Assembly (NCBI GenBank): GCA_001643675.2
Contig: LSRY02000030.1
Location: 1 to 64,000 of the forward strand
Reading direction: 5' to 3'
Source of the DNA: Monocercomonoides exilis PA203
Taxonomy: Eukaryota > Protista > Preaxostyla
Length of the DNA stretch: 64,000 nt
The translations under genes and the position numbers were made by a program. Each line of letters opens with the position of its first letter. Position 1 is the stretch's first letter. A model generated the notes under the pieces. It did no database searches, was not told where the DNA came from, and saw nothing but the letters and a program-made list of their open reading frames with translations. Positions 1 through 64,000 of the stretch are shown here, piece after piece.

Positions 1-1440
1 GAATGACAAGGAAAGAGCAAAAGATTCAGCGTGAGTAAGAGGCTGATGGATGAATGCATGAGCAAAGAAGTCAGTTACAGCGACCCTGGAGCAGAGTGAG
101 AGAGAACGAGAGCAAAGGAGAGATGATATGGGGAGAGGATGAGCCAGCTGTGCCAGACAGTGTATGTGGATGAGAGGAAGTGGAAAGAAGAGTGAAGAGA
201 GAAGGAGGGGATTATATTGATGAAGGTGTTGGTGGAAGAGAGAGAAGAGGAAGAGGTGGTTGAGGTGAATGGGTTGAGTGAGTGTGAAGGAAGGGATGGA
301 AGAGATGGATGGGATTGAGGAGATGAGATGCCTGAGAAAAGGGTGTTTGAGAAATGGAGGTTGAGGTGGATTTGGAGGTGGGGATGGGATTGATGATGGA
401 TATGAAGAGGAAGAGGAAGAGGAAAATGGGAAGGCAGGTGGAGAAGGAGAAGAAAAAGAAGATGATGAGGATGAGGATGAGAAAGATGAAGCAGAAAAAG
501 GAAAGGGATGGAGAAGGGGAAGGAAGGGGAAGATAGGGAAGAAGGAGAAAAAAAGGAAAGGCTGGATGAGGGAGATGAATGAGGAGAAAGAGGAGTGGGA
601 GATGGAGAAGGAGGCAGGGATCGGAGAGTGGGGATCTGAGAGGAGACTGTTTGGTGTGGAGAAGAGGAGGAAGGAGAAGATGGCTGGTTGAGGTGGCGAG
701 AGGGAGAAGTTTGAGAGTGCGGGGAGGCATGGGCAGAGAGGAAAAGTGGAGATTTTGTTGCTGGTTGGACTTGGCAAGTGGAGGAGCAGATGGAGGCAGC
801 GGAGTGGTGTTGGGCAGTGAGGAGTGGACAACCGCCGAGAGAGATGATGTTGAGATCGTTCACGCACAAGGAGGTGTTGATGATTAAGAGATTTGTTATC
901 ACACAGGCGAAATAATTGCATCTTGGATTTTCAACTTCTTCGCGAGCACATTTCAGTATTGACTTTTGATTGCTTATAACTGGAAAGAATTCGTAACGGT
1001 AAATCAATAAAAACAGTTATATTAGTGAATATTTCACACACTATGAGAATATTTTATTCCAAACTTAATAATGTGTGATAACAATTTAAACTTTAAAAAC
1101 TTGTTGATTTTTATAAAAACTCATTTGTACATTCTCCAACATGAATTGTGGCGATAAATTACATCTGTTATTTTTGCATTTATTTGGATTCATCGAATAA
1201 TCGAATGAAAAATATGAAAAAGCAATTATCAAAGAATTAGAAGTTAGTGAATAAAACAAAGAAAAAATGTTACAAACATTCAAATGAACAGTTGAATCAT
1301 AAGTTGTTTCAAGTCAACTTGTTCATATTAGAAAGAAAAATCACTAAGAACATTTTGCTTCGAACTCAAAATGGGATTTATTTTTGTTTGATCTTTTTTT
1401 AATAATTAGAAAGGGAATTATTCCCGGGTATTTGACACGC
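1..1440. mobile_element. Cargo-carrying TIR DNA transposon ('element A'), copy 1; right part only, left end outside the window
   Basis: 575-1443 is homologous to 7233-8103, and ~1185-1443 is essentially identical to 7845-8103. It ends in ...CCCGGGTATTTGACACGC followed by TA, the same terminus as copy 2. Upstream of ~575 the two copies are unrelated. Confidence 0.75.
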
Positions 1441-1442
1441 TA

Positions 1443-3775
1443 GAACTTAAACGAAATTACTTAATCAATACCCGTTAGCTCAGTCTGAGTCCAATTAGTA
1501 GTTCATAAAACCAAAAAGTTAGACTCAAAACCGTTTTGATTGAGTCAAGTCCAATATCATTAATCATGGGATCGTGATCATAAAAAATGGTATCCTTATT
1601 AAGGGTATTTTTGTTGACATAATTTTCAACAATTTTTTGAGATGTCTCAAGCTCCACTTTTGGATGTTTTGGAATGTGTTGAAAGAAGAAACGCAATCCC
1701 TGAACATTTTGAATCAACGAAAAGAAAAGAAAACTTATCACTTATCGAATGTGCATACAAAGATGTGAAGGACCCATCTCGTGCATTCTTTTGACTCACG
1801 GGCTTTGTGCGATCAGAATTTGACATGTTACTAAGGCTGCTTCCAGATGATTCACTTCCTCATCGGGGAAAAACAAAAGCAATTAACACACAGGAAGAGC
1901 AATTATTTTTGCTTTTGAATGTTCTCCATCACGGCTCTTGTACCCTCACAAACATCCTTGCCTCAAAAAAACTCGACTATCAAAGTGCGACTGTTAGACT
2001 GCTTCATTCCATTGTGTCTCGTCTTCGAGCGCCTTTGGCCGATCTTTTTCTGTCGTTCCGCAAAGACAGAATAGAGGGCATGAAGGATGTTGGAATAGTG
2101 CTTGATTGCACTATGATTCCGACTAATCGGACAGGGGGTCGATTGGAATATGGAAAAAAGTTTTTAGTGGAAAACACCACATTTACTGTGTCAAGGCAGA
2201 AGTGGGTGTTAACCCAAAGGTTGGCACAGCAAGCACCATTAGCGCTATTTACTCAGGCTCCACGCATGACTATGTTATATTCAAAGAGCATTATCCATTG
2301 TTTGAATCAAAACTGGAGGGCTCTAAAATTCTAGCTGATTCTGCATATATTGGTGCCAGACCAGACCTTGACGCTATCATAACAAAGCCCGTTGGCACAC
2401 AGGAGCTTGCTTCCCATCGTGTAATAGTTGAAAGGTTCTTTGGAAGGATGAAAACACTCTTCTCCATCTTTCGCAAACCATGGATATTCGAAATTGATCG
2501 AATAGCTGACTATTTTAATGTGGCTTGCTGCCTAACTAATTTTCATATTCTTCATAATCCACTCACTGCGAATGACTCACAAGCAAATTCAAGATTTTTG
2601 GATGGAATGATAAGCGATTATCTTCGAAAACAGGAAGCAAAGAGCCTTACAAATGAAAGATACCTAGCCAGATTAAGAAACAAACTTAATCCAAAAGATT
2701 CATTAACTCCCACAATTACGTCTTTAACTGCAGAATCAACAAGTTTTTTGAACACTTAAATACCCATATTGCATTTATTTTCTGATTTATTGACTTTTTT
2801 CCTTCTCGTTGCCCATATTAATATTTAATTTTATTTTAGATAGCTCAGATGAGACATACGCAATATTAAAAGCCAAAGAAAGAAGAGAAAATGAACAAGA
2901 GAAAGTTATGATCCAAAGAGAGCAGCAGAGATCAGACTTACTGAGTAGGGGAAGGGACGAGCACAACATTCAGCCTCAAAATGCTGATAATTCTTTGTCA
3001 TGGTTTATCCAAAATCAATGGAAACCTGTTAGCACACTTTTTCCACCTTCATCACAACAGTTTCCTTTAATTCCATCATCTTCCTCATCCGCTTCGTCAT
3101 CTTCAACACAAAATTCAACCAGAAAACCTAATCAAACACCCCTTCAGTTTTTACTGAATTGTCAACATTAGAACTGTTTTTTATTATTATTTTTCCTCTA
3201 TTGTTCAGACACCTCAAAAATTATATAACAATGAACAGTTTTGAAACTTTTCATTTTTTTCTTGTTAAAAATAAAAAAACAATAAATTTCGTCATAGAAA
3301 AAACTCTTGTTTTGTTGTTTTCATAAAAAGCATAACAAACATTATTGATATGAAAATTTTTTTGTGAAAAACACAAAAATCGCAATTAACAATAAATGGA
3401 AAGCTTCAGAGTTATATGGGGAAAACATATTCAATCCGTTTTTAAATTACAAAACTCTCACATCTTCAAAAACGAAAACATTAGAGATAAAAATGTCACA
3501 GAATCAGAGTGAAAGATGATAATCAAACACTTCATAAATGTGTCGTTAATAAATTATAATTACTGATTCCAGCGTTTCAAAACTTTGATCATTGTATTTC
3601 ATAAGAAATTATAAAGATACAAAAAATTATGATCAGATAAAAACATATTAAAAATTTTCTGAAGATCAAAAAAGATTGACAGAAAACCGTTTTGATAGAC
3701 TCAAAACGGAAATAAAGGAAAGAATACGAATTAACTAATGCAATACGTATTGATAAGATAAATTCAGAAAAGTTC
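1443..3775 (+). mobile_element. ISL2EU/PIF-Harbinger-type (IS5-like) DNA transposon ('element B'), ~2.33 kb
   Basis: Imperfect 29-bp TIRs: left GAACTTAAACGAAATTACTTAATCAATAC (1443-1471) versus the reverse complement of the right end, GAACTTTTCTGAATTTATCTTATCAATAC (21/29 identical). Subterminal motifs AAAACCGTTTTGA and AGACTCAAAA occur at both ends (1521-1539, 3683-3709). The TIRs enclose a DDE_Tnp_4-like transposase. Confidence 0.8.
1642..3171 (+). pseudogene. DDE_Tnp_4 (Harbinger/ISL2EU) transposase, disrupted, with a predicted 3' intron
   Basis: ATG at 1642 reads MSQAPLLD...AFF*LTGFVRSEF (in-frame TGA at 1792). Motifs: VLDCTMIP (first D), FSGKHHIYCVK after a -1 shift at ~2160, GSTHD, ILADSAYIG (second D), HRVIVERFFGRMKTLF (E), CCLTNFH. 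A GT..AG intron at 2743-2839 (phase 1) joins the 2840-3171 ORF in frame. Confidence 0.85.
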
Positions 3776-4259
3776 AGCTAGCTAGTGTGTAAAAAATCCG
3801 GGACGTGTCATAAACCCGGAACTCGATTATTTTTTATTTTATTTTTTTTTCTGAAGAGTATTTTTAATGTCTTATTAACCAATTGACATGGAAATGCTTT
3901 TATTATTAATAAAAAAATTTCAAACATCGCATTGTTTCAAAAAATTAGAAAATTTTTGAAAAATAAAATAAATAAATTTATTTCTATCTCATTCATTAAA
4001 AAATAAACGTTTCAAAATAATAATTTGAATTCCAACTTGATTGAAAATGAAACTTGAAAAATAACATGTATCAAAACAGAAAGAAAAAAAAACAATGATT
4101 TAAAACATAAAGCGTATAATTTTTGGAAACAATAAACAATTTCTCACCAATCCCTTATAAAAAAACAGTTGAAAATATTCAAATAACATAAATTGTGTAC
4201 AGAATTTTCACCTAAGGGCAAGAAAAGACTTAGGCTTTTCTTTAATTTTTGATCATTTA

Positions 4260-4901
4260 AAGCTGATTACAAAAAAGGGCTTGACATCAGATGCAAATGA
4301 AGACACTTCATCCAAATTATAAATTAATTCCGATTTGTTCTGATGCTCATCAAATAAATGTCTGTCTTTTTTTCAAACCAAGAAAAAGGCATTACTTGTT
4401 GAATGAGTAGCTCTCTCAACTGACAAATGGATAAGATGGACCAAGTGAAGGTACTCATTCGAATTGATAAAAGAATATTGCCAAGTGCAGTACACTTAAA
4501 AATTTGGAGTTGACTTGTGTTGAAATTCAGCTTCTACGTCTATTGCTTTTTAAATACAAACAAAAAGATACAAATCCAAAACTTTTAAAAAAAAGAAAGA
4601 AAAATCCAACTATGTCTCACATGTTATGCGCACGGAAAGTCACCAGGTTGTATTTAATCTTTAATGTTTGAGAAGAATGAAGATTTGTTTCGCCTGTTCA
4701 GAATTGGGCGTCGTTTTATTCTGCAGATGTCCCTTCCTTCCTTGCCTTTGCAGCACGATAGATACTGCTTTTCGTAACAAATCCGTTCTTAAATAAATCT
4801 GCATGCCTTGGCTTCTTCGATTCCATTGCATCCAACAATTCAAGCAACATCTCTTCCCTGTTGACTTCATTGATTCCAACAGCATTGTTATCAAGCGTCA
4901 T
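4260..4901 (-). pseudogene. Decayed pogo/Tigger-like (DDE_1) transposase fragment
   Basis: Minus-strand fragments include VTKSSIYRAAKARKEG (HTH-like N-terminus) and, further down, SWFEKK...FYNLDEVS (~4301-4324), matching the (I/F)YNxDE(T)S first-Asp motif. Multiple stops and frameshifts are present. Confidence 0.5.
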
Positions 4902-5256
4902 TGAATCATTCTCTACTTCGGCAGCCTTCTATCTTGCATCTTCTTGATGATTTTCATTTTCTAAATATTCATCTATTTTTTCCTCATCGCAAAAATAAAG
5001 CAAAGGGGGAATATTAACAATAACTTGATTAAGGCTCTTTTATTCGTTTCCATAATAGAAATATCATAACTTTTTTTGAAAGAAAATTTCAATCGATTAT
5101 TTCGATATTTCAACTTGAAGAAGTGTTCAGGTTTTCTGCATTTTTCTATAAAAAACTTTCACAGATAAATATGATAAATACATTTCATTAAAACAACTTT
5201 TCGTTGGAGCATGAAACTGGGTTTGTGACTGAAAGATTTGAGGGGTTAAGATGCTG

Positions 5257-7389
5257 CTAAGCCAGCTGGTTGACGGAAGAGCTGAGGGAAGGAAGCTGAG
5301 GAGGTGGAGGAGGAGATAAAGATGAGCGCGCTCTTGCAGGAACAGACAATCTCCCATCATCTGAAGGCACTTTGTCTCCCAACAATGTATCTCCATCCTC
5401 ATTTTCATCTCTGTTGAAAGCTGCCTTTGAGATTAGTTGAGAAGCAGAAGAGCACGCCTTCGGTTCTGATCCATGTGCCACATTCATCCCACCAACAGCT
5501 ACACCTTCCAAAATCTCACTCAGCGCCTGCACGAAGCTCACCACAGCTGCTGCTGACATCCCCACCGATGCGACTTTTCCGTCTGATGAAGCAGCACTTG
5601 CCATTCTGAGCACACATCTCCTTGCCATGCTGAACACGTGGCCTCGTCTGTGCATGGCTGTGATGCGCGTTTCCATCGACTGCCCACACCGCTCCAGTGA
5701 TGCCTTCTCAGTCACATGCTACCTGGGCGTGGCGTACGAGGTGAACTGCTCAATAACAAACGGGCGCCCAAAGTCGACAAGAGGAGGATGAAGAGTGAGG
5801 AGATAAGTGAGATGAGATGCGTTAAATGCGGAATGCTTGACAAATGAGAAAGAAAGACAATGGGAAAGCTGTGTGGTTGTTGGGAGAAGGAGGAGGGAGA
5901 TACCAGAAGTGTAGTTTTCTTTACTCGAAGAAGATGGAGTCATTGTGGATGTGCTCGGATGCATCACAAAAATGGCTTCTCTCACTGAGGGCACATACAA
6001 CGTGGAGGAAGAGTTTTGAAGAGGGTGTGTATTGTCAGATGAAGAGTTTGTTAACTTCGCTGTGGAAGTTGAACGAGAAGGAGCCGCGCCTGTCGAAGAA
6101 GAGGAGGAAGATGAGGTGGTGGAGGAAGATGATGAAGGAGAAGTTTACATCACAGGAGCCAGCAATACAGAAGACGATGAAGCCGACTGTGGATAACCCA
6201 AAGCACTGCTTTTCCCCACCAGCCTCTTTTGTGCCAAAGAAGTCATTTCCTTGTGGAATGCGAGTGGAGACATGATTGGATTGACTGCATTGACAAGCAG
6301 ACTGAACACGTTCTGGCGCAGCTGGTGATGAAACCTTCGTTCATCGTCGTCGACGTCAGAGACAATGGGGCTGCGCTGTCTGCCTCGCTGATCTTCCGGA
6401 TGCGGTGACCACTGAGCATCTAGCCAGTACTGCTGAGCAGCTGAGAGGGCAGCTGGCTGCTGTTTGTGGTGTTCATGCAGTGCTGCTTGGCTGTTTTGTC
6501 TGCTCTGCTCTCCTTCTGCTGCGATGCAAAGGAAAGAATTGGAGTGATCAGCAGCTCGATGTCCTTGGTGAGTGGAGAGAGGAGAGGGAAGAGGGCAGAC
6601 TGGCAGATAATGGGGGAGAAGAGGAGGACAGACTGAGGCAGGGCAGTTGTGGCTGAGGCAGCTGCATATGCACCTGTGTTTTGAGAGCTGTTGGATATAC
6701 CACACAAGTTTTGAATCTGATGTGAAGAAAAGGTTAGAGCACAAATTGGTATATAAGCATGTGACAATGATGCCTTGAATGATGATGAAGAAGAATAACT
6801 TGTTCTAATCTGCACTGCAATGTCCATTATCTGCTAAAAGCGCAGAGAGTGTTGTGATCTTTTCATATTGATAATCGAACTGTTTTGTGCGTGCCTTGAA
6901 CCCAGGACTTCGTGCTTCGTCGATCTCGCTTAGTGTCTCGAGAACAGCCACTGTGCCGTCAATGCCTTCAATTCTGTCTGAAGGTGTTGGCGGGATTGGC
7001 TGCAGCCAACTTTCCGAATTAGAATCGGTGGATCTTCTGAGAGGAGAGGCAGCAGCACGTACAGAAAGAGACTTATGTGCAGAGAGGGGGCTGAGGAAGG
7101 CAGAGGGAGAGTCGGGTGAGTTTGATTGTTCAGAAGGTGCGAAGGAAGAGGGGCTTTCATCATAGCCGGTAGGTGGGGTGAGTGAAGAAGAGGAACAGAT
7201 GGAAGAAGAAGAGGAAGAGGTGGAAGAAGAGAATGAATGAGGAGAAAGAGGAGTGGGAGATGGAGAAGGAGGCAGGGACTGGGGAATGGGCATGTGGGAG
7301 GAGATTGTTTGGGGTGGAGAAGAGGGGGAAGGAGAAGATGGCTGGTTGAGGGGTGGAGAGGGAGAAGTTTGTGAGTGCGAGGGAGGCAT
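5257..7389 (-). pseudogene. Captured host-gene-like cargo inside element A (Pro/Ser-rich N-terminus fused to fragmented ORFs)
   Basis: A GC-richer block inside AT-rich element ends, broken into minus-strand ORFs (6805-7389, 6420-6827, 5257-5715) that read as protein-like but are separated by stops and frameshifts. Confidence 0.55.
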
Positions 7390-8110
7390 GGGTAGAGAGG
7401 AAAAGTGGAGATTTTGTTGCTGGTTGGACTTGGCAAGTGGAGGAGCAGATGGAGGCAGCGGAGTGGTGTTGGGCAGTGAGGAGTGGACAGTTACTGAGAG
7501 GGATGATGTTGAGATGTGTCATGTTAAATTACATGTTAATTGATTAAGATACTTGTTATCACATAGGCGAAATAATTGAATATTGGATTTTCAACTTCCC
7601 CGTTAGCACATTTCAGTACAGACTTTATATTGCTTATAACTTGAAAGAATTCGTAATAGAAAATCAACGAAAACATTCATATAAGCGAATATTTTTATTC
7701 AATAAGAAAAACAAAATACAAACTCAATTTTTATGTCAAAACAAAATAAACATAACAAACTTGTTGAATTTTATAAAAACTCATTTGTACATTCTTCCAC
7801 ATGAATTGTGGTGAATAATTACATCTGTTGTTTTTGCGTTAGTTTGGATTCATCGAATAATCGAATGAAAAATATGAAAAAGCAATTATCAAAGAATTAG
7901 AAGTTAGTGAATAAAACAAAGAAAAAATGTTACAAACATTCAAATGAACAGTTGAATCATAAGTTGTTTCAAGTCAACTTGTTCATATTAGAAAGAAAAA
8001 TCACTAAGAACATTTTGCTTCGAACTCAAAATGGGATTTATTTTTGTTTGATTTTTTTTTAATAATTAGAAAGGGAATTATTCCCGGGTATTTGACACGC
8101 TAGCCGTTGA

Positions 8111-8184
8111 GCCCGCTTAGCTCAGTACGGTAGAGCGTTAGACTCTTAATCTAACGGTCGAGGGTTCGACCCCCTCAGCGGGCG
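8111..8184 (+). tRNA. tRNA-Lys(CTT)
   Basis: Acceptor stem GCCCGCT/AGCGGGC plus discriminator G, D arm GCTC..GAGC, anticodon arm TTAGA-CTCTTAA-TCTAA, T arm GAGGG-TTCGACC-CCCTC; intronless. Confidence 0.97.
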
Positions 8185-8188
8185 AATC

Positions 8189-8203
8189 TTTTAGTTTTTT
8201 TTT
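8189..8203 (+). terminator. RNA polymerase III terminator (T4 and T9 runs)
   Basis: TTTTAGTTTTTTTTT starts 5 nt after the tRNA 3' end. Confidence 0.8.
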
Positions 8204-9809
8204 GAGCAAAAATAGTCATTATTAGGAGCACTGCTTCAATTTCATCGATTAATAATTGATGTTAATGCGGCATGACTTTTCTATCTGTTATTTAATTTAT
8301 TTGTTTTTGATTTTCATTAGTGTTTGTTAAGCACAACCATTAAATGAAGTTTTGATTTTTTTTACCTTTTTTTTTCACAATATTAATAACAACAGTTATT
8401 ATCTATAATAATAAACTTTGCATTCAAAATAATAATTTTGCAAATAAAACGAGAATTTTTGAGTTGTAAAATAAATAATTTTTGAATGCAAATTAATCAT
8501 CAATTCTTAAAAAATAAAATTTTGTTCACAATTACGAAAATGTTTTAAAACCATATTGACTCATGTATTTGCACAAATTGTGTATTGGAATAATCTTCTT
8601 GTGTGTGTGAATAATATTTTTGAAAACTTTCAATTTTTCGCTAAAGAATTATTTTTTCAAAAATTTTTTATTCTAATAAATATATGAGAGATTTTCATAT
8701 CTATTGCAAAAATTCTAATTTTGTCTTTATTTTTGTTTATTTGAACAAATTTCGTAATTTCGTTTGTTTAATTAATAATTCGTTTGCAAAAATTCTCATT
8801 TTGAAATAATGCTGGTGAAACAAATTATATATGAAGAACAAACAACGTAACATTATTTTTATAATGAAATGTTCGTCCTAGTATTTTATTCAATTCTTTT
8901 TTCTTTCTTCAAGAAAAGTTTTCGCAAATTCACACTTTTCTAATCATTTTAATATAATTATAAAATAAAATATTTATTTATAATATTTACTTTATCAAAA
9001 ATATAGATTATTAAATTTTTAAATTTTCATCTTTAAATAAATTTAAAAAAACAAAACAAAAAATTCTAAAATTATAAATATTTGTTTGTTTATAAAGAAT
9101 AAATTATATTTTCATAATTACGAATCAAATAATATTTTTTTATTTAAATACAAAAATATTTTTTTTAATTAATTTGTTATTGTAAAAATGAATAATATAA
9201 AATCAGTTTACTTATATTTTAATTAAAGCTTTTTTTGTTTGAAAGATTTTATTTTAAAATAGAATATATGAAAGATTACAAATTTTTGTTATTTTTTGTT
9301 AATAGTAGTAGATATAATTTGATATTTAATGCAAACAGAATTAATAATTATTCATTTATAAAAAACGAATGAAAATAATAATTATTGAGATTACTAAAAT
9401 CTAGATATATATGAAAATTTTTCTATTTGATATTTATAAATTATTTTTTATATTGAAAAGAATAATTCTATTTTAATATTTTTCATATTAGTATTATGAA
9501 GTGAATATATATTATAATGTTTTTCATTAACTTATAGATAAGATATTTTAAATTCTAATTAAACTTTATTTAAGTATTTTTTTCTATATTTGTTGTTTTT
9601 TGATTATAAAATTTATATTTTTTTAAAATTTTTATGGAATAATAAGTTAATTTTTGTATAATAATAATTTTTGTTTGAAAGTAATTAAAAATGTAAAATT
9701 ATAGAATTGAAGTTTGTGATGAAATTTTTAATATGGAAATAGATATTTTTATTTTTATAAAGTTCATTTTATCCTATTTTGTTTTAAATTAACAAATGTT
9801 TCGAAATTT

Positions 9810-10640
9810 TTATATGAATAAACTCGATTCGAAATAATGATGTTTTGTTTGTGCTTTTTTCGTATTCAATAATTCTGTCGAAGCAGATGACGCTGAATAA
9901 GAAGATGCAGATGCTGATTCATATATGACATTATTTGATATATAAATTGTTAAATTGTTTTTTTCATTAAATAAATATGAATTACAATAAAAACAGAAAA
10001 AATCAATCATATCAATAATATTGTTTATTGTTTTATTTTCCAAATTTTTATTTACTAAATTCGTTAAAAAACCAATTTCACTGTCGCAGTCGTTTTTGCC
10101 ATGGTGTTCGGCAAAAAACGACAGCGAGAAGTGCTTATTTTTAAAAAGAAAAGAATTATCAGAAAATAATAAATATAAAATTCGAGAATTTCTTAAAATG
10201 AAGTACATTGTCGCAAAAAAAATTTTAAAGGAATCAACATTAACAAAAATATCAAATTTTAATAATAAATAAATACATTCTCAAACAAAACGATAATCGT
10301 GAGATAATATTTCGGAAAAAATATTAAAACATTTTTTAAAAATTCCAAAATTATAAACATAAAAATCAACAAATCACAAATGTGAAATTTGTTTCTTGGA
10401 AAAAATGCTCCTCCCAGTTTCATTATTTGAAATGGGAAGCGACCAGTTTTCCTTGAAATCCGTAAGGATTATTACTTCGTCTTTTTTCAATTCATTTTTC
10501 AAATTATAAATAAACTCTCTCTAAGTAGTTGCCATTTTCTTTTGTTCATTTGTCAACTGCATTTCTTCCTTTTCTTTCTCTATCAATTATTTCCCATTTC
10601 TCTGAAATTCTCTCTCTTTATTTTCTTTATATGTACGATT
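9810..10640 (-). pseudogene. Decayed Sola2-type DDD transposase (limits approximate)
   Basis: Minus-strand motifs in the expected order but across broken frames: LTDFKENW (~10443-10466), FSEILSHDYRFV (~10285-10320), FCDNVLHFK (~10190-10216), FFAEHHGKNDCDSEIG (~10070-10120). Confidence 0.75.
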
Positions 10641-11000
10641 CTTTTCGAAATCATTATAATTCACTCTTTAATTTTCGATTAAAAACATTCTTTGAAAATA
10701 TAAAATAGAAAACAATAAAGTTTTAATACAAAAAAGAGAAAATACAGTTTGGATTCAGCTTTGATATTGGTCTTTTAAAATAAATGGAATGCACATAACA
10801 TTTGAATGAGAAAGTTTTAACCAAATATGAAAAACCCTTTCTTTGATCAATACTTCGAAAAAAGTTATGATATCAAAAATAAACTCACGTATTCTTTTTT
10901 CAGTCATACCTCGCAAAGACAGTTCTTTTCTTTGCATTTTTCATATTTCTGATTTTTTTTTTTTTTTTAAGATGTTGAATGAGGCATGTTAATATTTGGA

Positions 11001-11074
11001 GTGTGCAAAATACAGATATCGCAAAAAATACTGGAAGTTGCAAAAAATACTGGACATCGCAAAAAATACCGGAC
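11001..11074 (+). repeat. Short tandem array of ~19-20-bp units (GCAAAAAATACTGGA core)
   Basis: tgcaaaatacaga / tcgcaaaaaatactgga / ttgcaaaaaatactgga / tcgcaaaaaataccgga. Confidence 0.7.
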
Positions 11075-11416
11075 AAGATCGATTTCACTATAACTGCAAG
11101 AAGAAAAATTCTGATAATTTTCCTCAAAACACACATCATCAATACAAACTCATTTGATATACAAAACTTTCTAAACAGCTTCATTTGTGCTCAAAAAAAA
11201 TAATATTTGAAAATTTGGAGAAATAGGATTTTGAGTTTCTCCGAGATTTCAATCATTAATTTTTTTCTTAGTACAAATGAAGCTATTTTGAAAGTCTCAT
11301 TTATCAAATGAGTTTGTACTGATGAGATGTGTTTTGAGGAAAATTGTCAGAATTAATTCTCTTGCTGTTGTTGAGAAATCGATCTTGCCCGGTATTTTGA
11401 GTGATGTCAGGTGTTT
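11045..11416. mobile_element. Hairpin/MITE-like element: ~160-bp diverged inverted arms around a ~50-bp spacer
   Basis: 11045-11204 is the reverse complement of 11256-11416 (for example AAAATACCGGACAAGATCGATTTC versus GAAATCGATCTTGCCCGGTATTTT, and TTTTCCTCAAAACAC versus GTGTTTTGAGGAAAA). Confidence 0.75.
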
Positions 11417-12101
11417 CATTTTTTTTTTTTTTTTTTTTTTATGAAAAATCATGCACTTTTGATTTTCTTTTTGTTTACAAAATATTTCAACTGAATAATT
11501 TCATTTCTTTAATCACAAGAGAGGTCATAAAACATTTTGTCATAATAAAGTTGACACTTGTGTCTGGGCGATTATTCTTGATGTCAAATTTTTCCATTCT
11601 AAATTTTCTGTTCGAAAAATTCCCTTGAAAATTTACAAATGAACATAGAAAAGAGAATATGCATTTTCAAAAGTCCATCGTTTTCAATTCAGCTTGAACA
11701 TTTGTTTTTGAAACACTTATGTTGTATTAAGCACTTGAATAAAGACTCTTTTCCCAAACATAATCGGAGAAAAGACAGAAGACCAAAAAAAGTTAAGATC
11801 TCAAAAAGAATCACACACATAGATATGAATAGATTATTTGTTTTCAAATCCAAAAATATTTTATATTGTTATGAGTAGAACAATTTTTTTTGTTCTATGT
11901 GAAAAAAAAACTTGAAAGTTCATATTTTCCCCAATTCGTTATATGCTGTGAATCTAAAAGTTGTTAAAAACATCTTTGACTTTAAAAACACAGAAAAGAA
12001 CTATGAAATCAAGAAGCATAGACGTTTTTTTCATTTTTGACTTCTGTATTACTTTTTTCTATCTTTTTTCAAATTCCTCATAAAAAAAAAAAAATTTTTT
12101 T

Positions 12102-12369
12102 TTAAAATATATATGGGTAATAATTTTTGAAAAGTCGCAAATGTTTAATTTTCAAATTAATAAAAATTTTCATTTTTGCTCAAATTTTAATTAACATACA
12201 CCAAACTTCACCAACAAGGAGTATATTTCTGGATAATGTTATTTCATTAATTCCAAATAAGATTCGTGAGTGGAAACAGAAATGTTAGCAAAATATGAAA
12301 TTTTTGATTTAAATGAAAATTAAACATTTGCGACTTTTCAAAAATTATTACCCATATTATATTTTTTAA
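12102..12369. mobile_element. Hairpin/MITE-like element with ~80-bp inverted arms
   Basis: ATATGGGTAATAATTTTTGAAAAGTCGCAAATGTTTAATTTTCA (12111-) is mirrored exactly at ~12314-12357. Arms are 12102-12180 and 12287-12369. Confidence 0.75.
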
Positions 12370-12374
12370 TATAC

Positions 12375-12417
<43 letters not shown>

Positions 12418-12418
12418 A
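12375..12418 (+). repeat. (TAAA)n microsatellite
   Basis: About 11 perfect units directly after the hairpin element. Confidence 0.95.
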
Positions 12419-13009
12419 GATGAAAAAGAAATTGCACCAAACTCAACAAATACAAACAAAAAAGTTTTTTCTTTCTTTCTTTCTTTCTTTGATTCTTATG
12501 ATTTGCGCAGATCGTTCTTTGAAACAATTTTCAATCAAGACATTTATTAGCAATTATTCCCTCCTTTAGGATCCATTTCCTAAATTTTTGCATTTAATTT
12601 CAAAAGTTCCTTAGAAAAAATTTCTTTATGTTTTTTTGAAATTTTATTCAAAAACAGCTTAAACTTAAAAGAGTGAATTCAAAATGTGTAAAAGAAAGAA
12701 AGAAAAGTGAAGAAAAATTAGATTGTTAAAAATTAAAAAGACAAAGTCCTAAACAGAAATATCCAAATATAGAAATTTTAACTATTACGATGAAAATTTC
12801 AACCTAATTTTTAAAGTGAAAAGAAAGGATATTCCGAGATTTATTTATGTTAACATATTATGAATTAAAACATACAAAAATGGAACGCACCAAATTTAAA
12901 AAGAGAAAAAAGAAATTTGAGAACTTTTCGTTTATACATACAAACGATACATAAATAATTGCTTTTATTTTGAAAAAATAAAATACAATAAAGATATACT
13001 CGAAAATAC

Positions 13010-14039
13010 CTATGAAATGTCAGTCTCTGGAACAGACGGAAGAGGAGTTAAATCTCCAGAAAACAAAGTGTGTCTTTTCTTTCTGTGAAGGGACTGATTC
13101 AAAATAAGCGATGAATCAGAATCTCCCAATATCAGATTCGAAAAGGAGGAAGCAGATGAAGCAGATGAAGAGCGAGATTGAGATTGAGGTTGAGGTTGAG
13201 GTTGAGGTTGAGGTTGAGGTTGATGCTTAGCTTGAGGTGTTGGAGAAGCAGACATCACTTTTTGAGGTGAAGTACAAGAAGACATTGGCTGTGGATAAAG
13301 AGAAGGATTGGGCTGATAATGCTGAAATGGAAGGGGAGAGAACTGAAGAGGAGACGAAAACATCTGAAAAGAGGGTGAAGTGAACAATGGGGCAAAGGGT
13401 ACATAAGGCGGGGGCTGTAGATGAGGAGGATGAAAAGAAGGAGAAGGAGAGGGTGAGAAAGTGGAAGAGGAAGAGGAAGAAGATGATGATGATGAAAGCT
13501 GCTGTTTTTGTTGCAGAAAAGGGAAATAGAAGTTCTGTTGGATGTATTTTGCAGCTTCTGAGTTGAGTTTGTAGATGAGGCTTTTTGAAGGGGCATACAT
13601 AGAGAATTGTGATGGAGGTGTTAAATGGGTATATGAAGTGGGAGATGAGTGAAATGGAACAGGAGGAGACGATATTACAGGAGATGTTGAGGAAGAGGGA
13701 GAGGAAGAGGAAGAAGAAGAGGAGGAGGAGGAAGAGGAAGAAGAGGAAGGAGGAGGAGGAAAAGGAGGAAATCCAGCAGAACGAGGCACACCTGAAGTGA
13801 ATGCAATGGATGGCATAAAAGAAGGAGAAGACAAAGGAGAGAAAGCAAAAGAATTAGGATAGTTTTTCTGTTCTGGATGAAATTGCATTCCTGAATGGTG
13901 AATGCTAATTGAAGGGTTGATGAGCTCAGAGTGATTGAGTGATCGAATAGGAGACTTGCTGTGTGAGTGTGTGTGATGATAGCTGTGATGGCGATGCTGA
14001 TGATGAACAGAGCGACTTCTGTGTCTTGTTTTATTGGCA

Positions 14040-14071
<32 letters not shown>

Positions 14072-15761
14072 ATGAAAAGAAGAATGAAGAGAAGAAGAAG
14101 AGGAAGAAGAGGAAAATGAAGAAGTTTTGTTGCCTTCATATCTTTCGTGTTTGTCTTGTGACATTTCTTTGATTTCATTTGAATGTTGTCTGTGTTTGTG
14201 ACTGGAATGACTATATTCATTGCTTTCTCTATGAGATGAATGGTTTTTGCGTTGAGAGGGAGAAATGGATTTTGTCGAATGTCTATCTGAAATGTGATGG
14301 TTGTGGTTGATGGACTTATATGAAGCATCTTCGGCTTTCATGAATTTGCTATCTTTTGTTGTTGAATAATTCTTGTATTCTTCTTCTTCCTCTTCTTCCT
14401 CTTCCTCTTCCTCTTCTTCTTCTTCTTCTTCTTCTTCTTCATATTCTTCTTCATCATATTCTTCCTCCTCTTCTTCCTCCTCCTCGTCGTATTTATCTAT
14501 CAAATTCTCTTTCCCTTTTCCAATAATGTTATATTCCATCACTTCTGTTATTATTTCCTTTGCTAAATCTTCATCACCATCTTCAATTTGATTATATTCC
14601 TTTTCTTTCTCTCTCTTCCCTTTTTGATCTTTATCAAAATAACCTTCTTCTTTTCCTTCTCCTTCTCCTTCTCCTTCTCTTTCTTCTATCAATTCAGAAG
14701 ATTCATTATTCTCCTTATTGTCTTCTTCTCCATTGCTCACTTCATCTTCTTTGTTGATGTTACTTCTCTTTGTTTGTCTGTCATTCATTCTGTTTTGTTT
14801 GTTTTGTTTGTTCAATTCATCCAATGAATAAGATGAATTGGAAGAAGAAGAAGAAGAAGAAGCTAATAATTTCTGATTAGAAGAGGAGAGAAATGAAGAA
14901 GAAGATTTAGAAATAGAAGAAGAAGAGAAAGAAGAAGGAGAAGGAGAAGGAGAAGGAGACAGAAGAGGAGGCGAAGAAGGAAGAGGATTTGTGGGCTTTG
15001 CATTCTCAAAACACGAAGAAACAAAAGAATTTGATTTGTTTGGCAGAAAAAGAGAAGGGGAAGAAGAAGGAGAAGAAGAATTGGATGAGAAAGAGGAAGA
15101 TATAACAGAAGAAGAGGAGGAAGAGGAAGAGGAAGAGGAAGAGGAAGAGGAAGAGGAAGAGGAAGAGGAAGAGGAAGAGGAAGAAGAAGATAAAGAAGAA
15201 GGAGATGGAAGCAATGAAGATGTTGTTGATGTTGTATCATTTGTTGAATGAGAATCAAAAGAAGAAGATGATGATGATGAGGAAGAGGAAGAGGAAGAGG
15301 AAGAAAAAGAAGAAGAAGAAGAAGAAGGAATAAGAGTCTGAAGAGAAGGCAATTGATGATCGAGAGAAGAAGGAGAATGAGAAGTGACTGGAAGAGAAGG
15401 AGCAGAAGAGACAGAAAGAAGAAGCTGTTTCTCTTTTGAGGGAGAAGAGGAAGAGTCGAATGAGCTTGTCATCCAACAGACAGAAGGCTCAGAGAGATGA
15501 GGAGTGAGGTTGAGAGGAGAAGGAGAAGGAGAGGAAGAGGAAGGAGAAGAGGAGGAGAAGGAAGGAGAAGGAGAAGGAGAAAATGGATTAGATGGAGAAG
15601 AAGAAGAAGAAGAAGAAGAAGAAGAAGAAGAAGAAGAAGAAGAAGAAGAAGAAGATGATGATGATGATGATGATGATGACACAGAAGAAGAAGAAGAAGA
15701 AGAAGAAGAAGAAGAAGAAGAAGAAGAAGAAGAAGAAGAAGAAGAAGAAGAAGAAGAAGAA

Positions 15762-15812
<51 letters not shown>

Positions 15813-17079
15813 GGAGCAGATGAAGAATAAGAAGAAGAAGAGAAAGAAATAGCTTGAATAGCCTTGTGAGCCAAGTCAAAAGGAATAGAAGCACCTGAGT
15901 GAGGGGTGAGGGGGAAAGGAGAAGGTGTAGAAAGAGCAGAAGAGCAGAAGGAAGAGGAATAAGAAGGAGAATTTTCAGGCGAAGAAGAAGAGAAGAGGTA
16001 AGTGGAAGGAGAGCTGTTTGTGAGAGAAGAAGAGGAAGAAGAAGCATTCGAAGGAGAAGAGGAAGGGTTGGATGATGCAGAAAGAGGAGGAAGAGGAGGA
16101 GAAGGAGATGGGATGTGAGAAGGAAGATGAGAAAGATGAGAAAGATGAGAAAGATTAGAGAAATGAGAAGGAAGATGAGAAGGAGAAGGAAGAGGATAAA
16201 GAGAAGGAGATGTTTGGCAGCCAACACTTGATGTCTCTGCATTTCTTGTTTGATCAAATGGACTTTCATTCAAATTGTATTCATCTTCTTCCTCTTCTTC
16301 CTCACCTTCTCCTTCTCCTTCTCCTTCTTCATACTCTTCCCACTCATCTCCTTCATATTCATTATCTTCAATATCAGCATTTCCTTCTTCTTCGCTTCTT
16401 TTTTCTCTTCTTTCGCTTGTCGTTGATATAAAATCAATTGCTTCTTCTTCTTTCTCTTTTTCTTTTTCTTTTTCTTTTTCTTTTTCTTTCTCTGTTTGCA
16501 TCACAATCTGAAGAAGTTCTTTCTTTTCTGTATTTTCATTCATAATTTCATTGATAGAAGTATTCTGATTGACTGGATGAGAAAGATCTGTTAATGTTTG
16601 TTTCTTTTGCTGTGGAGAATGAGATGGTGAAGAAGAAGAAGTGAAAGATGAAGAATGTGGAAGAGGAGAAGATAAAACGGAAACAGAAGAAGAAGAAGAT
16701 ATTTGCTGTGGTGATTGAGTGGATATAACAGAATTTGATGATGAAGATGACGAAATATTCTGTTCACTTTTTTGTGTTAGAGATGATTTTTCTGTTTGTG
16801 AAGAAGAAGAAACAATGTTTGATTCAACAACATCTTCTGAAATATTCTCATTTTCTTTTATTTCTTTCTTTTTCTTCTTCTCTTTTTGTGCATTCTTATT
16901 TTGATTGTCTTTTTGTTTGTAGCTTTTTCTAATCAAAATTCTGTTTATCTCTTCTTCTCCTTCTTTATCATCATCATCATTTTTATTATCTTCTTCTCTT
17001 CCTCCTTTTTCATCTTTCTTCTTCTTTTCTTTCTCTTTCTCCTTCCTTCCTTCTTCTTTCTTCTTCTTTTCTTTCTCTT

Positions 17080-17111
<32 letters not shown>

Positions 17112-18824
17112 TCTTCTCCTTCATCCCATCTATTCGTATTCATCATTGGTGTTACTAATTCTGTTTCTGTTCTGTTTATCTCTTCAATCTCTATGTCTTG
17201 TATATTCCTTCTCTTATTCTCTATTGTTAGATCTCTTTCTCTCTTCTTTTCTTCTTTCTCTTTCTCTTTCTCTTTTCCTTCTCTTTCTTCTTCTATTTCT
17301 ATTTCTTTGTCTTTTTTTATCTTGTTAATCTTTTTCTCATCAATTTTGTTGTATTTCTTCACATTTCTTTTGATTTCTTTCTCTTTCTGCTCAATTTCTG
17401 TTGCTTTTTCATTCATTTTTATTGGCTCAATCATTTCTTTCTTTTTCTCCTTCTCTTTCATTTCATTTTTCTCTTTCTTTTCTTCCTTCTCTTTCTTCTC
17501 TATCTTTTCGCTGTGGATGATTTCAATCAACAATTCTATTGCTTCTTCATTCTCTTCGTTCGTTTCATTTGTTTCATTTTCCTTCAAATTCTTTTTCTTT
17601 TTCTCTTTCTCTTTCTCTTTCTCTTTCTCTTTCTCTTCCTCTTCCTCTTCTTCTTTTGTTGTTTTTTCAGAATATTTCATTTTTTCATTCTTTTTCTTCA
17701 TTTCTTGTATATTCTGTTTTCTTTCCTCTTTCTCCAAACAATCTTTTTGCTCATCCAAAACATTCATTTTTGAATGATTTTTCTTATTTTTGTTGTTTTC
17801 TCTATCAAAAACTTCTTCTTTCTCTTTTCTTTCCTTCTTTTCTTTCACTTCTTCATTTCCTTCTTTCATTTCATCAATTTTAATGGAATTATTTTGAGTT
17901 TCTTTGTTTATCCTCCTTTCTTTCTTCTTCTTCTTCTCTAATTCATTTGAATTCTCTTGTTTATTCATCTCTTTCTTCTCTTTCTTCTCATTCATCTTGT
18001 TTGTTTCGTTAATATTGCTTATCTTGTTTATCTTATTTATTTTCTCATCTGTTTTCTTGCTTTTCAATCGTTTCTCAATCAATTCCTTCTCTTTAACATT
18101 ATCATCATCTTTTTCTTCTTCTCCTTCTTTTTTCTTTTCTTTCTCTCCTTTTTTTATTTCTTCTTCTTCTCCTCCTCCTCCTCCTTCTTTCTCTCCTCCT
18201 TCTTCTTCAGAAGAGACATTAACATCAGACACTAAATGAACAGAGGGACAATTAGCAGTCAAAATGAATGAAGATATTTCTGATGAAGAAGATGATGGTG
18301 ATGGAGAAGAAAAAGAAGAAGTTGAAGAAGAAGAAGATGGAGAAGAAGAAGAAGAAGGGGGAGGGGGAGGGGGAGGAGATGGAGAAGAAGATGAAGAAGA
18401 TGTTATATTTTCGTCAGAAGAAGAGAAATGAGATTGAATTGGTGTTGTTGATAAGGCAGGAGACGAAGGAGGAGAAGAGAAAGAAGGAAAATGATGGAAA
18501 GAAGAAGGAGGAGAAGGAGAAGAAGAAACAGAAGGATGAGAAGAAGGAGAAGAACAAGAAGAAGAGGATGATGATGATGATGATGAATTTGTTGTTTTGA
18601 TGCTTCTTCTTATTTTACTTTTATTTCTGTTTCTGTTTGTGTTGTCATTTGAGTGTTTTGAGGGAGAAGAAGGAGACAAACTCAGAAAAGATGAAGAAAT
18701 ATCATCTGAACTGTGGATATTTGAGATGTTATGAGAAGGAAATGAATTTGTGTTGGAAGAAGAAGAAGATGATGATGATGATGATGATGATGATGAAGGT
18801 GAGGAAGAAGAAGAAAAGGAGGAA

Positions 18825-18859
<35 letters not shown>

Positions 18860-19562
18860 AGAAGAAGAAGAAGAAGAAGAAGAACTCCTCAAACAAGAAT
18901 AGCAAAATGAATGAGAAGAAGAGATGAGACGAGGAGTTTTATCAACAAAAGAAGAGAGAGGTTGATTCAGAACATCAAATACATCATCATCTGAAGAGGA
19001 GGAGGAAGAAGAAGAAGAAGAAGAATGAGAAGAAGAATCAATTGAATAGCAGCAATTGGATGAAGTGAATGGAGATAATGGAGACAAAGAAGATAGAGGG
19101 GTTAGAGCAGTCAATGTAGCATCAATATCAACAGAAGAAGAAGATGATGACGAAGATGAAGATGTGACAGAAGAAGAAGGAGCAATTGAAGAAGAAGATG
19201 AAATAGAAGAAACAGAAGAAGAAGTTCTTTTGATATTCTTTGTTTTAGAATCAATTATTGATTGAGCTTTTTTATTGTTATTGTTATTGCTAATAATGAT
19301 GTTTGTCTTTTCAGATGAATCTAATGATTTTGAATCATCTAAGCCAGTTTTATTCAATTGCTTTGCTTGTTTCATCTGTTTCATTTGTTTTCCTTTCTGT
19401 TGAGAAGAAGATTTCATTCTCTGTGTGAATGAAGAGGATGAAGGCAGAGGACGTCTTTGTGTGTCTGATTGGATGGAAGATGAATGAGAGAGAGAATTCG
19501 AACTGGATAAACGGCGAATGAATGGAGAAGAGGGGAGTTCTGATGAAGATGAGGAAGAGGAG

Positions 19563-19600
<38 letters not shown>

Positions 19601-21111
19601 AGAAGAAGGAGAAGGAGAAGGAGAAGAAGGAGAAGGAGAAGGAGAAGGAGAAGGAGAAGAAGAAGTGAAATGGTTGATATTGTCTGAATTTGAAGAGTAA
19701 ACAGAAGGCAGAATTTGAGAAGATGGCAAAAAAAGAGTATTTTTTGAGTGTTTTGGTAAAGAGATAGGAGAAGACATAGAAGAAGATGTGGAACTTGAAG
19801 AATTGGAAGAATTTGAAGAGACAGATGAGAAAGAATAACGAGAAGGATAAGAAGATGAATTCGAAGTATTTGAAGAATAAGAGGAATGAGAGGAATGAGA
19901 AGGAGGAGAAGGAGAAGAGGAAGAAGAAGCACAACAAGATGAATTGGTTGAAGGTGTTTGAGGAGGCATATCTTGTGAGTAATCAGCTGCTGAATACATC
20001 GAAAAGGAAGAATTCGAAGAAGAAAAGGGAGAAGAAGAAGAGTAAGGTGAAGAAGGAACAGAAGAAGGAGGTGAAAGAGATTTCGAAATAGATGCTTTTC
20101 CAGCTGGTTCTAATGAAGAAAGCTTTCGTTTGCGTCTGGACTCATAATAATCAATCAATGGAATTGTGGGTGCCGGCAAACGGGAAGCATATGGAGAACG
20201 AGGTTTAGGTGATTTTGTGCTTGTCATCGAAGCTGTCTCATTCTTTGTTGTTTTCAATGAGCGTATTTTTGGTGCTGAAGTAGATGATGGTGATGTTGTG
20301 GATGAAATTGGTATTTGCTGAGAAATCTTGTTTGAGGCTGGTGACACTGTTAAACCAGACTGGCTCATTTTGGTACTCGTCTCAACGCTTTGAAGCGATG
20401 GTGGTCGATGCCTGGTGAATAACGGTTGCTTCTTTTGAGGTGAAGTTTCACTTTTGAGATTAATTGAATTTCTTTGAGAAATTATTGTGGTATCGGATTG
20501 TTTGTCGTTTGAAACATTAAAATCACTATTTATCTGAATAACCTGAGCATTCCTCGTATCAAAAAATTTATCAGCTGATTTTTTCTTTTTCTTTTTCTTC
20601 TTTTTAACAGGTAAATTACTTTTTTCTTTCTGAAAAGTTGTCATAGATAAAACAAAAGTTGATTCTTCATCTTCATTTTTTGAAATTGATGGCAGCAATG
20701 TACTTGTACCGGTGTTGCTGATGGTTGTGTTTGTCTTGAAAACCTGTTCATTCCGCGAAAAAGTTTCTTCCTCAGATGAATTTTTATACAGATCTCTTGG
20801 AGGCGGAACGTATTGTTTGTTATACGTAAATGAATGTGTTGATGCTGGGGGAATATGAAGCAGTTGTTTGGCGTCAGTGCCCGTTTTGGAAAACGGTGGC
20901 AGCAAAGAATCATTATCAGAAAGCTGTTCCTTTGTTTCTGGTAATGTCGTGCCTGAAAGTTTGTGTGCATATAAATACTTTCTTGTTTGATTAGAGCCCG
21001 CTTTTATAGTTGTTGTTCCTTTTTTCTTTAGTAATGCAGCTGAGAAAAACAGTTAAATTTTGAAATATCAACAAATGTAAAACAAAATAAAACAATACCT
21101 GGCTCGAGCAT
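13010..21111 (-). CDS. ~2680-aa low-complexity Ser/Pro-rich and Glu/Lys-rich protein of unknown function, 2 exons
   Basis: Uninterrupted 7.9-kb ORF. The likely start is ATG at 21111 (exon 21111-21099), and the GTATTG...TCTCAG intron at 21098-21040 restores the frame into the long exon. No recognisable domain. Confidence 0.8.
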
Positions 21112-21583
21112 GATAACGACAACTATAGTAACAGTTCTCTTCGAAAAATTGTGTATCCAATGCTATTTAATTCGAATAAATGTAAAAGAAATAGATCATT
21201 ACCCTTATTAACAGTAATCTTTATTAAAAAACAAACATTTTTTGAAAAAATGATTTCCTTGAATGGTGTAATCAAAACAGAATTAATAATGACATTCAAA
21301 AAAAGCCTCTTACGAATATTTTATATTAAGAGTAATACTCTCCAAAATTCATAAACATACCATAAAAACTAACAAAAAAATATTGATTGAATGCAAAAAC
21401 GAAAAAGCATCCTTTACAATATACACATTTTCATTAACATATTATATCAAAATATTCTACGCTCTCAAAATGACTCGTTCAAAATTTTTAAAAATAAAAA
21501 AGATAAAGATCAAAATAAAAACAAATTTTAAAATCGATTAAAATCGCTTGCGCTATACATACAAAAATAAAAAAAAAATTTCG

Positions 21584-21634
<51 letters not shown>
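21584..21634 (+). repeat. Poly(A) homopolymer (~51 nt)
   Basis: Read directly from the sequence. Confidence 0.9.
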
Positions 21635-21636
<2 letters not shown>

Positions 21637-21669
21637 ATAAAAATTATCAGAATTTAATACAAAGATATT

Positions 21670-24600
21670 TTACTCTTCGAAATGAGGAGGAATTTGGTCC
21701 TTGGGGATTAAGCGACTGAGATAGAACATTGGGTCAATAGGCATCTGATATGGGAAGAATTGCTGGTTGATAGAGTTGAAATACTGTTCAGGATGAAATA
21801 CCTCCAAAAGATGGTTTGAATTCGCACTGGGAGGATTGCTTGAGAGAGGAGAGGAGAGGAAAGAGTGCTGAGAGGAATACACTTCTGCTGATGGAGTCTC
21901 AATGCTGTTGATTGAAGAAGACAAAGAAGTCGAATTTGTAGTCTTGTCGTTTTTGTGATGTGGCGGAGGAGGGTTGTCTGTTGGATAGAACGATGTTGGC
22001 AGACGAGAGGGAAGGCTGCTCATGTCGCTGTCAATGTTCCTGTTTGTGTCGCCTGTTAAGTTCGAGTTGCTTGAATGATACTGTTCATAATTAGGCTTCT
22101 TCAATGATCCCTGTAAGAGAGGCTCTTGTTCCAATCCTCTTATCCACTCTGGAGCAGGAACTGTGTCAAGCTGGTTGTTTAATGACTTTGATAACTTCGA
22201 TGGAGAGGAAGAAGAAGAAGAAGAAGAAGTTAAATCCGAGTCAGATGTGTTGATGGAAGGAAACCTGCCAAACCCATTCTCTGATGTTGTTGTGCTTTTC
22301 ATGCCATGGTAAATTGTTGCCATTGAGAATGCGACTTCTTCTGTTGGGTTGTTGATCACTTTCTCTCTTCGATTCCTCTTCTTTTCTGAGCCTCCACTCG
22401 TGAAAAACGTGAAAAACTTGTTTTTGAGTAATTTCAAAGAAGAAGACATCTTGTCAGCATCATCACCATTCATTCCATTGTTCAGCTTTATCCCCTTTCG
22501 CATTTTGCGTCTCTTTAGCAGCAGAAGAACAACAACCACAGCAACAATTGTTGCAATCACAAGCACAACAGACACAACAATTTCAGCAGTTGCTCTTTTG
22601 CGTGGCTTCTCTTCAGGAATGTTGTGTTGCAGAGGAGCTATCTCCACAAAGTTCGTGTGTGGAATGCTGCTGAATGGAAAAGGCATGTCCTCTGTGTCCC
22701 AGTACATCATCACACACCCCATTTGGTTTGTTTCAGCAGAAGGCTGCAAAATAGCTGAGGGCAAATGGAGAAATGCGTGTGTGTCATCCAGAAGCTCAGA
22801 AAATTGATATGCGAAATTATCGCGAATTGTGAAATTGCCTCCATTTGAGTCCTTTTCAGCCAGACACAATGCAATATTGCAATCCATCAGTTGTGTGCCT
22901 GTGATTTCAAGTGTGGATATTTGTCCTTCTTCTGAAGATATCTTCACAGAAGAGACTGTAGGAATGAAAAGCAGAGATGGCAAGTCTTTCACTGCTTCTC
23001 CAGAAACAGTACATCCTTCTCCTTTTGTCAAAAAAAGAGACGGAAAAGAAGGCGTCCCGTCAGATCCTTCTCTCAAAGATTCAATCACAATTTCTGAAGT
23101 TGAAGCTTCAAAATATATATCGTTGTTGCTTTGTTTTTTCTCCTTCCATCGTGATCCACATCGAATATTTCGATGAGCAGACAGAAATTGTGGAATGTTC
23201 TTTGTATTTCCAGAAAACAAGCACTCAGAAATCTTCAATGATCCTCCTTTCACAAACACAGGGCATATTGACAGTTGAGTGAAAGTTGTGTTTGAAAGAG
23301 TCGTTTTGCACTGAGAAAAGTGCAAAACAGAACCATTCCAATTGCATATTGGCTCGTTGTCTGAGCCTTTTGAATGGCTAAAAGTTGAATTACCAAAATG
23401 AGAAGCTAATAAAGTGTGTTCAGAAAAGGATGCACCACAATTTGAATGTTGCATTATCAAATTTTCGGAATCTGAGCTTGAAATTTTGCAGTCTTCAAAT
23501 AAAACCTCGCATTTTGCAAGTTCAACTCCACATCCTTCCAACTGAGAACTAACACAGTTAATAAATTTGCATTGTGAAAAAGAAAACTTATACAATTCAT
23601 CATCATCACCTTCTTCTTCTTCAAAGTCATTACGTTTCATTTTATTCTCTTCAGTTTCTTCTTTGTTATTAGTGCTTTTCTCTGAGTCATATTGCAAATG
23701 ATCGAAATTGTTGTGGAATCTGTCTTTCAGACCAACAACAGCAGCATTCAAACTAGACGACTTGATAGAAACAAATTGACACTTTGAGAATTTCTTGCAG
23801 ATGTTCTGCTCATTCATTGTTCTCTTCCCATTCAAATCTAATGAATGAAATCTGCTTTTTCCATCATTTCTCATTCTTCTCAAACCAAAACCAGCAGATG
23901 AACGATCATTCAGGTCAAAGAGAGCACCTCTATCAACAGAAACAGATTGGAAGTTGCAATCATCCACAACAGAATCAACATCCAAGCCAAAAACAAAAGG
24001 AGAGATGGCCAAATGTTGCCCGATGAATGAGCTATGCAACAGCGAAAATGAACCCAAGACAGCTTGAACAAGGCTGATTGGAGCAGAAGACTGAACGCTC
24101 TGAGACTCGCTGGAGACAGTTGGCAGTGAGAAAGTGCAGAATGAAAATGAAAAAGACTTCCCACATGAGTAAAATATGGCTGAATATTGAGAAGATGCTA
24201 TCTGAGAAAAGCCAAGTGCATCGATGTGTATGTGCACAACAGACAAGTCTCCTGTGTTCATCACAAAAGAACGATGAGTCGTCTGCATTGACTTTGCAGG
24301 CGAAGATGAAGGACGCATAATTAATGTCGCTATGGAATCATCTTTCAGATCTGATGATCCTTTTTCATAGCTTCCATTAAGAGAGTGGTCAGTTGTGTAG
24401 GAAAAGTCAATAACTCTTAATTCATTGTCTGTTTGTGTCCATGCTTCGTCTTTGATTTCAACGTCAGACAAATCGACTTCTCTTTCCAATGCAGCCACTT
24501 TAACAATCAGACATTTTGCATTTTTTGTGGGGAGAAGATGGCCCATCCCATCAATTATGTATTTGCATGCTGATTCCTTCGATGCACCGCAGTCTTTTGC

Positions 24601-27600
24601 AGAATTCCCTTTGTTCCCATCCACATACACCGTTGTCATCTGTGTCACATTCAGATAATCTGAGAAAAGATCAATTATCATCCCGTTTTGCATAGAGCTG
24701 TCTCGACCGTTGTCAATTGATAGCAGATGATGCATTTTTCGTTCGTGGCCTTGTAAATACCTTTCAGTCACCATTGTATCTCTGCTCACTCCAGCCATTG
24801 CAAACGATTCAAAGTTTGTTCTGTCGTATGAAGTTCTGTCAAAACGAAAGTATGCTGGATGGATGGTGGCAGAAAGAGAAGGACACGAAATAAACATCCA
24901 ATAGAGCTTGGTGATTTTCTGAGACCAGTTTTCAGAAAGCGTAAGATTTGTGAAGGAAATGGAATATGTATTTGAAGATGAAGCTGTTGAGTGTTTCTGT
25001 TGTAGTCCACTATTTGCCTCATCCTTCACACAATCCAAGTAAATGAATTTTCCAAGCCCGTTTTCAGAAGCCATAGTGCAATCGCAGAGAGTGCAGTGAG
25101 AAATCGAGCATATTCCGAATGGAGTGAGCGATATTCCGAGGGCTCCTCCATAAGCAGTCGCTTGTGTTGCTTTGACTGATGTAAAGTTTGATGATGCGAT
25201 GACTGTTGAGTAGGAAGAAGTGCAAGGTAGAGGAGAAAAACTGCTAATGTTCAAATTAGACTGTTTTGTAAATGTGAGGATGGCAGCATTTGTTGATGTG
25301 GACTCAAATGCTTCAAATTTGGATCCTGTAATAGTAATACCGCTTGAAGATGAAGACGAAGATGAAGAAAAGGAAAAGTGAGAAGATGAGACATAATGCC
25401 TGTTACTCTGAACACCTTTCAAATCACAATTTTCTTTGAGATCTGTTTTGAGTGAAGTTGAACATGGTCCGTTATCCAATTCATTCTCATTTTGGACGAG
25501 CACTTCAAACAATGAGCCGTCAATTTTGCTGATGTTTCTGACTGTTAGCTGATTCGCATGTGCTGCAACTGCTGAAGACAATATAAACAAACTTCGAGTT
25601 ATTGTTTTGAAATTGGACACAGAAACCCTCTCCATCTCAAGAGTTCCTCCCAAACAAACAGCAAGCGAGTATTTAATTGAAATAATCTGTGTTAGTACAT
25701 TTTCAATAATGTCAATCTCTTCAAGCCTCAAAAGCTGTGCTTTGGTGTCAGAATAGAATATTGTTAAAACAGAAGAAGGAAGACTAGTCTCTTTGAAATG
25801 CAGGCGACGAATTGCACAGATAGACTGCACAAATACAGCTGAATTGCAATAGCTCGCCTGATTTGTGCCGATATCTTTTGAAATAGAAATATCAGCCCAG
25901 TCCTTTTCGCTTCCAAAAATATGAGTCTCTTTGAAATGTTGAGTGTTTTCTGTTTGGGCAGCAGAATTGTCTGATGCCTTTGAGCCGCCATCGATTAAGG
26001 CCTCAACAATTTTTATTGGCTTTGCGATTGTTGAAGCATTGGTCACATAAATCGAGCAGAATGTGTTGTCTTTGCAGTGATTGTAGGAAATATCAAGCGT
26101 CTTGCATTGTTGTGTGGATTTTCCGCACTTAAACCAGTCTTTGCCTTTGTTGCTGCAATGAACACTCGACGAACGATAGCGGAACAGCTCAACGATTGAT
26201 GCTGGTTTATGTGGCCCGGAAGCAAAATCTTGGGGAAAAGAAGATGCTTCATTGAAGTAATCTGAGTGTGTGACTTCTTTTGTTGCCAGAAATTGGTCTA
26301 ACTCATCAAGATTGAAAGAAGAAGCATTGTCAGTTTCCAATCCCCAGAATAGAGTGTCTTCCTTCTCAGTCACTTTGTTTGGTGAAGAAAATGTGAATTG
26401 ATCTGTCTGGAGTGAATCAAACATGCCAGAATCACACAGCAAAAACACGTTCTTTCCATAAAATGCATTGTTGCTTTTGAGGACAAGATCAGTTATTTGA
26501 AATGGAAGAGACTGAGAATTGGCTTGTCCCTTGTTGTGGATGCAATCAAAATCATTCAATCCAACAGGAAATGAATCATTCATCGAAGAAGCATCAATCA
26601 TCAGCGCACCGCCTCTGCCATTTTCGATCGTTTTTGCGATGCAGTATGATATTTCGCAGTTAATCAAAGAAAGTCGATGGGCATTAGATGTTGTTTTCCC
26701 TTCGTTGAAGTTTGAAGAAGAGCCCCAAGTTTCTTTTGAAGGAGGGATTCGAACAAACAATGCTCCTCCAAATTCCGAGTTCGGGCTTCTACAGCTTGAC
26801 ATAGAACATCCAATCATTTCTAAGGAAAATGTCGTTGAATTTGTACATGAAATGAGAGATGAATATGTTGATGTTGCAGTTACTGTAGAAATGTTCACTT
26901 TGCTAAAAGAAAGGGAACACTATTCAAAAAGAAATGAAAATTTCAACATATTTTGTAAAATAAAAAATAAATGAAAAAATATATTAAAATTTGCAATCAT
27001 ACTTCTCCATTAAGTGAAATTAGTGAACAGCGAAATTCATTAACACAAGGACCAATTTCAGAAGATTCAACTGATAGAATTGCTGCATTTAATTGAAAAA
27101 CTGAACTTGTAAAAGGATCGATTGAACAATTTACGAGCATTGAACATCCAGATATTGATAATGAAGGAATTGTTTGTTGAGACGATTCGCAAAAGAAAAA
27201 TGGCTTTCCCAGTGGAGCCCGTGCTGAGTTGTGGACAAAAGAAATGTTTGAAAACGTCAGCTTACCTCCAATGTTCTCAAAAAACGATCTTGGTTTATCG
27301 TTAATAACATTAGAGATTGAAACGATGTTTGATCCGTAAGGTTCAATTCGAATTTTTTTATTATCCAAAATTACTCCTTCAACATTATTTTCATTTGATG
27401 CATCCATTAAAAAAATTGTCATTTCATCTTGAATTGATGTTTGTGAAATAGCAAAAGTCAGTGTTTTACATGGAGAAGAATCTGTCTGTCCACATCCGCC
27501 TGTATCTACACCTTTCGATGGTGATACTGTTTTCGTGTTTGCATTGCGTTCCAAATTTGTTGAGCAAAGAAAAGGGAAAATTTTTTCTTTTAGGCAATTC

Positions 27601-27692
27601 AATGAGCAATTGGATTCATTGAGTGCTTGAATGTTTCTCATAAAAACATTAAAACAACTGATGCTTAAAAAAGCTATCAGCAGAATACTCAT
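21670..27692 (-). CDS. ~1980-aa type I membrane surface protein with a predicted beta-helix (pectin-lyase/Pmp-like) ectodomain, 2 exons
   Basis: N-terminal hydrophobic signal (MSILLIAFLSISCF), GGA(L/I) motifs, CG-x4-(P/A)C motifs, a TM helix (IVVSVVLVIATIVAVVVVLLLL) followed by KRRK, and a Ser/Pro-rich tail. A phase-0 GTATGA...AATAG intron at 27002-26920 joins ORFs 26997-27692 and 21670-26898. Confidence 0.85.
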
Positions 27693-28902
27693 TCAATTTT
27701 TGGAACGAGCACAATGCAAAATTTTAACAAAAATTCCAAACAATAATTAAATATGGGAAAGTTTTCTTTTTGCATATGGGACGAAATTTTTTATTTTATG
27801 AATTTTGTTCCACACAGTTCTTTCAAAGATTTTTTTAATTTTTTATATTTTTATATTTAATATTGCACGATAATGTTAGAATAATAATCATTCAATAGCA
27901 GAAAAAGTTTGGAACAATTCATTGTATTTTTCATAATTGTGAGAATTCTGTCCCATATCTATTGTTAACATATTTATTCAAAATATACAAGTATCTTTAT
28001 TATTCATTTGCTTCATTGTATTTAAATATCCACATAAATCTTAATTTTTGAAACTATTCGTGGAAAAAATGAATTATTCTCTAGAAATAAATCTTCTTAT
28101 ACAGCTCAAAACACGAAATAGATGTATGTGCACAATCATTGAAAGAACGGTCAATCATGTACAATGCAGTCCTTCACTTCTTTGAATTCTTGAAGTTTCC
28201 TGATTGCTAATTAAACTGTACCAAAATGTTTCGATTCCTCTTTGCTTTATGATTAAATACGATGTTTTGAATAGAATCTGAATTGAAACAGCACATTCAA
28301 CCTTCTCTTTCATTGACGAAAGCATTAAAAGATATTTTATTATTTAATTGATGAATTGGGGGAAAACGTGAGAGAAAAAGCAATAAAAAAATAGGAATTA
28401 AAAAAGAAATAATAAAATTAAATAGAAAATAGAAGGATAAGAAATGAGGGGCGGGTCTAATGAAGCTGATACCACATGAAAGAAATTAAACCAAGAGATG
28501 ACGGAAAAGAAGAGAATTACTCCAAAAACAAAGAATAACATCAAAAACGCTCTGAGTTCAAAGAAATGGAAAAGCATAGAAACAAACTTCATGGAAAGAA
28601 ACAAAGGCGATATTTTTAATAAATAAAAAAAAATGAAAGAAAAATCATAAAATTTTTCCAAACATAAAAAAACATAAGAAAAGCACATAAACTAAGATTA
28701 AGAGAGGTTTGTTTAAGTTTAAAAAAGCTCATTATAAATTGTTCTTTTTTTGGATGAAATTTTAACCCTCTCTTCTTTCCCTTCCATAAATAAGTGTTTT
28801 TCCTTCAAAAGATTCAGCCCATTCCCCGTATTTACCCTCTTCAATATCTCTTCCATTTCCCTCCTCTTTCTCTCTCTCTCTCTCTCTCTTTCGCAATGTG
28901 AC

Positions 28903-30224
28903 TCACCCATCCTCCAAGTCCATCCCTCCATCTTCTATTCGTCTCTTCTGCTTCAAGCGCTGTGCCTCTTCCAGCTGCTTCCTCATCTCTTCAGGAACTT
29001 TCCCATCTGGCGATGAATATGGAATATCCTCTCCTGTCTCATCATCGTGTATCATCATCTGCGACCCCATTCCACCTGCTCCCGACTGACTCGCAGCACC
29101 TCCACTTGCATCTCCTGAGCCTGTTGACATCGACGAGTCATTGGCTGCATCTGGCTCTTCAATGTCCATTTCTCCTGTGCCTCGTGTTCTCCCATCTGCT
29201 CCACGCCCGTCTTTCCCAGCAGCCCCTCCTGCTTGTCCACCAGGAGTTGCTTGTCCTGCAGGCGTGTCTTCTTCTGCCGATGGGCTCTGTGCATGTAATG
29301 TGGATATTTGCAACATCAGATCTAATGATCCTTCATGCTTTACTATGAAATGAAAGTTGTTTTGGATCATTTCAATCTGCCTTTTAAGTTGTTCGGTTGT
29401 TGGTCTTTCGACAAACTTTATTGACTTCAATCGTAAATTCAACTTAACTTGGTTCATTGGGCCTGAATGACGTGAAACAGGATATGTGGTGGATGATGAT
29501 GATGAAACAAAATTGCATCTTCCAAGAGAAAGAAGGGCATTCCGCTCGCATTCGCTGTCTCCAAATGATATAACATTTATATCAGGCATTGCAGATGCTG
29601 GATACCTTGAATGAGGAGAGCAAAAGCAAGAATTTATCTTTTCAACAAATGCCGTTTTTTTCCACTGAAAGAGAAAGTTTTTAATTTTGTAAAAAAATTT
29701 TAAAAGAATAAACCATATTTGGCTGATTTGGATAAGTATTTTGGTATGTTGTCCTTGCAGAAACAACTTGAACGTCATCCAGCATTTTTCTTATCTTTGG
29801 CATGAATTTTTCAGCACTTAATTCAACCCATCCATGCTGTAAAAGTTGTTATCAAATAAAAGTTTAAAATGTTGAACATATACAAAATAATACATCATAA
29901 ATATTCAAATTCACACTTCAGCATTTGTAATAATAAAAACATTCTTTGTAAATGTATACGCTATATTAATCATCTTTATGACTTGTTCCTGAAGTGTTTC
30001 AAATTGGCTGATAATTTCTGGTGGAACAATTGGTGTTTGAAGGGTTATTTCATTGCTGCAGAGTACACTGCTAGCAAGCATTGTATCATCCCTATGAAAT
30101 GTTTGAATTTAAAACAAAAAGTAACGAAAAAAGAAAGAAAAAGGATTCAGCAATGATCGAAGTAATAGCATGTTCCACACCAATCAAAAAATAGAATAGT
30201 ATTATCAACAGCTTTTTTAGTCAT
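28903..30224 (-). CDS. HAD-superfamily hydrolase-like protein, 4 exons
   Basis: Exons 30224-30181, 30091-29917, 29836-29714 and 29664-28903 with GT-AG introns give ILFFDWDDT (motif I), IITNAEHGWVELSA, VSAR, WKKTAF and ISFGDSECE (motif IV). The 3' end is uncertain because the stop overlaps a GTGAGT donor-like site. Confidence 0.85.
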
Positions 30225-30553
30225 AAATTCCTTCAATTATGTTGTATTGTTCTATCACAATGCTGTAAAAGAACGGTTTTCGAGGCAAGCCAGGAAGGGA
30301 TTCTGTGACTTAATTTCCCAAAAATGGGCTGTCCAAAAAAAGAAAAGTCGATATTATTTAACGAGATGGAAATGCATCACATGGATAAGGAAATTAACTT
30401 ATTTCTGTTTCATTTGCAACTATTGATCACAAATATTAACTCATTTCTCAAATAACGGGTACGCTAATTTAGGAACATTAAAACTCATTATTAGGTCAGA
30501 TTCATACAGAATCAAAAAGACATTTCAAGACCAGAAAGTCATCAGATCATTCC
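30225..30553. promoter_or_regulatory. Probable bidirectional promoter region
   Basis: 329 bp between the divergent ATGs of the HAD-like gene and the RRM gene. Confidence 0.5.
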
Positions 30554-31449
30554 ATGACAGTTAAACTCTTCGTAGGAAACTTGAGCGAAAGCACAACCGC
30601 AGTTACAGTTGGAAAATTATTCGAAACAATCGGACTCGTGTTTGTATTTATTTTTCAACAATTATTTCAATTATTATTTATTTGCTTTTAATGATGATTA
30701 TATTTCATTTTTATTGAAAATTGTGGATATGCTGTTTCCTGTTGCGATCTTTGTTCAAATACATCAATCACTTCAACAGCAAAAGCGCAACAATCGAAAC
30801 AAGAAATGAAGTTTCAAGAGGTTTCGGATATGTTGAGATGCAAGACGAAGAAGCAGCTCAGACAGCTATGAGACAGCTCAATGGATACAACTTGAACGGA
30901 AAGCCACTTCGTGTGGAAATTGCATATGAGAAATCAAAAGCTCCAGCAACTCGTAGACCCAGAGCACGCGGCGCTCGTCGTGGGTTTAGAGGAGGGTTTG
31001 CTGGGTATGGTGGCTTTGGTGCACCATTTGGAGGTTACGGAGGATTCGGTGGATTCAATGCTCCCTTCAATGGATACGGATATGGAGCATTCCCAGCACG
31101 TCGCGGAAGAGGAAGATTCGCAGGACGTCCACGTCGCGGAAGACGTCCAACTCGTCGTCAACTTAACCCCGATGCACCTTCATCACAAACACGTGTTCAC
31201 ATTGGAAATCTTCCATACTCACTGACAAAAGAAGATTTGACCGAGGCATTGAAAGGATATCAAGTCAAAGACATCATCTTGACTCATCGCCGTTTCAATA
31301 CAGCCCTTAATGTTGGATATGCATTTGTTGAATTTGCATCTGCAGCTGAACAAAAGAAATTCTTGGCTGAACACCAAACAATTCAACTCAAAGATCGTGA
31401 ATGCAGAACAAGCGCTGCAATGGACGTCCCAGCTGAACAATCAAAGTAA
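30554..31449 (+). CDS. RNA-binding protein, RRM-RGG-RRM architecture, 2 exons
   Basis: ATG at 30554 reads MTVKLFVGNL (RNP2). Intron 30640-30779 (GTTTGT..CAG). Then RGFGYVEM (RNP1), an RG/GF-rich linker and a second RRM (VHIGNL ... GYAFVEF). Confidence 0.92.
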
Positions 31450-32180
31450 AGGACTGTTTCTATCTCTGAAGTTCTTATGTAAAGAACAGTGTTAGTCTGT
31501 TTCAAATGTTAATTGAATGTTCTTTACTATTTACTCTTTATTTTGTTATTGCCCTTTTGATACACGTTTCATCTGAAGTTTTTTCGATTTTACTCAATAA
31601 TACTCATAAAGTCTACATGCTATGTTCCAAATTTTTATCTATTTGGCATTGTCAAATTTTCAACTTTCATTTTTCCCAATGAAAAGGTACCAAGTCAATC
31701 CTTCTTTGAAGCAAGAAGTTTTTAAAAAAATATTATTACTTTCTTGAAAATAACCAGTTTATTTAAATGGGCTGTGTGATTCTTTGAATAGTTTATTGAT
31801 GAATTTATTGAAGAAGAAAAGAGAAAGTTTCATTTGATCATACCCAATATAAAATATGATCATTTCAATTTATAGGAAAAATGTTTTAATTCAAGAATTT
31901 GAGGTGTTTAATTTATTGAAAAGATGATTTTCTTCACGACTTGCTTGTGTGAAATGACTTTTCTCATAACTTTTATTTATTATCGAATAAAAATTCTATT
32001 GTCGAAATAAATAACAGAAATAGTTTAATTTTGTAAAACGAAAAGTTTATTGAATTTTAATAATCAACTTCACTCTGAAATCAAATATTATTTTGTGAAA
32101 GAATGAGTTATCTGACTTAATATAAATAATTGATGTGCGTAAAAAAGATATTTTTTTTTTTTTGAGCAATGCCTTTTATT

Positions 32181-32631
32181 CAGTCTAAACCGGATATAAT
32201 CACGTCGAATACAATCACATTCGTTTATTGTCACATTTTTCGATGCACCGACATTTTTTGCTTGTTTTTCATTCAATTTCCATCGCATATAATCACTGGG
32301 CTGAAAATATGAAATCACAGTTGTTTTCATTATGGATAATTATTTCAATTAAATAAACAATTTTTTGATCAAAAATCTCAATTTTTCGTTTTTTTAAAAA
32401 TGTGCTTAAATAAGTCAAAATAATATGTATTATTGAAAAAAATTAATTACGCAAATGAAAAAAGTGTATTTGTGTCGAATTTCCAAAAATAAAAAAATCG
32501 ACCCAAATATAATAATTTTAATAATTAATTTTTATTTTTTTCTGTGTTAAGCATCATCGTGTATAATCACAATCTGATATAGTTACAAAAAGTTGTGCAA
32601 AAACCGATGTGATTATATCCGGTTTAGACTG
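32181..32631. mobile_element. pogo/Tc1-mariner-type MITE, ~451 bp
   Basis: 27-bp TIRs: CAGTCTAAACCGGATATAATCACGTCG versus CGATGTGATTATATCCGGTTTAGACTG (1 mismatch). The right flank is TA and the left is TT. Internal repeats of CATCG..TATAATCAC. Confidence 0.85.
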
Positions 32632-32636
32632 TAAAT

Positions 32637-32750
32637 TGTTTCGCTCATTACTTTATTAAACTTTCTCAGATATCAAAATAAATTGGATATTCATATCTGA
32701 AAACAAGGGTCATTGATATCACAACATCTTGTTTTGTGACCTCATACGTA
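32637..32750 (+). repeat. Diverged dispersed repeat shared with the palindrome arms
   Basis: Collinear with ~45394-45505 (tgtttc.ct, tcagat.tcaaaataaatt.gat.ttca, tgttttgtgacctcatac) and with its mirror at ~44220-44330. Confidence 0.65.
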
Positions 32751-33784
32751 TTTCAAAAACAAACCCATTTTGTTTGTATGGAGCAAAATATTTCACTTCA
32801 GGCGTTTTCATTGTTAAATAATGCACTTTTCATTGACTTTTTGAGATTAAAAAACACAATAAAATGTTTCCATTTTTTGACATTCATAAAATGTTACAAT
32901 TCTTTCTGTTTTGATTTCAACGAAGCTTGTTCACAGATGTGAAAGTCCAATGAATTTAGAAATATTCAAAAGGTTAATAAAGTTGTAAGCAAAACAAAAA
33001 ACTTTCACGTCGTGCAAAATAAGCTTTATAGTCCGTCCCTCCCCCTCCCAGCCATTTGGGAAATGCTTTTTGAATAGTCGCATATGTTTATTTTTCATGT
33101 AAATCAAAAATATTACATTTTGCTCAAAATTCTGTTTCTGCACACGAATCTTCTTAAAAATGTTTGAAATAGTAATATGCAGAAATAGATTCCATGTTAA
33201 TGAAGTTGGGTGTATGTTAATAAAAATTTGAGCAAAATAAGAAAATAATTATTTATTTGAAAATAAAATATTTTTTTCTTATCTAAAAGAATTACTTATT
33301 TGGACTATTTTTTATAGATTATTAAATGTGATGGGTTGTTATTTTTGTAGATTCGAAATATGTTTCACCCAAGTGAAGAAAAACATTTTTTTTGCTATCT
33401 ATTCCTCGAATATCAACTTTATCAAATCAATGTCTTTCAAACTGAAGGGATTCGAGAAATTCAATTATTTCTTCCGAATAAATTTGAATCAGAAATTTTC
33501 TATTTAAAGTCATTTTTCTGAATTTTCATTATCGAACAATAATTAAATTGAATGATATTTTTTAATATATTTAATACTCACCGTGTTAAAATTTATAATA
33601 AATTATTTTTAAAAGTTATTGCAATGATTCCCAAAGAGTTAGGCCAAATATAATAATATCATAGCAATACCAAATTATTAAAATTTCCACAAAAATAATT
33701 CAAAATACAAAAATAAAACGGAATGAGAGAATTACTTTAAAATTTCAGAAGGATTACAACAATAACATTCGAATAAATGAAAAA

Positions 33785-36700
33785 TCAAACAGCTGAAATA
33801 TGAATAATTCTTCCCGAAGATTTTAAAATATCAGCAATGGAAATATTTGAAGAAATGGAATTCACCGAAGATTTCTGAATCTCGCTGAAGAATTGCATTT
33901 GTTTCTGAACTGAGAATGAAGAGTTGTTTGAACAATTATTTTTCCGTCTCATTTTATCAACTTCAAGCCAATATTCCAGTCTCGTAACATCTTTCTTTTT
34001 TTTGCTTAAATAATTTGATTCTTTTTCAGCTGAAAACAGTTGCGATGATGAATTCTGTCCAGTTGAGATTTTGTCTCCTTCTTCAATTATGCCATCTTTG
34101 CTGTTACTCTTTCTGCTGTTACTTTCATCGATACCTTCTGTAATCTCGCTTGTTTCTTGTTGCTGTTGAGGAGCATTTTCTTGTTGATCAACTGCATTCT
34201 CTTCAACATCGCAGTCTAATCCAATATCCCCATACACAGATTCTATGCAAAAAGAGCAGTTTGTCATTTCCATCAGAAAAGGACGAAAATATGGATTGCT
34301 CAAAGATTCGTCTTGCTCATCTAAACTTGAATCATCCGCCGATTCTTTGTCAAACGAAGAAGTATCATCAGTATCGCTTTCATTCCCTTTCCTTTCATTC
34401 AAACAATTCGCAGCCCAAACAGGTGAGCTCATTGCATCTTCCAGAAGATCAGTATCCACAAACTCAACAACACACGGACTGCACCATTCATCAACTGCTT
34501 CTCTTTCACCTTGACTCGATTTGCTATCACGCACTGAACTTCCACTCTCCCCTTGCAACCTGCCTTCTTCACTCAAATCCTCAGGCAATACAAGCTTTTC
34601 GAGTGAATCTACCCACTTCGTCCTTCCGTCTTGGTATTTCTTCAGCCATCGCAGCGATTTTGCATATTCAGAATCAGAAGCTCTTTTCTCTTTGGGAATA
34701 TCCTTTTTCAGCAGAATTGACAGCACCGTTTGAATAAACTCTTCACCTGTTGTGCTGAGAGGGAGAGAAAGTTCATGCAATGTGGATCCTCTTCCTGTTG
34801 CTGCATCAACAAATCGGATACAAAACAGAACATTTTCAGGTGTTGCCTTCGGTGCATTTTTGGGTACAATCTGAAGTGATATCGCAAATGGATTATTATC
34901 CTTATCTTTATCGTTATCATCAGAAAAGTGAGAGTGGCTGTCAGAAAATGGATTGATTGCAGTTGGAGGTGGAAGAGACAGAACATTCACTGGATCGTCA
35001 GATGGCAAATAAGACAAAAGTTCAATTGAATCTTCATCAGAACAACATTCACCCACAATTGAATCTCCTTTCAATATTTCTTTTGCTCTTGATTTTCCCT
35101 TTTCCTGTGTCTCTTCGCATCCCACTTCATTGTTCGATTCAGATACATTCATTTTGTATTCATTATTACATTTCTTATAAATCGTTCGATCAAATCCAAC
35201 AACCCATCTGATATCATTCTCTGTGATATGTTCTTCCTGCTTGCCTGTTTCACTTGGGAAGATCCATTCATTCAGCACATCCACCGGGCGCTGCTTCCGT
35301 GTTATCGTTTCATCATCACCTTTGCCATTTAATGAACTTTCACAGTTCTTTCCTTCTTCATTCAGCTTTTTCTGTTTTTTCTCTTCGATTCTGCTTTTCT
35401 GCATTTTTATTACATTTTCCACCTGAGCAATTGTTTCCTTGTCAGGCACTTTGAAATACTCACTTGCAACTTCATCAACAAGCCTCGTCATCAAACTCGC
35501 TTGAGAAATGTCTCCTTTGATCATCGTGGTCACTTCGTCATCTTCTGCAATCCTTCCATTCAAAGGCTCCGCAACTGTCTGAGTCAGCACCTCTCGCCTG
35601 ATTCTGATCTCCCTCCAGTTGTTGATCAGCCCAAAGTTCGCCCACTCTTCATTCAGCTTGTTGAAAGTTGAACTGTTCCCCAGCGATAGCGCTGAAAATG
35701 AGCCACGACGTGAAAAATACAAGCTGTCTTTTATTAGCTGAGATTGAAACGCTGACAATCTGAGAGGATCTTCACTTGTAACAGGCTTTTTTGAGGAATC
35801 TGAACAAGAAGGAGAGGAAGTGCCAGAAGGGATTAGAACAGGAGTAGATGAAGATGAAGATGAAGATGAAGGCGAAGATGTCTGATCGTCCTCATCTTCC
35901 AAAGGAACAACGAAACGCCGGCAGAGGAACTCTGCTCTTTCCTTTTCCAGCGATTCGAAACTTGTGTGGAGTGAACCAGGACGAGAATCTAAGTGAGACT
36001 TCTGTGCACCAAACACTTCTCTGAATATTGTCATGCTGCTGTCCTCTCCTTTTGCCTTTCTGCTTGCAAAAAGAGAACACAGCTCCTGCACTTGGCACAC
36101 CACAGACATCAAAAGAGATGTCTTCACAAGAGACGAATGCGCCTGGGCAAACAAGAACTGCGTCCAGTGGCGAAACAGCAGAGAAGATGAACAACCAGAT
36201 GCTGTGTCTTCTTCACAATTGAGAATCAACTTCAGAATCGAATTCTCTTCTTCAGCAGGCGACGGAAGAACTACTTTTCCGATGTCAACCCAGAGACGTG
36301 TGGTGTCTGTTCCTTCTGGCAGCTGAATTCCTTTGAAGAGCGGCCGCCTTCCAACAAGAACAGAGCTGTCGCGAAAGAGAAGCGCAGATGGCGAAAAAAG
36401 CCTCAGCCGCACAGAGCACAACGAACCAGGCGGCCACCGACGCAGATAGAACGTGGGGCAACAAGTCTGTGTGTGTGTGCAGTCATTCTGTTCTTTTCTA
36501 AGAGAAGAGAACAAAAATCGATTGCGCGCAAGACAAGCAAACGATGAGAGCTTCAAACGAGGATCAAGGAACTTCTCTGCGTCTTCTTCGGGATCCATCA
36601 CGAGATGAACACAGACGCCTTTATCACTCAGCAGCCTCAGATAACACTCAGACTGCTCTTTCAGTTTGGCACTGCTTATCTGCTGCTTCCATTTCGATCG

Positions 36701-38026
36701 TTCCAGTTCTGAAGAAGAAAGCCTTTCGAGAATCTTAACAAGAAAATCTTGTCCGTAATTCATAAGCATCGCGATGGTTGTGTCTGCGTGAAGAGCCGTA
36801 TGAAGCAAAATGCATCCAGTTGCTGCATCGACCAACCGAACAGGCACAGTTGCATTGCTTGTCATCGCAACAATCTCCGTTAATGGAGGACAAGTTGTAT
36901 GAGATTTGGAGTACTCCAAAATAGCAGATGAATTTTGATGCATAACAGCAAGTGGCTTTGTTGGATTAATGACAATGGGAATTTTATCGATAGCTTCAAT
37001 TGCAGAGTCAGTTTCATTTGTCGAAACAAACTCGACAACAAGTGAGACAGATAAATAGTCCTCTAAACCAGAAAGTGGAGAGGAAGATACGAGAGAATAA
37101 ACAAGCTTGTCTCGATTTGATATCCAGTCTAACACAATAGGAGAAGGTATTAACGAAAACACAGCTGAAGAAACAGTTCTGTCTGTCATTGGTGACTGCT
37201 CATCAATTGGCTTCAGAATGTAAACAATGCTCCAAACCATTCGATTGATAAGATCTAAAACAGATGAATCTGAAGGGTTCGCTGCTTGTGAAGTTGAATT
37301 TGAATTATCAGAAGAGGCTTCAGATAATGATTTTTGTAAAATCCTTTTTGCAGTAAGAATTGCCACATCCTCAAGCGTGGTCATTGATTTTGAAATTTTG
37401 AATGAAATTGAAGGAAGACATTGCGGGTGAGGTGCTGGAAGATCTGATAAACGATGAGAAGAAGATTTAACATCAGAACTTGAAGATTTATTCTTTGAGA
37501 AATCATCAAAAATACAAAAATGGTGAGGATAAATGCTAATCTTATAACTAGAAGACCAAGAGGGAAGAAGAGGGGATATATTTCCACCTTTCACTTCATT
37601 TTTGTATTTTGTCAATCTTTCTGAGTTTCTGTCTTGAATATTTTCTTTATCTCCTTTAACTATTGATTGAATAAATTGTTTCGCATTTAAATTAGAGTCT
37701 TCCTTTGAGAAACCTTCTTTTTGCAGCATTATCTCTACAGATCGATTGCCGAAATGCGGTTCAGGAGGATAAAATAAATCTTCTGGCAAAGATAACTCGG
37801 GCTTCAATGACGTGTGTGGCTGCTCAGTTGTTTGCATTTTTGTTGTAGAACTTTTTTTGATTTCAGAAGAAAGCTCCTTTGATTTATCCACATGCGGATT
37901 ACCGAGAACAAATAAGGTTAAGATGGAATCATCGGATAAATCCGTTGAAGACTCTTCAAACAAATATTTTAATCTATTTCTCCTTGAAGAAGAGTTAGAT
38001 CCATTTTTATGACAATTGCAATTCAT
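33785..38026 (-). CDS. Hypothetical protein (>=1413 aa); 5' end uncertain, may contain ubiquitin-like folds
   Basis: Long uninterrupted ORF. The repeated motif R(L/F)VDAATG is followed by segments resembling UBL strand-helix patterns (weak). Confidence 0.8.
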   Translation of the reverse strand: MNCNCHKNGSNSSSRRNRLKYLFEESSTDLSDDSILTLFVLGNPHVDKSKELSSEIKKSSTTKMQTTEQPHTSLKPELSLPEDLFYPPEPHFGNRSVEIMLQKEGFSKEDSNLNAKQFIQSIVKGDKENIQDRNSERLTKYKNEVKGGNISPLLPSWSSSYKISIYPHHFCIFDDFSKNKSSSSDVKSSSHRLSDLPAPHPQCLPSISFKISKSMTTLEDVAILTAKRILQKSLSEASSDNSNSTSQAANPSDSSVLDLINRMVWSIVYILKPIDEQSPMTDRTVSSAVFSLIPSPIVLDWISNRDKLVYSLVSSSPLSGLEDYLSVSLVVEFVSTNETDSAIEAIDKIPIVINPTKPLAVMHQNSSAILEYSKSHTTCPPLTEIVAMTSNATVPVRLVDAATGCILLHTALHADTTIAMLMNYGQDFLVKILERLSSSELERSKWKQQISSAKLKEQSECYLRLLSDKGVCVHLVMDPEEDAEKFLDPRLKLSSFACLARNRFLFSSLRKEQNDCTHTQTCCPTFYLRRWPPGSLCSVRLRLFSPSALLFRDSSVLVGRRPLFKGIQLPEGTDTTRLWVDIGKVVLPSPAEEENSILKLILNCEEDTASGCSSSLLFRHWTQFLFAQAHSSLVKTSLLMSVVCQVQELCSLFASRKAKGEDSSMTIFREVFGAQKSHLDSRPGSLHTSFESLEKERAEFLCRRFVVPLEDEDDQTSSPSSSSSSSSTPVLIPSGTSSPSCSDSSKKPVTSEDPLRLSAFQSQLIKDSLYFSRRGSFSALSLGNSSTFNKLNEEWANFGLINNWREIRIRREVLTQTVAEPLNGRIAEDDEVTTMIKGDISQASLMTRLVDEVASEYFKVPDKETIAQVENVIKMQKSRIEEKKQKKLNEEGKNCESSLNGKGDDETITRKQRPVDVLNEWIFPSETGKQEEHITENDIRWVVGFDRTIYKKCNNEYKMNVSESNNEVGCEETQEKGKSRAKEILKGDSIVGECCSDEDSIELLSYLPSDDPVNVLSLPPPTAINPFSDSHSHFSDDNDKDKDNNPFAISLQIVPKNAPKATPENVLFCIRFVDAATGRGSTLHELSLPLSTTGEEFIQTVLSILLKKDIPKEKRASDSEYAKSLRWLKKYQDGRTKWVDSLEKLVLPEDLSEEGRLQGESGSSVRDSKSSQGEREAVDEWCSPCVVEFVDTDLLEDAMSSPVWAANCLNERKGNESDTDDTSSFDKESADDSSLDEQDESLSNPYFRPFLMEMTNCSFCIESVYGDIGLDCDVEENAVDQQENAPQQQQETSEITEGIDESNSRKSNSKDGIIEEGDKISTGQNSSSQLFSAEKESNYLSKKKKDVTRLEYWLEVDKMRRKNNCSNNSSFSVQKQMQFFSEIQKSSVNSISSNISIADILKSSGRIIHISAV

Positions 38027-38629
38027 GCTTTTGAGATTTTTGTTTGAGATAAATTTATTGAAATGGATGGAAAAAATATTTCTAAAAATATTTGTTATGG
38101 TCCATAATGAAAATGTTCGTCATAGTTTTTTGATATCATCAAACGGTTATTCAAGAATACAATAGGGAATTGATAATTCCATTTTTGTCATTTAAATATT
38201 GCGCTAATCTGTTCGCATTCAGAAAAATACAAAAAAAAGAAATCTGAAAAAGATAAAAAATAACAAATGTTCAATGATAATGACAAATAATAATCTGCAC
38301 TCTTCAAAAAGATAACTTTTTTGGTATTTTAGAACATTTATTAACATTTTGCAATATATTTATGGAAGCCAATTGACAATTTCTTTTCTTTTATATGAAT
38401 TTTCATCCACAAAATGAAAATGACATTGAAAAGGAAATAATTATGATTATAATAATAAAAAATTAATCAAATAATGCAAAACACAAACGAAAACAGTCAA
38501 ATATGACTATTAACATTAAAATGCACAAATAGATTGAAAAAATACACACACACAAAAATTAATTTCTTCACAAATATTTTTGTATTTATTTAGATATTTT
38601 ATATATATTTTTCACTTTATCAATGAAAA

Positions 38630-41600
38630 TTAACTAATAATCTTGCAATGAGAAGATATATCTCTTGGAACCAAACAAGATTCTGAGTACAAGCAAGGAA
38701 ACTCTTCTGCTTCAGATGATCGAAGCTGCACATAAAGAGGAGTGGAACTTGTTAGTTTCACTCTCAATTGGGATAGAATGCAATGAGAAGGATCTTTCTC
38801 TTTCTCTATTTCATTATTATTATTATGATTATTATTATTATAATTTTCTTTATTATCTTCTTCTTCTTCTTCTTCAATATAATTATTATCTTCTTTATTA
38901 TTGTTAACTTTATTATTATCATCTTTATTATCTTTATTATCTTTATTATCTTTATCTTTATTATCATCAATATCATCATCCTTCCACATATTCCAATCGT
39001 CCAATGAAGCAATTGGCACAAGACCAGATGCATCTGCCAAGCAAATGCGAATGAGAGGAACAAGAATATTCAGAAGCACTTCATCTGGCAACTCTCCTTT
39101 TGAATGCTGTGAAAGAGAAAGAGAAGAAGATGAAGAAGAAGAAGAAGAAGAAGAAGAAGAAGAAGAAGATCGAGAAGAAGAAGGAGAAGAAGGAGGAAGA
39201 AGAAGAAGAGAAGGAGGAGAAGAACGAGAAGGAGGAGAAGGACAAACAGAAGAGCATTGAGAAAGAAGCAATTTGATAGATTCCTGTGAAAGAAGAGAAG
39301 AAGATAGCAGATGAGAAATGTATAGCTTGAGATCTAACAGCGTTGTGCTGGTCAAATCAACAGGCACACTCACAAAACGAGATTGAGTCGGAAGAGTTAA
39401 TCGAAGGCTGACGAAAGAAGGATGAGGATGAAGAAGATGAAGCAGAACTGGATGGGTTTTGAGATGCTTCCCTGTTGATGATGATGATGTTGTTGAAGAA
39501 GATGAAGAAGTGTTAGAAGAAGAAGAAGATGCTGATGATAACGATGCTACTGCTTCTAATTCCCTCTCCATCTCTTTCTCCAAAATGTTGTTGAAGTTGA
39601 TGAGTTTCATTCGGAATGTGTTCGGAATCAAAATTGAATCATCTGGCAATGCCACAACTGTTGCTGTGGTTGACAATTCTTGTTCGGCGCTCAAAAATTG
39701 ATCAGAATCCCTCTCATATTCTTCTCTTTCCTTTTTATTCTTCCTCTCTTTTTCTTTTTCTTTCTCTCTCTCCTCTTTCTCCTTCTCCTTTTCCTTCTCT
39801 TTCTCTTTCATTCCTTCTCCTGTCGGCGCAACAACTCTTCGATACACCAACACAGTTGCATAAACAGGAGAAGCGAAATTGAGTGAAGGTAGTTGAGTCA
39901 TATTCGATTCAGATGATTGATCAGATGATGTTTCTGAAGAAGAAGAAGAAGAAGAAGAAGATGATGATGATGATGACACAGAAGAAGAAGAAGAAGAATT
40001 AACTGAAGAAGAATTTGAAGAAGAAGAAATATGCCCATGTGAATAGCAATATTCTTCACTCTTCTGAATCTCCGAGAAACGAGCAGCAGAAATGTTGTCT
40101 TTAGAGCCAAAAGTGAGCTCAATGTCTGAGTCATTCAGAACATCACTCACTTTCCCCTCTGAAACACACACCCAACTCAATGGCGATTCCCTCTCTGCCC
40201 ACAAAACTGGATCATAAAGTTGTTCTTTTTCTTCTTTTTCTTCTCCTTCTCCTTCTTCTCCTTCTCCTTCTTCAATTCCTTCTCTTTCTCTTCCTTCTCC
40301 TTCTTCGTATTTTTCCTTTCCTTCTTTATCATCTCCTGAATTAGATGACTCATTCGCTCTTTCTCCTTCCATTCTATTCAATTTCTCCTTCCTCTGCTTC
40401 TTCGCAAGAACATCTCTGAACACGTCATCATTCACAACTGGATGCTTTACACGCTCAAATATCACTGGAGAGGAACAAAAACAGCTGCTGTTATTGAATA
40501 CACCTTGTTCTGCTTCAGATTCCATTGCATTTTGGTTTCTTTTCTGTTTGTGTGAAATTCCCTCTGAATATTTGGTGGATGACTGAGCTATAACTGATTG
40601 TAGAACATAAATGCTGTCTTCATAGGACTCTTTATCATCATCACCTTCTTCTTCTTCCTTCGCTTCTTCTTCTCTTTCCTCTTTTTCTTCACCTTTTTCT
40701 TTTTCTTTTTCTTCTTCTTCTTCTTTTTCATTTTCATCTTCTGAAGATAGTTCTTCTTTTAATGCCTCCTTCAAATAGAACCTTCCAACCCAATCATCCA
40801 CATTCTCCTTCTCTTCCCTCTCAATAACCCCAACCAACCCTTCTTTCTGTACTTTCCCTGGTTTCTTCTTTGTGTCTATGTATTGTGCCATGTTGAGTGT
40901 GTGCGGGAATGCAAAGTAATCTTCACAAAACTCTCTTCTTTCCCACTCATTCACTGGCTGAAAGACAGAACTCTTCATAGAAGTCATTCGAGAAACAGAA
41001 GAAGGAGAAACAGTAGAAAAAGAAACAGAAGAAGAAGAAGAAGAAGAAGAAGAAGAAGAAGAAGAAGATTTTGAAGCAGAAAGCATTCGAAGAGAAGGAT
41101 TCAGATCATCGTCGTCTGTTCTCTTAATCACAAACACCACATTGCTCCCCACACTCAACAGCCTCATCTGATGGATGGTGAATCCACTGCTGCATTTGCA
41201 CAGAGAAGGAAACAATGAAGGATTTGGTGACTGTTCATTTGATTTTGAATTAGAATTGGTATTGGAAGAAGGAGAAGAAGAAGGAAGAGAATGATTTGAA
41301 GAAGAAGAAGAAGAAGTTGAAAAGGGATAAAATGAAGAGTAAGCATTTGCACCAGATTGAATGTTGCGTGTCGATCGTGTGGAAGAATGCTGTGGAAGTG
41401 TTGGCTGAGGCTGTGCTGATGGCAATTGGCTGTTGAGACCAGGAAGACCAAACTTAGAGAAGCTTGATAAACAGGCAGATGATGATGAAGAAGAGGAAGA
41501 AGAGGAGGAAGAAGAGGAGGAAGAGGAAGAGGAAGAGGAAGAGGAAGAAGAAGAAGATGATGATGATGAAGGAAACATCTGCGCACACGACACATTCATA

Positions 41601-43540
41601 TTCACATCCTGATACACAGACGGCGGAGCAATCACAGTGCCACTCTGTTTTGATGCAGCAATCGCTGTTTTTCTCTTCTCCTTCGACACCATCGCTATAG
41701 AGGAGGTGTACATCCTGTGTGCATACAAAGGCAGGCGGTGGGTGTTGGCGTATGCTCTTTCCTGGCAGAAGAGGAACGACAGAAACGAGTCCAGAGTGCA
41801 TTTCACAGCCGCCTCGTCACCAGCTGTCTGCCTTCCCTTCGCACTTCCGCTCACAAACCACTTGCGGAAGAGCGAAGGAGCAAAGGGCAGCTCAACAAAG
41901 GGCAGCGAATGGACACTGCGATGCACAGCACCACAGCAGGTGCAGGTGAGAGAGACTTCGACTGTGACAGAGACAGAAGAGTCACAGGAGGGATGAGGAA
42001 TAACAATGGAGGAGGAATCGAAAAGGGCCTTCAGCATTCGATTGGGTGGTTGAACGGTTTGCGTTGTTGGTTGAGATTGTGGAAGTTGTTGAAGTTGTTG
42101 AATTTGCTCATTTTTGTGAGTCTGCTGGCTTTGGAGTGTAAGAAAAGCTTTCTTTTCCTTGTTCCGCTGAAGAACAGCGCATTCGCATATGACTCCAAGA
42201 AAGAAAGTGAAAAGGCGCTCAAAAACACAAAATTGCTGTGGAATTCTGTTTGAAGGCGATGCAGCTGATGATAAAGTGTCCTTGTGAAGTGGGGTGCTTG
42301 AAGGAAACTGTGCAGAAGAAGAAGAAGAGGAAGAGGAAGAGGAAGAAGAAGCTGTGCTTGAAGAGCCTTCCAACAAGCTGATGAGTGGCTGTAGCGGCAA
42401 GCGTGGGTGGACAGAGAGAGTGGAGAGGAGACACAGCATCTGCAGTTGCATCACAATCATTTCTGATCGCCTTCGCTTTGGAAAGTGAAATGAGGGGTCT
42501 GATGAATCATCTTTGGTTGGCTTTGCTATTGAAGCGACTGTGGGGGATGAGGAGGAAGAGAGATATTCCTGAAGCAGGTCGCAGTATGTTTTGGCATGCG
42601 ATTTAGACAAAGAAACCTGGCATTCTGATAATCCAAAGTCATGAGAAAGAAGATAACGTCTAACACATGGCAATGAGAAAAGCACATGCAGAACCGATGG
42701 AATAAGCGAATATGCTTCAATGTTGCATTGAGGTATTCCCTTTTTCATTTGCGCAGTACTTGAAGGTAGAAAAAATATGCAAGGATGATTGTGAGTCCGT
42801 CTTTGAATTTTTGTCAAGCAATTGAAAGAAATTTTTTCCATAGTGAAGCAAATGCCTTGTCTATTTTTATTTGGTATTTTTGGAACATCAGATGAATTGA
42901 ATTGTTCAAGGATGCTACCACGTTTGACTGATTCATGATTTGAAGGCATATGCTCATCTGATTGCATTTTCGCTTCTTGAAATTGCGTCCTAAAAGTGGA
43001 TGGAAGCAAATTGAAATACTTTTGGTTTGCATTTTTAATTTCGTTTACATATTTTCTGTAATCATACGGTAAAGATTCCTTGTCCATCGTTGATAGAAAA
43101 TTGTTGTAATAATCTGGATTAAGTCCGAAAAGAAGGTAATGACATTTTAAAATTATACTTTTTCTGATGTCACTATAACGTAAATTTTGTTGAGAAAGTA
43201 TAATATGCTTAAATATTTCTCTTAAAGATCGAGTTTTCCAGAGAAAACAACGTATTTGTGGAGCATCTTTCAATTGAACTTCTGGGCTTTTAAGAGCAGG
43301 TTCCATGCAACGCTTATATAAAATAGACATCATTTGAAAGAAATATGCATTTTCTTCCGAAATTGAATCTTTGTTAAACGACACAACATTAAAGTCCGTT
43401 TCATATTGCAAAGTTCGAAGCACAACACTCAGTTGTGTGGGCTCTGTATAACCTTGTGAATTTGCCACTTGGGCCAGCTTTTCTATAATTTCCGAAAAGT
43501 TTAAAGCTGATAAGTGACAGTTTCCAAAATTTTCTGACAT
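38630..43540 (-). CDS. USP (peptidase C19)-like protein with degenerate catalytic motifs, 1636 aa
   Basis: USP boxes in order: GIPQ..YSLIPSVLHVLFSLPCVRRYL, CTCCG, LPFVELP, VVFVIKR, FAFPHTLNMAQY, YVLQSVIAQ, WVCVSEGKV, ATVLVYRR, interrupted by poly-Ser/Glu inserts. Confidence 0.75.
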   Translation of the reverse strand: MSENFGNCHLSALNFSEIIEKLAQVANSQGYTEPTQLSVVLRTLQYETDFNVVSFNKDSISEENAYFFQMMSILYKRCMEPALKSPEVQLKDAPQIRCFLWKTRSLREIFKHIILSQQNLRYSDIRKSIILKCHYLLFGLNPDYYNNFLSTMDKESLPYDYRKYVNEIKNANQKYFNLLPSTFRTQFQEAKMQSDEHMPSNHESVKRGSILEQFNSSDVPKIPNKNRQGICFTMEKISFNCLTKIQRRTHNHPCIFFLPSSTAQMKKGIPQCNIEAYSLIPSVLHVLFSLPCVRRYLLSHDFGLSECQVSLSKSHAKTYCDLLQEYLSSSSSPTVASIAKPTKDDSSDPSFHFPKRRRSEMIVMQLQMLCLLSTLSVHPRLPLQPLISLLEGSSSTASSSSSSSSSSSSAQFPSSTPLHKDTLSSAASPSNRIPQQFCVFERLFTFFLGVICECAVLQRNKEKKAFLTLQSQQTHKNEQIQQLQQLPQSQPTTQTVQPPNRMLKALFDSSSIVIPHPSCDSSVSVTVEVSLTCTCCGAVHRSVHSLPFVELPFAPSLFRKWFVSGSAKGRQTAGDEAAVKCTLDSFLSFLFCQERAYANTHRLPLYAHRMYTSSIAMVSKEKRKTAIAASKQSGTVIAPPSVYQDVNMNVSCAQMFPSSSSSSSSSSSSSSSSSSSSSSSSSSSSSSSACLSSFSKFGLPGLNSQLPSAQPQPTLPQHSSTRSTRNIQSGANAYSSFYPFSTSSSSSSNHSLPSSSPSSNTNSNSKSNEQSPNPSLFPSLCKCSSGFTIHQMRLLSVGSNVVFVIKRTDDDDLNPSLRMLSASKSSSSSSSSSSSSSSVSFSTVSPSSVSRMTSMKSSVFQPVNEWERREFCEDYFAFPHTLNMAQYIDTKKKPGKVQKEGLVGVIEREEKENVDDWVGRFYLKEALKEELSSEDENEKEEEEEKEKEKGEEKEEREEEAKEEEEGDDDKESYEDSIYVLQSVIAQSSTKYSEGISHKQKRNQNAMESEAEQGVFNNSSCFCSSPVIFERVKHPVVNDDVFRDVLAKKQRKEKLNRMEGERANESSNSGDDKEGKEKYEEGEGREREGIEEGEGEEGEGEEKEEKEQLYDPVLWAERESPLSWVCVSEGKVSDVLNDSDIELTFGSKDNISAARFSEIQKSEEYCYSHGHISSSSNSSSVNSSSSSSVSSSSSSSSSSSSSSETSSDQSSESNMTQLPSLNFASPVYATVLVYRRVVAPTGEGMKEKEKEKEKEKEEREKEKEKERKNKKEREEYERDSDQFLSAEQELSTTATVVALPDDSILIPNTFRMKLINFNNILEKEMERELEAVASLSSASSSSSNTSSSSSTTSSSSTGKHLKTHPVLLHLLHPHPSFVSLRLTLPTQSRFVSVPVDLTSTTLLDLKLYISHLLSSSLLSQESIKLLLSQCSSVCPSPPSRSSPPSLLLLPPSSPSSSRSSSSSSSSSSSSSSSSLSLSQHSKGELPDEVLLNILVPLIRICLADASGLVPIASLDDWNMWKDDDIDDNKDKDNKDNKDNKDDNNKVNNNKEDNNYIEEEEEEDNKENYNNNNHNNNNEIEKEKDPSHCILSQLRVKLTSSTPLYVQLRSSEAEEFPCLYSESCLVPRDISSHCKIIS

Positions 43541-43784
43541 AATTAATTTGTTATGGCTTCTATCAATTCAAATGGGGCAAAATTTTATAACGTATGAAAA
43601 AAACTCAAATTTGTTCCAATTTTTTTCTCCACCGTGTCATAATCAGTCTAACATTCCCAAACAAAATAATAAAAAAAATGATAAAAAATCGTGAACAATA
43701 AAAGAAATGAGTAAGTGGAACAATATTCATAAGGCAAAAAATTTCTTCCCAATTGAAACATTCTTCCTCTCTCTCTCTCTCTCT

Positions 43785-43876
<92 letters not shown>

Positions 43877-44550
43877 AGAAAAAAAAATATTATTAATTAA
43901 ATTAAATTAAAAATATCGAAATTCGACATGTGTTTGTAATTAGTAGTTGTAAATCTATTCATTATCATGATGTTTTTGACACTTCAAAACAATTGACATG
44001 TTTGATTCTGCAGCTTTGCATATTGTGAAATTTCATCTCTTCAGGATTGTTGACTCCACCACTATGCAAATAAAACAAAAACTTTATTTCAAAAACGAAA
44101 AATTTATCCAATTGGGACAAAATTTTTGACAACAGGCATTTTTATTGAATAATGATGCACTTCAGATAAATTTTTTGTGAACAAAAATTTTGGAAAATAT
44201 TGGTTCATATTTCGATATATGTATGAGGTCACAAAACATTATGTCATTACTTCAATAACATTTGCATATTTATGTGAAAATCAAATTTATTTTGAAATCT
44301 GATTAAATTTAAAAAAGTTATAAGTGAAACAAAAATTTTATGCTTTATTTAAAAAAAGCTTGAAGGTCCATATTATCCCACAATTGAAAATAAAAATGTG
44401 TTCGTTGAAATTTTTTGAAACAAACAAAAAAAATTTTTTTCTTCAAAATTTGTTCCATCGAATCTTAATAGTGAGAAAGATGTTTTAAGATAATTTATAA
44501 AAAATTAAAGAGAATATTTTTGAAATCACAACTACACCATTTACACCATT

Positions 44551-44680
44551 TATTATTCAAATTTGGTAAACTTATTATTCAAAATTGGTCAACTAATTAT
44601 TCAAAATTAATAAACGAATTATTCGATTTTGGCAAACTAATTATTCAAAGTTGTTAAACTAATTATTCAAAATTGTTAAA
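44551..44680 (+). repeat. Six ~22-bp tandem repeats (TAATTATTCAAAATTGGTCAAC-like), mirrored at 45044-45173
   Basis: Read directly from the sequence; the array abuts the TA preceding the element A-like end. Confidence 0.85.
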
Positions 44681-44682
44681 TA

Positions 44683-45041
44683 GTGTGTCACAAATCCGGG
44701 ACATGTAACAAATCCGGGAAAGTGCATAAATTTCAGCTTTCATAAAACTTTTCTCTCATTCATTTGTTTCAAATCAAATAAAGGAATCGTCTGAAGTTAT
44801 AAGAATTGCTTTTTTAATATTACTGTGTAAGCAAAAACAGTTTTTCTTCAGATTTCGTGTTTTAAATAAATTATGAAGAAAAACTGTTTTTGCTTACACA
44901 GTAATATTAAAAAAGCAATTCTTATAACTTCAGACGATTCCTTTATTTGATTTGAAACAAATGAATGAGAGAAAAGTTTTATGAAAGCTGAAATTTATGC
45001 ACTTTCCCGGATTTGTTACATGTCCCGGATTTGTGACACAC
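44683..45041. mobile_element. 359-bp TA-flanked MITE-like core made of two mirrored element A-family ends
   Basis: TA|GTGTGTCACAAATCCGGGACATGTAACAAATCCGGGAA matches the element A left end TA|GTGTGTAAAAAATCCGGGACGTGTCATAAACCCGGAA (3785-). Confidence 0.65.
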
Positions 45042-45847
45042 TATTTAACAATTTTGAATAATTAGTTTAACAACTTTGAATAATTAGTTTGCCAAAATCG
45101 AATAATTCGTTTATTAATTTTGAATAATTAGTTGACCAATTTTGAATAATAAGTTTACCAAATTTGAATAATAAATGGTGTAAATGGTGTAGTTGTGATT
45201 TCAAAAATATTCTCTTTAATTTTTTATAAATTATCTTAAAACATCTTTCTCACTATTAAGATTCGATGGAACAAATTTTGAAGAAAAAAATTTTTTTTGT
45301 TTGTTTCAAAAAATTTCAACGAACACATTTTTATTTTCAATTGTGGGATAATATGGACCTTCAAGCTTTTTTTAAATAAAGCATAAAATTTTTGTTTCAC
45401 TTATAACTTTTTTAAATTTAATCAGATTTCAAAATAAATTTGATTTTCACATAAATATGCAAATGTTATTGAAGTAATGACATAATGTTTTGTGACCTCA
45501 TACATATATCGAAATATGAACCAATATTTTCCAAAATTTTTGTTCACAAAAAATTTATCTGAAGTGCATCATTATTCAATAAAAATGCCTGTTGTCAAAA
45601 ATTTTGTCCCAATTGGATAAATTTTTCGTTTTTGAAATAAAGTTTTTGTTTTATTTGCATAGTGGTGGAGTCAACAATCCTGAAGAGATGAAATTTCACA
45701 ATATGCAAAGCTGCAGAATCAAACATGTCAATTGTTTTGAAGTGTCAAAAACATCATGATAATGAATAGATTTACAACTACTAATTACAAACACATGTCG
45801 AATTTCGATATTTTTAATTTAATTTAATTAATAATATTTTTTTTTCT

Positions 45848-45919
<72 letters not shown>

Positions 45920-46927
45920 AGAGAGAGAGAGAGTGAGAGTGAGAGAGAGAGAGAGAGAGATAGAAAAGAAAGAATTTGGCGGAATAAAATTCACATAGAA
46001 AAAAAAATGTCCAATAATAAATTCATTATCGTTTGAATGCCACAAAAAATGCAAACTTGTATGACACTTGTAGCGAAATATTTTCATTTTTGAAAAAACC
46101 GTGCTTTGTTCCTAACCTTTTCTCTATTTGAAAATTATTAGTCTCATATTCCCATGCATTTTTATAAAGAAAATAATGTATAATAAAGAAAAATATTAGA
46201 AATATTTGAGTGGAACAAAATTCAAAAGACAAAAAATTTCGTCCTGCTTGTTCACCTTTAATTGAAACTTTTCTGGATTTTAATTATAACAGATGCTGCA
46301 ACATTAAAAAACAAAAAAAAAAAAAAGATTAATTGTTTGAATTGTGGATTTGGAGAATAATGAATGAAAAAATAATGAAAAATAATTGCAGAAATATTCA
46401 ATTCATCAAAAATGGAAGAGAAAAATAAAAACTTACAAAAGCAAAATAAAATTCGAAAATATCAAGCGAATCTTGAAAGATAAAAATAGAACATAGCTAG
46501 ATTTAAATTACAGATTAATTTTAATTGCTCTAAAACTCTTTATCAAAGCTTTACAAGATTAAATGACGTGAAACGCAACATTCCAATATTTTAAAATATT
46601 AGTTGAAGCCTTTTTTATAATAAAGCTATTATCGCTTCATATAAGTATCATAACAGTTAATTGAGAAAAAATATAAATAATAATAAAAAATGGCAAGTTA
46701 AAATAATTGAAGAAAATAAAAATACAATAATTAGTTACCATTTTACAAAATATAAGTTTAGCGAATGATATAGGAAAAATTCACTTTTTCCTCACAAACT
46801 ATGGATTGGTAATATCTAATCAACTACCAAATGCAGAAAACGAAAACCACAAAATAAATTAAGCTGTAAAAAATTAAATTCCACAGATTTATGAAGAATT
46901 AAAAAATATATTTGCTTTTAAAACTTT

Positions 46928-49900
46928 TTATTGATCCTCCTTACGAGATAAAATTGGCAAATAAATGGAGCCATCATCTTCCTTTGTTTTAGTCATTTGT
47001 ACTCTTTCGCTATCACTCATTTTCCCAATCTTCTTATAAGAGCTTCTCTTCTTCTTCTTCTTTATTATAACAACTAACACAACAATAACAGCAACACTAA
47101 TTGCGAATACTGGAACAAGGACAGAAATGAGGATGATCGTTGTTTTGGACAGTTTGTTAGTTGGCTTGGGTTCTGGTTCTGGCTTTGGTTCCGGCTTCTT
47201 TTCAATAAGGATTGCACCTGTTGCTTTATTTTGTCCATAAGTCAAGCGCACATAAACTTCATCAGCATTATTCAAAGCAACAACACTTTCGTCGACCACA
47301 GCCTTTGCTTTTGTTTCAGTTTCGCCAAATATTTCATATGAGCTCCATTCTTCAAATTTGTCTCCTGTTTTTCTTGCTACTTGCCATTTCAATCCGCAAG
47401 GCATAAGTAATGTTCCTTCAAAGTTAACAGTGGCTTGCCCATTGCTCATCGAAGTGGTTGTTGCAACAACTTTGTTTGCGTTTGTGAGGGTTGGCACGAA
47501 CAAAAGCGATTCAACATTATTGACTGCATTTCCATCAATGACACAGTTAGCATCTTTTTGAATCCAGAATGCAGTTCCTTTATTGTCATTCTCCTTTGTC
47601 ATCGAATCAATTGTTAAATGACCTTTCTCGCATTTGATGTTCTTCCTCAACGAAGCATAGTTAGTTTTTCCAGCTGGTGTGTTGCTATCAAAAACGGCTG
47701 ATTTAATGGAAACACTTCCATCACTACGAATCAAAAGCGCACCTTCCTCTCCATTCAAAAACTTGGTATTTGTAAATGTTGCAGTTGCAGAGCCATCAAC
47801 CGTAACCAGAGCTTTGTCAGTTGTCCAATCGCAAATTGTTGCTTCTGCTTCGTCTCTTTCTTCAGCAATGTTGACTTCAGCTTCGAGATCATTCCATTGC
47901 GATGTTGTCTGCTTAGCTGATGTTCCTGTAAGTTCTGTGTTTGTGATGTCCAAAGATGATTTTCCACCAACATGAACAAATCTTAATGGAGTGCCATCTG
48001 GCTGTGATGGAGATGTAATAAATGAATCAGCAATTACCACTTTATCTTCGGAGTTGCACACGATGATAGCTTCTGGAGGAGTAGCAGAGGTGAATTTATT
48101 TGGACTTTGCAAAATGAGATTCTTCAGTGTCAGATCAGCATCAACAGAGAACACTCCCTTTTCGATGGATGCAGTTTCTTTTGCCAGTTTGATTGTGGCT
48201 TTCGCATTATCTGTAGACTCCAAAGTAAATGATGTCTCAAACTTATAAGAAGTAGTCAATGAGAACGTGTTTTTGAATTTAAGGCTTGCTGCTTCTCCGC
48301 TTGTGATAACATGATTTATAGCCTGACCGAAAGACGAGCATGGCTTGTCTGTTGTTCCGCATTGTTTGCCCTCATTTCCAGCATCAGACAGAACAATTGT
48401 ATGAGAGCGATAAGTAACTTTAGGTCCATTTTCTCCTCCAATGATATCCACGAATTTGTTCTCGTAATCTTCAATACATATCAGATCAGCCTTTCCGTAC
48501 ATACCTTCCAAGTCCATAAAAAGCATAGCTTCATCAAATTGTGCAATGCCTTGTGACAGTTTGAACAATATGTATTTTCCTTTCCATCCTTTGCAGTTCG
48601 TTATAACCGGCAAGTTGATGAGAATATCTGGTGTCTCTTCAACTTCTTCTTTAAGTTGAATGTAGATAGCAGCTCCGCGTCCTCCATCGTTTCCTTCTTT
48701 ATTTGCACAGCCGTCAAACACTGTTCCGTCAATTGAAATTCTTTGTGCAATTGTTTGAGGATACAGAGCAAGAGCAGCTCCTTCCTTAGCCTCGACTGCA
48801 TTTATCGAGGTGAACTTACCTCCTTTCACAGAAAACGCCGTGCTGCACTTAAGACATGCCGCTTCTCCGCTCAAAGTCATCTTATTGAATGTTGTATCTT
48901 CCATGTTAAGCGAGGCAGCAGCTTCGGAGACTGTCACAACTGGCTGTTCCTTCATGAAGAATCCATTAAATTCAGTGTTTTTGAGCGAAATTGCTCCACT
49001 AAGCACAGAAATGATAGACACTTTAAAGGCTGTTTGGCTGCTATGGCCATCATTCGCTTTGAATACGCAATCTTCAGCGCTGAAGCTTCCTTTCTGATTT
49101 TCGGAAACGAAAATGAGAGCCGTTTCTCTATTTCCATTCACAGAAGAGTCATGAACAATTGTAATGCTGTTCAAACCAAGAGATCCTGCTCCAACAGTAA
49201 ACAATCCATCCATATCTTCTTTGAATATGGTTGTAATAATTGTGCTCGCTTTAGATTTTCCTTTCACTGTGACATAGCGATCATCAACATTGATAATTTC
49301 CTCTTCACTCTTATAATTTCCACTGTCGAGCTGAGCAACGCAATCCATTGTATTTGCCATATTCTTAACTGCAACAGAAATTGTTGAGCATTTCTTGTGA
49401 CTAACATATCCGCACTGGGCGTCTTTGTCTCCTTCTTTTGGATCAACAGCAACAACTCTAATTGATTCTCCATATGCAATCCAGTTCTCTTCGATCTTCT
49501 CTCCTTTTGCTGTTTTATGATACAATGTTTTCTTGTTACGATCAGTTGTTAAAGAAAGAACAAATGGATTGTTCTCTTCTGTGATTGGCTGTTCCATCAA
49601 ATCTTCAAGATAAACATCAATTCCATTTTTAGTTGCACTGCTTTGACTGAAGAAGCATGCCACGTTCGCAATCAAAGCATCAGCAATCTTAACATAGAAG
49701 CTTCCACCATTTTGAGCTTTGCAATTCAAGCACTTTGTCTTTTTGATTTGTGTATCTTGTGGCAAATCTTCGAAATATGCAGCTCCACCATTTCCGCTTG
49801 CTTCACATTTATCGAATGTGACTCCATCCATTTTGAATGAAGAAGCTTTGCTCACAAACAAAGCACCTCCATTTCGCTGATCTCCTGTAAGCTTCAAGTT

Positions 49901-52900
49901 AGTGAATGTTGATGACAAAATTTGAACTGCAGGCTTGTCTGTTGCATCGCCTACTGCGGACAATACAATACCACTTGCAGCCGCTGCTTTGTTCGAACAA
50001 TCTGAGAATTCGCATCCAGATATAACAATTGTTCCTTTTGTGACTGTACCCAACACTGGACCGACAGATGACTCAATATTTGTTGCCTTCATTCCATAAA
50101 ACGTGATCTTTCCTTTGCTTGTTGATGTTACAAGTCCTGTCTTGCTCAATGTAACTTTATTCAAATTCAAAGATATTGTTGCATCAGCCAGTATGGTTTT
50201 GTCCTCAGAATCCACAACCTCGAATGGGGCAGCTGTAAACACAAAGTTGGTTGTTGATTCGTATTTGAACGTGGTTGAGCTCATCATAAGTCTACCAGCA
50301 TCAACATAAACTAACGGATAATCAACTGCAAGATTACCTTTATTTGTATTCGGGCTAAATTCGCACTTTTCGATTGTAAGAATTCCTTCTTTGCCACTGA
50401 CTGCAAGCAGTGAGACTGGAGAGAAGTCACAGCATGTTTTAACATTAAACGTGCTTGGGAACAAGAAACTCAACTCTTTCATTCTGACACTCTTCATAAC
50501 ATGATATGCACCAATTTTGTCTTGAGAAACCGTAATCTCCGAATCGAATGTTATAGACATTATTTTTCCAACTTTACTTGCAGATTCAACTCCAAGTTGC
50601 AGTGCAGGATTAAATGTCATTGCCTTTGCTGTGATGGCCTCATCGACAAGAATCACAGATGCCTCTTTCGTAGAAACATGGCTAATTGCTAAGTCGAAGC
50701 TGCTGCATTGATATTTCGGTGAAAATCCGCAATGAATTGAACTGTCGCCATCATTGCCCATATACACTTTTGTTCCGTGATATCCCCAAATCTGGCACAG
50801 ATCAATTGTTTCCTGGAATTTTTCATCATCTTTTCCAATCATTTCATTTGTTTTTGTTGACATAATGTTTTGCAAAGAAGACCCTATGAGCAAGTTTGGC
50901 AGAGAGTCGCACTGCAAATACAGGTCCCGACCAAATTCAGCCACATTCTCATCATCTCCTGCTCCAACTTCAAAGGAATTAATGGACATTTTTACAGCAG
51001 AGGACTTTCCAAATACCATATGAACTGCTCCACCAAAGCTATCTTCAGCCTGAGAAATGCACTTTTTGAATAATACTTCTCTTGGTTCTTCTTCTGCTGT
51101 GTTTTCAAATGATATAGTGGCATGAGCATCTGGAGATACAATGCCAATTGCAGCACCGCGCAATGATTTCACTGCTTTGATGTTTTCAAATGTTGTTCCC
51201 TGAAGACGAATTGACATAGTCTTATCGAAGTTGTCAATTGCAATAATTGCAGCTCTGTCTCCATTCAATCGCTCAATATCTGAAATGGTTGTCTTCATAA
51301 GAGCGATAGAAAAGTCCTTATCATTACTGACACTGAAGAGAGGTTTGTTAGCAAAAGTGAATTTCGAGAATGTTGCATCATTTGCTGAAAAGATTCCTCC
51401 GCTCATAGTAAACAATGAAACGCTGAACAATTGCTTTGCATCATAATCTTCTTGTGTTGATATCTCCACTTTAATGAGATTCAGATCTCCTGAAGCAACG
51501 GTAAACAGTGATGATTGCAAATTACCTTTCTTTGTAGAATCATGCTTAATGGTGAATGACATCAAAGTCAAAGAACCTGCATTGACCGCAAATAATGAGT
51601 GAGGTTGTTCAAAGATTGTTCTAATCTCGCCTTTGCCTTCGTTTTTAGCAGATGTTATTGTAATCAATTTTTCTCCAATGGAAATGGTTTCAGCTTCAGT
51701 GTTAAACAGAGCGTCTGCAGCAATAATTGTGGATGGATACCAGCCAGCTGTTCGCTTAACAGCAACTCCAATTGTCTTACAGTCATCAGCTTGCTTCAAC
51801 CCACAGTCTTCGTTATCATTACCATCTGTTGGATGCGCCTTTCTGCTAATTTCAGCATTTCCGATGTAGTCATCCTTTTCTTCATCTGATTGACCAAATA
51901 CGTAATGGAAGCGATCATCCTGCTCACATTCTGACATTGATTTCAAAAACGGAGATTTATCTTTCGTTAGTTTATCAGTATGCTTGTCGACAAAATACAC
52001 GTTGTATCCTTTGGTATTTGCATTCTGCATTTTGAAATAGCAAGTGAACGAATTTGTGTATTTTGTAGAAGCGTCATATGTGAAATAAATAGCTCCACCT
52101 AATTCAGCAACATTAGCATCGAATATCACTCCATTCATTTCCATTGTGGAAGGAGAAGATTCCACATACAAAGCTCCTCCGCTTGATTTTTCTCCATTAC
52201 ACACACAATTGCTGAATGTCGTCTTTGAATTTATGGCTAAGCTCTTGCATTTCTTGAGATAAATTGCTCCTCCTTTTCCATTGTTGCTGACCCTTGCTGC
52301 AGTAAATTGACATTTCGAAATCAATATTGAACTATCGACTTTGCCAAGATATAAAGCTCCTCCTTCTCCGTTATTCGCCTCGTTGATGCAATTCATGAAT
52401 GTGCAATCACTCAATTCAAGCTGTTCGATTGAAGAGGAATACAAAATTGATGCTTGTGCTTTTGACCTAACATTACTAAATGAAGCTCTTGACATTATCA
52501 ATTTATTTGTTTTAATGTTAAGCGCACTTTCTTTTTGGATGATCAAAGAAGACATTGACAGCAAATCGATATGATTACCGTCAATCTTTGCATTAGCTTC
52601 AATCAAAATTGGTGCATTCAAAAATTCTGCAGAATGCAAATTATCGTAACTTTGAATTTTAATGTTGGACAGTTGAGCCGATCCACTTACGACGTGTATC
52701 ACAACAAACTGAACGTGCTGTGAAGTTCCAACAACTCTCACGTCAATGCTGTCCAAGCTCAACACAGACGTTTGTCCCTCTGAGCAAATCAATGCATTAT
52801 AATTACATATACATCCATCTGTGAACTTGTTGGATTGAATAATTCTCAAATTACCAATGGTCAAAGATCCAGCATTTTCAATAACAGAATGAGAATTAGA

Positions 52901-55900
52901 AGTTTCCACTGTTCCAATTAAAACTTCGCTATCACCAGTTCCTGATTTTCCTTTCAAATAAAATGTTTTCACTTCATCCCAAATGAAACTTGTTTTAATT
53001 ATGTACTTATCCTTCACATACACAACATTTTTATCTAAAGCAACATGATGCAGCAAATAATTCAATGTAGTACAAGGATATTCAACTCTTCCACAATAAA
53101 GATCATCTTTTCCACTAACATCTGAAATATATCCATCTTCCGATTTAACATAGTTTATATAAAAATATGACAAATCACATTTTTGAATAAAATTATCTGA
53201 TCCAACAATCGCATTCGCTTCCGCCCCACTCACAAGCTCTTTCGGAATCCTTTCTTGCACAACCATCTTCCGCAGATCATTGCACATCAAATAAACATTC
53301 GTCCCCGTCTGCGCTTCGTTCCCTCCAAACGTCGTCGTCGCATCAATCGTCACAATCCCTTCCTGCATCCTTATGTGCACTCCTCCTCCTTCTCCTGCCT
53401 CCTTGCTGCACTTGCAGTTCTCAAACTTGCTGTTCTTCTCAATAGAAACTCTTGTTGCCGATTCAATCGTCACCGCCCCTCCTTTCGTCGATCCCGGCGA
53501 CGAAATATCTTTGAACGTCGTTTGCATCGCACCAAACGCTCCATTTAGTGAATCCACATGCACTGCCACTCCGCTTCCGCAATGGCATCCCGTGATCTTC
53601 GAAATCGTGCTTTCTCCCAGATACACTCCTCCTTCCGCACCGCTCTTCTCAATCAGCCAGTGCGCCCCTTCAAGCGTAAACCCGCTTATCGTCACCTTCG
53701 TGCACTCAAGCGTTCCTTGAACATTCAACAGCGACACCTTGAACTTCTTTTCCCTGAATACCCTTCCTCCGGCTTCAACTCACACTCCACAATCCCCATC
53801 GTCCCTTTATCTGCAACTGACACAATCGCTGACTCAACATTCCCTTCCTTCTCCGACGAGTGCACCACCACAAACCTCTCCAAAAACATCCCTCCGCTCT
53901 TCACCTCAATCAACGCCTTCGCATCTTCTTTCTTCTCGTTCCTCGTTTCAATCCGCCCTTTCCCATTCTCCGGCCCTGACACTCTCACCAGCCCTTCCGC
54001 AACCGTGATCGTTTCTTTCTCGTTCGCAAACGTCCCACTCCCCACAACTCTCCCATACACCCACCTGTACCCTTCACTCGTGCTCTCATCAACTGCTTTC
54101 TTCAGCGTCTTGCACTTCTGCGTCACCCTTCCGCAGTTCTCCAAATCCTCCCCACTCGCATCCTCCGCATACCGCACTCGGTAATCTTCCCCAATAAACT
54201 CCTTCTGCGCTCCTTCCGCCTGCCCTTTGTAGTACACTCGCTCATCTGCATCGCTCGTCGTCATACTCTTCAAAAACGGCGAATCCTCCTTCCCAATGTC
54301 TGCTGCCCCCGCTTCCTCCAGATACACATCTATCCCGTGCCCGTCTCCTTGCTTAGCATTCTCCGAAAACACAACATGGAACTTCTTCCCAAACACCGCA
54401 CTCTTCGTCTTCAGATACATCCCTCCTCCATTCTTGCTCGTGCACTTCTTAATCTCCACATACTCCAGCCCAATAGAGTTCGCTGTAATCCCATCACCCG
54501 TCATCTCAATGTGCATCGCCCCACCACTCTCGCTTGCTGTGCACGAATCAAACACCATCGCCGTCGTCGTTTCCGATCTCACACTCAACGCTGCACATTC
54601 TTTCCCGTAGATCGCTCCTCCTTTCCCGTTCGCCCCCGTCGCTTTGCACTCCACAAAGTCCGTCTGCTTCACTGTCACACTCCCAAATTCACACCCAACT
54701 ACTCCTCCTTTCCCATCCTTGTGGCTGTTCTCTATCTTCGCAAACTTGCACAGATCCAGCACCACACTGCTCGTCTTCACATTCTCTCCGTTTCCACACC
54801 GGATAAGCCCATATTCTCCATCTACCATCATCCCCGTGTATGTGCACCCCGTCAGCGTCAACGCCCCTTCAACAACCACAAACGCTGACACTCCAAAGTG
54901 CATCGTCTCTCCTCCTTCCAGCCCAAACCCACTGAACTCTGCACTTCCTCCTTCCATACGCAAAACACTGTACTCAATCGTCTTCCCTGCCTCAAACACT
55001 GCCTTCCCTCCCGAAGCGGCCAGGCTTCCTCCCACAATCGTCTTAAACAGCGCAACAGGAGAGCATCCACAAAGCATCTTTTCAAACGCCACAGGCACAC
55101 TCGCTTCAATTCCACTCAGCTTCAATTTCCCCGTCACCTTGAAGTATCCCCCATCCTCTTCAACTTCTCCCTTCTTCCCTACCGTCACCTTCGCCTCCTT
55201 GTATTCTCCATCGTTCCACGCCACCATCGTTATCAACGCCTGAACAACACTCGGCGCCGTAAACTCATACTCTTCTCCTCCTTTCATGTGGATCGTCTTC
55301 GCATCAAGCTTGCTGATGTGTCTGATGCACTCTTCTATCGTCTGGCACGGATAATGCTCCGACCCACAGTACTTCTCATCCTTCCCTGACACACTCGAAA
55401 CATACATCTCCGAATCTTCGTATTTCTCAAAGAACGTGTACAGGTCAATCGCATACGTCCCAAAGTCTACCCCATCAGTACCTACCATCTCGTTCCCAAC
55501 CTTCGACAACGCCGCCTTGCTGAAGTGCTCTTCCGTCACAAGATGCTTCAAGTTTCCTCCTTTCAAGTACACCGTCTTCCCTTCTTTCGCAACATTCCCT
55601 TCTGCAACCATCGTCCCAAACAGCCCACTGTCCATCGTCGCCCAAATAATCTCAACATACACCGCTCCTCCTTGCCCTTCTGAATTCCCTTTGCACCCTC
55701 TAAACGTGTTCGTCTCCGTAAACCGCACTCTCGCCTTCTCGTTCTCCGCCACTATGCAGAACGCCCCTCCTTTCTTCGACGTTTCCGACACACACCTCTC
55801 AAACGTGCACTTGCTCACACTAAGCTCCATCTCATGATCCTTCATATCCACCGTCAAAATCGCTGCCTCTCCGTTCGGGCAGCACTTCGCCGTGATGTCC

Positions 55901-58900
55901 TGAGCCGTCACCCCGTTCATCTCAATACTCGCTTTCTCCACTGCCTCAACACCAAACAGCGAGCTTCCATAAATACTGAACCCTTCAATACGCACCGTGA
56001 GCATCTCGCATCTCCCTCCTTTCATCAGGAACATCGGAACCGTAAAGTCTCCCTTTCCATCTCCTTCCGCTTCTTGCTTGATGTGCACTTCCATCATAAA
56101 CAACATCCCTCCTGCCTCAACATCAAACAGTCGCGTCCCTCTGTTTCCTTTCTTTCCAGAGTCATGGATTATGCAAATCTCTGTCAGCCCAACCCCGATT
56201 CCATTCAAACACACAAAGAATCCCTTCGCCGGCGCCGCCTCTTCAAACATCGTGTACAGCTTCGTTCCATCCGCATTGTCTGCTCCCATGATATTGTAGC
56301 CAATCCCACTCGTCTCCTCAAACACACTCAGCTCTTCTTTGAACTCTCCTGCCTTGCATTTCACAGCAGTCGACGGCTTGTTTCCAATCAAGCTCAGCGC
56401 TTTGTGGATCGTCTTGCATGCCACTTCTCCATCTGCTTTGCACGCCGCATCATCTCCATCAACCGGATCCACATCCAGAGGCTCTTTCACATAATCAATC
56501 CAGTCTTTCTCTCCTTGATCTTCCTCAGACTTGTAGTAGTACAGCTTTTCTTCCTTCTCTAATACCATACTCTCCTTGAAGTCATCCTTCACAAACGCTG
56601 TCCCGCATTCATCATACAGATACACTCCGTTTCCTTTCGTTCCTGTGCAATGCGTAATCATCAGCTCCATCTTCGCTGGCTTCTCCTTCAACTTCAAATA
56701 CGCTCCTCCTCCATTCTCCCCGCTGCACGTCGTGAGTATAATATAGTCAAATATCGCTCCTGCTGGCACATCCTCAACATACATCCCGCCTCCGTTCCCA
56801 TTCACAACTTTGCAATAGTTAATCTGCATCATATGCATCTCAAACTTGCTCGTCACCCCTTTCACATACAGCGCTCCTCCACATCCTTTCTCTCCTTTCA
56901 CTTCCGTGTTCGTGAAAATCGCCCCCACACTATATCCGCTCTTCCCAATCACCACGCTCTCAACCCCTTCAACACACACTGCTCCTCCTTTCCCTCCTTC
57001 TTTCTCGTTGCTGCATGATTCAAACGTGCAATCTGTAATCCTCAGCTTGCTTTGCGCTCCCGTCATCACAAGCACACTGGCTTGCACTTTCGACACAACA
57101 AATGCAAACTTACACCCTGCAAGCTCAATCTCATTCTCTCCAATCTGCAGCGCCGATCCAGTGTTGATCGTCACTTTCCGAACATTCAGCTTTTCAATCG
57201 TCGCTCCCACTCCTTTCTCAATCACTATCGGACTCTTCTCAAATATGCAGCTCTCGTCCCCTCCTGCGTTGTCCAACGTCACATCCTTCATCACCACACT
57301 TCCTCCTTTCACAGTAACTATCGCAAATTCCAACACACTCCCTGACCCTGCATGCCCAATCTTGCACCCCACAAAGCTCAGCGCAGACCCGGCTCCTTCT
57401 CCGCTGATCAAGCTCCCCCGGAACGTCTTGCACTCTCCTCCATATTTCGCCCCATACGCTATCGTCAGCGACTCAAACTCCAGTATCTTCTCGTTCTTCA
57501 TAAACACTCCGTTTTCATCTCCAACCTCAAGCGCCTCAGGGAAGTACAGCGTCGGCTCCTGCCCATCCCCTGCCTGCTCTCCCGCAAACTTCACCCCTTT
57601 CTCAAAGTTCCACGTCACTCCGCTTTCCACATGCGCCCCATGCTCTATCGCCAACGTCTTCTTCACACCATCCACAAATCGCGACTCAAGCGTGAACTTC
57701 ATCGATCGGCACGGATATCGGTCTGTCCCGCAATACTCTGCGTCTGTTCCATCCATTTCGCATATCGCCACTTTCTCTCCTTTCACAAACGCCGTGTAGA
57801 AATGCTTCAGATCAATGCTTCCTCCCCGCGCATCCACTCCAACAATCGCATTCGCTTCCGCCCCACTCACAAGCTCTTTCGGAATCCTTTCTTGCACAAC
57901 CATCTTCCGCAGATCATTGCACATCAAATAAACATTCGTCCCCGTCTGCGCTTCGTTCCCTCCAAACGTCGTCGTCGCATCAATCGTCACAATCCCTTCC
58001 TGCATCCTTATGTGCACTCCTCCTCCTTCTCCTGCCTCCTTGCTGCACTTGCAGTTCTCAAACTTGCTGTTCTTCTCAATAGAAACTCTTGTTGCCGATT
58101 CAATCGTCACCGCCCCTCCTTTCGTCGATCCCGGCGACGAAATATCTTTGAACGTCGTTTGCATCGCACCAAACGCTCCATTTAGTGAATCCACATGCAC
58201 TGCCACTCCGCTTCCGCAATGGCATCCCGTGATCTTCGAAATCGTGCTTTCTCCCAGATACACTCCTCCTTCCGCACCGCTCTTCTCAATCAGCCAGTGC
58301 GCCCCTTCAAGCGTAAACCCGCTTATCGTCACCTTCGTGCACTCAAGCGTTCCTTGAACATTCAACAGCGACACCTTGAACTTCTTTTCCCCTGAATACC
58401 CTTCCTCCGGCTTCAACTCACACTCCACAATCCCCATCGTCCCTTTATCTGCAACTGACACAATCGCTGACTCAACATTCCCTTCCTTCTCCGACGAGTG
58501 CACCACCACAAACCTCTCCAAAAACATCCCTCCGCTCTTCACCTCAATCAACGCCTTCGCATCTTCTTTCTTCTCGTTCCTCGTTTCAATCCGCCCTTTC
58601 CCATTCTCCGGCCCTGACACTCTCACCAGCCCTTCCGCAACCGTGATCGTTTCTTTCTCGTTCGCAAACGTCCCACTCCCCACAACTCTCCCATACACCC
58701 ACCTGTACCCTTCACTCGTGCTCTCATCAACTGCTTTCTTCAGCGTCTTGCACTTCTGCGTCACCCTTCCGCAGTTCTCCAAATCCTCCCCACTCGCATC
58801 CTCCGCATACCGCACTCGGTAATCTTCCCCAATAAACTCCTTCTGCGCTCCTTCCGCCTGCCCTTTGTAGTACACTCGCTCATCTGCATCTCGTCGTCTC

Positions 58901-61900
58901 GCTCCTTCCCAATACACATCAAGCATTCTCCGAAAACACAACATGGAACTTCTTCCCAAACACCGCACTCTTCGTCTTCAGATACATCCCTCCTCCATTC
59001 TTGCTCGTGCACTTCTTAATCTCCACATACTCCAGCCCAATAGAGTTCGCTGTAATCCCATCACCCGTCATCTCAATGTGCATCGCCCCACCACTCTCGC
59101 TTGCTGTGCACGAATCAAACACCATCGCCGTCGTCGTTTCCGATCTCACACTCAACGCTGCACATTCTTTCCCGTAGATCGCTCCTCCTTTCCCGTTCGC
59201 CCCCGTCGCTTTGCACTCCACAAAGTCCGTCTGCTTCACTGTCACACTCCCAAATTCACACCCAACTACTCCTCCTTTCCCATCCTTGTGGCTGTTCTCT
59301 ATCTTCGCAAACTTGCACAGATCCAGCACCACACTGCTCGTCTTCACATTCTCTCCGTTTCCACACCGGATAAGCCCATATTCTCCATCTACCATCATCC
59401 CCGTGTATGTGCACCCCGTCAGCGTCAACGCCCCTTCAACAACCACAAACGCTGACACTCCAAAGTGCATCGTCTCTCCTCCTTCCAGCCCAAACCCACT
59501 GAACTCTGCACTTCCCTCCTTCCATACGCAAAACACTGTACTCAATCGTCTTCCCTGCCTCAAACACTGCCTTCCCTCCCGAAGCGGCCAGGCTTCCTCC
59601 CACAATCGTCTTAAACAGCGCAACAGGAGAGCATCCACAAAGCATCTTTTCAAACGCCACAGGCACACTCGCTTCAATTCCACTCAGCTTCAATTTCCCC
59701 GTCACCTTGAAGTATCCCCCATCCTCTTCAACTTCTCCCTTCTTCCCTACCGTCACCTTCGCCTCCTTGTATTCTCCATCGTTCCACGCCACCATCGTTA
59801 TCAACGCCTGAACAACACTCGGCGCCGTAAACTCATACTCTTCTCCTCCTTTCATGTGGATCGTCTTCGCATCAAGCTTGCTGATGTGTCTGATGCACTC
59901 TTCTATCGTCTGGCACGGATAATGCTCCGACCCACAGTACTTCTCATCCTTCCCTGACACACTCGAAACATACATCTCCGAATCTTCGTATTTCTCAAAG
60001 AACGTGTACAGGTCAATCGCATACGTCCCAAAGTCTACCCCATCAGTACCTACCATCTCGTTCCCAACCTTCGACAACGCCGCCTTGCTGAAGTGCTCTT
60101 CCGTCACAAGATGCTTCAAGTTTCCTCCTTTCAAGTACACCGTCTTCCCTTCTTTCGCAACATTCCCTTCTGCAACCATCGTCCCAAACAGCCCACTGTC
60201 CATCGTCGCCCAAATAATCTCAACATACACCGCTCCTCCTTGCCCTTCTGAATTCCCTTTGCACCCTCTAAACGTGTTCGTCTCCGTAAACCGCACTCTC
60301 GCCTTCTCGTTCTCCGCCACTATGCAGAACGCCCCTCCTTTCTTCGACGTTTCCGACACACACCTCTCAAACGTGCACTTGCTCACACTAAGCTCCATCT
60401 CATGATCCTTCATATCCACCGTCAAAATCGCTGCCTCTCCGTTCGGGCAGCACTTCGCCGTGATGTCCTGAGCCGTCACCCCGTTCATCTCAATACTCGC
60501 TTTCTCCACTGCCTCAACACCAAACAGCGAGCTTCCATAAATACTGAACCCTTCAATACGCACCGTGAGCATCTCGCATCTCCCTCCTTTCATCAGGAAC
60601 ATCGGAACCGTAAAGTCTCCCTTTCCATCTCCTTCCGCTTCTTGCTTGATGTGCACTTCCATCATAAACAACATCCCTCCTGCCTCAACATCAAACAGTC
60701 GCGTCCCTCTGTTTCCTTTCTTTCCAGAGTCATGGATTATGCAAATCTCTGTCAGCCCAACCCCGATTCCATTCAAACACACAAAGAATCCCTTCGCCGG
60801 CGCCGCCTCTTCAAACATCGTGTACAGCTTCGTTCCATCCGCATTGTCTGCTCCCATGATATTGTAGCCAATCCCACTCGTCTCCTCAAACACACTCAGC
60901 TCTTCTTTGAACTCTCCTGCCTTGCATTTCACAGCAGTCGACGGCTTGTTTCCAATCAAGCTCAGCGCTTTGTGGATCGTCTTGCATGCCACTTCTCCAT
61001 CTGCTTTGCACGCCGCATCATCTCCATCAACCGGATCCACATCCAGAGGCTCTTTCACATAATCAATCCAGTCTTTCTCTCCTTGATCTTCCTCAGACTT
61101 GTAGTAGTACAGCTTTTTCTTCCTTCTCTAATACCATACTCTCCTTGAAGTCATCCTTCACAAACGCTGTCCCGCATTCATCATACAGATACACTCCGTT
61201 TCCTTTCGTTCCTGTGCAATGCGTAATCATCAGCTCCATCTTCGCTGGCTTCTCCTTCAACTTCAAATACGCTCCTCCTCCATTCTCCCCGCTGCACGTC
61301 GTGAGTATAATATAGTCAAATATCGCTCCTGCTGGCACATCCTCAACATACATCCCGCCTCCGTTCCCATTCACAACTTTGCAATAGTTAATCTGCATCA
61401 TATGCATCTCAAACTTGCTCGTCACCCCTTTCACATACAGCGCTCCTCCACATCCTTTCTCTCCTTTCACTTCCGTGTTCGTGAAAATCGCCCCCACACT
61501 ATATCCGCTCTTCCCAATCACCACGCTCTCAACCCCTTCAACACACACTGCTCCTCCTTTCCCTCCTTCTTTCTCGTTGCTGCATGATTCAAACGTGCAA
61601 TCTGTAATCCTCAGCTTGCTTTGCGCTCCCGTCATCACAAGCACACTGGCTTGCACTTTCGACACAACAAATGCAAACTTACACCCTGCAAGCTCAATCT
61701 CATTCTCTCCAATCTGCAGCGCCGATCCAGTGTTGATCGTCACTTTCCGAACATTCAGCTTTTCAATCGTCGCTCCCACTCCTTTCTCAATCACTATCGG
61801 ACTCTTCTCAAATATGCAGCTCTCGTCCCCTCCTGCGTTGTCCAACGTCACATCCTTCATCACCACACTTCCTCCTTTCACAGTAACTATCGCAAATTCC

Positions 61901-64000
61901 AACACACTCCCTGACCCTGCATGCCCAATCTTGCACCCCACAAAGCTCAGCGCAGACCCGGCTCCTTCTCCGCTGATCAAGCTCCCCCGGAACGTCTTGC
62001 ACTCTCCTCCATATTTCGCCCCATACGCTATCGTCAGCGACTCAAACTCCAGTATCTTCTCGTTCTTCATAAACACTCCGTTTTCATCTCCAACCTCAAG
62101 CGCCTCAGGGAAGTACAGCGTCGGCTCCTGCCCATCCCCTGCCTGCTCTCCCGCAAACTTCACCCCTTTCTCAAAGTTCCACGTCACTCCGCTTTCCACA
62201 TGCGCCCCATGCTCTATCGCCAACGTCTTCTTCACACCATCCACAAATCGCGACTCAAGCGTGAACTTCATCGATCGGCACGGATATCGGTCTGTCCCGC
62301 AATACTCTGCGTCTGTTCCATCCATTTCGCATATCGCCACTTTCTCTCCTTTCACAAACGCCGTGTAGAAATGCTTCAGATCAATGCTTCCTCCCCGCGC
62401 ATCCACTCCAACAATCGCATTCGCTTCCGCCCCACTCACAAGCTCTTTCGGAATCCTTTCTTGCACAACCATCTTCCGCAGATCATTGCACATCAAATAA
62501 ACATTCGTCCCCGTCTGCGCTTCGTTCCCTCCAAACGTCGTCGTCGCATCAATCGTCACAATCCCTTCCTGCATCCTTATGTGCACTCCTCCTCCTTCTC
62601 CTGCCTCCTTGCTGCACTTGCAGTTCTCAAACTTGCTGTTCTTCTCAATAGAAACTCTTGTTGCCGATTCAATCGTCACCGCCCCTCCTTTCGTCGATCC
62701 CGGCGACGAAATATCTTTGAACGTCGTTTGCATCGCACCAAACGCTCCATTTAGTGAATCCACATGCACTGCCACTCCGCTTCCGCAATGGCATCCCGTG
62801 ATCTTCGAAATCGTGCTTTCTCCCAGATACACTCCTCCTTCCGCACCGCTCTTCTCAATCAGCCAGTGCGCCCCTTCAAGCGTAAACCCGCTTATCGTCA
62901 CCTTCGTGCACTCAAGCGTTCCTTGAACATTCAACAGCGACACCTTGAACTTCTTTTCCCCTGAATACCCTTCCTCCGGCTTCAACTCACACTCCACAAT
63001 CCCCATCGTCCCTTTATCTGCAACTGACACAATCGCTGACTCAACATTCCCTTCCTTCTCCGACGAGTGCACCACCACAAACCTCTCCAAAAACATCCCT
63101 CCGCTCTTCACCTCAATCAACGCCTTCGCATCTTCTTTCTTCTCGTTCCTCGTTTCAATCCGCCCTTTCCCATTCTCCGGCCCTGACACTCTCACCAGCC
63201 CTTCCGCAACCGTGATCGTTTCTTTCTCGTTCGCAAACGTCCCACTCCCCACAACTCTCCCATACACCCACCTGTACCCTTCACTCGTGCTCTCATCAAC
63301 TGCTTTCTTCAGCGTCTTGCACTTCTGCGTCACCCTTCCGCAGTTCTCCAAATCCTCCCCACTCGCATCCTCCGCATACCGCACTCGGTAATCTTCCCCA
63401 ATAAACTCCTTCTGCGCTCCTTCCGCCTGCCCTTTGTAGTACACTCGCTCATCTGCATCGCTCGTCGTCATACTCTTCAAAAACGGCGAATCCTCCTTCC
63501 CAATGTCTGCTGCCCCCGCTTCCTCCAGATACACATCTATCCCGTGCCCGTCTCCTTGCTTAGCATTCTCCGAAAACACAACATGGAACTTCTTCCCAAA
63601 CACCGCACTCTTCGTCTTCAGATACATCCCTCCTCCATTCTTGCTCGTGCACTTCTTAATCTCCACATACTCCAGCCCAATAGAGTTCGCTGTAATCCCA
63701 TCACCCGTCATCTCAATGTGCATCGCCCCACCACTCTCGCTTGCTGTGCACGAATCAAACACCATCGCCGTCGTCGTTTCCGATCTCACACTCAACGCTG
63801 CACATTCTTTCCCGTAGATCGCTCCTCCTTTCCCGTTCGCCCCCGTCGCTTTGCACTCCACAAAGTCCGTCTGCTTCACTGTCACACTCCCAAATTCACA
63901 CCCAACTACTCCTCCTTTCCCATCCTTGTGGCTGTTCTCTATCTTCGCAAACTTGCACAGATCCAGCACCACACTGCTCGTCTTCACATTCTCTCCGTTT
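46928..64000 (-). CDS. Giant type I membrane beta-helix (Pmp/pectin-lyase-like) surface protein, >5600 aa, 5' end outside the window; apparent frameshifts
   Basis: ORFs 61093-63987, 59436-61058, 58919-59683, 53725-58968 and 46928-53737 join at single-copy indels. The protein has GGA(I/V) and CG-x4-(P/K)C-x-(T/S) repeats, a KPEPKPEPEP stalk, a TM helix and a poly-Lys stop-transfer segment. Confidence 0.85.
53201..64000. repeat. Intragenic tandem array, unit 4638 bp (1546 codons), at least 2.3 near-identical copies
   Basis: Identical ORF translations recur at 53373/58010/62579, 55436/60004 and 56650/61219. Homology begins abruptly at 53201. Confidence 0.95.

Follow-up and report, generated by a model that had tools for sequence, protein, structure and literature searches.

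DNA transposons of two superfamilies lie a few nucleotides upstream of tRNA genes in Monocercomonoides exilis and probably stack there by repeated integration at TA

In Monocercomonoides exilis we have found pogo-like and Harbinger-type DNA transposons on the upstream side of a wide variety of Pol III genes, a few nucleotides away, whereas the downstream side has none. The insertions occupy a narrow range of positions at which they are strongly enriched, are specific to one side of the gene, and have a biased orientation. We consider it likely that the elements form stacks in the manner of a conveyor belt, by integration of families A, C, B, B2 and B3 at TA about 3-17 nt upstream of the genes.

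The window, i.e. the whole stretch of DNA analyzed, covers the initial 64 kb of contig C26. Its sole tRNA gene found by ARAGORN encodes tRNA-Lys(CTT), and the score of this gene is one of the highest for tRNA genes in the genome. The initial annotation had described an array in the order A, TA, B, spacer, A, TA and tRNA-Lys at this point, and direct reading of the junctions confirms it. The features are as follows.

1-1440, plus strand: element A copy 1, pogo-like, 3′ tRNA-facing part, with the terminus CCCGGGTATTTGACACGC at 1423-1440
1441-1442, no strand: TA joining A copy 1 to B, a re-used target dinucleotide (read directly)
1443-3775, plus strand: element B, Harbinger/ISL2EU-type, with GAACTT...AAGTTC inverted ends
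3776-3784, no strand: 9-nt spacer AGCTAGCTA, separating B from A copy 2 (read directly)
3785-8100, plus strand: element A copy 2, non-autonomous and pogo-derived, 4316 bp, bounded by the end of homology among copies
4552-5003, minus strand: frameshifted remnant of the first, HTH-like exon of a pogo-like transposase (tblastn with the intact exon from contig C12)
5257-7522, minus strand: open frames of A, rich in Ser/Pro, in which no domain was recognised (no Pfam match)
8101-8110, no strand: TAGCCGTTGA, comprising TA and 8 nt of native upstream sequence (GCCGTTGA) (read directly)
8111-8184, plus strand: intact tRNA-Lys(CTT) gene (ARAGORN; Rfam RF00005, 70.5 bits)
8189-8203, plus strand: T runs (TTTT followed by T9), consistent with a Pol III terminator (read directly)

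A copy 1 ends in TTTGACACGC at 1440. Its truncation at the other end is not biological, because the window starts at the start of the contig. A copy 2 starts with GTGTGT (3785), ends with CACGC (8100) and is flanked by TA on both sides; the final TA of the spacer is its left target duplication, and the TA that opens the segment before the tRNA gene is its right one. B has TA on its left side only. The remainder of the spacer is absent from B in other copies, the homology of B stopping at 3775 in all of them, and this remnant may be the footprint of an excision. The upstream sequence of other tRNA-Lys(CTT) genes is of the type CCGTTT..CAACAA. The whole stack, together with 750 bp past the tRNA gene, is repeated on contig C21 with 98.4% identity. 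That copy is a segmental duplicate or a haplotig, and the two stacks are therefore counted as one event.

The two A copies of the window are 85-94% identical in four blocks (546-1373 against 7204-8033), and 88% identical over 523-1440 against 7187-8100. The genome holds about a dozen copies of the family, among which homology stops exactly at the termini given above. The inverted ends of A copy 2 are imperfect, with 15 matching positions out of 19 nt (3785-3803 and 8082-8100); the end motif occurs once more inside the element, at 3804-3823. The element is coded on the minus strand, i.e. it is transcribed away from the tRNA gene. In tblastn the intact C12 exon matches A copy 2 with 70% identity over 91 residues, after which the frame changes; this first exon has no Pfam match. 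The open frames of A copy 2 have none either, and a doubt about the label 'pogo-like', given to A in the initial annotation, was dropped on finding that longer copies carry a DDE_1 gene. Autonomous relatives of 5.8 kb encode a DDE_1 transposase (PF03184; E = 2.9e-12 and 1.9e-11), which upholds the label; their DDE region is absent from A copy 2. The full counterpart of A copy 1 on contig C21 is ~7.0 kb long and includes the transposase, with a DDE_1-homologous region. Comparison of two A transposases gave dN/dS = 0.35. For the Ser/Pro-rich frames the value is 0.47-0.79, and stops are present in other copies. A protein search with these frames matched only copies in the same genome, and an Atlas search, for which the Atlas model was poor, gave no credible relative. 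It is uncertain that they code for protein.

Family C is a second pogo-like family. Its transposase matches DDE_1 (E = 6.7e-14) and is 33% identical to that of A over 310 residues. A and C resemble the pogo/Tigger/Fot1 group of Tc1/mariner elements in DDE_1, TA duplication and short inverted ends. A Tc5-type HTH may be a further feature of family C, where the match to HTH_Tnp_Tc5 (E = 4.7e-4, 20.5 bits) falls slightly below the 22.2-bit cut-off. Family A differs from the group in having ~3 kb of extra Ser/Pro-rich open frames. TA flanks both sides of A copy 2, of the C12 copy of A and of the C copies. A fixed target sequence GCTAGC, suggested by three A sites, was rejected, being missing at other sites. 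In our literature search, no paper described target choice directed by Pol III in the pogo/Tigger/Fot1 group.

The ISL2EU/Harbinger-type label of B also stands. Its transposase gene (~1642-2759) contains a stop and a frameshift and is no longer intact, and the region 2202-2759 matches Pfam DDE_Tnp_4 (PF13359, E = 3.6e-15). B thus has the DDE_Tnp_4 transposase and inverted ends in common with PIF/Harbinger and ISL2EU elements. The B-types differ from these in that their ends are flanked by TA (2 nt) instead of the TWA (3 nt) of classical Harbinger elements, with no 3-nt direct repeat, and in their tRNA-upstream target, which is new. The reported target duplication of ISL2EU is 2 bp, and the TA flanks fit an ISL2EU-like reading. 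A Myb/SANT-like second gene was not recognised in B, where the other sizeable frame (2809-3171) has no Pfam match. Seven copies of B in the genome have 79-100% identity and many more have 65-72%. B2 is a Harbinger-type MITE.

The association with tRNA genes was studied from both sides in the 82.3 Mb genome. Among the 63 best-scoring tRNA genes, of an estimated 150-300, fifteen are preceded, at a distance of 5-14 nt, by a terminus of A, of a B-type or of C, corresponding to 11 independent events at genes of at least eight tRNA species. With ~260 family termini in 82.3 Mb, the number expected by chance at 4-17 nt upstream of these 63 genes is ~0.001. For the element side we employed whole-genome pattern searches in which a terminus was combined with a T-loop pattern; controls with reversed patterns gave 0 matches. 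C termini adjoin tRNA genes in 12 of 76 cases, with spacers of 4-9 nt and at least ten tRNA species represented, and B2 termini in 10 of 63; four B/B3 termini do the same. Of the nine independent 3′ ends of A, four are placed 8-10 nt upstream of tRNA-Lys, -Arg or -Val genes, or directly upstream of a gene with box A and box B. At a fifth (contig C17) one later B-type insertion lies between A and the tRNA gene. The share of copies traceable to a Pol III gene is a minimum estimate, many stacks having been read at one end only. As a control for side, no C or B2 terminus was found within ~30 nt downstream of a tRNA gene. The initial annotation had allowed that the copies might show no enrichment upstream of Pol III genes; these counts show the opposite.

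The gene with box A and box B is small, directly adjoins an A 3′ end on contig C91 and is also found on C13. ARAGORN called no tRNA there, with or without introns, and no Rfam threshold was reached, the best match being vault RNA (15.6 bits, E = 0.78). Identity as tRNA-Sec was tried and gave no match. The A copy on contig C80 sits within a copy of this gene in the opposite orientation, and is the single intragenic case. Box A and box B are common to all the targets, this non-tRNA gene included, and the insertions are confined to the 5′ side. This is what would be seen if the transposases recognised the DNA of the tRNA gene itself, e.g. the region of box A, and cut the nearest upstream TA with no host factors, in a Dada-like but offset manner. 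However, spacer length ranges from 4 to 17 nt, the opening 7 nt are very different from gene to gene, and the same DNA recognition would be needed twice, in two unrelated transposase families. We therefore regard such homing by sequence as unlikely.

Orientation with respect to the gene was also examined. The transposase is transcribed away from the tRNA gene in the pogo-like A (5/5) and C3 (2/2), and the autonomous B-types (3/3) point towards it. An empty site is provided by contig C56, where one tRNA-Gln(CTG) gene has C and then, across the junction, TA AGCGAA; in the paralogue, this same TAAGCGAA comes after native sequence. Where elements are stacked, exactly TA is often all that separates them, and this is seen at several stacks other than that of the window. 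The empty paralogous site, the TA-only junctions and the uniform orientation each speak for integration that was directed repeatedly to the region of the Pol III start.

Could the pattern arise by retention bias only, with random insertion at TA and survival only in the harmless strip before tRNA genes? Internal tRNA promoters tolerate such insertions, and the genome is gene-dense, being ~63% coding with short intergenic regions (PMC8767320, PMC6759080). Yet the AT-rich intergenic DNA offers a vast neutral supply of TA, while the termini fall within a 14-nt strip; several insertions have struck the same dinucleotide; there are none just downstream of tRNA genes, where harm should be equally small; and the orientation is uniform. 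Retention bias is in our view very improbable as the sole cause.

Upstream of the tRNA-Val gene on contig C12, TA sites are taken up at -17 by B2, at -10 by A and at -4 by C. The presence of three families at three TA sites of one gene, along with the TA-only junctions, fits the idea of a growing array put forward in the initial annotation. It is hardly credible that the elements merely prefer the ends of other transposons or heterochromatic clusters in which tRNA genes are incidental: nearly all A copies adjoin B-type or C termini at 2-13 nt and the copies cluster in islands, but many single elements adjoin a tRNA gene with native DNA on the far side (e.g. contigs C56, C16 and C47), no element is nested within another, and those stacks that were followed to their end terminate at a tRNA gene (C12, C17, C25, C5, C7 and C8). 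The stacks account for part of the repeat-island structure and of the assembly breaks in the M. exilis genome.

The conveyor belt that we favor would operate as follows. Elements of families A, C, B, B2 and B3 would integrate at a TA ~3-17 nt before the mature 5′ end of a Pol III-transcribed gene, a position at or beside the expected start of transcription. Each integration would duplicate the TA, so that a TA would always be left beside the gene. The next arrival could then re-use the remaining TA and displace the older elements outward, leaving gaps of 2-13 nt. In the window the simplest order would have A copy 1 arriving first, B second and A copy 2 last, and the block would have been duplicated afterwards to give the copies on C21 and C26. 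With an internal promoter and a 5′ leader that is removed, the tRNA gene would stay intact, and the site upstream would thus be a harmless one in a genome that is ~63% coding. By analogy with Ty3 and TRE5-A, we infer that the Pol III pre-initiation complex (TFIIIB/TFIIIC), or the distortion of DNA that it causes, may direct the transposases to their target. Two unrelated DDE lineages of this oxymonad, pogo-like and Harbinger/ISL2EU-type, might each have learned independently to read the assembled complex and to integrate in an oriented manner at the start site, a proposal that we see as evenly poised between right and wrong. If it is true, these would be the first cut-and-paste transposases in nature whose safe-harbour target is built in and guided by protein, and the stacks would record the order of arrival.

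Homing before tRNA genes is the textbook case of transposons that spare a compact host genome. To our knowledge it has so far been described only for retroelements (Ty1, Ty3, TRE5-A and DGLT-A), and we found no paper on homing to tRNA starts by DNA transposons of M. exilis. The same habit in DNA transposons of two superfamilies would show that DDE transposases can reach it too, and would bring the Metamonada, a distant eukaryotic lineage, into the case for convergent evolution. Another outcome would be a lead to natural transposases with a narrow and harmless choice of target, which is relevant to tools for gene delivery.

The target duplications of Dada elements are 6-7 bp. Dada elements are DNA transposons whose harmless targets are small RNA genes present in many copies (tRNA, snRNA); they form a superfamily of their own and insert inside the genes at a specific sequence (PMC3706591, PMC8869645). 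The elements studied here differ in lying upstream, with variable spacers and TA flanks, and in their pogo-like and Harbinger-type transposases (DDE_1 and DDE_Tnp_4). Membership of Dada was rejected on the basis of these transposases and because, save for the C80 copy, the insertions are not intragenic at a fixed sequence.

The LTR retrotransposon Ty3 of Saccharomyces cerevisiae likewise inserts a few nucleotides from the Pol III start upstream of tRNA genes, and likewise leaves the gene intact, the site being a safe harbour. Ty3 is a retroelement with a retroviral-type integrase, 5-bp target duplications and a proven dependence on TFIIIB, whereas the elements described here are cut-and-paste DDE transposons with TA duplications. 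TRE5-A and DGLT-A of Dictyostelium provide a second parallel, in a protist with a dense genome. Their insertion upstream of tRNA genes is orientation-specific, and there too the habit is convergent in unrelated classes of element. DGLT-A is a retrotransposon that inserts 13-33 bp upstream of tRNA genes. TRE5-A is a retrotransposon that inserts ~48 bp upstream, whereas in M. exilis the elements are DNA transposons that lie at 3-17 nt, in head-to-tail stacks.

The DNA upstream of the tRNA-Lys(CTT) gene was read directly, and the order of elements described in the initial annotation was matched exactly, as follows.

up to 1440: copy 1 of the pogo-like family A, truncated by the start of contig C26
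between A copy 1 and B: TA
1443-3775: element B
3776-3784: spacer AGCTAGCTA, between B and A copy 2
3785-8100: A copy 2
between A copy 2 and tRNA-Lys: TA plus GCCGTTGA
8111-8184: tRNA-Lys(CTT), the sole tRNA gene of the window (ARAGORN)

The tRNA gene scores 70.5 bits (Rfam), among the best of the genome, and is followed on its 3′ side by runs of T. We compared about a dozen copies of A and seven of B; homology among them stops at these boundary bases, and the element boundaries are therefore real. Within the assembly (82,301,135 bp in 101 contigs, the window being the first 64 kb of C26), window positions 1-8938 have a duplicate of ∼9 kb at C21:1278643-1289839, with 98.4% identity. This comprises the stack, the tRNA gene and a further 750 bp, beyond which homology stops, and carries two extra internal segments. 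Either a segmental duplication or, at a contig end, an assembly haplotig may account for it. Since it duplicates the stack of the window, both loci were counted as one event. Spacer AGCTAGCTA and another lying between stacked elements, TAATCGCTA (L017:2456-2464, in one of the genome stretches read), both have a TA-xx-TA pattern; we speculate that these could be footprints of excised TA-targeting elements.

Is this arrangement general? We read the upstream DNA at the 63 best-scoring tRNA genes of the genome (Rfam scores). In 15 of these a terminus of A, of a Harbinger/ISL2EU-type (B-type) element or of a second pogo-like family, C, lies 5-14 nt upstream, where ∼0.001 such cases would be expected by chance from ∼260 termini in 82.3 Mb. 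Once duplicated loci are collapsed, the 15 genes represent 11 independent events.

A: tRNA-Lys, tRNA-Arg
B2: tRNA-Gln, tRNA-Arg, tRNA-Thr(TGT)
B3, and another B-type element: tRNA-Glu
forms of C: tRNA-Thr(CGT), tRNA-Thr(TGT), tRNA-Gln(CTG), tRNA-Glu

The census was also made from the side of the elements, using whole-genome patterns in which a terminus is joined to a T-loop 53-82 nt away. Twelve of 76 C termini adjoin a tRNA gene (at least 10 tRNA species, at a distance of 4-9 nt), as do 10 of 63 B2 termini; B and B3 together gave four matches. Reversed-pattern controls gave zero matches over the whole genome, and a genome-wide mirror test, with the terminus up to ∼30 nt downstream of the T-loop, had no match for either C or B2. 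For family A we took in nine independent 3′ ends, the side that faces the tRNA. Three lie next to tRNA-Lys, -Arg and -Val at a distance of 8-10 nt; one, on C91, adjoins a non-tRNA gene that has box A/box B and a T7 terminator; for one on C17 a single B-type element stands between the end and a tRNA gene; the others adjoin further B-type or C elements, in stacks read only in part. Taken together, these elements strongly prefer TA sites within the ∼15 nt that immediately precede a Pol III gene, a preference confined to this side, and their targets comprise one non-tRNA gene and at least 15 different tRNA species.

At least three copies of a putative small RNA gene were found.

L014:2250-2350, minus strand (contig C91)
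L015:2600-2640 (contig C80)
C13:1423032-1423130

Its features are a T7 terminator, a terminal stem of 9 bp and motifs resembling box A and box B. Among Rfam families vault RNA matches best, with a score of only 15.6 bits, and the gene received no tRNA or tRNA-Sec call. Transposons lie directly upstream of the gene on C91 and C13, and inside it on C80. A telomere-like motif, TTTTTTAGGGTTAGGGTT (L015:2570-2590, L020:95-115, minus strand), precedes both this gene and, on C1, an intron-type tRNA by ∼40-60 nt; in some Pol III genes it may serve as an upstream element of the promoter.

The assignment of A and B to two superfamilies is borne out by their transposases. The long Ser/Pro-rich frames of A have no Pfam match, no relatives outside the M. 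exilis genome in a protein search and a poor Atlas model, giving a first impression that A encodes no transposase. This was overturned by the longer copies (∼5.8 kb on C61, C17 and C7, and copy 1 on C21), which have an HTH-like first exon and an open frame of 331 residues containing a DDE_1 domain, annotated as MONOS_14243 and relatives. Between two copies of this transposase dN/dS = 0.35, the wrong frames giving 0.56 and 1.14. All that A copy 2 of the window retains of this gene is a frameshifted piece of the first exon (∼4552-5003, minus strand); the copy is therefore non-autonomous. We do not favor a reading of A as a pack-type element whose copies captured different cargo, as copies 1 and 2 on C21 are homologous over most of their length, and what sets them apart is repeat expansion and internal deletions. 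At window 7187-7521, where the Ser/Pro-rich frames begin, lies a GA-rich module of 340 bp that occurs in at least 20 other places of the genome outside full A copies, with 82-89% identity.

Family C, first met on C12 between A and tRNA-Val, is a second pogo-like family alongside these two superfamilies. It occurs both in a 700-bp foldback form and as copies of 1.65 kb, whose 340-residue protein has a DDE_1 domain and a candidate Tc5-HTH; its transposase is 33% identical to that of A. Both families have two subterminal copies of the motif AAAYCCGRG and TA flanks. B has GAACTT...AAGTTC ends and a DDE_Tnp_4 domain (Pfam, E = 3.6e-15), its gene in the window being broken by one stop and one frameshift; no Myb-like second gene was recognized by Pfam in its frames. 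Ends of this kind are common to B2 (∼967 bp, non-autonomous), B3 (∼1 kb) and longer copies 65-72% identical to B, all of them flanked by TA. B and its relatives are of Harbinger/ISL2EU type, with a 2-nt rather than a 3-nt flank.

Elsewhere the window contains an inverted repeat and, on the pyrimidine-rich strand, four very long open frames (1400-2600 residues).

13010-20905, minus strand: open frame
21670-26898, minus strand: open frame
33785-38026, minus strand: open frame
38630-43540, minus strand: open frame
11045-11416: inverted repeat, 156-nt arms, 82% complementary, 60-nt loop

None of the four frames has any Pfam domain; they may encode genuine proteins of low complexity or may simply result from the strong strand skew. 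The inverted repeat may be a small foldback element; three 19-nt tandem units lie beside it at 11015-11073.

One tRNA-Gln(CTG) gene on C56 has the junction C–TA AGCGAA–gene, and in a paralogue 9 kb away native AT-rich DNA is followed by the same TAAGCGAA. The paralogue is an empty site, a sign of targeted integration. On C12 the order is TA–B2–TA ATCGC TA–A–TA GCGA TA–C–TA GA–tRNA-Val, so that three families occupy three TA sites, at −17, −10 and −4. Exact TA-only junctions are frequent in stacks. The window has A–TA–B, and C23, C22, C24, C12 and C5 have C–TA–B or C–TA–B2; such junctions would arise if the duplicated target dinucleotide were used again. Nesting of one element inside another was never seen among the stacks examined, and those traceable by coordinates end at a tRNA gene (C25, as B2-B-B2-tRNA; C5, C7, C8 and C17). 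Orientation relative to the tRNA gene, a further point raised by the initial annotation, proved uniform: the pogo-like transposase is transcribed away from the gene (A, 5/5; the C3 form of C, 2/2), and autonomous B-types point towards it (3/3). Inverted duplicated units of B2 plus tRNA gene, with identical spacers, occur at C23:301591/321436, C37:337618/338344 and C91:1075286/1077366, and on C23 a 20-kb transposon stack is bracketed by two divergent tRNA-Gln genes.

How might the target be recognized? By analogy with Ty3 and TRE5-A (PMC5911963), the transposases could be guided by the assembled Pol III initiation complex, or by the DNA that it bends and opens. Alternatively they might read a DNA motif directly. 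However, spacer lengths vary between insertions and genes and the first bases of the targeted genes differ, and we therefore think recognition of the complex or its distorted DNA the more likely. Retention bias alone does not explain why identical dinucleotides are struck repeatedly, why the downstream side of tRNA genes is empty or why the orientation is uniform.

We know of no cut-and-paste element that homes upstream of tRNA genes, and found no description of one in the literature searched on DNA transposons in relation to tRNA or Pol III genes and on transposons of M. exilis, or in the two M. exilis genome papers. The earlier of these makes no mention of transposons; the other puts DNA transposons at 3.7 Mb and is silent on tRNA genes (PMC8767320). 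A review of Pol III targeting deals with retrotransposons only; its single mention of DNA transposons is in the general introduction. The insertions of Dada elements lie within small RNA genes (PMC3706591), whereas those of the elements described here lie upstream of tRNA genes.
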